From positions 19,158,001-19,222,000 of the forward strand of contig OZ193909.1 in NCBI GenBank assembly GCA_964276515.1: a stretch of DNA of 64,000 bases. Direction: 5' to 3'. The notes under the pieces were generated by a model. It was not told the DNA's origin, ran no database searches, and saw nothing but the letters and a program-made list of their open reading frames with translations. The translations under genes were made by a program, and so were the position numbers. This DNA is from Gordius albopunctatus (lineage: Eukaryota). Positions 1 through 64,000 of this stretch are shown in pieces. Position 1 is the first letter of the stretch, and every line of letters starts with the position of its first letter.

Positions 1-2398
1 TAACCTTCAGCAGTTATAAAATGCATCAACTCGTGAGCTAGAGAAGTCCCTACTCCAGCGTAATTGTTTGACCTGAAAAACATTGTAATTTACCATAAGG
101 CAATTAAGGATATATGAAACTTACAAACTGAAATTAAGTCCAAAATATGGTGGGGAGAGGAGGGCTCCAGGTATAACTATCATTAAAATAAAGTATAATT
201 AAATATACACAAAAAATGATTGTGTATCATCTAAACTCTAATTTATAATAACTATCCTATTGTATATTTCATGTATCAATTTTACCTAATAAAAGCATTT
301 TAACATGAAAAAAAAATTTTATAAGACCTATTCATATAGATCAACCATGGCGTGCTGTGATCACATAGTTCTAGATGAATATATTATAGACTTCTCTAAA
401 TCAATTTTTAATAAAACTCACATGTTATTTATTGATATCAAATTTTAATTACCGATCGTGTTGGTAACAAAATCAGCCAAGCCATCGAACTCATAATCTC
501 TCATGTCATAGTAATTGTCGAGTGAACTATAATTTAATGACATATTCAACACATTACAATTTTTGTTGGAAATGTTGATAAGTAAAATGTAAATTTACTA
601 TATGCTGACAGTGGTTTCGCCCAAACTTTTTAAAAAACGTTTTGCTGCTAGTTTATTTGCTTTGATGTAATCATTTGTAAAGTCGGTGGCGTGAAAATTT
701 ATCTGAACAGATTGCGAAAGTTCAACTGATTGTTTATTTAGTTTACTTCTCCTCCAATCATATCGAGCAAAGTTCTAGTTTTTTTCAGAGCTTCTGGCAG
801 ACCAATTACGAAATTTAACGCCTTCAACTAGTTGAGTCCCCAACAAATAAATTATATTTATGGGTTATTTGTGAGTTATGAGTTATAGTTTTATTTTAAT
901 AAGTTAAAACAATCAGTTTAATCACAAAAATGTAGGATTGAATATACTTCCATGGTTATGTTTTTAGCAAATTTAGCACCCAAACATTTTTTTAAAAATT
1001 TCCTTAACGTTTTTATCATATTCTGCCCCATTTGGTGTACCTGTAAATTTTATTTTTCATATCCTTATAACAAAAACTACTTCTCTGGCTTCTTGATGGT
1101 ATTTTTTAATATTATAATAGAAATAACTCATGGAATGTGGAAGCAGTCTATTGGTTTCTCTTACACAAATTACATCACGCCTTTCTGGAACGTATGACAA
1201 ATACTATTGGACATTAATATGATGCGATTTATCCAATTTGGCAAACATTGGGAACGTATCCATAAGAACGTTGGATATTAAGTAGTAAAAAAGAATCCTA
1301 AAAATTGCAGAATATATTAAAAAAATTATTAGATTTATTACAATTTCTTGTTGTCGTCCGATTTGTATTCGCCCATTATTTTATCCAAGTATATAATATA
1401 TTTTTTTGAATCAACTTCTATAATTTTTTCTTTGGAAAACTTTAAGCCAGCATATTGGTATAGATGTGCCATGTAAGAGCTAATGGACAACTAGAAATTT
1501 AATAATCATATTTTAATAAACTATATTTTGCCAAAATTTTACATTTGTCATTTGCTCATCTAATTGCTCTATTGTGTACCATACTGATTCCGATTTTGTA
1601 TTACTCTAAAATATATATACGTATATAAAACACAAAGTATTAATCCAGTGACATTAAGTTAAACAATATAAATTAATACCAAAACAAGTTTTCCTTCTAA
1701 TTCAATGATGGCATAGGTGTCTACTTTCTTGCCTCCGACATGTTTGATTAGTGTTTTAAGGAAAATTCCATAAAGATTTGTGTAGTTGGTGTTATTGTAA
1801 TAGGATGTAAGTAACAAATTGCATTTTGGTTTGTCAAAAAAAAGTCCAATGCTTGGCATAAATTGTGTTAGGCTGAGTTCAAATAGCCCATTACTCTTGA
1901 TGTAACGGCTTCCCATCTGACCGAGAAACTTTTCAAAAGTAAATTTATCCGATTTGAGCATTGTTAAGATGTTTGCTCTCGTTAATTCATTAGATGCCAA
2001 ACCCCACTTCTTAGGTTTAATTATTTCTTTTAAAAATGTTCTAATTCCAATTCTGCCATTTTTCTTCATACATGACTGATAAAAGGTGACGACTTTTAAT
2101 TCGTATGCATCTTTAATGTCTTCTAATTTCATACTACCTACGCCACCGAAACACAAAATTTAAGAAAAATCTCAAAATTGACATTGTATTATAACAAAAT
2201 ATTTTAAAATTTTAATTTTATTACTAATTTTATCTGACAATCCTATGCAATTTTCTATATTATTTTCTTCTATTTGACTTTTCATAGGGTCGTTCGTTGA
2301 AAGGGTTTTGTTAAGTTCAACTATTTTAGGATTACAGACGTAAGAATAAAAATCGGTGCATCTATCAACCTTTTCATCCACATCCACCAATGACGCAA
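1..2398 (-). CDS. M13 (neprilysin/ECE-like) zinc metallopeptidase, multi-exon; 5' exons not located, 3' end beyond the left edge of the window
   Basis: Exon starting at 2398 gives VDVDEKVDRCTDFYSYVC (M13 'DPCxDFYxxxC'). ORF 1659-2156 has KVVTFYQSCM. Manual splicing over GT-AG introns 177-452 and 73-124 gives ...FVTNTIVIPGALLSPPYF...SNNYAGVGTSLAHELMHF, with HExxH at 21-35. Middle exons were not fully resolved. Confidence 0.85.
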
Positions 2399-2901
2399 CT
2401 AAATATTGTAAATGAATATTTCAGTAAAAATTTTGCTAATTTTCAATGGTCCGGATCAGAGACCAGAAAAGTCCGTCCTGAACCGCTCCCAAAGCCAAGT
2501 TGGATCGGGCAATTATTAAAAAGTTAGATTTTTGGGCGACCCTAGCGCCATCATGACAGATACAGGCGATTAGGACTGAATGGTGGTTTTTAAAATTATT
2601 TATAATTTTTCTTAAGCGTATTATTTTGTCACTTTTTAGTTTGATTTTAAATTATCTATTGATCATAGTTCTATTAAAAATTTTGGAAAATATGGCAAAT
2701 TTATTGCTTAAAATATAAAAAATCATCATTTCGGGCAGGGCATCTCTTATGATTCGGGTATCGTTGTGTGGACACTAAGGTTTCGGGCTTAATGGCCCGG
2801 GTGTGCATTTAAGTTATGAAAATAGACCGGCCCGTATTGTTTCAAAAATTTCCATTAGTATTATTGGAGTGGAGATGTACTCTTTATTAAAGGTAAATAA
2901 T

Positions 2902-3518
2902 AACTCGGGTCTTCGGCCCTCGTGGGAAGCGGAGGAGGGGAAGGGAAGGGGGAACGACCCATCCATACTCCGTATAAACGTAGCATATTTGCTATGCAAT
3001 TTATGAGCGAGAAAGGTGGTAAGGAGCGATAATTACTATAGGGGGGGGGGGTATAAAATACTAAATGATTAGTTAATTATTAATTTATACAAATATTTAA
3101 AAAGTTAAATGGTATTAACAAGAACAATATATTAATTTAAAAAAAAGAAAAAAAATTTGTCCTCTCCGGGATTCGAATCCACATCAGTAGAGGCATAAGC
3201 CTTTGTAGGGGCACAGGGACACATATCAGTAGAGGCATAGGCCCTTGTAGGGGGGGCATAGGGTCATTATCAATGTTAACCTAATATACCAATTCAAGAA
3301 CGAAAAAAAGATTTTCAAATCACAATTTGGCCAATGGTCATTTTTTCATTGGTCATTAGCCAGCGGAGGGCCAAAAAGTCATATTATCAATGGTATTAAC
3401 AAGAAAAAAATATTAATTTAATTAAAAAAAATTATCCTCTCCGGGTATTGAACCTGCAAGTCAGAAAGCTTAAAGGACGGACAACAAAAAGCGAGCCCAT
3501 AAATTGCAAAGCAATTAA
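2902..3518 (-). mobile_element. Helentron-associated non-autonomous element (HINE/DINE-1-like), copy A
   Basis: Subterminal inverted repeats TTGCTATGCAATTTA / TAAATTGCA(A)AGCAA and a terminal GC hairpin; same modules as the copies at 10881, 40581 and 49801. Confidence 0.7.
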
Positions 3519-5099
3519 AATTGAGGGAAAAGAAAAGAGTTCGTAACTTTATATACTCGCGGCAATAATTGAAATACATTAAAACAATTAACATTTAGTG
3601 GTGAATACGGGAGCTATTTGTGATAGGTCAATTGGCGTCGCGAAGTAATAAGGTAATGTAAATGAGTCAATTAGCGTCGCGAAGCTAAGTTAAGTAATAT
3701 GCCACGGGCAATCAATTAAATATTATGGATGCAACAGTATACTAAAAGAGTTGAATATAAAGTTACTAATGTACGGCACAAACAAAATTTAAAATTTTCA
3801 TTTAAAAATAAAAGACTTTTACTTTATTAGGCTTGAATATGGTCCTTTTTCTTTTATGAGACGACATACCTTACTAAATCATAATTCTCTATAAATGACT
3901 AACTTTATAATAATTTGAAATACTAGACCAAATTTTATTTTCTTTAAATTATTCCCCTTATTATACGTCAGGTTTTAGAAATATTTGCTGTCAGAGTTGC
4001 TAAAAACACCGATTTTAGGATTTTGGCACTTTCAGACCTCAATGACTTGCAAATTATTCGATATTTAACGAATTTGATTTAATAGGAAAGGGGAGAGGAA
4101 TCCATAAGATTCTTGTTAATTTAATAAACATTAAATATAATTATAAATAAAAACATTATAAGAACAAACCTTCGTTTATCTTTTATAGAACACAAATAAA
4201 AATCTACAACGGGTTTATAGCGGGCCTCACTTATATCTAGGCCCGCCTCGAGCCCGCCAGGTTAGAATACGGACAATTTAGGCCCCGGCCTTCGCTTTAT
4301 TTTAAAGCAAAAGCTCATCTAAGCTCGCGGATCGGGCCGTGCAGGGCTCTAGTAGTAGTAGATAAAAAACAACACGCACTTAATTCCTAGGGTTAAAGGT
4401 AGGCGATTTGTCAATGTAAAAAGATGAGATAAGGTAATTTTGAATATATATAAAAAAAATTAATGGATCCAGAATAAAAAATATTATATTTTTCAACAAA
4501 ATTACAAGCTAACCTAAAACCATAATATTAGGAAACCAATTATGGATAGCAATACGAGTTAAAAAATTATATTAAATATGATTAAAGTAAATATATATAT
4601 ATCGTATATTAACATAATTTCTAAATTTAGATCAATCGCTAATATTAAAAAAATAATTTTTGTATTATTGTAAAAGGATACATATTAATCCAATATTCAA
4701 ATATTTTATATAATTACCTTTAAATGTATATAAGACCGTAAGAAGCAATATAACATACATATTAGTGAACGTTTAGAGAAATAAAATGCGTGTAGTCCCA
4801 ATCTTATTAGGCCTTAAAACTAAAATTATATGTAAACATGTATCTTCCTTCGTTTATTTACATTAATTGCTTTACTATGCTCTTTTACATCTTTTGTTGC
4901 ACCCAAAATAAAATATACAATTAATAACAACGATGAATCATATGCACTGCTAACGATGTATAGCTAAGCATGGCACCCGCTTTTATTTCTTCACGCTGTA
5001 AAGCATCATTGCAGCAGGTGATGTTCATATTATATATTATTAAATTTAAACGGCCTTTGTAGTTGTAGCTTATTTTCAATTATATCAACATAAACTATA

Positions 5100-7348
5100 C
5101 ATGTGCCAGTAAATACCCCACATCTCCATCATCAATAGTGCTCGAGTCTTCAGACATCCGTGAAGCCCTTAACTCCTTTCCTTTGGACTCCGCAGCCGGA
5201 CTCGACGGATGGCTCCCAGTATATCTACAAGATTTACTCAACCTGAATAATTTAAATACTGAACCTCTTTTAAATTCTATTACTTCCTTTTGTAATATCA
5301 TTGTTAACGGAAAATTTCCTCATGAAATCATCCCTATTTTATTCGGTGCAAAACTTATCGCCATCAAAAAACCGGATAATTCAGTTAGACCCATCGCCAT
5401 TGGAAGTCTTTTGCGCCGTATTATATTAAAAACCCTCTGCAAACTCATAAAACCCTCCTTATCCGCCAAGCTCCGCCCTCATCAACTCGGCTTCGGAATT
5501 AAAGGCGGATGTGAGGCAGCCAGCCATGCTGGCCGGATCACACTCCAAAATATTCCCACCGAGTCCTGCTTTGTTAAATTAGATTTTGCCAATGCTTTTA
5601 ACTGCATTCGAAGAGAAACCCTTATTAACACTTTCTTAGCTGAATTCCCACAACTCCTAAATTATATTTTATTAAGCTATGGTTCTACAACCAAGCTTCG
5701 ATTCGGCGAATACGTCATTGACTCGTCCGAAGGCATCCAACAAGGAGACCCATTAGGCCCTCCTTTGTTTTGTTTAGCCATTCATAATTTAGTCGAGGCT
5801 ATATCATCTCAGTGTATCCTGGATTTAAATGTTTGGTATCTCGACGACGCCACCCTATGTGGCCGCCCGGAGGAGATCAGTAAAGCTATACAAATTATCA
5901 ACAATTTTAAACCCACTCTGAATCTTACATTAAACTCGAAAAAATGTGAAATCTTTCAGGCCCCCAACACTATTGACTTTCCAATTTTTAAACCTTTTTT
6001 AGTTTTAGAGAAGGAAAACATATCCCTTTTGGGATCACCCATTGGCGGTGAAAAATCTCTCTTAAATTTTCTTCATAAGAACCTTGAAATTTTAAAATCT
6101 AAAACGGAACTTTTAAAATGCTTGCCAGCGCATCACTCATTTTACATAATAAAAAACTATTTTAACATCTCAAAGATTAATCATTGTTTTCGCTCATTTG
6201 GCGTATTTTTACACCCAGACGTTTTAAAGTCGTACGAAGGCTTTTTAAAAACGTTATTAGAAAAAATTTTAAATTTTAAATTTAATACTAACAATTGGAT
6301 TCAAGCATCCCTCCCAACCAAATCTGGAGGATTAGGAATTCGCTCTCCCGGCAGCATATCGCTAGCCGCTTTTATTTCCTCTTTTAAGTCGGTCCAAAAC
6401 TTAATTTTTAATCTCATAAAACATGATTCCGACCCCCTGCTAACTCAAGCCTTGGAGCTTTGGAATTTGAATGTCACACCTGAGACCATCCAACCTCAAA
6501 GTACGAGACAAAAGGATTGGGATTCTGGACTAGTATCGCGCTCCGTTGATTACCTCTTATCGAGCAGCGATGATAGCCAGCATTACAACCTTAGATCCCT
6601 CGCTTTTGACGGTTCCGGTCACGAGTGGCTTGAAGCCTATCCCAGCAAACTTTTGGGAATGCTGCTTGAAGACTTTGAGCTATCATATTCCATAGCTTAA
6701 GGTTGGGGATTAGTTACAGCAGAAAACTTAACTGTCAAAACTGCCTTACCGTTGTAGACGAATATGCTAGGCACCCTCTACACTGCCTAGCAAACAAATA
6801 TAAATACGTTAGGCATACTAAAGCTAATTTATTAATTCAAGTTGCCCTTAAAAAGGCCAAAATCCCCTCAATCCTTGAGCCGTCCGATCCCTCCCTTGAA
6901 GGTAGGATGCGCCCTGACAGCTCTTCTCTAGTCCCCTGGCAAAATGGCCTATCACTCAAATGGGATTTTACTTGTATTGACCTTTTTGCACCTTCCCATT
7001 TTAATTACGACCCTATCGCTACAGAAGAAGGGCCTAAAACTACAAAGTATTCTGCCCTTTTGGCATCCAATATTTTTCCATCCCTGTCGTTGCCTCGTGC
7101 TCCGGTTCCTTTGGCAAACAGGCAATGGGGTTTTTTAAAGAAATCGGAAAACGCACCCCGAAATCTAAAATTTCTGCGTCCTTTTTACTCAGGCAACAAC
7201 TAGGGATTCTTGTTGTACGATACAACTTTAAATCCTTTGCCGACTCATGGCCCATTTTAGAAGAGAATGATATAGATCTTTGTATTTAACCAATATGTCT
7301 TTATTTTTGTATTTCGCTTATTAATGTAACTTTGTTTCTTGAAAATAA
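5100..7348 (+). mobile_element. CRE-clade non-LTR retrotransposon (RT + CCHC knuckle + restriction-like endonuclease), 5'-truncated and defective
   Basis: ORF 5138-6700 has SAAGLDG, KPDNSVRPIAIG, QLGFG, KLDFANAFN, GIQQGDPLGP and WYLDD. After an in-frame TAA, ORF 6703-7203 has CQNC..HPLHC, RH, RPD, WDFTC and K..KY, then a frameshift. AATAAA and an oligo-A tail lie at ~7324-7348. Confidence 0.88.
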
Positions 7349-8299
7349 ACTTTTTAACAAAAAAAAAATTAGTTTCATGTAACTAGTTTATTTTCTTTAG
7401 AAAAATAACTGTAATCAGTTACATTAATTCAGTAACTATAATAGCTAAAATTACAGTTACTTTATATAAAATCTAAAAATCATTAATTTACTTCAGTAAT
7501 ATAGTTACAAGTCTGGTTTGTGTTCATCGCTTTAATTTTAAATTTCCTTCCCGGATTAAATTGAATAGATAATCCATCCTATCTAAAAATTAAAAGTAAT
7601 ATAATTTTGATTTCTTTAACTTTTAAAGTAGGAAGGGATCCAAGAGTTCATTTACACCTTTATTAATTATAATAATGAGGATGGATCTTTAAAAATATAT
7701 AATAATTTTCCTGAATTGAAAAAACCCTTTATTAATAGCGGCCCGGTCGAGTGCCTATTAAGTCTTGGTAAACTATTTTTAGTGAAAAGCGGACAAGCTT
7801 ATCAGGCGACAGCATAGAGTATAACGTTTTATTGAAATCGAATCACCATTACCCTGTGATTTCAAATCTAATATGTGAATTATTGTATAAAAGTCTTTTT
7901 TTAATTTACCTGATTAACCTTTAATGTAACTAGTTCCATCAGTCAGATAACTGGAACTGTATTCAGTTACTTTTGAAAAAATGTAACTATAATTAGTTAC
8001 TTTTAAAGTAACTGTAACTTAACTAGTTACTGTGGAAAAGTAACTTTAACAACTCTAATATTATCTTTTCAGGTGTTTATAAGTGTCTTAAAATCTTTTT
8101 TAAGGTATTTATAATATTTTGACCCATGTCTTTTCCCCCACATTTGGCTAGCTGAAAAACATTCACTTAAAATTTTTTGTTAATGATATTATTTTAATCT
8201 CTGTTTCTAAATTAAAAATGAAATTTTATTATAAAGAGCGATTATATTTTTCCTCTATAATATAACACTTCAATTGTCTTACCTCCAAAGTTGCACATA

Positions 8300-10400
8300 A
8301 ATAATGCATGCGCGCTCCCCTTAATTTTAACTTGCGCATACCAAGCTATTAAGGCTTTTATGGTTGATATTGATCTTGATTTTGGGGCATCGCGATCTCT
8401 GTGATGATGCTCTTAGTAATTGTATGGTATCAACTTCGGTTCGCAAAAAAGTGTTTGCAAATATTTTTGCATTATCTTTAATAAACTGTATAAAGTAAAT
8501 TTTTAAATACAATATATAGTTGTCGTATTTTGCGTGGCGACTATTTATCGGATCTAAAAACGAGAGCGTGTGTTAATGGTTTGTGATAAGAAAAAATTGT
8601 AAAATCGCGACTTTTTAATGTGTCGGTAATATTTGATTGAAAGGTGCCAGCAGTTCTCTCCCGAATATGATGTTTCGAGTTTGCATTTTGCCTAATTTCA
8701 GAAAGAAAAATAATGATTTCCCCTTTTATTTGATGTAAAAGAGCTCCGATGACAGTGTTGGACGCCCGTTGAAGCAGAGTGGATGGTACCATCCACTAAA
8801 TGATTAAGGGGCATGATTTCATTGCTAATTATCTTAATCTAGTGGCAGGAGGAGTGCACAGTTGGATATGAAACGAGTGTAATTTACCATTCCCACAAAA
8901 CGACGTGGGTGCATAGTGATTGAAGAGGCAAAATTTTTGATTGCTGGGATCTTGTCCGGTATTGGAGTTAATCCTGGTGAGGAAGAGTCCTAGGATATCT
9001 ATCAAAGAAAGTCCCCACCAACATTCATTTAGATTGATATTTAGGTCAAACTCCTATAATCGTCGTTTGACGTACGTGCACTAGATTTTTGGTGGTTGAT
9101 GAAACTGTTATTAAAATATCATTAAATAGGCAATGATTAAGTTAAGACCACGGAGAGTTCTGTCAGTGGAGCGTTGAAATGTTTGAACAGAATTGCGTAA
9201 GCCAAAATGCATGCATGCATAAAAATTCTTAGAGGGAAAGATGTGGTTATTGCTGTTTTTGAGATGTCTTCTAAGGCTAGAGAGATTTGATGGTAAGCTA
9301 TGACCAGATCCAGGCCGAGAATGTGAGCTTACTCTTTATTTTGCAATTTTTAGGTTGGCAAGATCAAACATATAGGTTTGGCGGGTTCTGGTGGTATGAT
9401 GGCTTACCCTAAACTTGTATTTTGAGGGGGGCGGCAAAGTATCTGCACATTCATTCAACACATCTTTAAAATATGGTAAATCGACTTTATTGCGAGCTTA
9501 AAATTGTACGAATACGAAGCAATATATCGCCCATAAGATTTTAAGATAGTCGTAGGGTCTAAAAGACATTTACGACGGTACGAATTTAAATTTTAAAAAA
9601 TCTGCCCGATATTAGGTTTCTTTCACGATTGTGAAAATTAGATTTATTGTAAACAAAATAAAAGATTGTTGTTTTGGCCTGGAACATGTGTTGCAGATTA
9701 TGGTAGGCCTATGGGTTTGACGCAGCAGACGGGGCATAGCTACAACGCTGTTGGCATTTAGTGACTTTCCTTATATCATTGGCAATACCGGCATCAATCT
9801 TGTAGAACGTCTGCGCGGGTCATAAGGTGAATGAAATCAACACGATAGGTCGACTCCTTAAAGTGAACTCGTGTCACCGCGTGTCTATGCTTTAATTGAG
9901 TTTGTTGACCATGTAACATAGCATGTCGATATCATTGTTTGGTATAGGTCTGGCAGGAGCGACATTGTATATTTAGGTGGTAGTATAGGTTTAAGCGATT
10001 TTATCAGCTGTTTAAGCGAGTTTGGTTATCACATGCACCAATATTTAAAATTCTGGCAAGGTTAATGTCAAGTATTTCCAACCACTCTTGTTTCAAAATG
10101 GTGTTATTCATTATGGCCGTACCAAGGAGAGCTTTCACATGCCTAAAAGTTTAAGATGATGTACAGTCGCTCAATTCTACGTTGGAAAAGCAGGTCATAT
10201 TAGTCGTACGTTTGATGATGGCTGTCCGGATTGTGGTGTAAGGATTTGAACAGATATATTTTCAGAAAATCTTTGATTTCAGTTGTGACTTCCCGGGGAC
10301 TTAAACGATTAAAGGGGGTAATTTCAGAAACATTGCATTTTCCGATTTTATTTAAATATCATCCACCGAGTTAGTATCCATTTCAAGATGACAAATGTAA
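8300..10400 (-). mobile_element. Highly degenerate Ty3/Gypsy gag-pol relic (boundaries approximate)
   Basis: Frameshifted minus-strand fragments: LDLVIAYHQI..EDISKTAITT and FGLRNSVQTFQR (RT); GLTPIPDKIPAIKNF and RRFVGMVNYTRFISNCA; ASNTVIGALLHQ and FTIFSYHKPL (RNase H); gag-like PYTTIRTAIIKR. No LTRs recognised. Confidence 0.8.
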
Positions 10401-10880
10401 CTTTGAGTGGATGTTTATTATTTTCGCTGCGTATGTTTCCTAGGGTTTCAATTGAGCTGTATAAGTTCATAACCAATGGCGATCTGGCAAAAATAAAGTT
10501 ATTTTGCTCATATTTACTTTTTAAGCTAAATGAGGCTTTATTACACACTGTGCATTACGATTGGCTTAAATACCCCTACAAAGGCACCTCTATATGATTT
10601 ATTTATAAAATTATATCATATTCGTATCATTATGCATTCCTATTAATTGCTATGTAATTTATGGGCTAGATTTTAGTTGTGCGTCCGTCCATCCTGTCAA
10701 ACTTGTAATTTTTCAATAACTGCTGTGGAATATACGGATTTTAATGGCTTTTGACTTTATATATATATTATATCCTGTGTATTTTATATATAAAGGGGCA
10801 CTATATGGATGGTGCCACGAAACACTTTCGGTTCTGAGGGCAATGAGGTGCCACGTGGCTTCCGTTTCAGTAAATCATGA

Positions 10881-11302
10881 ATTAATTGCTATGTAATTTA
10901 TGGGCTCGCTTTTGGTTGTCCGTCCTCCGACTTATTTACACCGTCTTTCAACTTTCTGACTTGCCGGTTCAATCCCCGGAGAGGACAATTTTTTTTTAAT
11001 TAAATTAATATTTTGTTCTTGTTAATATATGACTTTTTTGACCGTCCGCTGGCTAATGAACAATGAAAAAAAGGACCATTGGCCAAATTGTGATTCGAAA
11101 TTTTAAATTTTTTTCGCTTTTGAATTGGTATATTAGGTTAACATTGATAATTACCCTATGCCCGTCAGTCCAACTATTTTGCATTTAATATCCCCCTCTC
11201 TTATAGGCATTCTCGCCCATAAATTGCATAGCAAATATGCTAATTTTATACGGAGTATAGATGAGTCGTTCCCCCTTCTCATGAGGGCCGAAGGCCCGAG
11301 TT
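10881..11302 (+). mobile_element. HINE/DINE-like element, copy B (an extra 5' fragment lies at ~10641-10700)
   Basis: 5' TTGCTATGTAATTTATGGGCTCG, GTCC-type repeat, 3' TAAATTGCATAGCAA and terminal hairpin GGGCC-GAA-GGCCC followed by GAGTT. Confidence 0.72.
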
Positions 11303-12357
11303 AAGTTAAATATAAATCTATATTTTGTTTATTAACATTGATTTTTCACTTTCATACTTTTCTTACCCAACACATACATTTGAAAGTTAATTAGTAACGA
11401 AAATTCATAAAATCGCCAGTTATACTGTACTGTATTTAAGAAATTTGCTATCTTATAAAAACAAAGATGTTACAGGACAAAACCTCATAAAGTTAAATGA
11501 TTTTTAGACGCATTTTCACTCTAATCAGAATTAAAGGGTCTGCCTTCTGCATTAAAATACAATTAAATCTAACTGAAGTTTAGAATGTTTAAAGCATAAA
11601 AAGTAATACACTTGCTCCACTCCATCTGATCATATTTTAACAAAACAAATCCTAATTAGTTATTTAATAGTCAATAATAGATAATTTTTTATTAATTATG
11701 ACTTAAATTAGATAGATGATCTATAATAAAAATTGCTAGACTAATGAATTTTCAAAAAATTTAGAATATTAATTTGGTTTTAAATTAAATAATCGATAGT
11801 CGCCACAAATAGAATTATAATTTTAGCAAATTACTTTTTTCTATCTGGCTTAACTATCCACTGCTCATGAGTTTTTATAAACAATGTCATGCATCTACTT
11901 TATTAAAATTTGCCAAGATTGAACTGCTTCTACATTTAACTGTCAATCCTAGAAAACCCTTGAAAAGATTATTAAAGCCTTAAAAATTTATTGATCTTAT
12001 TGTCTTTTGAAATAAGTGTCAAGCTTCAAGTACACTTTCTATTTTAATAATAACATTCATGAATGTTTTAATCATTTTAAGATGGCTTTCATCTTGGTTC
12101 AAACCAATGAAATAGACTGTCTTAGTTTATTTACCAACCAAATCCCTGTATATTTCTTTTGAATCCTTTAAAAGCTCGAATAACAGAATATAATTAGAGT
12201 TTAAAAAATTCTCCATAAAAACATTTCTATTAAGTTGGTCAAAAGCGAAGTCTAGTTTCACTAGACAGTGGGAGGGGGGGGGGGCAGGTAAATTTTGCAG
12301 GGTGATCAGGCCTGCAGCCTCACATTCTCCCTTAACACCAAAGCCTAATTGATGAGG

Positions 12358-12663
12358 TGTTAGTATTTATTTTTCTTCTGACACCAGTATTTAATCCTTG
12401 AGGGCTTTATTGGTTTATTCAGTGTATGTCGCGAATTATAATATATATCCAGTTTTTACCATATTCCAAACAAAAACGTTTTCGCCAACAATATTCAAAT
12501 TTTGATACATCACGCGGTATGTCAGGTTATACAAATAGAAAAGATAAGGTGATATGCACCACATGCGATTATACAACCAGATACCTTGTCTATTCGTTAC
12601 ATTATAAACAAAATGGTAGTTGTCCTAATAATACACGCATGAAAAAGGTTACTGATCCTAACA
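12358..12663 (-). repeat. 3' LTR of the Gypsy element
   Basis: TG...CA termini, adjacent PPT at 12664-12675, and clear homology to the solo LTR at 41611-41950. Confidence 0.85.
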
Positions 12664-14850
12664 CCTCATCCTTTCAAAATGAGGGACCACCAGGTCCGTG
12701 CTGTCCCGCCCGGGCGTATTTCCTAATAATATCAATTCTTCCTCCGGGTTGACCACGACCTGGCTGGTGTCCATCGTAACCCCTTCCACACGTACCGGCT
12801 CCACCGTCGTCAAGTTTTCTATCGACTCCACCGTCCTTTCTTGCCTTGCCGGTCTGGACGGGATCCCTCGCCTACACGTTGGCAAACGGTGCCAGCTTCT
12901 GCATACCCTGCAGAAGACTCTAGCTTGCCTTGGTGCTGCCGGCCGTCCTTCCTGTGGACCCCGCGACGGTCTCCTTCTTTCCTCCGTCCGTGCCTCAGGA
13001 CATCCCTGGCGAACCGATGTACCTCGTGTCGGTATATTTCGGACCGCGGGCGGGGCCACACTTTACTGCCGCCCCAGGTCAACCCGTCCAGCTAAACCCC
13101 GGCGCTGGCCACGGTATCTGTGTACCACGTCACTCTGCCTGCCCGAATGAGGTCTAGCTGCCTCGTGACGAGTTGCCCGTCCGTGCCGACCCGACGCCCT
13201 TTCATCCGTGCGAGTGTCCTCGTGCAGCACGCTAATGTAGGGTTCCATAGGCCGCCTCTCTCTGACCTCAAACACGACAGGTCTCGGCCTCCCCCTTCGT
13301 CCGTGGGCTACCGCTCTCAAACGCACTTCTACGACCACCCATTCGGTACGGTATTCCATCTAGATAAAATATCAAAAGATTATTATATCGATCTAGAGCG
13401 TAACTGCTCCACGTGTCGCACGTGTCTACCAGGAGAAGCTAGAACCTCTATCTCGTACATTTTCGTACCTTTCGGAGATAGGATCTTAGTCTCTAACCAT
13501 TTCTCTTTACCAATATAATTACGCGCCCACACCGCATCACCGATTTTAAATTTAGAATCGCCCTGTGATCTGGTGTTCGATTGCGCTGATTGTAACATCG
13601 TATCAACAGGCGTGTGTGGCAAACGGCCCAGAAACATCTCGCTAACCGGATGTCGAGAAGGGACCCTTGGTGCGATGTTGTGGTAAAGTCGATAAAGCCA
13701 AGTCCCGTCCTTTTCGACCTTAGCGTTCTTCAACCATCGTTTCACCACAGCCACGTGCCTTTCCGCGAGTCCATTCGTACTCGGATGATACGGAGGTGTA
13801 AGTAAATGCTGTATACCCCATTTACTACAAAATTCCTTGAACTCGACGCTGGTAAAAGCAGTGCCGTTGTCGGATACAATCGTCTTCGGTATACCATAAG
13901 CTCCTGCCAGATCTTTTAAGAACTCTACCACTACATCCGTAGACAACTTGCTCACTTGCTTATATTCTACCCAAATAGAGTGCGCATCTACGAGTATAAT
14001 ATACCGTTTTCTTATACTCGTATCCCCTTAGACATCCCAGCTCGTCTATAAAGATAGACGTGAACCCTTCCAACATCCGCTGTAGACTTTCTGACCAACC
14101 ACTCAGGGAACGGGCTGCATCGCCACCCATAAGATTACGAGTGTCGGTAGAAGATGTCGGTTTATCCCCCGACTCCGTCTTAACTACCGATAGTCCGTCT
14201 ATTTCGGCCCCGGGAGAGGTAGACTTTAGGGCCCAAGCCATACATGGCATCCTTAAGGGATTACTACCTGCTCCGCCAAAATCCTTTTCACCCATTTCCT
14301 GTGGTCCACTACATTGGATTTTCTTACACAAGCCAAACCAATTGTTCAACGGCCCTATCACCTTAAGCCATTCCCACCCTAAAATTGGTCTAATCTCAAC
14401 GGACGTAATATACAAGGGCAATATTAACTTTTTACTTCCCACCTCTACCTCAGCCTTAATTTTTCCCAGTATTTCTATTTCGCCCCCGTCTACCTGCCTA
14501 GCCCTGATATCTGTGTTATCCCATTTCCGGTTAGGCCATGCCGACAGGAATTTTTTTTACTTATTAGCGATATGGTAGCTCCACTGTCCCCTACCCATTC
14601 AATTACCTTATTGTCTACTTTTAATTTAGTTACGGGGCGGCTACTTTGTGTCAACCCTTCAAAAAACATTTTAATTCTATTTACGTAATTATCTTCCTTA
14701 ACACTGTTTAAATCCCTTTCCGTTTTATCCTCCTTAATCTTCCCCAAAATTTCCTTTATCGTAATTTCATTTATTAATACCTCATTCCTTGCTTCCCTTA
14801 CTTTTAAAGGCAAGCATACCGAGGAGGGCCTGCTATCCACTGTAAGGCTT
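12358..14850 (-). mobile_element. Ty3/Gypsy LTR retrotransposon, 5'-truncated, with RT/RNase H deleted
   Basis: Protease IEWVGDSGATISLI (14490-14879) and PILGWEWL. The RT start (FIDELGCL) is joined at ~13960 directly to integrase (IVSDNGTAFTS, PYHPSTNGLAER; 13383-13955). PPT GAAAGGATGAGG lies immediately before the 3' LTR. Confidence 0.88.
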
Positions 14851-14851
14851 G

Positions 14852-15480
14852 TTAAGGGTATTGGACAATGTTGTTTCAATGCGTTTACAGATTATTTTCG
14901 ACGTTATCCGGCGGGATAGATTCTCAATGGCTATTGGTCTTAGGGAGTTATTAGATTTTTTAAAGCTAAAATTTGAGCTCCAAAAAGAATTGGCCTAATT
15001 TCTTGGGGGATATTTGCATTGATAACTTTAAGTTGCATAGGAGGATTAAAGAATCAACTAAAGAACTTGAATTATTGTTCTTTAAATTTATTAAATCTTG
15101 CAGGAAGTTAGGTTTTATGCCATCTAGTCCTGCTGCGGAATCAAGGGGAAATGAATTAATAGCTTCACTGATTTATTGGAAAGATAAAATCAATGAAGAA
15201 GTACTGTTTGGGTATTTAAATGCATGTTGAGAAATGGGATTTAACATATTAATCTGGTTGAATGAGCCTTGGTTGGCTAAAATCATAGTGTGATTGTTAT
15301 AGAAAACATTTAAAGCTCCTCTCAAGTTGTAAGAATTAAGTTTATGGGGAATTATATTTGCTTTCTGTTGTAAGGATGTGTCTATAATGGATGTTTAGTT
15401 GGTGTGGGATGGCATAAACCATTATTGAGATTTAAAATTGCATCTTTGATATGCTTAACAAAGAGAGAGTGATTTATTAA
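14852..15480 (-). mobile_element. CRE-clade non-LTR fragment (N-terminal RT region)
   Basis: Minus strand reads FPLDSAAGLDGIKPNFLQDLINLKNN...NNSLRPIAIENLSRRITSKIICKRI; homologous to ~15965-16600. Confidence 0.82.
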
Positions 15481-15489
15481 ATCCACAGT

Positions 15490-16810
15490 AAGATTCTTCC
15501 CCTCATAACCTAAATTATCACTATGATATTAAACAAAGCTCTCTGTCCCTCTTGTAGTAGGAAAATATGCATAAACAAAAATAATTGTTTTTTATTACAT
15601 GGCCCCACAACATTTAGATGCCCTTCATCGGGTAAGAGTGTACCCCCAATTATCCCTAAACCCCCCTTAACTCTTAATATTGAAGAAAGAAATGAACCTT
15701 TCCTCCTTGTAACACCACCTGTTTTACCTCAACCCTCTAATTATAATATTAGTGACATAGAAGCTAATTATACATGGAGAAATGCCTTCTTAGCTCAATC
15801 CTATACTAATACTATAAACAGAATCCCACGTGGAGCTCGTCCTGCTACACAATAATTAATTATTATTAACCTTATCAAATTAATTTCTGATAATCCAGAA
15901 AAGCCTAAAGGTTGGGATACACTATATTTAATTTAGCTTCAAAGATTTTGTTTATTCCTCCAAACAAAGATACCAATTTATCCAAACATATCAAAGATGC
16001 AATTCTAAATTTCAACAACGGAATATCTCCTCCAATGTCAAATAAACAGACATCAAAGATAGACATATCCTTATCACAAAGAGCAAATCAAATCTCAAAA
16101 AAAATCCATTCTTACAATTTAAGAGGTGCTTTGAATGTATTTTATAATAACCACACCATGGTACCTGCCAATCAAGATTCATTTAGCCAAATTAATATCT
16201 AGCACCCTAACTCAAATCATACATTTAAATACCCAAACAGTATTTCTTCATTGTCATTTTCTCCCCAAGAAATTAGTGAACCTATCAACTCATTTCCCCT
16301 AGATTCCTCTGCTGGGTTAGATGGCATTAAACCTAACTTCTTGAAAGATCTAATAAATTTAAAGAACAATTTTTCAAACTCATTGCTTGAATCAATAACC
16401 CATCTTTGCAACTTAATTGTAAATGCCAATGTTCCTCAAGAGATTAGGCCAGTTCTCTTTGGGGCACGTCATTTAGCTTTAAAAAAACCTAACAATTCCT
16501 TAAGACACATCGCCATTGGGAGTGTATTCCGCCGTTTAATTTCTAAAATAATTTGCAAACGAATCAAACTCTCATTGACCACTACCCTTTCACCTCATCA
16601 ATTAGGCTTTGGTGGGAGGGGGGGGGGCAGAGTAAAAGAAAATTTTACTTGCCAAAAAAAAGGTCTCCAGTATCCAAAACGCGACCTATAAAATGGCTAA
16701 TCGGAGGGCCCATGTACCTAGATGATGCGACTTTGGCGGGCAGCTATGATCAGGTCGCCAAAGCCATCACCATCATTAAAGACTATTGTGTACTTTTAAA
16801 TCTATCGTAT
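15490..16810 (+). mobile_element. CRE-clade non-LTR retrotransposon 5' portion, degenerate
   Basis: N-terminal zinc finger CPSC...HGPTTFRCPSSG, RIPRGAR, FPLDSSAGLDGIKP, LALKKPNNSLRHIAIG, HQLGFG, then a deletion to YLDDATLAG; several stops and frameshifts. Confidence 0.85.
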
Positions 16811-16889
16811 CGCTCAACGATGCCAAATGCGAAATGTAATTATTTTTAAATATATTTTCATGTTTTTTTAAAGAAAAATTGGCAATCTC

Positions 16890-18808
16890 CTTACTTCATG
16901 GGGTCATATTAAAAGTTTCCTTTTTATGTCTTGGGTCAAGTATTAAAACAGCACAATAAACCAAATTCATTTTATTGTAATATTTCAATAATTTTTCCCT
17001 ACCTGTCTGTAGGGCTAATAGCATAATTTCGTCATTATTTGTATGGTTATTATTAATAAGTTTTATAATGGTCATATGAATTTTATCTAAGAGCATATTA
17101 AACCCCAATACCACTAAGGGTAATGTTACATATTTATCAGCACCTAACTGTGCTGATAAAATCTTAAAATCAACTAATATTATTACAATAATTTTTCCAG
17201 TTCTTTATTATTAGTACAAAGCAGGTTTATAGCCTCTTTAATTCTAATTCCTGTTTTTATCATATCATATGTTGAGTTCCACCTAGTTGAAATATCAATA
17301 TTTGGAGAAAGACTTTTAATATTTGTAGTTTCACAACAATTAATTAATTTATTGTTCCGTTTTTCTGATTTCTTAAGTTTTATAAATAAAGTTCTTAATT
17401 TGTTTATAGGTTTTGTATCGTTATCAAAATCTTCCTCATTTTCAATATCAATACAATCCTAATCACACCTTAAAACTTTTAACATATCCTTAACAGCAAG
17501 ATTCAAAGCATGTGCAAAGCAAAAAAAAACGCTGTTCTTTTGGGTCAAATATGTTTTGGGTGTTATTTAATAATATGCCTAACTCTTTTATAAAAGTGGT
17601 ATTGGCAGATGCATTATCTAGTGTGATTTCCTGAATTTTGTGTAAAATATTATAATTTTTCCATAGATTAAAAAATATATTTGCAATATCTTTACCAGTA
17701 TGTAATTCATTTGATGGAAGAAAATCAATAACAAATGAATTAAATACTCATTGTTCTGAAATGAAATGGGCTGTCACACCATAATAAGACTTGTTTTGAA
17801 TGGACGTCCATCCATCAATAGTGAATGATATCTTTGAAGTGTTAGATTGCAGGATGGCCATAATAGCTTTTTGTTTATCCAAAAAATGTTATGAAATTAA
17901 AATTTTCATGTTATCTCTTTGGGGTATATTTAGAGACGGGTTTATAGATTTAAATAAGGATATAGTCAAATAATCGTCAAAAAAGTTGAAGGGTAAATAT
18001 TTGTCAGCACACCACTGCACAAGTTTACTTTCAAATTCTGTTTGCTTAATCGGCCTCTGATGAGTTAAAAATAAAAAATTAATAAGAGAATGGTAGTGTT
18101 TTTTCAAATAATAAGAAATAGTATGTTTAAAAAATATATTTTATGAAATCTGTCCAATTAATCAGTGAAAATAATATTTCATAGCAAATATATACAAGTA
18201 TTTAGTCATTTTTAAAGAATATGCTTGAGATATAATAACTATTATAAGCTTACATTTCCTGAAGCTTCTAGGTTGGCTGAAAAAAAGTTGTTGGGCAGTT
18301 TCAATTCCTTACTAACTTGAGTAGGGTAAAGGGTATAATAATCCTTATGATGGTAACGTTTTAGATGTCGTTGAAGACCTGAAGTATTGCTATCTGTCAT
18401 TTTTATTTCTTTAGAGCACAATTTACACTTCCCCATTTTATCTGATTCCTCTTTGGAAATATTTCAGTAGCTTGTTCTTTTTTAAATTGCATTCTGGGGA
18501 AAAACTAATCGTCTAAAATGTTTATATTACATAAGCTAAATAAATACATAATTACTTCTTCGAATAACACTATGTTTGTCTTTTAATAAGATTATACTAT
18601 AAATTTGAAATTAGCGCGAAGCGGATAATTAGGTGCGTAAATAATTTAAAATCAAAATTTCAAAATCATTAATTTCATTTAATATCCCAAATTTAAATTT
18701 CATAAAATAAGATTCTTAAATAGTTAAATTTAACTTAATAGTAAAAAATAAAAATTAGAGTCGAGTCGAGACGAGACCGAGATTTATCTTGGTTTTTCCG
18801 CATCACTA
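16890..18808 (-). mobile_element. hAT DNA transposon with degenerate transposase, 3'-truncated
   Basis: BED finger CKLC..NTSGLQRHLKRYH (18242-18436), ISFTIDGWTS, VTAHFI, ITLDNASAN, FAHALNLAVKD, STRWNSTYDM and LILDPRHK. 5' TIR begins TAGTGATGCGG at 18808. Confidence 0.88.
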
Positions 18809-19190
18809 CCTAAAATGTGTTAGAAGCAGGAAGCATTAAAAGAAAGGCAAATGCATATAGATGCATGCAACTTTTAAAAGCACATAAATAATAAGGATAC
18901 GATTCTCCCTTGAAACTGTGGTAAGAGGACTCGAAGGCTCTCCATGGTTCATTCACAATTGTTGCCGACTTACTTTACATTTGATCTTCTTGATTTAGGT
19001 TTTAATGTCCGCCTTTGTTAGCATAGAAAAGGAGAGACAATAAATAAGAGGAAGGAAGGGCAAAGTAATTAGGTACTAACAAATATTAAGATAGGAAATT
19101 CATTGAAAGCTAATCCTTTTTGCCTGATATTAGGATCAATCAAGCTGGCTGAGTCATTAATAAATAAACCCGTTATAGTAGGTAGTAAAT

Positions 19191-19243
19191 TAACACTACC
19201 AACGACGGTCCCAAGTCCGTGTGAAAAAAGTGGAGGGTTGGCG
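19191..19243 (+). ncRNA. Twister self-cleaving ribozyme (type P1) at the RTE 5' end
   Basis: T^AA CACT ACC AAC G ACGG TCCC AAG T CCGT GTGAAAAA AGTG GAGGG. P2 CACT/AGTG, P4 ACGG/CCGT, T1 CCC/GGG, T2 AC/GT. The conserved U^A cleavage site and the general-base G (19233) are present. Confidence 0.88.
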
Positions 19244-22200
19244 TCAGGTCGGAAGCCGGCTGTAAAAAGCAACTCCAAACACCATGGCAGCTTCAAATAC
19301 GAACTTATACCAGAATGCTAGGGCGTCCTCCCCAAACGACGCGCATTGCATCATCCGCCCGTGCAATGTGAAAAGTATACAAGGGTCACCGCCTCTCTCA
19401 CAACGAAGGCGGTTAAGGAACCTAGTTGTCGAACGGTCAAGAGTGGCTAGCTGGAATGTGGGCACGCTGACGGGGAAGAGCATTGAGGTTGCGCAGATGC
19501 TAAAAAGGCGAAGGATACACATAGCGTGTCTACAAGAAACGCGATGGTATGGAACAAAAGCCAGGGAGCTAGGAGATGGTTACAAGCTATACTACTCGGG
19601 TTCCCCATCACGGAAGAACGGGGTCGGTATAGTGCTTAGCGATTCCTTTAAGGACGAGGTAGTCGAAGTCAAAAGATGCTCGGATAGATTGGTGTGCATA
19701 AAGCTGGCGGATCAAGGCGGCCTTGCCAATGTTATTTGCGCCTATTCGCCCCAGGTTGGATGTTCCGAAAATTAGAAGGACGAATTCTATGAGAAGCTCG
19801 AAAAAGAAATACGCTACGTGAAGCCTGACGAGAATCTCATCATCGGAGCAGACTTTAATGGGCACGCTGGGAAAGAAAGAGGCGTGTACGAACAAAATCA
19901 CGGCGGGCATGGCTATGGGGTGAAAAATAAAGAGGGAGAGAAGTCACTACATATGGCGCAAGCTTACGATATGGCCATTGTGAATACCTTCTTTGAGAAG
20001 CGTACCGAACATTTAGCGACGTATAGTAGTGGGGATCACCTTACACAGGTCGAATACATCTTAGTGAAGCGCAAAAATTTGTTGCAAATTAAAGATTGCA
20101 AGGTTATACCGGGGGAAGAAATCGCCAAACAACATCGGCCAGTTGTCCTCGACATGGCAAGAAAGATTTTTCCCGTAAGGAGAAAAGTCTACACACCAAG
20201 GACAAAGTACAAAAAGCTTAAGGATGATCGTGCAAATGAAAAGTTTCACGCTCGAGAAGCTCCGCTCTTGAAGGTTGCAGACTTGGGGGGCGACATTAAC
20301 AAAAGGTGGGAAACCTTTCCAAATGTCCTAAAGGAAACGGCCTTTCAAATCTTGGGACGAACTAAGGGCGGCAAAGCGCACAAGCGGGAACTATGGTGGT
20401 GGAATGACTCGGTCAAAGAGGCTATAGAAGAAAAGAAGGCGTTGTACCTACGATGGTACAAAACGAAGAAAGGAGAAAACTACGTGGCATATCGTGAAGC
20501 GAAACGCAAAGCTAGGATAGCGGTTGCGATAGCGAAGAACGAGGCTTACACCGAGATGGCAAACAAGCTCGATACCAAGGGCGGCGACATAGTCATGTAT
20601 AAACTCGCAAAGATTAGGGAGAAAAAAAGTCGAGATGTCGGACACTGAAAGTCATTAAAAGCGAAGAGGGACGAACGTTGTGCAAACCGAAGGAAGTCAT
20701 CAAAAGATGGAAAGATTATTTCCAAAATATGATGAACAAAACGAATGATAGAAGACCGTTAGAGAGGTTGGAACCGAACTCGAACTTGGTTTTACCATTG
20801 CAGGCTTATGAAGTAGGAGCGCAACTAACGAAGATGCGGAAAGGGAAAGCGCTAGGTCCCGATGATCTACCGATCGAAGCTTGGCTTGGGTGCAAAGGAG
20901 AAGGAATCGACATAATGACAGGCCTATTTAACGCTATGCTGTATGAGAGTCGTATCCCTGACCAATGGAGGGAAAGTACGATCATACCCATATACAAAGG
21001 TAAAGGAGACGCGCAGGAATGTGGCAACTTTAGAGGTATCAAGTTGACCTGCCACTCACTAAAACTACTAGAAAGGGTGCTAGTGAAAAGGCTCAATGAC
21101 GAAGTTTGTCTCTCGCCCAATCAGTTTGGATTTGTGGCCGGTAAATCAACGATGGACCCAATCTTTGCGTTGAAGCAGACGATGGAAAAATATGGCGGCA
21201 TAAGAAAGAACTTACACATGGTCTTCATCGATTTAGAAAAGGCCTACGATACGGTTCCGAGAGACTTAATATGGTGGTCCCTTAGAGCCAGAAATATACC
21301 CGAAGGATATTTTCGACTTATCAAGGAAATGTATAATGGCGCGGTTGCATCTGTTAGGACTACCGTAGGAGTAACGAAACCCTTCCGAATAATGATCGGA
21401 CTACATCAAGGGTCAGCGTTAAGCCCATTCTTGTTTAATCTAATTATGGATACAATAACAAAGGACTTGCACAAGCCAGCCCCTTGGACTATGCTATATG
21501 CAGACGATATTGTCCTATGCGATGAAACAAGAGAAGGGGTTTTTCATCAGGCGAAAAAATGGTCAGAACGTTTTTCGGAATTCGGGTTAAAGGTCAGCGA
21601 GAAGAAAACGGTTTACATGCAAACGATGGGCGGTAGTCCGCAAATGGACAAAAATGACGGTCCAATGTACAAGGAGGTTGATAAGTTCACATATCTTGGC
21701 TCGCTATTACATCAAGAGGGAGGATGTACCGCCGAAGTCCATTCTCGGATCAAGAAAGCATGGCTCAAGTGGCGCAGCATCTCCGGTGTCATGTGTGACA
21801 AAAAGATACCAATTTGGTTGAAAAGCAAGGCGTACAAAACCATCGTGCGACCGGTCTTGCTTTACGGGAGCGAAACATGGGCTGTAACCACCGCGGAGGA
21901 GAAACTCTTGCAAGTCACGGAAATGAGAATGGTGCGATGGAGCTTAGGCTACACCAAGCTGGATCGCATTACGAACGAATCCTTGATGACAAAGATGGGT
22001 ATACAAGCGACGAAGGACTTCTTAAGAGAAAATCGACTGCGGTGGTACGGCCATGTATTACGAAGAGACGAAGACGATGTCACACGCCGGACGCTGGAGA
22101 TGGACGTGCCTGGAAGAAGAGGAAGGGGCAGACCACGTGCCACCTGGAAACGACTGGTCTAAAAGGATATGGACGTCAAACAGATGGAAATTGGCATGGC

Positions 22201-22278
22201 ATTCACACGACTCAGATGGAAGAGGCTGCTGAAAACGTACCCCACGTCTGTGGGATTTTCAACACGATAAAGAAGAAG
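19192..22278 (+). mobile_element. Full-length RTE-clade LINE (APE + RT), defective
   Basis: APE motifs WNVGTL, CLQETRW and GADFNGH; RT motifs QGSALSP and YADD; C-terminal RLRWYGH..RGRGRP; (GAA)n tail. 15-bp TSD AGTAGGTAGTAAATT at 19177-19191 and 22279-22293. Stop at 19773-19775 and frameshift at ~20640. Confidence 0.95.
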
Positions 22279-22976
22279 AGTAGGTAGTAAATTGAGAAGG
22301 GGAAAAACTGACACAATAGTACTATCGATTATAAAAGCAAAGAAGTGAGCGTTAGACTAAGAGTTGCGGATCAAGTGGAGCCATGCAGAGGCCGAGTTGG
22401 GAAAGGAATAACAATTTCACTAGCATCACATTTCGTAAGCATAAAAAAATCACAAACATAAGAAGACATTATGCATATTTTTGAGTATTAAAATGAAGAT
22501 ATAGCTTACAAAATGTTTATGATTAGTCCGTAATATTGATACGTAAAGTAAACTATGTAATGGCTACTTACATTTTGACTGGATACTCCGAATTAACATA
22601 GGCTTTTTGCAACGGTTAAAGAGAGGAATTTTATTAAATGTTCGTTGGTAATTTCCTTTTTTAAGAATACAATTAAAACATATTTTTAAGCTATAATAGA
22701 AAGTTTCTACTACTTTGTAATTCTTAATTGAATTTCTTAATATCCTAAGACCGCTTAACGTTTTTAAATAAAATACTACTAAATAAAAATAATTAACTTC
22801 CCTAAATCAAAAATCTAGCCTATATTTGGAATGGGTATTAACATGATCTAGCGTAATTTAAGGAGATGTATGTCACAATTTTTTGAAGTTTTCAACATTA
22901 TATAATTATTCAGATTCAAACAGTTATTATTTTATAATTAAGCATGAGAAAATTTATTATGTAATGTAGGAATCTA

Positions 22977-23489
22977 TGGCGAAGTATATCCGGTATAATG
23001 TGCGACAAGAAAATGCCAATATGGTTAAAGAGCAAAGCTTACAAATCCATCGTAAGACCGGTGTTACTCTATGGAAGTGAAACATGGGCATTAAACACCA
23101 CGGAAGGAAAGCTATTACAAGCCACGGAGATGAGAATGATACGGTGGAGCTTGGGGTATACTAAGCTCGACCATATGACGAATGACTTTCTCATGACAAA
23201 AATGGGTATTCAACCTATGGCGGACATGATTAACGAAAATCGGCTAAGGTGGTATGGGCATATACTAAGAAGGACCCGGATGACGTAAATCGAAAAGTGC
23301 TAGACATGAAAATACCGGGGAAGAGAGGAAGAGGACGACCCCGTGTCACGTGGAAAAGGCAAGTCGATAAAGTTATGGAAACTAAAGAGATTCGTCAAGA
23401 CATGGCTCTAACCAGGTCAAGATGGAAGAGACTCATCAAAACAAACCCCACCAATGTGGGACCAAATAACTGATAAAGAAGAAGAAGAA
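22977..23489 (+). mobile_element. 5'-truncated RTE LINE copy (same family as 24193-27255)
   Basis: Near-identical to ~26744-27255; (GAA)n tail; TSD GAATCTA at 22970-22976 and 23490-23496. Confidence 0.92.
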
Positions 23490-24192
23490 GAATCTAGTGG
23501 TGTCATCTGACAATTATAGGAAATTTTGTCTAGAGCAAGATAATATAGGTACTGATAAGAAAAAACTTAATTTTCTCATTTTACTGTGATTTATCTTTAC
23601 TTTTTAATTTACATTAGTATTAAAACTGCTAGACTAAGATAGGACATTATTATAGGTTAGAAAATAATTATACATGCTTAATTTCACTTATTTAGCCTAA
23701 CCCTAAATCTTTCAAACCATAATAATCCCCCATAAAATTATGATATTGCTTAGATTGTTTACATTTTTATGGCTTATTCTCTGATCACATATATTATTTA
23801 ATCCTTTTAATTTCTATGTAATATTCCACAAACTATAGCATTTTTGATATATATACATTATAAAATTTAATCAAATATTTAATCACTATTTTAGCAATAT
23901 AAATCAAGAAATTATAAAACGTAGACATTTAATTTGAGAACAAATTAATGTGCCCAGTAAAAAATTAAATTTTCGCTCAGTAGAAAATTCAAATGCATAG
24001 TAAAATAATCAAATGCGCAGTAAAATAAACAAATGCACAGTAAAATAATTAAATGCTCAGTAAAAAAATAATATTCAGTAAAATAATTTTTTGTACAGTA
24101 TTAAATTGAATTGTTCAGTTATTTATTACGATGCTGTTGATTAAATATGATTTTTGCACAGTTATTTAAAATTATTTAAAAATAAAATATCG

Positions 24193-27100
24193 AACGACGG
24201 TCCCAAGTCCGTGTGCAAAAAGTGGAGGGTTGGCGTCAGGTCGGAAACCGGCTATAAAAATCAACTCCAAAATTTATGATAGTTTCAAACGAGATTTTAC
24301 AAGAAAAGGCTAGGGCGTCCTCCACAAACGACGCGCACTGCATACCCCGCCCGTGCAATGTGAAAAATACACTAGGGTTACTGCCCAACTCACAACTAAG
24401 GCGGTTAAGGAAACTAGTTGTGGAAAGAATGCGAATTACGTGCTGGAATGTGGGAACGTTGACGGGGAAGAGCATCGAGGTCGCACAGATGTTAAAAAGA
24501 AGAAAGGTACACATCGCCTGCCTACAAGAGACGAGGTGGAACGGAACGAAAGCTCGGGAATTAGGAGAAGGATACAAGCTTTTCTACAGTGGGTCACCAA
24601 ATCGTAGAAACGGGGTCGGTATCGTTCTAAGCGAATCGTTCAAGGACAAGGTGGTGGAAGTAAAGCGTTGTCCCGACAGGCTAATGTGGGTGAAGATTGC
24701 AGATCAAGGGGGCCTCCTAACCGTTATGTGCGAGTATGCTCCCCAAATTGGGTGTTAGGAATCAGAGAAAGACATATTCTTCGAATCATTGGAAAAGGTA
24801 ATACAAGGAATCCGACAGGAAGAAAAGCTAATTATTGGGGCCGATTTCAACGCTCACGTAGGGAAAGATCGCCTCGGGTATGAACGCAATTATGGAGGCT
24901 ATGGGCATGGTCTGAAGAACAAAGAAGGGGAAAAACTTCTCCAAGTATCCCAAGCATATGACATGGCGATCGTTAACACCTATTTTCAAAAGCGCGAAGA
25001 TCATATTGTGACCTATAGAAGTGGGAAGCATTTTAGTCAAATCGACTATTTGCTTATACGGCGAAAGGACTTATGGAGTATCAAGGATTGCAAAGTAATA
25101 CCGGGAGAAGAAATCGCCAGGCAACATCGTCCCCTTGTTATGGATCTTGACAGAAGAGTATTTTCCGAAAGAAGAAAGGTATATGAACCTCGAATTCGAT
25201 ACGAAAGGCTAAAGGATACGTCGAAGAAACGAAGAATACCATCAAAAAGCCTCCTCACTCTTGGGTGCAAGGAAGTTGCAAAGGGACGTAGACGAAGATT
25301 GGGAGACGCTATCTAAGGACATTAAGGAAACAGCGATTCGTGTTCTAGGACAGACCAAAGGAGGCAAAGCTATGAATAGGGAACTATGGTGGTGGGATCA
25401 ATCGGTTAAAGAATTCATAGAAAGAGAGAAAAATCTATATAGACGGTGGCATAAATCAAAAAAGTCGAAGGATTATCAAGAGTACAGGGACGCAAAGAGG
25501 GCCGCAAAAAAGGCCGTTGCAAAAGCGAAGAATGCTGCGTACACCGAGATGGCAAAGAAACTGGATCATAAAGGGGGCGATAGGCTTATGTACAAATTGG
25601 CCAAGATAAGGGAGAAGAAAAGTCGTTACGGAGTTCTTAAAATAGTCAAAAGCGAGAAGGGTCAAACCTTATTCAAGCCGAAGGAAGTGATGGAAAGGAT
25701 ATTTTAAGAAACTTATGAATATTGCAAATGACAAGGATTCCCTTCCCGAAATTGAGCCAAATATAAGTATGGTCGAACTCTTACAGAAGGATGAAGTTAG
25801 GACACAAATGAACAAGATGCAAAAAGGAAAAGCAAATTGCCCAGATGGAATACCTATGGAAGCATTGCTCGGATGTCGTGAAGAAGGAGTCACCAGCACC
25901 ACCATGACGAACCTCCTTAACAAGATATTGGTAGAAGAGCGAATCCCTAATCAATGGAGAGCAAGCACGATTATACCCTTATTCAAAGGAAAAGGAGACC
26001 CTCAGGACTGCGGCAATTACAGAGGTATCAAGCTAACTTGCCACTCCTTGAAGCTTATGGAAAGAATCATAGTAACAAGGCTGAAAAACGAGGTGAAAAT
26101 ATCGGCTAATCAATTCGGATTCGTGTCCGGCAAATCCACAATCGACCCAATCTTCGCCCTAAGACAAATGATGGATAAGTATGGTGAAAAGAGGAAAGAC
26201 CTACATATGGTTTTTATCGACTTGGAGAAAGCTTACGGTCCCTCGCGATTTAATATGGTGGTGCCTGAGGAAACAAAATACCCCTGACGCATATATACGG
26301 CTTATGAAAAATATCTATGAAGCCTCAAACTCTTGCGTTAGGACGACAGTTGGAGACTCTAAACCTTTTCGGGTTAATATTGGATTACATCAAGGCTCTG
26401 CTTTAAGTCCTTTTTTATTTAATATAATTATAGACACGATAACGAGGGACTTTCAAAAGCCATCGCCATGGTGTATGCTATATGCCGATGATATAGTACT
26501 ATGCGAGGAAACAAGAGAGAAGGTATTCGAAGAAGCAGAAAAGTGGTCAAAGCGCTTAGCTGGATATGGTTTAAAAGTCAACGATCGAAAAACGGTATAC
26601 ATGGAAATGAAGGGTACAAGTAACCCATCGCTGGATGACCACCTAAAGTACCCAAAAGTAGACAGGTTCTCGGCTCTATGCTACATCAAGAGGGAGGTTG
26701 CGCAACTGAAATCAATGCCCGGATTCAAAAAGGATGGCTTAAATGGCGAAGTATATCCGGTGTAATGTGCGACAAAAAAATGCCAATATGGTTGAAGAGC
26801 AAAGCTTACAAATCCATCGTAAGACCGGTGTTACTCTATGGAAGTGAAACATGGGCATTAAACACCACGGAAGGAAAGCTATTACAAGCCACGGAGATGA
26901 GAATGATACGATGGAGCTTGGGGTATACTAAGCTCGACCATATGACGAATGACTTTCTCATGACAAAAATGGGTATTCAACCTATGGCGGACATGATTAA
27001 CGAAAATCGGCTAAGGTGGTATGGGCATATACTAAGAAGGGACCCGGATGACGTAAATCGAAAAGTGCTAGACATGAAAATACCGGGGAAGAGAGGAAGA

Positions 27101-27255
27101 GGACGACCCCGTGTCACGTGGAAAAGGCAAGTCGATAAAGTTATGGAAACTAAAGAGATTCGTCAAGAAATGGCACTCACTCGGTCAAGATGGAAGAAAC
27201 TTATGAAAACAAACCCCACCAATGTGGGACCAAATAACTGATAAAGAAGAAGAAG
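24193..27255 (+). mobile_element. Near full-length RTE-clade LINE nested in the MULE, defective
   Basis: APE and RT split by frameshifts/stops across ORFs 24276-27241; (GAA)n tail; starts within a 5'-clipped twister (AACGACGGTCCCAAGTCCGT...AGTGGAGGG). No clear TSD. Confidence 0.93.
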
Positions 27256-27479
27256 ATATAAGCGAGTCTCGAACTCGCAAACTAAGTTGGAGGAGCTTGC
27301 AACGTAGAGCGTGGACCTATAGAGTTACAAGAAAATGGTTTTTTTTGTTAATATATTAATAGCAAAAATCTTTTTCCTAAAACTATACTTCCCTTTGGCG
27401 CTACTTTCAAATTTAACTTGATGAACATGGAACCTAGATTCTCAGGATATTAGACTCTTGATCCTTATGAATCTGATAG

Positions 27480-29220
27480 TAGGGAAGAAGTTGTTAAGGA
27501 CAAATAATCAAACGTAGACGTACGAATATCATTTGGCAAAAGGTTGCCACTTATGAAAAGGCTGAAGAAGAAAGAAATATGTCGAGGATGACTGGGGGCT
27601 ATGGTATAAAAACAACAGTGAAGAGGGTACAAAAGTGTATCACAGGTTAAATATTATGACTTATATAATCATTTTTAAGGTGCAACAAAGTTAAGTGTAG
27701 AAGGCCACAATGTGCAGCTCGAATATATATATTATATGAATTTATATCAGATAAAGTTATTGTATACACACCAACTTCATCTCATACTCATACCGAAAAT
27801 ACTGACAAGCTTAAAATAAATAATGAAATTAAAGATGAGATAAAAAAACTGTTTGATTTAGGCCTCAAGCCTAAATCTATTATGCATAATCTCAACAAAA
27901 TGAATTATAATATTTCATTGGCTCAGCTAAAAAATACATTAACTGCATTGAGAAGAAATAAATATGGTGTGTCAACAATTACCTTTAATGTCTATATTGT
28001 ATCTTACATGGTGTCATACGAAGATTCCAATTTCAAATTTTTCATGTTAACAAAAAGGTATTTAGTTATTTATAATCTGTTAGTTTTAGGCTTTTATTAA
28101 ACAGTCAGTTTTCAGATATATTGCATGCCGATGCAACATACAAAATAACCTGGCAGGGTTATCCATTATTAATAATTTGAACAACTGACTATGATAGGCA
28201 TTTCCATATTTTGGGAATGTCTCAAAGTGTTAATGAAAAAGAAGAAGATTATATATTTTTATTTAACACTTTAATTAATGGAGTTAAATCTATTAATAAT
28301 ACAACTCCCAAGTGGGATGTATTAATTACAGATGGGGCAATTTCCATACATAATGCATTTAAATCTGTCTATGGAAAAGACACAATTGGCATTTGTTGGT
28401 CTCACGTCCGTAGAAATATAGAAAAAAAGGTAAATATATTATTGTTAACTATTTTATGATCAGGTTATGCTAGCTGATAAAATATACCAGAAAGAAATTT
28501 TAGATGATATAAATACATTACAATTGTCTCAAAGCACTAAGGTCTTTGAAAAGGCCTCCAATTTATTCTTGGAAAAATGGTCATCTAAAGCCTCAAAGTT
28601 TTGCGAATATTTTTATAAAGAATGGGTTTATAAAAATGATACATGGTATGAAGGATATAGACATTATACCCCTAGTACCAATAATGCCCTGGAATCAACT
28701 AATCGTTTAATAAAAGATGAATTTACGTTGAGGGAATGGATGCCAATCAATAGGTTCAAAGTGGTAGCAATTGACATGATCTAAACATGGTCATGCGAGT
28801 ATAAACATTCAAAAAGATTCATTAAATCACCAACTATCAATTTAAAGCTATGGACTCAGAGCTACCAATTTGCTAATTTTAATGGGCACTGCCTATCAAA
28901 AAAACAACTCGGGATTATAAATGAAAAAGATATTAGCAATGTCAAAAATCTAAACTTCAAAACATTTGATGAATTCAAGACGAGGAATTTTAAGCTATGG
29001 CTCTGTCAATTACCCAATGATTCCACAAAATGGTTTGAGGGTAAATGTAATTGTCCAGTGTTTTTTAAACACTGCATTTGCAAACAAACATATAGTGATT
29101 TGGTTTGGCAATTAAATTGAAACTTTGCATACCACCTAAAGAAGCTAAGTGTGTGCCTTTAGGGCAAAAAAGAAAAAGGGCAGACCCTCAAAAGCCAAAT
29201 CAGCCTTCATTGTTGAATAA
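27480..29220 (+). pseudogene. MULE transposase relic with SWIM zinc finger
   Basis: HADATYKITWQGYPLLII, VLITDGAISIHNAF, ICWSHVRRN, WYEG..PSTNNALESTNRLIKD and CNCPVFFKHCICK; interrupted by stops and probable introns. Confidence 0.85.
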
Positions 29221-30110
29221 GGTTGCTCCATCAAAAAGTGTTCACTATGTATATCTATTTAAAATTATTTATGTTTATATTGTCAACAAAATATGTTCAT
29301 TATGCATTTGTATTTCAAATAATTTATGTTTATACTATAATAAAAATTTCAAAAATTCATTAGATGTAAATTTATGACATATGCATAGTAACATTAAGAG
29401 GAAGGGCAATGTATATTATCAAGCCTCCAAACTACTTATTTTAGCTAAAATAAATAAGTGCTTAATTTTATTCACAAACTAAATTTTTTATATAAAAAAC
29501 ATAAAATCAATGATAATTTAATTATTCGTTATTGAGTTATACACTGTGTATTTTTTTAATTTAGCATCTAAATATTATAGAAAAATTTGTAAAGATTATT
29601 AGGCATATTTTAAAATAATATATTTTTTCAACCAATCAATTCTATTGAAAACTAAGTTGTGTTTTGATTACTGAGCAATGCTCAAAAACGACTTATCAAT
29701 TTAAATTATTAAGCAATTTTATTAAATTATTGAGGTACTGAGCAATGTTATTAAATTACTGAGCAGTGCTCAAAAATTACTTATAAATTCAAATTATTAA
29801 GCAATTTTATTAAATTATTGACGTGCTGAGCTATGTTATTAAATCACTGAGCAATACTCATTGCTACAAAATTACTGAGAAATATTATAAAATTCCTAGG
29901 CAAGGCTATATAATTACTGAGCAATTTATTGTTAATTAACTGTGCAATTTTATTTAATTACTGAGCAATTTATTATTAATTAACTGTGCAATTGTGCATA
30001 TTTTACTGCGCATTTTTTAATTTCTTACTGTGCACTTAAATAACATCCATTTAATTTGTCACTAACCCTCCTCCTAAATTATAAATAACCCCATCTCATC
30101 CATAGTAAAA

Positions 30111-30494
30111 TCAAATTAATCCAACAAAATGGAATTTATCAATTATCTTACATTCTTCTAATTTTTTTATTATCTGGTCCACCATTGCCAATTTTTTGGC
30201 GGTCTTTAATTTAAATTTATCGTCGTTGATGTTAAAACTAGTGAATTTAGGTCTCTTCATAATAAATTCATGTTTGTTTAAACCGCTGACTTGAATTTTT
30301 ATAATTTTTTGCCCCGATAGGGCTTGTCTTAGTATCGGAGTTTGCTGAGCATCAAAAATCGTTTTACGGGTTATAACATCATAGCCGTGTCTTAACTTCG
30401 AATTCACAGCAGATTTACATTTGAGACGGTTCACATAACAGCGTTTAATCTCAAGAGTTGAAATAAACAAGAAAAAAACGTTTTTAACTATCAC
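30111..30494 (-). other. Possible exon or pseudogene fragment of unknown product
   Basis: 127-codon stop-free frame with protein-like composition in very AT-rich DNA. An upstream ATGGCG at 30574 could be linked only via a 32-nt intron and an in-frame TGA. No family recognised. Confidence 0.25.
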
Positions 30495-31194
30495 AAAACA
30501 AAATATTAATAATTACAACCGAGTTTGACACATCAAATTGAATCGGATATTTGATAAAGATAAATTGGCGCCATTTGAATCTGAATCCGATATTAAGACA
30601 TGCCCTTAGACATCTTTGATATTCAAAAATTTTCTAAATTTCATTTCGCATTTTTAAAGAATAAAACTAATTAATAATTGATTAACTCAAATTATCGTCA
30701 CAATTTTTTTTGAATTTCATTTAATTTAAATAGTGTAAGTTTTATAAACAATATTTTAAAAGAGATTTGTTTGATTTAGGTTTCTATTCACACTTACAAT
30801 ACCGATAAAAATATTTTAGGTAAAAAAAGATTTGCTGATTTAAAACAATTTTGTATAAGAAACTGGGGTTAGAATTTATTTTAAATATCACTTGAAGGGA
30901 GGCTAATGCTGCTTGGCCTGGAAATATCGACAAATATTCACAATTTGTTGTATCTCTGTCTTTGGGTATTATTATATCTCATTGACTAATAAATATTATA
31001 TTATACATTTCTATTTTAACACATACTTTTAAGATAGATTGTATCACAACAACTAGAATTTAGATCATTTAATTATGGGAAAAATCATTAAAATTTTAAC
31101 AAATTTATTCACATATTAAATTATAACAATAATTGACTAATAAAATGCATTATTTAATCAAATGTATTAATTATAAAGAATTATATTAATACCA

Positions 31195-31382
31195 ATGTGG
31201 GCATAGCCAGCATTGCAATTAGAAGAGGGGCAATGATGATTTAGGAAGGGGCAAAATGATCATTTTTTGAAATTTTTGACAAAATATTAATAAATTTTAA
31301 TAAATTTTAATAAATTTTAACAAATTTTAGGATTTTGAGGTGGCCGCCCTCCCTGCCCCCACCCCCTTGGCTACGCTCATGA
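31195..31382. mobile_element. Short MITE of the CATGGGCGTAGCC-TIR family (related copies at ~33904-34038, 34900-35061, 38805-39140 and 43742-43919)
   Basis: Degenerate TIRs ending TGGCTACGC(T/C)CATG with subterminal G-runs and C-runs; 31195-31382 and 34900-35061 align closely. Confidence 0.65.
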
Positions 31383-34300
31383 TGATCGTATCATCTAAAG
31401 TACTTATAAAATTCTATTTCATTTTAAATCTAGTTTTGTCCTATTTTGGGTCAATTCAAGATGTTAATAAACAAAAAATGTATTTTACTTGTTTCCAAAA
31501 TTTTCACCTTTAAATTATAATGAATTTGAGCAAATAGATATACTAATTTCATCATAAACATAGGGGTATCCTTATCAATATTTTTCATATTAAAAGGTTT
31601 CCTTAAAATCTCTCATATCTCACGATATAAAGAATATAAATGCCGAAATATATAAATAAGACAGAGTAAGACCATCAAAACATGGATCAAAAAATTTACA
31701 GATATTTCAATAGGCGTGGCCAGATTTAGATTAGGGGGGGGGGTGGTGCGGCAAAGGATGAATTCTTTTTAATTTTTAAGGGTTTTTGCATTAAAAATGT
31801 TTTTTGACGCCAATGGATATTTTATAACCAATCGCAAGGGAAAAATAAGATCTTTTCAAAATCTTATTAGTTACAAAATATAACAGTTTTAATAACCCCC
31901 GACCTGTGCCTTCCTCTCTAGGTATGCTTTCTAGCCTTACCTTACACTAAATACTTCATGCTCCGTTAAAAAATGCACAATTTAAAAGTAACGACAAACC
32001 GAATATTATGAATTATCCTAAAAAACATTGTTGTTTACAACCCTTAAAAATATAAATATTCAGCGAGTGGTACCCCGTCGCTTGCAAGCCCTTCAATTGG
32101 CGTGGGATAGTAGAGAAGGACCCTCAATCTTTGTGTAAATGATAACAGCAGCGGTCCATTTGTCAAAAATTTGACACCTTTTAAGAGGTCGCGTTGGGTG
32201 ATGGATGGTGGTGACACAATGAATTGGAAATGTCAGGCTAAGCGAGTCATTTGTCGTCGGTCACCATTTTGAATTGTGCAATTGAAACGTCAACAACTAC
32301 CCTTTCTAAGTATTGCTGAGAGAGAGGACAAAGCGTCTATCTCGAAAGAAACTTTAGGAGAGGACGACACGACGATACAGGTGGGAATAAATTATTATTA
32401 TACAACTTCCAAAAATTTGGAGGCCCGTATCATGCTAGGTGGGAAATTAAATTAACACTTCATTGGTTAAGTGGGGTCCTAGAGACCCCAAGCCATTTAT
32501 AAATATAATTATACAATTAAATCAATAACGGAATTTTATAGCAATTTATACATGTCAAATTTGGAAATCCCATATTTAACCCAATTGCAATATTAAGGTC
32601 AGATTGGCTAAATTCAATAATTGGGCCTAACTTTTAATGCTCAAAAGAGTAATAATCGAAGATACCACCTTATAAAAAATAATCTATTTTTTATGATTTC
32701 AGCTAGTTTATATCACAAAATAAGTTATAACTGCCTTCATGGTCGTAGCCAAGGGGGCCCCGCTCTAAAGCCAGAAATTATAATTATGCCTTAAATCCAT
32801 TTATTATTTTTATAAACAAAAATTACATATTTTGTGAGGGCGAGATAAATAATTTAAAAAAAAAGTAAGAATAAATTACTATTTTGACCCTTAAGCATTA
32901 TTGCCCCCCTCTGGTTCAAATCCTGGCATGATTGCTTCTTTCATAGTGACAAAAGTATTAACAATCGATACCTTTGAATTTATATTTTTGGCAGCATTTA
33001 AACTTTTAACAAAGGTCCTTTAAAATAAAATAGTTTTTCACGACTTTTAAGTCTAATAGTATATTTGACTTTTGATTTTATCAATTTCAAAGTACAAATA
33101 TACTATACCCTACTCTAATATCTCCTATTTCACCCCTCGACTCAATGATAAAAATTGTAAAATGGGTGCAAATTAATGTTGCCTAATTGCAACACATGGT
33201 GTCTTGTCCATCCTGCTGAACTAGGTGTTGGACAATTGTCACATATGTCACTTATGTCACCATTGTTCATCAGCCCCGACACACTTATAATTAACAACAC
33301 TGTAGAATACTCTTTTAAAGATTGTTCTTTTGACAACACAAAAGATTCAACCTTTAATAAAGGATTAGTGAAGTGTTTTAAGCGTTATCGAGTTGCAATA
33401 ACATTTATGCAAGGGCGTGGCATATTGTGACCTTGGGGGGTAATTTGCCCCCCTCCCCCGCTTTCCTTTAGGTGAAAAGTTAAGAGAGATGACTTAATTA
33501 CAAACCTCTTTAATATTAAATTACCCAAAGTCTGGACTAAATGTTCTTTTATAATATGTCACACATTCATGTGATGTACAGCATCATGCTGAGACGTTAA
33601 AACAATAAAAAAATTTATAACCATTCTATTATACACATTGCCCTGAAATTGAAGTTCAATATAGTTGGACATATGTTTCATCACCTATATTAAAACAAGT
33701 TATATCTTTTAAAATGCGTTGTTATAATAAAGAAAGCCTAATAAATAAAATACAAAAATGTACTATTATCATATTACAGTGTTGTCGTTAAAATTTATTG
33801 GTAATTAGATAAGTATTATTATTTAATTTTGTACATTTCTTAAAATCAAAATGATCTTGTTTTATGATAAAAGCTTTAATCCTTTATAAATAAATTAAAT
33901 AACCATGGGCGGAGCCAGGGGGGGGCAGGGAAGGGCAGCTGCCCCCTCTAAATCTATAAATTCTTTAAAATTTCGTATTGGCGAAAATTTCGAAAAATTG
34001 ACATTTTGCCCCCCCCCCCCATCCTAGCTACGGCTATGGGGCGAAACCTATTTGGTTTGTTTATGTTTAGCCGACCCCTGACTTAGTCGAAATGTGAAGA
34101 ACAGACCAGAGTAGACTTAGTATAAATGTTTTAATTTTAACAAAAATAGGAATTGTCATTGATATCTTTGTAAGGAGGTTGATTTAGTTAGATGCAAAAA
34201 AAGGCTGCGAGCAGGTCAGTGTTATTTTAACTCCGGTATTTTAACAAAGAGGAATATTAAAAGGTTTTTCTTCCAATGTTTAAGAAACTTCGAATTAATA

Positions 34301-36236
34301 AATTTACACCAAAGCATACACGAAGTAATTTTTCTAAAAAATTATAAAATTTATTTTTTGAAATTTTCCGGGAATCATGATTTTTACGCTCAAATTCAAA
34401 AAATATTAACTATTAAAAGGAACATTTATTTTATTATTTCTACTATATTAAAAATTCGTAATTAATATTTTAATTTAATTAATATTGGCTTCTACAAAGG
34501 AAAAAACTGTGTATTTTATAAACATTTTATGTAATATATCTTATCCTATAATATCAGGGCGGTCATCTTCAAAGAGTTCTTTCATAAATGACCTCTTCTA
34601 TGTCATTTAGTCAATAGGATAGAATTAAGGTTTCCCCTTTAATTCACATAAAATACATAATAAGAATCTTTAATTCCGCTAAGCAAACTGTTACAATTTA
34701 AATCCGACCCATCTGTTGTCATATTTTGAAAAGGTCATTCTTCTGTCCAAGACGACAACAATCCCTTCGTGTCTTTTCTGTTTAATTTTAAAATAACTAT
34801 TTTGACTTTAACATGTTAAAATTAACTACTTTCCTATGATAACATGTTGTTATTTTAGGTAAAAAAATTATTATTGTTTCGAAATATATTGTTTAGATAA
34901 ATGAGTGTAGCCAGCATTGAAATTAGAGGGGGGGCAATAATGATTTAAGGAGGGGCAAAATGATGATTTTTTAAAATTTTAGCCATATTTTAAATAAAAT
35001 TTGACAAATTTTTGGATTTAGAGGGGGGGCAGCCTGCCCCCTCCCTTTGGCTACGCCCATGTTTTGATATATTGAATAGGTATCGTACTTATTTGCTTTT
35101 TGTTTCTCACTAGCGCTCGATATAATGGCACTCATAAGATTTTCTTGGAAAATAATTTAATTTTTGATGGATGCATCATATATATAAAAAAATTATTGCC
35201 ATTTAAATGGACAAACTGTTTCATCTAGTCAGACTCAAGAAGCGAATCTCGTATGTATGTCGTATGTCAGTCACTTATAACGCTAATTATGCAATTCCTC
35301 ACAGATTTGAACCTATAGGGGGGGGGGAGGCATTGATTATATCCGCCCGATTTAACAAATTTACACAACGCAAGGCATCGTGTTGAATTGAAGATATGAA
35401 TGACAACGGAGGGGGCCATGTGGTGTTAAGGACAATCCTTTCAAAAGCTCTATGCCATTTACTAGGTGCTATGATGATTTATTTAACGTGTCATATTTTT
35501 GAAAGCAGGCCGACCGCTGAGCTGCGCAATCAATGAGGCGTTCCAATAAATGCCAAAGCCTTCCTCCCCCCTTCTCTTCAATTAGGAGAGGTGTTTACAC
35601 TTGAATTCAGTATTACACCCGTTTGTCACTACTTTTATTAGCTATATGGACATTAAAAAAAACTATTATACGGGCTATTTTTCATTTTTTTCAAAGTTAT
35701 TATACTTATAGATTAAATTAGAGGGCGATGGTGGAAGTCTAGCGTGGGGCCTAGATGTGCTAGCTAAGTGACTTTTGGTGATAATAACATAATGTTTCCA
35801 CTTTCAACAGGGGTGGGTGTCTTTATCAGCTTCATTAAGCAGCAGCACTTGTTAATACAAACCCCTCTCGTATTAGTATGTCATCTCAGTTCTCATCTCA
35901 GTATAAACAACATTTAGCGCAAAACCTGACGTGGACTGCTGAGGGTTAAGGGATGCCAGACTGTGTTATTATTCTAAGGGTCGGTTTAGTAGTCTCGAAT
36001 AATATTTTTATGCTAAAAAACGGGATGAAATTGTCGATAAAGTGTGTAAATCATTTAAACTCTTTCACCATAGATAGTTGCGTCCTCCTCACTGTATACG
36101 CGTTCTCCTGACTTTTCGTTCCCATCTTTTGTATGCTATTGTAACATACCGCGACACTTACAATGAGGAGGCGCATGATTGCCACCACAATTAACAGTCC
36201 AACAACCGTCTTGTCCCCCATACAGTTCCCTCCCTC

Positions 36237-36246
36237 TATATATAAA
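36237..36246 (+). promoter_or_regulatory. TATA box of the bHLH gene
   Basis: TATATATAAA about 70 nt upstream of ATG 36314. Confidence 0.5.
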
Positions 36247-36313
36247 TGCGTAAGATTCGAGATATACCCATAACAAAAATATTTTTCCATAAGTCAAAAC
36301 CTAAACTTTGATC

Positions 36314-37552
36314 ATGACAACTAATTTAAATTCGTACTCTACTTCCAAAATACCTCAAATATCCTGTCACCAGATCCGAGAAGCGCCTAGCAATCAAAAT
36401 TTAACTCAAGGTCCCACCGCTAAAAGTCTGTCGATTTCTACGAACAATATTAGTGCAGAGGAGATTGATGCTGACGAAAGCGAATATAATAATGCTGATT
36501 TTCACTTAACTTTAGATCCAATTTTGGATTCTTTGAATGGTGAGAGTAGGTGGGGGAGAGGGAGTGTTGACGATTTGGAACCTTATAAAGTACCGCGACA
36601 AAATAGACGGGACCTACAATCACCAAATTCATCTACTACAACCAGTCGATATTACAAATGTGGCAGGGTCCTAAACCCGGACGAACAACAAACAATAAGG
36701 TTGAAAGTTAATTCGCGTGAACGGAAAAGGATGCACGATTTAAATTCTGCCCTCGATGGTCTGAGGGAAGTTATGATTCCTTATTTCAACGGGATGAGTC
36801 AAAAGACCTCGGCTAAAAAAGGAGCTAACTCTGAAGCTTCAACGCTCAGTTCTAACAAATCCTCTCCCCCTCCCAGTAACAGAGGTCAAATCAGGAAATT
36901 GTCCAAAATATCAACGCTCCTACTGGCTCGAAATTATATCCTCATGCTTACGTCCACTTTGAAAGAACTTAAAAAGCAACTGCCCGACGACCTCCCTAAT
37001 CTAGATGAACTTATGGTCGGGTTTAACGATAAAACTTTAGCTAAAAGAATCCCAGAATCCTCTAAAATTAACACGAAAGATCAGAATCTCATGTTAGAGA
37101 GGGGTAATTTGGATGAACAAACACCACTGGAAGATAATAGCAAAAACCAAAGCGGTGAAAGTTTGGAAACCACCGCATCTCATGTAAAGTGTAAAAGTAA
37201 AGATTATTCGATATCAGCCCTCATTGGGAGTAACAATCTAACAACATCCTCGACAAAATCTTTTAAAAGATTAAGACCGTGGGAAATCTCTGAACCCGAT
37301 AAATTTTTTCAGGCCCCCAAAACGATCTCAACAAATTGCAAAGACAAATCAACCACCATCAAACAAACCTATGGAAATCCCTATTTCAACGTATACAATA
37401 ATCCTTCTTATTACCCAATATTGCCCCAATTTTATTTGCCGCACCCTCCGTTTCCTTGCCCTCAAATATTTGGGCAAAATGCGTTCATGCCATCTAGAAC
37501 CAATTTAAATTTATCCACAAATTCATCATCCGTCCTCGAAAAGATGCTTTAA
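36314..37552 (+). CDS. Olig/bHLHb5 (Oli-like) bHLH transcription factor, single exon, ~412 aa
   Basis: [30 protein letters not shown]...[19 protein letters not shown] is diagnostic of the Olig/bHLHe22-23 family. First ATG at 36314; AATAAA at 37622-37627. Confidence 0.92.
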
Positions 37553-39293
37553 ACATATACACACTCGCTTACTATTTTTTTACAATCTATGACATTATTA
37601 TAATTTATTTGAATGATTTTTAATAAATTTTATATGATTTTTAACACGGATTATTAGAAAGTTATACTTAAAATATGAGTTTAAAGTTTTTTTTTATAAT
37701 AAATACTTGTTTTTAGTTTGGATATGGGAAAGGTAACGATTTTATTATAGGTGTTAATGCGTCAAAGAAGCCGCCTTTTTAATACCAATTTTTCAGTGTT
37801 CCTTTGATCTTCTTCAAAGCAACAATGTTCTCATTAATAAACTTAAACAAGCTCTGCTCTGCATGATTGATATATATGTGAACTAATAAAGAATATAAAG
37901 AAATTGCCTTATTAATTTTCACTTTAAATGATTATTAATTTTGTTAATGTTATTTTTAAAAAAAAATAATAGAATTTATTTAAGGAGCCAGCTGGTTGCT
38001 TTATTAAAAATTCAAATCTTTGATTTTTTTAAAGTTTTCTTATGCTTGACGGGAGTTATTGTTTTAAGACACTCATAGTGTGTATCAATTCAAAATTAAA
38101 ATTTTTTTATATATCATAATATCTAAAAAATGATTTTATTAAAACTGGCTACAGATACAGATATCCCCAACTACACTTAAATTAATTATTAAATTAGTTA
38201 AGTTATTTATTGTATATTACTACTAAAAAATCTACTAAATTTATAAATTTATTATATCGAAGAGTTTCAATTTTAATTAGAATTTAATTTCTTTTGCCAA
38301 ATCTGAAAGTTAAAACTGGAATCAATGAAAGGATCATAAACGTAACCAGGTAGAGGCGGCTTCCGCCCTCTAAATCCAATTTTGTCTAATTAAATGTAAT
38401 TATGGCTAAAATTTCAAAAAAATTATTATACTGCCCTGCCTAAATCATATATGCCCCCCTCACTACACCCATTAAGTGTGCCCTAAATGCGCAAAAATAG
38501 TAAGAAAACTAAAATTGAATAGTATGTTGATTTTAAAAGTTTGATTTTCCAAAACCTTAAAGCCGTAATATGTCATAATAACAAAATTTTATTTAAGAAG
38601 ATTTTGACCCTTGTAAATATTATTTTTAAATGATATATTATTGGGAATAATTGAGAGTGATAGAAATAAATAATAATTATTATGTATTATACAAAATGAT
38701 TTGGAATCAAATTAAATTTTTATTAAACCTCGCAACTCACAACCTGTCATTGCAAAAAGTTAGCGAGTCAAATCAACTTATTATATTAAAAAATGCATTG
38801 AGCCCATGCGCGAAGCCAGGTTTTGCATTAGGCCGGGGGGGGGGGGGGCAAAACCTCAATTTTTTTTTAATTTTTAAGGGTATTTGCATTTAAAAATATT
38901 CTTAGTCTTAGGCCAAAATTTGAAAAAATGGTTAATAAATAAATTAAATGGGTTAAATTTTATTAGAGTACAGATGCAAAAAAATTTGAAAATCTAATTT
39001 GCAACGGTCACCTGTCCAACGCTAGGCCGAGAGGGCCCAGTTATTTATTTGATTAACCTTTATTGTGCAAATAAAATTGTCAAAAAATTTTTAACAGCTG
39101 TACCTGCCCCCCCCCTTGAGAAAATCCTGGCTCGCGCTTGTTTAAATTTTATTAATAATTTTGATATAGATTAAAATAGAATATTTTTAAAACGGGTGGG
39201 TTTTGTGTAGTGGACTATTTGGTTTTACTAGTTTTGTATCAAATAAGGAATTTTAAATGTAAAATTATTGTATTCTAAAAGAATAAAAAAATG

Positions 39294-39367
39294 AGGCACC
39301 ACCGAGATTCGAACTCGGGATCTCCTGTTTACTAGACAGGCGCTTTAACCAACTAAGCCATGGCGCC
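39294..39367 (-). tRNA. tRNA-Thr (anticodon AGT)
   Basis: GGCGCCATGGCTTAGTTGGTTAAAGCGCCTGTCTAGTAAACAGGAGATCCCGAGTTCGAATCTCGGTGGTGCCT folds as a complete cloverleaf with A and B boxes; a T7 Pol III terminator follows. Confidence 0.97.
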
Positions 39368-39466
39368 GTTCCTTTAAGTCTAATTATTTACCTATATAAA
39401 CAACATATCGTATTGAACGACAGAAATAGTTCCCCGATGACTTTATCTTTTCTGTTCATTGTAGGA

Positions 39467-39904
39467 CATGGGCGTAGGCAGGGGGGGGGCAGGGGGGGGG
39501 GCGCCCGCCCCCCCCTGAATGAGAATTTTTCTATTTTTTAATGTAAATTTATGTAAAAATTGGAAAAAATTAGTGTTTCGCCCCCCCCTGATTGAAATTA
39601 AGTTTTATGTTGAAAATTTTATTTCACGAACTTTTGACGCAAATTTAAATTATTATTGAGATTAGTAGTTGCGTTTGTGTTAGTTCCTTCATACATCGTT
39701 TACATATCCTCTGTACACTGTACTGTTGATTAATAATGAGTTTTTATGTGGGTTGAGGCCAAAGAATAGCAAAATATTTTAATTACTAACGTTAAATACC
39801 AAAAAAAGGTCTTGGCGACCTTTTTTTTTTTTTTTGCTCTCACTTAGTCTCGGCGATTTTTTTTGCTCGCCCCCCCCCTGATCCGAAAGCTGGCTACGCC
39901 CATG
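39467..39904. mobile_element. hAT-type MITE
   Basis: TIR CATGGGCGTAG / CTACGCCCATG; perfect 8-bp TSD TTGTAGGA at 39459-39466 and 39905-39912. Confidence 0.88.
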
Positions 39905-40580
39905 TTGTAGGAATAGGAAAGAGGAAAAATATTAAAATTGCAAGAATTTTATTTTTTTTAGTTGTGGCCAAGACCCTTCATAACAGTGGCATAGCCAAGG
40001 GGGGGCGAAGCCGCAAATTTTCTCACCTTCCCTTCTCTCAAGCAAAAATTAAAAAATTTTTATTTTGATTAAAATGAAGTATTAGATAAAATTAGAGTAT
40101 TTATATTTGAATAAAGATAGCTAACTTATATAATCTAGTAGATGTTAGATCTTAACCTGTATATGCCAAAAGGCAAAATTCTAAATCTATTGAGGTTTAT
40201 TTAAATTAACAATTTGTATCTCCTTGATCGAATCCCCTTTTCTGCCCCACTCTAAATCCATGAATTTGTTTAAATTTATTAAAATTATGGCTTGAAATAA
40301 ATTATAAAAATAACTAAGGGACGGGTGGCGAAATCAAGCTTCTTAACTTTATTGGCATTTTCCATATACAATCAAATTAAAAAGTAACAAATTAATATAT
40401 ACTGTCTAAAAAATCTCATTAAACCCGAATAACCCGAATCTTATCATTATGCCCACCCGTGCCCGTCCGAAAACCAAAATTTACGACAGTTGCAGATTCG
40501 GGCAGCGAGCCGGGTCTGGAATTATGGTCTATGATCACAATGCCTCAAGATTTTTATTATAAATCTCATTCTCAAATTTT

Positions 40581-41180
40581 TATTAATTGCTATGCAATTT
40601 ATGGGCTCGCTTTTCGTTGTCCGTCCGTCCGTCCGTCGGTTGTCCGTTACCCAACTTGTATCTACTGATGTGGGTTTGAATCTCGGCTAGGGCAAATTTT
40701 TTTAAATTAATATATTGTTCTTGTAAATACCATTGATAATATGACTTTTTGACCGTGTTCTGGCTACTGACCAATGAAAAAAATGACCATTGGCCACATG
40801 TAAAATGGGTCCCTGTGCCCCCCCCCCCCCTACAAAGGCCTATGCCCTAATGATGTGGGCTCGAATCCCCGCGAGGTCAATTTTTTTTATTTTTTTGTTT
40901 GGAATTAATATATTGTTCTTGTTGATACCATTGATAATATTGGATTTTTGGCCGTCCGCTGGCTGCGGACCAATAGAAAAAATGACCATTGGCCAAAGTG
41001 TGAATCAAATTTTTTTTCGTTTTTTTTGTCTCTTAAGTATTTATATCCTTTTTGACTGTCTCCTGGCTGCTGTCCAATGGAAAAAAATGACCATTGGCCA
41101 AAGTGTATCAATTTTTTTTCTATATTATAAATATAGGCTATTTACCCGTTTGCTGGCTACTGACCAATAAAAAAATGACG
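40581..41180 (+). mobile_element. HINE/DINE-like element, copy C (3' end missing)
   Basis: 5' TTGCTATGCAATTTATGGGCTCG, (GTCC)n, and three ~120-bp units containing ATGACCATTGGCCA. Confidence 0.72.
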
Positions 41181-41610
41181 CAATATTTTAAATTATTATA
41201 TATAATAGATATAATTATATAAAATTTATATTTAAGTAATGAGATTTTACGTCTAGTTTGTATAGACTATTTGTGCAGTATATTAATTGTGCAATAGACG
41301 AGTTGAGAATCAATCCTCCTTGACTCAATAAAGCTTTAAACACTGGTTTAAAAGGAATCAGATGTTTTGAGCGCCAATATTAATTACAAAATAAATAGCC
41401 TCGAGTCGTTTGACAATTTAAAAGCATAATATATGATATATCACATGTAATTACCGGGAAATTATAAAATCGGGAAATATCCCTATACTGCCATCTCTAG
41501 TTATATTATGGCCCATCAAGACCTGGCCAATTATTGAAGCCTGCTCAAGCCCGACCCCCGTGCCTGGCTTTAAGTCCCGTTCGAGGGCCGGGCCCTGCAG
41601 TTCCTTATAT

Positions 41611-41950
41611 TGTTATATCTTTATTTAGTATTTAATCTAGTCTTCCTTGAGGGCTTTTTAGTTTTATTCTGAGTATGTCGCGAACAATATTAATGATGAT
41701 TTCGCCGAACAATAATTATAATATATCTCGCTGAACAATATTCCAACCAAACGATTCGCCCCAACAATATTCAAATTACATCACGCGGTAGATCAGGTTA
41801 TACAATACAAAAGATAAGGTGATATCCAAAACATGCGATTATACAACACGTGATTCTTTTTAACCAGATACTTTGTCTATTCGTTACATTATAAACAAAA
41901 TGTTAGTTATCATAATAATACACGCATGGAAAAGGTTACTGATCCTCACA
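41611..41950 (-). mobile_element. Solo LTR of the Gypsy family at 12358
   Basis: TG...CA termini; aligns with 12358-12663; flanked by ATAT/ATCT (4-bp TSD with one mismatch). Confidence 0.85.
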
Positions 41951-44087
41951 ATCTTAAACATTAATTATTCTGACACTATGGACTAATTACAATAGTTTAG
42001 TAATATAGTAGCTCCTATAATACACAAAACTACACCCACATGCATGACATAAAGGATTGGGAAGGTGGACAATTCTTCGATACTCAATAAAGGGATTAAG
42101 TGAAATTTTAAGGTATCTTCTTAAAACTAATTAATCTAAGCGAAAAAATGTTTTTACCTGATCTTGCTCTATATACCACCAAGAGATATTTTTTTTAATT
42201 TTTGTCGATTTATTTTCTCGGTAAGCACCTTTAAAAAGGGGTAAAAATGCATATTTTCGCAACTTTGAACTTAATTATTTTAAAAACTTGACGTATAGAA
42301 GAAAAAATGTATTTGTGCATACCACAAAATACTCTTCAAAAATATGTTAACCGTGTTCCAGTTGATTTCACAAGACAATTATTTTTTGTCTAAAAAGTTC
42401 ATTTAATTTTTAATCGAATTAAAAATTTAATTTATAAAATCTTTCTTATCATTCTCTCCCGCCCCCGTTAAAATTTGTTGCCGTTCCCCTTCTAAATTAA
42501 ATGAATATACAACCCAAGTTTAGTTTATCTTGATCCTACTCCTCTCGCAGGCGCCATAATATAAAGCACAAATTTCTTTTAATTCTTGCAACATTTTTTA
42601 TTAAAGGGCAATTTTTGTAAACCATCTGTTTTATCAAATGAATCTGATAAAAAAAAGTTGTTAATGCCAATATTAATAGTGTCCTTCATTATATACTTTA
42701 ATAATAATTTAAAAGTACATTTTATATTTTCACAAATAATTCAAACCTAGTATCATAGCTTAATTGCTTAGCTTCTTTTGTTATACCTCGTGTCGTGACT
42801 ATACTTCAACTGCAAATTTAATTGATTTTTTATACCCTGTTATTAATACTCTATTATCCTCAAAAATTTGAAATTTAACTTACAAATTTAATAAACATCT
42901 TTGTTTTTGTTCGATCACTTTAAAAGATTTTGGTTTTAGGAAATGAAAGCTGATATCCATAATATTTTAAATTAGGAGTGAAAAAATGATAAAATTTACG
43001 GATATATATTATGAGTTTTGGAATTTCTATAATTCATCGGACAAACGAATACCATAGGCACTCAACTTCTCCGCTAATTCAGCTAAAAAATTTTATAAAA
43101 TTATTATATTTATTTTTTTCAAAGATTTTTATAAATTTTAAAATTTGATAAATATTATTTAGAACTTTTATTTTTTACCAAAAGTTTGCCATCCTATGAT
43201 AGATTGAAGGAGTACACCATTTTTATAAATATGGGTCCAGGGAACTTGTGTTATTCCATAGTCGTGACACAAATAACCGCTCGAACCGCATTCAACCTTA
43301 AATTTATTAATTTCGAAAATAATTAAAAATAGCAATTAAAAATAATAAATTTGATTATTTAATTAGTGTACAAAATGTTATTATACTTTCCCACAAATCA
43401 ATGATTGATTTTTCTGATTGGCTTTTTGGCAGGCTTGTTCGAGGGTAGGCAAGAATATTTGACAATTGTAACAACTAAACAAAATTGAAAGATATAATTT
43501 GAAATTTTTAATATTCATTTTAGTTAATTTATGGTGGAAGCGGTATCAGAGGTAAGTACAATATTTTTGGGGACAATTGTTTTTTAGCGCGTACATTTTG
43601 CACTAATTTTAGTGTTTTTTGTTTGTTTTTAACATTACTAGTAAACAGGTCTCTTTAACAATTTTTTAAAATGTGTAACAAACATCTATAAACTTCTTAA
43701 CTTATTATATATTAGACTTGTTAGATTTTAAATTGGCTATTATACGGGCGCAGCAAGGATTGGAACTAGACGGGGGGGGGGCAGTAATGCTGCAGGGAGA
43801 GGCAAAATAGTAATTTTTGAAATATATAAGCTATAATTTTTTATCACATTTAAAAAAATTTATGGCTTTAGAGGGAGGGGGCAGCTGCCCTTCCCAGACA
43901 CCCACTGACCACGCCCATGCGCTACTTTTTTCAAAGATATCTCGATTAGAGGTCTGCATGGGCCGGGCCAGCTCGCGGCCCGCAAGCCCAGGCCCGGCCC
44001 TTAACAATAAAAAAGGTACGGGGCGGGCTTCGGGTTTGAAAAGTGAAAATTTTGGAATTATTTATTTTCATACTCTAATTTTAATAT

Positions 44088-47000
44088 TTTCTTTTCTATA
44101 GCTGTTTGTCACATTTAGTGGTCAGCTCCTTCAAGTAGGTTCTCCATGTATTCCTGCACTTACACCAGCTTCGCTTTAGCTTATACCTCCTCAAGTCCAT
44201 ATCTATTTTATGCTTCCATGTCAGTTTAGCTCTCCCTCTCTTTCGATTACCTTCGTCTTGCACTTTCTTGATACGATTTGCCAAGTGATTTTCCTCCCGT
44301 CTCTCCAAATGGCCATACCATCTCAATCTTCTTACCACCAACTTTCTCTGAATTTGAACTACATTTAGTTTATCTCTTATGTCTTGATTCCTTATATGAT
44401 CCTTTTTGCTTATTCCTAAGATCCATCTTAACACTCGCATCTCCATTGTAGCCAAGCTTTGCTCCTTTTTTGCCCTAATTGCCCAGGTTTCCGCTCCATA
44501 CAATACCGTGGGTACAATAATGATGTTATATAACCGTCCTTTCAATTTGAGTGGTATGTGTTTGTCACACAGGACACCACTCAACTCCCTGAATTTTAGC
44601 CAGCCTGCGTTTATTCTTGCCTTAATTTCGTTTTCCACACCTCCATCACATTGTATGTACCCTAGAACCAGGATATTTGAATTCTTTCCTGCTGCTTAAA
44701 CACCAGTCATCGATTTGCAGGTGTGTTTCTTTGTATTCATTCCCCGACTCCAAGCATACATATTCCGTTTTATCACGGTTGACCGTAAGGTCTTTGTTTT
44801 CAATTCGATCCATCCACACTTTTACCTGTCTGCTAATTCCACATTTGAGCCTGCTCGCAGTACTATATCATCCGCAAAGAGCATTGCTTAAAGTAATTCG
44901 CGCTTCAGGTCCTTCCTTATTGAATCCATTATTGTTATGAAGAGCAATGGAGTGGAGTTAGGGCCGATCCTTGATGTATAAGGACATTTAGACTGAATCT
45001 CTTTGATACCACTGGATGTCCGAACTTTGTTTGCGTTTCTATACATATCCTTTATTAACATTATATAAGTGTCGGGTACACCATTGGAACTCAGGCTATC
45101 CCATATCAACTGCCTTGGCACTTTATCAAAAGCTTTCTCAAGATCGATGAAACACATATAAAGATCCTTTTGTTTTTCTTATATACTTCCATAAGTCTCC
45201 TAAGGCTATGAATTGCATCTGAAGTTGACTTTCCAGGCATGAACCCAAATTGTCGTTCACCTATTGATATTATTTTTTGGAGTCTAGCTTCTATAATCTT
45301 TTCCCACACCTTAATTACGTGACTCGTTAACTTTATCCCTCGATAGTTGTTGCATTCTTGTACATCTCCCTTCAATTTATAGATGGGTATAACATAGCTC
45401 TCCCTCCACTCATCAGGCATCATACCACTTCCAAGTATTTTGTTAAACAGCTTTGCAAGTAGATGTACACCTAAGGGGCCTAGCATTTTGAAACCTTCCA
45501 TAGGTATATTATCAGGTCCCATTGCTCTACCTATGGTCATATTTTTAAGCACCTGGTCAACCTCTTCTGTTGTCACTTCTAACTCTGGGTCATATTCATA
45601 GGTCTTGCTTTCGCAGTGGTCCGAAAACACATTTTCACTGTTTAATAATTCTTTATTGTGTTCTTCCCAACGATCTATGATTTGATGGTCCAGAGTTAGA
45701 CTGATGCTTTCCTTGCTCTTTATAGATTTCACGTTTACCACATCCTTTGAGTTTCTTGCTCTGGTCTTTGCGATTTTTAGATCATTCTTTCCCCTTCTTT
45801 ACTGGTTAACTTGGCATTCAAATTTTCGTAGACCTCTGTTTTAGCCTTGGCTATAAAACGTTTTGCCTCATTTTTAGCTTTCGCATATGCCAATCGTGTT
45901 TCTTCATTTCTGTTGCCTGACCATAATTATAAAGCTTTCTTTTCAACTTGACCAGGCGTTGCACATCTTTGTTCCACCACCATGTCTCCTTATATTTTTG
46001 TATACCTGGTTTAACTTCTCCTAGAACACATCTCGCTACTGATCGTACCGTGTTAGCTATGTTATTCCACATATCGTTAGCATTATGCTGATCATCTATT
46101 TGCAACCTTTCAACTATTTGGTCATTGTAAATATCTTTCAATTTTGGTAGTCGGAACCATTTTATTTTTCCATTTAATCTCATCGGATTTTGTGTTTTAG
46201 CCTTGGAGATGGTATAGTACATCACAAAAAGTCTATGCTGGGCTGCAATAGCTTCACCTGGTATCACCTTACAATCTCGTACATTCTTTAATTCCTTTCT
46301 TGATATTAGGAGGAAGTCAATCTGCGAAGATCGATTTCCACTTTTGTACGTTATTAGGTGATTTACATTCTTTTTGAAGAAGGTATTTGTGTTGGCCAAA
46401 TCAAATGCTACGGCTATTTTCAATATTTCGTCGCCTTCATCGTTTCTCCTTCCGTATCCATTTCCACCATGGTACCGTTCAAATCCTTCTCTTGTTTTGC
46501 CTACGTGACCATTCATATCCCCTCCAATTATAACTATCTCAGCTTTGGGTATCATTCGCACCATTTCGTCTAATTCTTCCCGAAATTCCCCCTTTTCTTC
46601 ATCTGTGCATCCTATTTGCGGAGCATATCCGGAAACTACATTAATCATTTGATCTTCTATGCATAGTTTCAACATCATGAGTCGCCCACTTCTTCTTTGT
46701 ACCTCAATGACTTTATCTTGCAGATGGGAAGCTAATATGATTGCCACGCCATTTTTACTCGTCTCTAGACCATTGAAGTAAAGTTTATAGCCTTCACCTA
46801 TCATCCTTGATTTTGCGCCTTTCCATCTTGTTTCCTGTATACACGCAATATTGACCCGTCGCTTGCTGAGGGTGTCAGCAACTTCTCGGCATTTTGCAGT
46901 CATAGTAATCTCGTCTTTAGCAAACTAGTTTCTTTAACTACATCCGTTTTCGCAAGATTTAGTGACCCTCGTTGACTTTTCACATGATACGGGCGCCTAC

Positions 47001-47422
47001 CATGCGCGTCGTTTACGGAGGACGCCCTAGCGCTTTCATTTTTACGAACTTTCATAGTATACATTTTGGTTTATATGGAATGAGAGAGTATTGATATCCC
47101 GGCCTTCCAAGACTGACGTAACTATGTTAGATTTTGGCGCTTGACTACCTACTATTCTTTATGATGCCGTCATTTTGGTGAATTAAACTTTTCTTTAGAC
47201 CACTCGTATTTATAGGTTTAATCTAGCACTTCCATTTCACTAAGTACTCTCTCAAAAAGCTCAGAAATTTTAGTCTGACCCTTCACCAAGAACTTTGTCA
47301 ATAGGGTCACCCCACCAGTAACAAACATAAAAATTGTGTTTGACTACCAAAGGTATAGCTTCATGGATCACGAGAGTACACAAGCTCAACCACCACTACA
47401 AGGTATTTCTGACTCGGTTGAG
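44088..47422 (-). mobile_element. Full-length RTE-clade LINE of a distinct family, defective
   Basis: APE ORF 45851-46903 and RT fragments 44096-45741; 18-bp perfect TSD ATACTCTAATTTTAATAT at 44070-44087 and 47423-47440. Confidence 0.95.
47261..47422 (-). ncRNA. HDV-like self-cleaving ribozyme at the RTE 5' end
   Basis: P1 CTCAACC (47422-47416) / GGTTGAG (47391-47385); P2 TCAGAAAT (47412-47405) / ATTTCTGA (47268-47261); P3 ACC/GGT; L3 TTGTAGT; single P1.1 G-C pair; J4/2 CTAAA with putative catalytic C at 47273; long P4. Confidence 0.8.
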
Positions 47423-49591
47423 ATACTCTAATTTTAATATAGAAACAAAAAAATGAACTTATTAGCTTAATGATAAAAAATTCATTTTTCCAAACAAATC
47501 TGGTGGAACTCAAAAATTATAATGTGAAAAAGTTTGAATGAGATGTATTATAAACTAGTCATTTTTAACCTGGCAAAGATTTAATTGAAAAATTTGAAGG
47601 TATATTACCTTTTGAAAGGGCAAGCATCAAGTTAGAAGCAGATAAGACACCAACACTCTTTAAAATATTACCCTTTTATAACATCATTAAAAAGCATCCC
47701 AAATTTGTTTCCTTCAACTACGTGTAATGATCATCCTGTTGACTTAAAGATCTATCTACAAATTAAAGTCAAGAACCCAAACTATGCTAATTTCAAAGTT
47801 TAATATCGAAAGTTATCATAAAATATCAACCTTTCTTGTTTCTTAGTTTCGCACGATGAAAATTCTACCCGAGTATGAAAGAAACTTCTTAAAAACTACG
47901 GTAAAATTATTTTAAAGAAATCCATGCAAGAAAATCCTGGCTCTTCCGACATAGATCGTCTTGCATAAGTGGTCCAATAATGATTAATCCAGCTCAGGTG
48001 TGCAAAACTAAGCAATTATCTATTTTTTATTTGGGACGATGATGAAACGAAAAAATTGAAGATTTCCACGAACTTGATACATCTTAAATCAAATCTAAAC
48101 CTGAGGATGCTCAGCTGGATGTATTTTTATGGTCGAAACACCAACTTATGTTAGTTACCAAACTTACCAAAATAAGCTAGTCAGTTTTTGTCAATTCCAA
48201 TGGCTACGGCTACGAGTAAACTCACATTGAGTAAGGCAAGTCGTCTTATATAACAGAGAAGAACGAAATTATTGACTGATAGAATTATATACTCTTTTAG
48301 TTTTAAATGAGAATATTAAATTGTAATTTTTAATTAGAACCGATTTTATATGCTATATTTAAATTATTTCACGAACAATACAAAAATATTTTATACAAAT
48401 AAATAATTTTGAAACAGCGTAGACTTGTTTTTACTTGTCCGGGCCTGATGCGGCGCAATTTTTGGGATTTTATTGCGGGCCGGGTGCGAGCCAAAAAATT
48501 TATATTTGTGCGGGTATGGGCTGGGCCGGAAAAATTTCAGCCATGCAGACCTCTATTCTCGACATTAAAGGCTCACTTAATTTAAAATTTATATGGTTTA
48601 TCCTTATGGGTAGCAATAGTAAAATGAATATGAAATTGATTGAGGAAGAAATTGTAATGTTTTACATTTTAGAGGGTTCAAATAATAATAGCCTCAAAAT
48701 GTAACAAAAATTTTGTCAAATTTTAATTTTGAGGGGGATATGGGTGCAACTTCACAAAATTGCTGTTTAATTTTATTAGAATTTTATTAATTTCTGTGAT
48801 AAAACATAGATTTGGTTTTCCTTATAAATTATATATTAAGATCCTTAGGCTATAAAACCCCATTTTTGAAGGAAAATCGTAAAATAGAACTTTGCGTTAA
48901 AATTAAAAACAACTGAGCATAATATAAGTTTTTATTACCCGGCATTGTAAAAAAGGAGGGCAAAATAAGAATCAGAAGCGAGATAGGTTTTAATAGAATC
49001 TCTATCCAAATCCTGGATAAATTGATCACCTTTTACATTGATCACCAAAAGGACAAACAATGAAAAAATAGTTAACATCGAATTAATTTCAAACATGTAT
49101 GCAGCGATAAAATAAGTAAAAATAATGAGGACGATCTAATGTAAATAAACAGAGTTTTACATTTTGGCCTCAAAAACTTTTATTGCTCTGGCTAATACAA
49201 ACACTAAGTAATGTTCCACAACATTTAAGCAAATCAAACCATTTTACCAAATGAAACCATTATAAATTATTTAAAAAAATTTTTTGTTATATTTTATAAA
49301 AAATTTTTAAAATATTTATAAATTAAATGATGATTATAGTTCTTTTGGTTCCAAAAATGTTTGAGCTAAAGTTTCTAAAATAAAGAAAAATAAATAAAAA
49401 ATATAAAAACTATGACAATTATAAATATATTTAAAAATAAATTATTTTCATTAAAAATAATATTATTTACCAAACGTGTATATTCCAGATATATTTTTCA
49501 AATTTACACCATTTTGGTATAATAAGGTCAAAGGTACTCGTTCTATTCTATTTTTAAAGCATAAAGTATGTGCTGAAACGCAATCGATCTT

Positions 49592-49800
<209 letters not shown>

Positions 49801-51690
49801 AACTCGGGCCTTCGACCCTCGTGGGAAGGGGGAAGGGGGAAGGGGGAAAGGGAGGAGGGGAAGGAAGGGGGAACTCATCTACACTCCGTATAAATGTATC
49901 ATATTTGCTATGCAATTTATGGAAATACTTACGTGAATATTGCAAAACGAAGGTTGGAAGCACTAAATAAGTGTATATGCCAAATATCATAAAGGGGGAG
50001 AGAGGGAGCGAAGGGGAAGCTTTATGGTTAGTTAAATTCAACGGGAGTTGTATTACCAAAAAGTCATAATAGCAATGGTAGGAACAGGAACAATCATAAT
50101 AGTCAAAAAAACGAAAAAATAAACTCGGATACACATTTTGGCCAATGGTCATTTTTTTTCCATTGGTCAGCAGCCAGGACACGGTAAAAGTGGATATAAA
50201 TTCATAACAGTCAAAAAAAAAACGAAAAAAAAGTTTTCGAATCACATTTTGGCCAATGGTCATTTTATTCCATTGGTCAGCAGCCAGCGGGCGGCCAAAA
50301 AGTCATAATAGCAATGGTAGGAACAGGAACAATCATAATAGTAAAAAAAAACGGAAAAAATAATTTCGAATCACATTTTGGCCAATGGTCATTTTTTTCA
50401 TTGGTCAGCAGCCAGGACACGGTAAAAGTGGATATAAATTCATAACAGTCAAAAAAAAACGAAAAAAAAGTTTTCGAATCACATTTTGGCCAATGGTCAT
50501 TTTATTCCATTGGTCAGCAGCCAGCGGGCGGCCAAAAAGTCATAATAGCAATGGTAGGAACAGGAACAATCATAATAGTAAAAAAAAACGGAAAAAATAA
50601 TTTCGATTCACATTTTGGCCAATGGTCATTTTTTTCCATTGGTCAGCAGCCAGGACACGGTAAAAGTGGATATAAATTCATAACAGTCAAAAAAAAAACG
50701 AAAAAAAAATTTTCGAATCACATTTTGGCCAATGGTCATTTTATTCCATTGGTCAGCAGCCAGCGGACGGCCAAAAAGTCATAATAGCAATGGTAGGAAC
50801 AGGAACAATCATAATATTCAAAAAAAACGAAAAAATAAACTCGGATACACATTTTGGCCAATGGTCATTTTTTTCATTGGTCAGCAGCCAGCGGACGGCC
50901 AAAAAGTCTTATTATCATTGATAGTAACAAGAACAATCATAAGAGTCAAAAAAAACTCCGGGATTCTAACCCAAAAACTAGATAAATTGCATAGCAATTA
51001 TTAAAAAGTATAGGGTAATTATCAATGTTAACCTATTCAAAAACGAACAAAAAATTTTGATTTATTTGGCCAATGGTAATTTTTTTCAATTATCAATGTT
51101 AACTTATTCAAAAAGGAAAAAGGAAAAATTAGGATTTATTTGGCCAATGTTCATTTTTTCATTGGTCAGTAGCCAGCGGACGGTCAAAAAGTCATATTAT
51201 CAATGGTATTAACAAGAACAATATATTAATTTAATTTAAAAAAAAATAAAAATTTTTGTCCTCTCCGGGTCTCGAACCATCAATTTAGAACGTTCGCAGG
51301 GATTCAAACCCACATTAAATAGAGGCATAAGCCTTTGGAGGGGAACAGGGAACCATATAAATAGAGCCATAGGCCCTTGTAGGGGACGGCATAGGGTAAT
51401 TATCAATGTTAAACTATTCAAAAACGAAAAATTAAAAATTTCGATTTATCTGGCCAGTGGTCATTTTTTCATTGGTCAGTAGCCTGCGGACGGTCAAAAA
51501 GTCATATTATCAATGGTATTAACAAGAAAAAAATATTAATTTAATTTAAAAAAAAAAAAAAAAATTTTGTCCTCTCCGGGTCTCGAACCCGCAACCTCCA
51601 GGTCGGGAAGCTGGTGTAAATAACTTGGTAGACGGACGGACGGACGGACGGACAACCAAAAACGAGCCCATAAATTGCATAGCAATTAAT
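49801..51690 (-). mobile_element. HINE/DINE-like element, copy D, with expanded central tandem repeats
   Basis: Same termini as copies A and B; (GGAC)n at ~51630-51653; an internal extra subterminal repeat at ~50984; flanked by AAAT runs. Confidence 0.75.
50058..50920. repeat. ~238-240 bp tandem repeat (about 3.6 units), each a dimer of ~120-bp subunits
   Basis: AAGTCATAATAGCAATGGTAGGAACAGG recurs at ~50061, 50300, 50537 and 50776. Each half contains CACATTTTGGCCAATGGTCATTT..CATTGGTCAGCAGCCAG. Confidence 0.92.
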
Positions 51691-53034
51691 AAATAAATAA
51701 ATAAATAAATAAATTATTAAATAAATAAATTTACCGTGCCACATTTTAAACCATCAATTACATTAGCCTGTTCCGAACACAGGCGCGTAAATATGGGTAA
51801 TATTTGTTCACTAAACGAACACCTATGCATATTAATTATATATACCAAAACTAGTAATCCAACTCTCAAAAATAACAATTTTTTTTAAAAACATTATACA
51901 TAATTTAAGTTTTTTATTAAAAATACAAATAAATAAATATCAAATATCAGGAAAATTATCAAGAATTGTACTTTAAACGATAATATAGCACGGCAAATTT
52001 AGGATGTGTAGTAATTGCCTCATTCAAACTGTTTGAACTTAGCCGTGGAATAGAATATTCATTTTGTTGAAACGATATATTAATTATAATTGATAATAAA
52101 ACAAGTATTTTCATAAATGTTTGTATAAATAAAATATTTGGGATTTTAAGTATGAATTTTCAATTTTTTTAGGTCAAAACCGAAGGGCTGGATCTAAGAT
52201 CCTTGTATGTTTATTCTATTGCCGCCTGATTGATAGCGTTTATTTATTTAGCCGTTTTTAGATTTACGGAGTGATAAATATAATGCGATTATTTGCTTTA
52301 TGGACCAAATGATATATGCCAGTAAATTATTTTACGAGTCGGAAAATTTATTAATAATGAAAGAAATATTAATAATCATTTAAAAGTTTAATAGCTTTAA
52401 GCTTTCATAAAACAAAAATAATAGAAGTTTAGAAATTTTATTTGGCAATTAGGATGCCAATTTTTGCTTAGGCAAAAGAAAAATATTTGGAAATCGAACA
52501 ACTTCTGCCGATTTTTTAAGAATGTTAATAGCCCTGCCATTAATTATCCAAAGACATTACTTTGAATTTTAGTCAGTTTTAATCAAAGTTATTGGCAATT
52601 ATTAAAGTGAATTTAAATCATGTACAAGCAATATTTATGACATGAGGCACATTAATTTTAGGTTATTAGGGTTTCTAAATAATTAAGCCGTTTGCCATTA
52701 TGATTATTTTTAAAATTGATTATTTGTAGTATAATTTTAGTCTTACAAAAATTTATCAAGTTCAATATTTTTAAGTCAAAACATATCCAAAATTTTTATT
52801 GAGACGAGACCGAGATATTTTTAAGCCAAGACGAGATAAAGATTCTAATAATCGGATCCGATGAAAGATTTCAAGACGAAATTGAACCGCTAAGGAAAAT
52901 CGTTTAATTTTTGTGAGCTCGATTTAATTGAAGTTTTACACAGGTTTAAAATTATTAACTTTGTAATTATATCCCGCAATCAGACCAATAAATCTGATAG
53001 AAATATGACGCTTACCAATAACATGTTTTTAGTT

Positions 53035-53610
53035 TTTCACAAAACCTTCAGTTTTTAGATAAACCAGGCTGAAGGTGTTAAAAAATGGCCATTTAACCTT
53101 TTTTGAGCTTATATTTTCATGACATTTTTAATTTATACTAAAAAATCTTAATTTATTCCCTTAACTGAAAGTTTATCTTCAGTTCCATTTTACTGTTTTG
53201 TTTCACCTCTATATTTAAATTTAATCGCGTTCACTTGGACCCCTTCCCCTTATCAAAATTCGCCCCGCTAGGTCTGACATTAAAGTAGTACTTACTACAT
53301 ACGCAATGTTTGCTACCACATCAATATCTTTCTTTCTCTTTCTTTTTTTCTTCCACTCCTGCCCCCATATCAACGCAGCATACGTGAAGTTATGCGCTCG
53401 AATTTTGATAAGGGGTTCATGTAAACGCAAATATTTAAGCATAGGGGTTAAAAAATAAAATTATGGATTTATAGAAGAGTCCTTAATCTACAGAAATATA
53501 TTAATAATTTTCATTATTGATTAAAAATGCGGCGGGAACGTTAAAAAATTTAAAATTACAATTTTTGCAACTTCAACCTTGTTCATCTAAAAACTGAAGG
53601 TTTTAGAAAG
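53035..53610. repeat. Long imperfect inverted repeat, probably a non-autonomous DNA transposon
   Basis: AAAACCTTCAGTTTTTAGAT (53041) is the reverse complement of ATCTAAAAACTGAAGGTTTT (~53586); similarity extends on both sides. Confidence 0.55.
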
Positions 53611-54364
53611 AAATAAAAAATATTGTTGTTCAGGATATATTTTTGTAGACCTGTTTTATTCTTGGTTAACTAATATTTGACAGAATTGATGTAGCACTTC
53701 GAATGTAATAACATACTGAGATTAGAAACTTGGAAAATTGGACGATATTATTTTCGAGTTATGATCTTAATGCAAAACGCCTATGGTCCTGTCCCGACCT
53801 TAGACTAAATCCTCACCCTGACTATTACTAAGGGTATTATCATATTCATAGAAACTTAAAAATGAATTAAAGATAATTTACATTGCTATGTCACCTTGTT
53901 TAATTTAAATAATTAAAATTAGAATAATATTAAATCCATAAAGAGATCATTGATTTGCAAAAAAGAAGCGAAAATAAAAAATATTAATAATTTAACGAGA
54001 AAGTTAGGGTCTTTTTCTTACTAAGAGTCATAAAACCAACCTAAACAAACTTTTTAGCCTTAAATATTTATATACCTATTTCAGTTTGTTTAAGTTAACT
54101 AATGCGAATTAATATTTTTGAAATATTACTCGTGAATATTAATTTTAAAATTAAATGTTTTTTATTCCATATAAGTTTTTATAAAATTTCAAACGTAATT
54201 GTAATATCATAGACTAATTAGTCTATGTCCATTATATTACTATAATAATTAAGACAATTCCTTTGTAACCACTTATTGTGTGCCAACAGCTGACTTTATA
54301 AACATTGGCATTTTTTCGTAAAAACATATGATTTCGGCCCCTGCAAAGGGAATAGGAGATTTTT

Positions 54365-57300
54365 ATGGATAGGTTCAATAGTCATGTTATAATTGAAAGG
54401 GACAATCAATATACAGTATTAACAAAAGATCCTATTAACCTAATAGCTTTTGGAGATGGCTACACATCCTTAGTATCTAAAAATCGTTTTGTATACTCGT
54501 TTGGTAAGAATGATTATGGGCAATTAGGTGCAAGAAATGACATAAAATATAGAAAGAGCTTAATACTATCATATGAGACAAAAATTGATATTGTCAAAAT
54601 AGTTTGTGGATTAAGACACACCCTAATATTAACATATGATGGTAACATAATTACCTGGGGTGATTCTACATTGGGGCAATGTGGATTTGGTCAATCTGAA
54701 CTTGTTTGCTATCCAAAAAGACTTAATAATTATTCCAAATCAAATTCTGATCAAATATATATTGATATAAGTGTTGGTCCCAATTATTCCTTAGCATTAA
54801 CAAACACTAAAATCATCTTATTTTGGGGATCCTATGGCAAAAACTGTAGTTATGTTCCTGAATTATTATTCAAAACTGATGAATCACATACTTCACCTTA
54901 TGCGCTTGTATCTTTTGACAGTTTTGTTCAGTCGCTATCTACAATAGCTTGTCCTAAATGTTATGAAAACAAGAATATAAACTTGCAAAAATTAAAGATA
55001 TTGGGTAACAATGAGTCCTTGTGTTGTTTTTGCAATAAAACCATCGACAAAACCTCTGACTTAACAAATAAAACCAATAACAACAATATTAGTATATTGG
55101 ATTGTTCAAATTTATGTTTCACAAAATGTATATGTCATCTAACTCAGTTAAGGGTTTGGGAAATAAATCAGAAATCAAATAAATTTGAGGCTAACATGTA
55201 AGTTTTAATAAATTTTCCCTATATTTTTAAAAATATATAGCACCTTGCAATCACTATATTTGAATGATTCATTTTTATATATGGGTATGATCAATAATCT
55301 AAGCATTGGCTTAGGAATGTATGGACTTTTATACATTTGGCAATTTGAAAAGGATGCCAAAAAGCCAATTGTCTTTAAGGTAATGAAACAAGTTAAAGAA
55401 AAAGGATTTTATTTATTTTTTATTTTCAATAATATAATAGCTGTTCTAATATAATTAATAGTTTTTAGATTATCATGTATGGGATTTATGTCTAACAAAG
55501 GAAAAGATATGGTTATCCACCATTGATTGTTCCAAAATGTCAAACATATGCTTATTGTCAATTGATTCAAACACATTAATTGACCATATAATAAACAATA
55601 AGGCAGATGTGAATGCTGTTTTACCATTACAATTTAGTAATATCCCTACTGCTCAATACCATAATGAGGTAAAACTTAATTTTATATATCTAAACACTTA
55701 TTTCTTAATAATTGTAAATATTTTTTAAACTTTTATTTTGTATAATTTAACATCTGTCAAACAATTATTATTCCCCAGCATTATGTTTAGTGTTTAAATT
55801 TAGTTTTTTAAACCAAATAAGCTCTAAATTACCAAATATTTGTTTAAATTGAATTGCATATATAACTTTTTAATAAAGTGTATTTAATAAATATATAGGG
55901 TGGTAGAGGTTTTAAACATTTTTTAACGAATTAAAATTTTATATTTTCTTGCTTAATTACCATTTTAAATATTTAAGTATGTAAATATATTTATTTTTTG
56001 CTATTATTTTTTATGTATGTATGTTTTATTGTTAATTTAGTTTGGAATCCCTTGTGCATATGTGTACCAAAACAATAAATTGGGCATCATAACTCACACA
56101 GTAGTAGAAGAAAAAGAAAAATGTAAAACAAACACCTTAAGCTATAAATTATGGGATGAGCATATACATACATTTGTGGAGCTTGAAATTCTTGCATTGA
56201 CCTTAAATTCATTCCAAACACATTGCTTTCATACCACATCACTAGGTTATTAAAATGCTTTATTGATTTAAGATTATTGATTAAATTTTTCATTATTTTA
56301 TTTAAAAAATCTTTATAATTTGGAAAACTATAAATACAAAACTAGAAAATTAAGGGGTTTATACGAAAACATGTATGATTTTTATATAAAATATTCATAT
56401 ATTTATAATAATTCAATGAATTTAATTTCAAATTTAAACTAATATAAGCTTACATTTTTTCTTAGTTTACATTTATTTAGTTTTATTATTTTGATAACAA
56501 AAATATAGCTGGGATGTGATTAATTAAACAAATGTTACACCTTAAAAATCATAATTAGGAATAAACTTGTTGATAATATTTTATATGAGAATAGCATGGT
56601 GAATAAAATTTAATAATTTGTGATTTTCATATTTGTTATCCAGCTTTCAAAGATGATATAGAAGACAAGGGTAAAACATTCCAAAAATTTGGGCAAAATA
56701 GTCCTGATGTTTCTTTGTTATTTACTCTTTTATGTCAAAAACTAGCCCTTTTATTAGACTCTAATACAAAGATAGCTTTACGTAAGTACATATATTAATA
56801 TTAAAATGTTTAATTTCTAGGTTTAATTGTAAAAAATTAATTGCATAAAATTAAATATTTACAGTAAGAAACATCATATTTGTTTTTGTAATTAAATTGT
56901 TTGTTTATAGCAGAAAGATTAAAAAAGTTGTTTTTAAACAATTCCTAAGTCATTGATAGTTTATTAGCACATGTAATAAAGAAAATTACATTTATATATG
57001 AAAAATATAAAATAGAATTAATATATTGATTTGCTGCGTGTTAAATATACAAAATAATGTCACGGGGTAAAAAACGCAGAAGATTTAATACTTCTTTTGT
57101 TATAATAATAATTCACGTGATTAGATAAAGAACGCAGACGTTCTCTTAATTTAATTCACATTCTTTTTTTCCACGTTCATCTATCCACCAACATTCGTTC
57201 ATTTACTCGCTTAATATCTTCTTTATCAAGTATTGGGTCCCACAGTCGTAGCGTTTGTTTTAATTAGTTTCTCCCATTTTAATCGGATAAGAACGATGTC

Positions 57301-60300
57301 TAAAAAATATTTAAAAAAACGCGCTATAACTAAACGGATGGCATTGATCCGTGTATGGAAATCGTGTTGGATTTAACGATTTACATTGTGATCTTTTGCC
57401 CGATAAAAAAGTATTCTTTCAAATCTAAAGAGACGCTGGAGATCGCTTTTCCAATTTGTTTCAGGAGAGCGAGAGCTTCAACGCCTAAATTTCCAATTGT
57501 GGATTAATGCCATCCGTTTAGTTATAGCGCGTTTTTTAAAAATATTTTTTAGTCGTGTATGTAATTTTTTTTGAGAACGATGTCTTAATTGATTTTCTTA
57601 GCATTCATAGCTGTCCACTTGCCCTTTACGCGTGACACGATGTCGTCCTCTTCCCCGGTACCTCCATGTCCAGTATTTTTTTACATCATTCATCTCCCTT
57701 CTTAGTATATGCTCATACCACCTGATTTTCGTTTATCTAGTTCGTCATAGGTTGAACGCCCATTTTTTCCATGAGAAAGTCATTCGTCATATGGTCGAGC
57801 TTAGTATACCCCAAGCTTCACCGTAATTCTCATCTCTATGGCTTGTAAAAGCTTTTCTTCCGTGGTGTTTAATGCCCATGTTTCACTTCCATAGAGTAAC
57901 ACCGGTCTTACGAAGGATTTGTATGCTTTGCTCTTCAAGCATATTGGCATTTCTTGTCGCACATTGCTCCGTATATACTTCGCCATTTAAGCCATCCTTT
58001 TTGACTTCGGTCATTGACATCAGTTGCGCAACCTCCCCCTTGATGTAATATCAGGCCGAGGTATGTAAACCTGTCTACTTTTGGGTATTTTAGATGTTTA
58101 TCTAGCGATTGTGTGCCTATAACATAAATCTCCATGTATATCGTTTTTTAATCGTTGATTTTTAAACTATATTCAGCTAAGCGCTTTGACCATTTTTCGG
58201 TTTCTTTGAATACTTTTTTCTTTGACTCTTCATTCCATCTGAGCCATTAGCTTATTTTTTACATTTTGTTCATTTGTGTCCTAACTTCATCCTCCTGAAA
58301 GACTACGCCCATACTTGTGTTTACCTCAATATCGGGAAGAGAATCTTTGTCATTTGCAATTTCCTTGAAAGATTCTTTCTGCCTTTGAATAAGGTTGAAC
58401 CCTTCTCGTATCTGACTATTTTAATGACTCCGACATCGCGACTTTTCTCCTCCCCTATCTTGGTCAATTTGTACCAGAGAACGGGCCGGGTCGGGCAACT
58501 GTCGTAAATTTTAACTATCGGGGGGCTTGAGCGGGCACCTTAACAAGATTCGGGCAATTCGGTCTCAATTTTGTTTTTAAAATAATGCATTATATTGTTT
58601 TTTGTATGTTTTGCCACTTTTTAAATTGATTTCATAATGTTTGTTAATCCTAGTTCTCATTAAAAAAAATCAAAAATTAAGATAAAATTTTTAAAAAATA
58701 TAACGATATTAGTGCTAAAAGTTTCAAAACACACCATTTCGGACCGGGCAGTTCGGGGAGCTGGGATAATTCGGGCATTGTCGGGCGGACACATAGAAGG
58801 GTTCGGGCGGGAAGATTAATTATAATATCGGGCCGGGCCGGGTTCGGGCAGAAAAATTCTAACAAATCTGACCTCTGATTTGTGCATAAGCCTGTCACAC
58901 TTCGCCGTTATTGCAACGGCCTTTTTCGCGGCTTTCCCCGTGCTCTTGATAATCCTCCGATTGTTCTATCTCTCTATGAAATCTCTAACCGATTGATCCC
59001 ACCACCACAGTTCCCTATTCATAGCTTTGCCTCCTTTGATCTGTCCAAAAACTCTAATCGCTGTTTCCCTTAGGTCCTTAGTTAGCCCCTTGCAACTTCC
59101 TTGCACCCAAGAGTGAGGAGGCTTTCGGATGTATTTATCGTTGGGTAAGGTATCCTTTAGCGTTTCGTATCGAATACGAACTTCATAAACTTTCCTCCTT
59201 CCGGAAATATTCTATCAAGATCCATAACAAGGAGAGGATTTTTATATCTACCCTTTTACTATAACTCAATAAATTTAATTATTAAAAACTCAAAAGATTA
59301 AATTATAAAAGTATATAAGAAATCGAATAACGTGTTTATCAAGTTTTTTTAATATATAATTGCTCATCCTTTTACATACATAACATGTATATTATTAAAT
59401 TGTGTATTTTTTGTAGTATTTCGTGATGTCATAAATTCGCAACCTAATATCCACGAATTTGTACAAATCTTTATCGAATCATCCACGCTAAACGAATTGT
59501 ATAATATCACTCGTGATGTCATAGAGCATCTATGCAATTTTGTGGTCAGCACTTACAACATCAACCCTGAACTTAATATGATGGAAAAGTGATTTTACTC
59601 TTTTCATTTTGTGTTTATCTCAATAACGAAATTTACGGTCATGGAGTCAAAATATTGTAAATTTTTCAAGAGTTTTCGTTTTTTAAAAAAATATTAGTTT
59701 TATACCTCTGCCTAAGCACACTAACTTTTGAATTGAGCTTAAATATAACTTCATTTAATAATCCTTACAATTTTTGTTTTTATTGTTTAAATTGGTATCG
59801 TAATTGAATTACGTTGAGAAATATGAATAAAATATATTTGGCAAAATCTCTTGATTTTATGTTAAAGTTAAATATATGCTTTTTATTTCATGGGAAAACA
59901 GATTTACTGAAGGATTGCCACAGCTGATTAGATCTTATGTCGGGATAGAGGAATTTGATAAAACCGAACCATTAAATGTTTTTACTTCGGTTACGCTCGG
60001 TATCGTAAGCAAAGCGATATCGGTTATCTTGAATTTCATCAATCACCTCAATGAAGCTTTTGAGATGGAACCATTGTTCTTTGAAATTTCGGAAGGACAG
60101 AAGGTTAAAAATTTATAAAATTGTTTTTAGAAAGTTAAATTATAGGAGTGTTTGTAAGTTTATGTATTATATAACGGAGAACAAATTGTTGTGTTCAGTA
60201 TTTAATTCAATTTTTTCTCAGTAGAATAATCAAATGCTCAGTAAATAATTTAATGTTCAGTAATTTAATTATTTTCTCAGTAATTAATTCATTTGTTCAG

Positions 60301-63300
60301 TAAATTTTTGCTCAGTAACTGCTATTTTTTACAATTGTCATTCAAAAATGTGTTATACAGGTATGAAATTATAATACTGAGTTAAATATCATTATATTAT
60401 TCATTTTATAAATTTTTGATTATTAAATATTTTTTTTATTTTTTGTCTAAGACGGTTAAAGATGTGAATCGGAAGATATTAAAAGAAAGCAAAGAGAGTT
60501 GGGAAAAGATACGATCTCATTTACAGAACGAACATGAAAGTGCCTCGAATACTTGCATTTTTTGGAAGGGTGCAAGTTTTTGCCTACAAGTTAGTTTGCA
60601 TGTTTTATATTTAATTTTTTTATTTATTAAATTAACGAACTGTAGTAATAGCTGTTTATTTAATCATAAAAAAGAAGGTTTAACTTCGAATTCTTATATT
60701 TAAACATTTTCCCATTAAAATTTTAGAATCTAATATTCTCTAAAAATTGGGAGGGCATTTTTTATTAAAATTTGGGTATTAAAATTAAATTGTAATGTTT
60801 TTGCACAACTTTTCATAAACCATAGAATAGATAGATTGATTGTGCGAAAACACTTTAATGTTGTAATTGCTTATGAGTTCACCTTGTAAAACTTTTTAAG
60901 GCCAGAAACTCTCAGGAGCGATTTTATTATTAAAGGTAATGTTTACTAATCACTATTTTATAATAATTATTTTTTATTTTTTCAATTAAAATCGTCATAC
61001 CTTTAATACGTATTTTACAATATCTTACCATAATTTAAATTTTCCATAGATTTTTACATTATGAAAATTGCATTTTTTTGTTGTTAGGAAAATTTATATC
61101 ACCCCTCCAGACGTTTTATCATTGGGAGTAAATCGGATAGTGCAGCTCAGGGAGAAGGGCTTAACATGGGCTCTTTGACGGGCTCTGTCTCTTCCCTTTA
61201 TAACTTTTTGAGGGGCGGCCGTTCCTCGGGAAGCTCCCCTCCAATCAGCTGTTTAGCTGGCGCCGAGGAAGACCGTCAACCTACTACCTCTAGGTCCGAA
61301 AGTCGAAACTCGCCAAGTCGAAATTTAAAAATATATTCCCCATCTGCCGCCTCTAAATTGATGGGTAACTACCTATTCAATCCCGTCTATTACCTCTTCA
61401 ACGATAAATTCGTCTCCTTTCATCCGGTGTGTTAATTATTTAATTATTGATTAATTTTGTTATTTAATGATTTATTAATTTTTTGAATAGCCCACAACGA
61501 TTAAAAGTTACGACTTATTGACTTTGTGGCTTCAACCGCTAGAGGAAGGTTCGCTTAACTTTACCCTGAAAACTCCTGAAGAATTTATCAAGGTTACGGC
61601 CACTTCACAAGAAGCCAAGGTAATTACATTAAAATTAGTTAAAATTCCTTATTACATCGCAAATATTTTAGGATCTGCTTTCAAAATAATTTTTAGGTTC
61701 ATTACATCTATAATCTATTACAATCTCGTATCATGGATCGATTCTTGCATTATAATTTGAACTTTTAATTTTAATAAAAAAGATTTATTTATTTCGATTA
61801 ACAGACATATATGCTTAAGTATGAGTAGAAAAAGCGCCAACTGGTAATACTCCTGCAATATCTTAGTTTACCAACGCATACATTTACAAAAATAAAAAGC
61901 TTCATATTAATGAATTTAAATGCTTAATATTATTTTTCGGTCGCGGCAGTCGATTTGGGTTCGCGCCATTAATCGAGCCACTCGAAATTTGATTTTGCGC
62001 CAATCATCGGTTCCCGCCGTGTCGCCACGAATCGAATGGGCGACGGCGAAGGCGTTTCCTTCGAGATGGCGCCAATTTCTGGCCTCACTCCCCGCGACCA
62101 CTTTATCTTACCCCTCAGAATTGGGTGATCAGGGTCAGGGCAGTCATGCCCCCGAAATCCGGCACGCTGGCTATACCTTTACCAAGGACAAAGTCGTTTT
62201 TTACGTCGATGTAACGAATGGCACTTTGAATTCGCCGATCCCGGATCAGCTGTTTGTAACGAACCTAGAAGGTGCCACCTATCGGGGTGCCTGGCTCAAT
62301 GGCATGATGCACGGGAGGTGTGTTGTTGTGTTTTAATTTGTTTTTGAGTTAGCAGTTATCCATTTATTCGATAAGATTGGAAACTATCAGAGGCACATAT
62401 GTTTACATTCTTAGGCCCCCACCCGGCCCGGTTCGAATTTATAAATTTATTGCACCCCCCCTCTCGAACTCCTATATAGGGCTACCTGAACTGTCAGGTC
62501 CTAAAAGGATTTTTTAAATTCAAAAATTTTTAATTTAATTTTCGATTTGTTTGGATAAGATCTACTATTAATAACCATTGTTCGATCAATTAAAAAGGAT
62601 AAAAGAGTGCATTAAAACAAAAATATGTTATATAAAAAAATCTTAAGTCCGAATCACTCGAATCCTGTGGTGCCCTTCCTAGTCCGACCGATTGAATTTA
62701 TGACAATTGCTCGGCGGTTGGACGGGCAGCGGGTCGATCGGGCTTTTCTGCCTTTTGGAACCTATTACCAAAATTTTTGGAATGGCTTGCTCCCACTCTT
62801 ATACGGATTATACAATAGACTGGTTAACAGCTGATATTTACATTAAAATTTATTTGGTAAAAATCACCATTTTAGGTCAGGTTTTTTCAATACGCGCACT
62901 TGTCCGTTAAAAGTTATGAAGGATAGACTAAGGAAAACGCCAATGGATTATTTTTCCATGCGCGTGAGTTTACCATTCATTTACTCAGCAAATTGAGTAT
63001 AGTGTTTGGCTCGGTAAAAACATGATGCCTCTAACGTGCTGCCTGCTCACTATTGTTTCAGCAAGTTAAAAAATTTTTGGTCTTTTTTTCTCCGTCGCAT
63101 AAATACACCAAAGATTTGACCATCAAACCTTTGGTCGTCTCGCCGTTTTCACAAAACTATGGCCTACGCCCTTACATAATATTCATCAGCTGTTCGCCGG
63201 CCTATTGAGTTCCAAGTCTAAGACCCCACCTAACCATCGAACTGTAATTAAATATATCATTATTCTTATTATTATGGGACAGAGGGCGACTCGTGTTCAA

Positions 63301-64000
63301 GGACAGCAAGAAGTACGGTGGACAATTCAAGCAAAACGCTTTCAATGGTTTAGGCACTCTCAAAATTCCCTCCCATTCCTCCTCCTCCTCCCAGGTTATT
63401 GATCTACCCCTTTTTTCCATAACAAATTTTTATATAAACCAGCAGCTAATTCAAGGCTCATAGACTAATTACACAATATACACTGGCAAACATCTGGCCC
63501 TCATGTTTGTTGAATATACATTTTGTTAAATAACACTGGTCAACAAATAGTGGACTTGTGAAATCAACCGGCAAACTGTTTGCAGATTCTGGTAGAGTTT
63601 TTCACGGTGAACACAGATATGTTTTTACGTCAAGTTTTTGAAATATTCGCTGTCAAAGTTGCCAAAAACGCGATTTTAGCGTTTATCAAACGTCAATAAC
63701 TTGCAAATTAGTCGGTAAAAATTTTATTTAATAGATTTAATACGTAGAGATAGTTTTTTATCGTAGCACTTTTACTTTTTAAATTTTATACAAAATTAAT
63801 TATCCCTACTATCTTTTACCCTGACAAATTACACCAGACTTGAGGGCGCCCTCCCTTCTCTTCAACACTGGGAATTAAGTGCGTGTTGTTGTTTGTATTG
63901 TTGTTTATCTACTCTACTACTACTAGAGTTGTTAAATTGCTAACTTTCTTCAACTCCAGCTACCATCTGCTCGAGTTTCTGCTCGGTCCTCGAGCATTTT
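54365..64000 (+). CDS. ALS2: Alsin (ALS2)-like GEF with RCC1-like repeats, DH/PH region and MORN repeats; multi-exon, continues past the right edge
   Basis: RCC1 motifs YSFGKNDYGQLG, IVCGLRHTL, TWGDSTLGQCG and SVGPNYSLAL (54365-55197). Approximate later exons: 55241-55379, 55462-55668, 56041-56245, 56644-56781, 59902-60102, 60451-60589, 61088-61427. PH LWLQP..FTLKTPEE..ATSQEAK (61491-61619). MORN ATYRGAWLNGMMHGR (to 62317) splices in frame to GRLVFKDSKKYGGQFKQNAFNGLG (63283-63394). Confidence 0.8.
57301..57573. mobile_element. Foldback-type insertion with ~50-bp inverted arms
   Basis: 57301-57350 is a near-perfect reverse complement of 57501-57551; flanked by direct repeat AGAACGATGTCT at 57290-57301 and 57574-57585. 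Confidence 0.7.
58475..58877. mobile_element. hAT-type MITE with CGGGC subterminal repeats
   Basis: CAGAG...CTCTG termini; 8-bp TSD ATTTGTAC / ATTTGTGC; splits the RTE relic. Confidence 0.82.
60177..60330 (+). mobile_element. MULE TIR remnant (family of 23936)
   Basis: Begins GAGAACAAATT like the MULE left end and carries TGCTCAGTA repeats. Confidence 0.6.

Follow-up and report, generated by a model that had tools for sequence, protein, structure and literature searches.

A 162-nt fold of the HDV-like ribozyme class begins at the first base of an RTE-type retrotransposon copy on the minus strand of the window (the whole 64,000-nt stretch analysed here). The feature is real and most likely a working 5′-end ribozyme of the element family. 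Its parts and those of the host element are located as follows, in window positions:

47261..47422, minus strand: HDV-like ribozyme fold of 162 nt, with predicted cleavage 5′ of C47422 (from complementarity and copy junctions)
47416..47422, minus strand: 5′ strand of P1, beginning with C1 and pairing with 47391-47385, first pair C-G
47405..47412, minus strand: 5′ strand of P2, pairing with 47268-47261
47392..47404, minus strand: P3-L3-P3, with U47401 and G47396 at the reverse-wobble positions and G47399 as the P1.1 partner (from the sequence and the positions in PMC6326823, in part)
47383..47391, minus strand: 3′ strand of P1, then C47384 (P1.1, flipped G-C) and U47383
47274..47383, minus strand: P4 domain of 110 nt, with a predicted 12-nt linker, 6-bp P4 stem and two hairpin arms (from prediction and family letters)
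47269..47273, minus strand: J4/2, CUAAA, in which C47273 is the predicted general-acid cytosine (equivalent of HDV C75)
47244..47251, minus strand: 8-nt segment complementary to 47379-47372, a candidate post-cleavage switch or attenuator helix (from fold prediction)
44088..47422, minus strand: RTE-type non-LTR retrotransposon copy, full-length and decayed
47423..47440, minus strand: 5′ copy of the 18-bp TSD
44070..44087, minus strand: 3′ copy of the 18-bp TSD
44096..47064, minus strand: broken single ORF, APE endonuclease followed by reverse transcriptase

All three core helices are uninterrupted: P1 (47422-47416 with 47391-47385) consists of 7/7 Watson-Crick pairs, P2 (47412-47405 with 47268-47261) of 8/8 and P3 (47404-47402 with 47394-47392, ACC/GGU) of 3/3, while J1/2 is 3 nt long. 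In the 7-nt L3 (47401-47395), positions 1 and 6 are U and G, and G47399 of this loop can pair with C47384 as a single G-C P1.1 flanked by U47400 and U47383; these two likely form a U-U pair, by analogy with CPEB3 (PMC9901934, in part). Between C47384 and C47273 lie 110 nt, after which come CUAAA and the 3′ strand of P2. The class order P1-P2-P3-L3-P3-P1-P1.1-P4-J4/2-P2, a nested double pseudoknot, is thus reproduced by sequence complementarity at 47261-47422, together with the 7-bp P1, the 3-bp P3, a P2 of at least 5 bp, a C opening J4/2 and followed by A residues, the U...G of L3 and a P1.1 of one to two pairs. The preliminary description had read the region as a nested HDV-like double pseudoknot with a 7-nt P1 opening on an L1Tc-like C1-G pair, a P3/L3 keeping the U...G reverse-wobble positions, a perfect 8-bp P2 after a J4/2-like CTAAA, a single swapped G-C P1.1, a P4 of about 110 nt and a putative catalytic cytosine at C47273. 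Base for base this reading holds, with U47401 and G47396 at the wobble positions, G47399 opposite C47384 and C47273 opening CUAAA. Position 5 of L3 is A47397, where HDV-type descriptors fix C. In the large P4 domain, a candidate 6-bp stem (47370-47365 with 47281-47276) follows a 12-nt linker, which is atypical, and a rival hairpin is predicted in the window copy. Hairpin arms are predicted at about 47358-47310 and at 47309-47283, the P4 stem and the second arm having been picked after the variants were seen. The P4 helix of this class stacks under P1.1 and is dispensable in minimal HDV-like forms.

The host element is a LINE copy of 3,335 nt (47422-44088), decayed and carrying frameshifts and stops. 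It is bounded by an exact 18-bp repeat (47440-47423 and 44087-44070; at 19 bp the sequence no longer matches twice), which agrees with the earlier proposal of an 18-bp TSD with the fold starting at nucleotide 1, C47422 being the first base of the element. The likely start of the ORF is the ATG at 47064 or 47055, giving a 5′ UTR of approximately 360 nt. Pieces of the ORF matched the endonuclease and RVT_1 models of Pfam, both below the curated cut-offs, and among 87 longer homologues many were APE+RT proteins, mostly of ~950-1,050 aa and on contigs of 3-3.9 kb. Members of the RTE clade are about 3.3 kb long and have a single ORF encoding APE and then RT, a TSD and a short-repeat tail in place of poly(A). 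Part of this definition is given in PMC8501958 (in part), and the element at 44088-47422 shows the length of ~3.3 kb, the single APE-RT ORF, the TSD and the short-repeat tail. By its sequence the element is therefore of RTE architecture, in a comparison that covered relatives without named RTE references. At 46907, near the edge of the compared stretch, about 30 contigs per run depart from the window sequence and share a common continuation, which suggests that the window copy lacks some sequence where the endonuclease domain begins.

Eight public runs from four studies contain part of the region, none of them recorded as RNA, and copies were compared from six; the runs with the best coverage may include the source of the window itself. 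The element family is abundant, with 5,477 contigs matched from run X1 alone. Loose ends of contigs at 47422 and 47423 numbered 19 and 16 in X1, 7 and 7 in X6 and 1 and 2 in X7, to which X3 and X2 add 12 and 14 at 47422 and X8 adds 1 at 47423; junctions at other positions are also present, with 608 and 219 rows beyond those listed. Flanks of the copies agreed at 0.45-0.55 in X1, X2, X3 and X6, and such disagreement fits independent insertions. In X1 the summed depth drops from 483,731 (47414-20) to 1,078 (47428-32), and in one X7 contig the first 19 nt are present twice, the duplicate likewise beginning at C1. From the junctions at 47422/47423, full-length RNA would start at a defined C1, set either by cleavage or by transcription start. 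A cut 5′ of 47422 had been predicted beforehand and the copy junctions do pile up there; this fits self-cleavage as the process that sets the 5′ end, and a promoter starting at the same base would look alike, the junctions alone not separating the two. Ribozymes of the HDV-like class cleave themselves 5′ of P1 with the help of Mg2+ and leave a 5′-OH, and the junctions would fit such a cut.

According to the mechanism that we favor, and which is claimed for the whole family, the first 162 nt of the element likely cut themselves just before C47422, and the self-cut would release the element RNA from a host transcript running into the element. Extrapolating from HDV chemistry, P1-P1.1-P4 would stack alongside P2-P3, C47273 would protonate the leaving group, Mg2+ at the L3 U-G wobble would activate the 2′-OH of the host's last base and the 5′-OH of the product would be buried in the fold. 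Because the cut would lie upstream of the ribozyme, reverse transcription would copy the ribozyme into each full-length insertion, so that new copies would begin at C1. Cleavage with such a core has parallels: L1TcRz cleaves before C1 with one P1.1 pair (PMC3185411, in part), ribozymes with a U:A P1.1 have been crystallised and are fast (PMC13635239), and the single T1 pair of CPEB3 showed compensatory rescue (PMC9901934, in part). More speculatively, 47251-47244 may pair into the P4 linker after the cut, thereby refolding the 5′ UTR in the manner suggested for L1Tc, where a downstream segment is able to do this (PMC4035085, in part). The 8-bp helix concerned (47379-47372 with 47251-47244) is strongly predicted once downstream sequence is present, with a pair probability of 0.79 in the 1-183 fold, and family variants keep it by one-sided changes only.

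The same 5′ end could alternatively be set by an internal promoter at base 1, the fold then mainly shielding the RNA end or helping translation, with little or no cutting in vivo. C1 copy junctions do not tell transcription start from cleavage, and the first 77 nt of L1Tc (Pr77) are both promoter and ribozyme, with the promoter starting at the same base (PMC3185411, in part); moreover, an HDV fold aids R2 templates even without self-cleavage (PMC11331408, in part). We nevertheless consider this explanation unlikely, as the positions of the catalytic C and of the U-G wobble are kept, a review describes RTEs as being without promoters of their own (PMC6765202, in part) and relatives have twister, a different class of self-cleaving ribozyme, in the same place, an indication that selection acts on the cutting.

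The family-majority letters, in that they repair pairs of the window copy, support the favored reading. Among the positions listed, the family majority differs from the window copy within the ribozyme at 47363, 47343, 47328, 47308, 47298, 47294 and 47261, and downstream at 47250; none of the listed positions falls in 47364-47422, core variants outside the listed positions being possible. In four cases the majority letters restore pairs, namely U-G to C-G at 47343 and C-A to C-G at 47328, both lengthening a hairpin that is already predicted from the window copy by itself, and G-G to C-G at 47308 and C-A to C-G at 47294 in the P4 model; those at 47363 and 47298 affect no tested pair. The G that the family majority has at 47261 leaves the outer P2 pair intact, as either U-G or C-G. 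That some copies have C rather than U in this pair is suggested by the X7 duplicate and by contigs (9 in X1, 10 in X3) whose loose ends at 47411 open with G. Tallies in X1 showed that C is not the family majority at L3 position 5. The window copy hence combines an intact core with damaged P4 arms. A competing hairpin (47309-47303 with 47282-47276, probability 0.8-0.99) captures the 3′ strand of the proposed P4 stem in this copy, and since the majority C47308 would break that hairpin, the window copy probably folds worse than its active ancestor. When downstream sequence was included, the pair probability of P2 fell under the listing threshold of 0.25 and rival helices dominated, in predictions that allow no pseudoknots; plain folding energy, from a program of the same kind, was unremarkable (z -1.23).

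These predicted rival helices and the folding score, along with the long linker and the departure of A47397 from the conserved C, would speak for a relic of an ancestral HDV head that has lost its catalysis or cleaves very slowly, in which case the full-length start would stem from history or from a reverse-transcription stop. Such a relic seems to us quite improbable, given that the family is very abundant, that its majority keeps every core pair seen and that R2 ribozymes tolerate wide core variation except at five positions (PMC3774820, in part).

When a loose descriptor was run that accepted P1.1 in either orientation, a J1/2 of up to 250, a P4 of up to 300 and G-U pairs, the two strands of the window together gave one match, at 47422, whereas dinucleotide-shuffled windows gave 0.25 on average; a search of this kind, allowing a swapped P1.1, had been suggested in the preliminary description. 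The strict form, with an all-Watson-Crick 7-bp P1 and 8-bp P2, had no match in 60/60 shuffles. A chance arrangement of pairings in an AT-rich 5′ UTR, in favor of which stand the 0.25 loose matches per shuffled window and the silence of Rfam, is therefore dismissed as extremely improbable, the strict form being absent from all 60 shuffles, the match sitting at base 1, the homologous position of a relative (L083) being a recognised HDV-like ribozyme and the same core recurring in phages. HDV-type families of Rfam gave no match at E<=1 in the window or at E<=10 in 281 nt, and the fold departs from a published descriptor (G1-Y, C-G P1.1, C at L3 position 5, CRRA J4/2; PMC6326823, in part) in its C1-G, G-C, A47397 and CUAA. 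The expectation that it would be invisible to standard descriptors is accordingly correct for Rfam and for that descriptor; the miss is however not specific to the swap, because Rfam also missed 4/5 canonical phage candidates.

Relatives of the element were studied at 92 loci with an APE alignment, the metagenome part consisting of the best 80 matches. The Rfam twister-P1 model matched 18/59 loci searched, always below its gathering score and with many contigs lacking the 5′ end. Among the matches listed, an HDV-like fold was present in 2/80 loci with enough upstream sequence (L042 and L083, both canonical), and the flipped core in 0/80 of the RTE relatives scanned. Supporting the favored reading, the closest relative among the matches listed, L083 (57% APE identity), has an Rfam-recognised HDV-like ribozyme at the same place: its 5′ UTR is headed by a drz-agam-1 match of 42.7 bits (gathering 37) with the same ACC/GGU P3, and its P1, P2 and P1.1 differ from those of the window element, yet are paired. 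The contig with this canonical ribozyme (L083:231-310) and the RTE fragment that it heads is 1.2 kb long and belongs to a bacterial MAG, probably as eukaryotic contamination. L042 (104-345) has a canonical HDV-like fold with a J1/2 of ~130 nt and no Rfam match. In trees built on the APE rows of relatives, L042 is nested beside twister-headed elements in a separate, well-supported group, and monophyly of the three HDV-headed elements was rejected by an AU test (21 rows; p 1.2e-6), which implies that heads changed class more than once. A sister relation of the window element and L083 was not supported (FastTree 0.36; open fork), and an origin of the flipped core from the type of L083 is thus not claimed. 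Blastn of the 5′ UTR against 81 loci matched the N-terminal coding motif and not the ribozyme; MAFFT produced no alignment of the window, L083 and L042 ribozymes and misregistered P1 among the phage folds. The single viral RTE-like locus (L001) had no ribozyme match. At two loci (L045:659-861 and L050:950-1152), a snoZ102/R77 snoRNA is followed after ~40 nt by the start of a twister-headed RTE; a target preference, or a single insertion recovered twice, may lie behind this.

The window itself holds a second RTE family at 19192-22278 on the plus strand (region 19177-22293, 15-bp TSD). A twister-P1 match of 41.4 bits (19187-19241), under the gathering score, spans its first base, and part of P1 would accordingly come from host bases of the TSD, as it does in Perere-3. 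A related twister-motif copy on the plus strand (24193-27256) is 69% identical to it, with no TSD found; the 3′ end of this copy is duplicated at 22976-23488 (97%) and fragments occur at 57217-59242. These RTE elements have a common nucleotide motif at the ORF start and unrelated sequence upstream. Relatives are headed either by twister, as is this sister family in the window, or by a canonical HDV fold, and the head therefore resembles a module that can be exchanged.

The flipped core was also searched for in viral contigs, where the pattern scan yielded 120 loci from 9/64 parts and a canonical control scan 122 loci from 17/64 parts, the sequences inside each phage set being partly related. 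P1 was in register in 22/109 distinct flipped cores versus 3/327 shifted controls. Fifteen of these 109 had both P1 and P2, and 11 also the C of J4/2, their first pairs being C-G (8), G-C (2) and G-U (1); of 115 canonical cores, 21 had P1, 8 P1 and P2 and 6 also the J4/2 C, with G-U (4) and A-U (2) as first pairs. When G was fixed before C in another scan, which overlapped with the first, 16 of 92 cores passed as folds. The phage flipped folds have the G-C P1.1 and the same J4/2 as the window fold, and L3 position 5 is C in all 11 and 16 passing folds, though the pattern allowed A. This recurrence of the flipped core in phage contigs, with P1 and P2 covarying, supports the favored reading. Rfam matched 0/12 flipped and 1/5 canonical phage folds. 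The base at -1 was never G in the 11 and 16 flipped folds and was A in all 6 canonical ones; these small, related sets are compatible with an advantage of the flipped core whereby nothing but a G at -1 could invade the C that follows P1. The compact flipped-core folds of viral contigs are found at L098, L101, L127, L132, L136, L140-L142, L144, L189, L196, L208 and a subset of L336-L447. Several lie shortly upstream of apparent gene starts, and that of L101 directly after a tRNA-Arg.

HDV-like ribozymes at the 5′ ends of RTEs were reportedly described by Ruminski et al. in 2011. The RTE drz ribozymes (Rfam drz-agam-1) resemble the window fold in element clade, position and predicted role; L083 and L042 have G1 and a C-G P1.1, whereas the window fold is flipped and matched by no Rfam HDV model. 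CPEB3 has G1 and the C-G orientation of P1.1, so that relative to it P1.1 and the first pair of the window fold are reversed, and the window fold has in addition a large P4 and a retrotransposon context. Both have a 7-nt L3 starting with UU and one Watson-Crick P1.1 pair plus U-U (PMC9901934, PMC7026644; both in part). HDV-like heads on RTEs (PMC6765202, PMC3774820; both in part) and twister heads of RTEs (PMC8501958, PMC7761336; both in part) have each been reported. Twister (T-variant) heads such as that of Perere-3 are likewise self-cleaving and adjoin the TSD; they are of another class, and their P1 borrows host bases, while the window HDV fold lies wholly inside the element (PMC8501958, PMC7761336; both in part).

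A close likeness in core design is to the ribozymes of L1Tc/ingi/SIDER of trypanosomatids (PMC3185411, PMC4035085, PMC3383444; all in part), which share the location at base 1 of a randomly inserting LINE, C1, a single P1.1 pair, an L3 purine with a post-P1 pyrimidine, CUAA in J4/2 and a downstream refolding segment. SIDER sequences have A at L3 position 3 and U after P1, and L1Tc primers have U after P1 and a CUAA J4/2; the flipped polarity, a purine in L3 with a pyrimidine after P1, hence has an active precedent, with A-U. The window fold has the C1 first pair, the single purine(L3)-pyrimidine P1.1 and the CUAA J4/2 of this type, and differs in having G-C instead of A-U in P1.1, A at L3 position 5, a branched 110-nt P4 rather than a short one and an RTE host element in another eukaryote, and in being a predicted fold compared with active ribozymes. 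Theta and minimal phage HDV-like ribozymes also have the ACC/GGU P3 and the CUAA J4/2, and the flipped phage fold directly after a tRNA recalls the placement of theta ribozymes (PMC10879173, in part). In the searched part of the tRNA-linked theta table of that report, two canonical cores occurred 9,767 and 463 times and three flipped cores 0 times. In the accessible literature, which comprised few subscription papers and mainly texts with some of their supplements, a natural G-C P1.1 was not found; a printed example may exist, for instance in R2.

HDV-like RTE heads, P1.1 pairs other than C-G and flipped polarity all have precedents, and the basic biology of ribozyme-headed LINEs is already established. 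The window fold falls within the structural definition of HDV-like ribozymes and most likely works like L1TcRz and the RTE drz ribozymes. We also put forward, with rather more doubt than conviction, a wider proposal: an unrecognised active subclass of flipped-core HDV-like ribozymes (C1-G over G-C, reversing together) may exist in phages and eukaryotic LINEs, missed by Rfam and by descriptors of G1 and C-G; in RTEs, twister, canonical and flipped heads may be modules that replace one another ahead of a single conserved N-terminal motif, also inside the same genome; and the downstream helix may be a post-cleavage switch. If the flipped core is active, counts of HDV-like ribozymes are biased by descriptors fixing G1 and a C-G P1.1, and nature offers a way to ask if a joint flip of the cleavage-site pair and P1.1 is required. 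One genome would hold two RTE families using different ribozyme classes for 5′-end processing, and with two head classes side by side the idea that the element needs the cut, not the fold, becomes testable by head swaps.

Elsewhere in the window, the stretch 49595-51700 holds an AAAT microsatellite (52 copies) and then a tandem repeat with a 239-bp unit (3.5 copies), and relatives of the 239-bp repeat occur at ~3100-3520, 10600-11160 and 40580-41180. Another RT-bearing element lies at 5069-7203 and an integrase fragment at 13383-14556, and there is a weak M13 peptidase match at 1659-2159. Further features are a bHLH exon (36305-37552), an RCC1-repeat exon (54356-55201) and a tRNA-Thr(AGT) gene on the minus strand (39293-39367).
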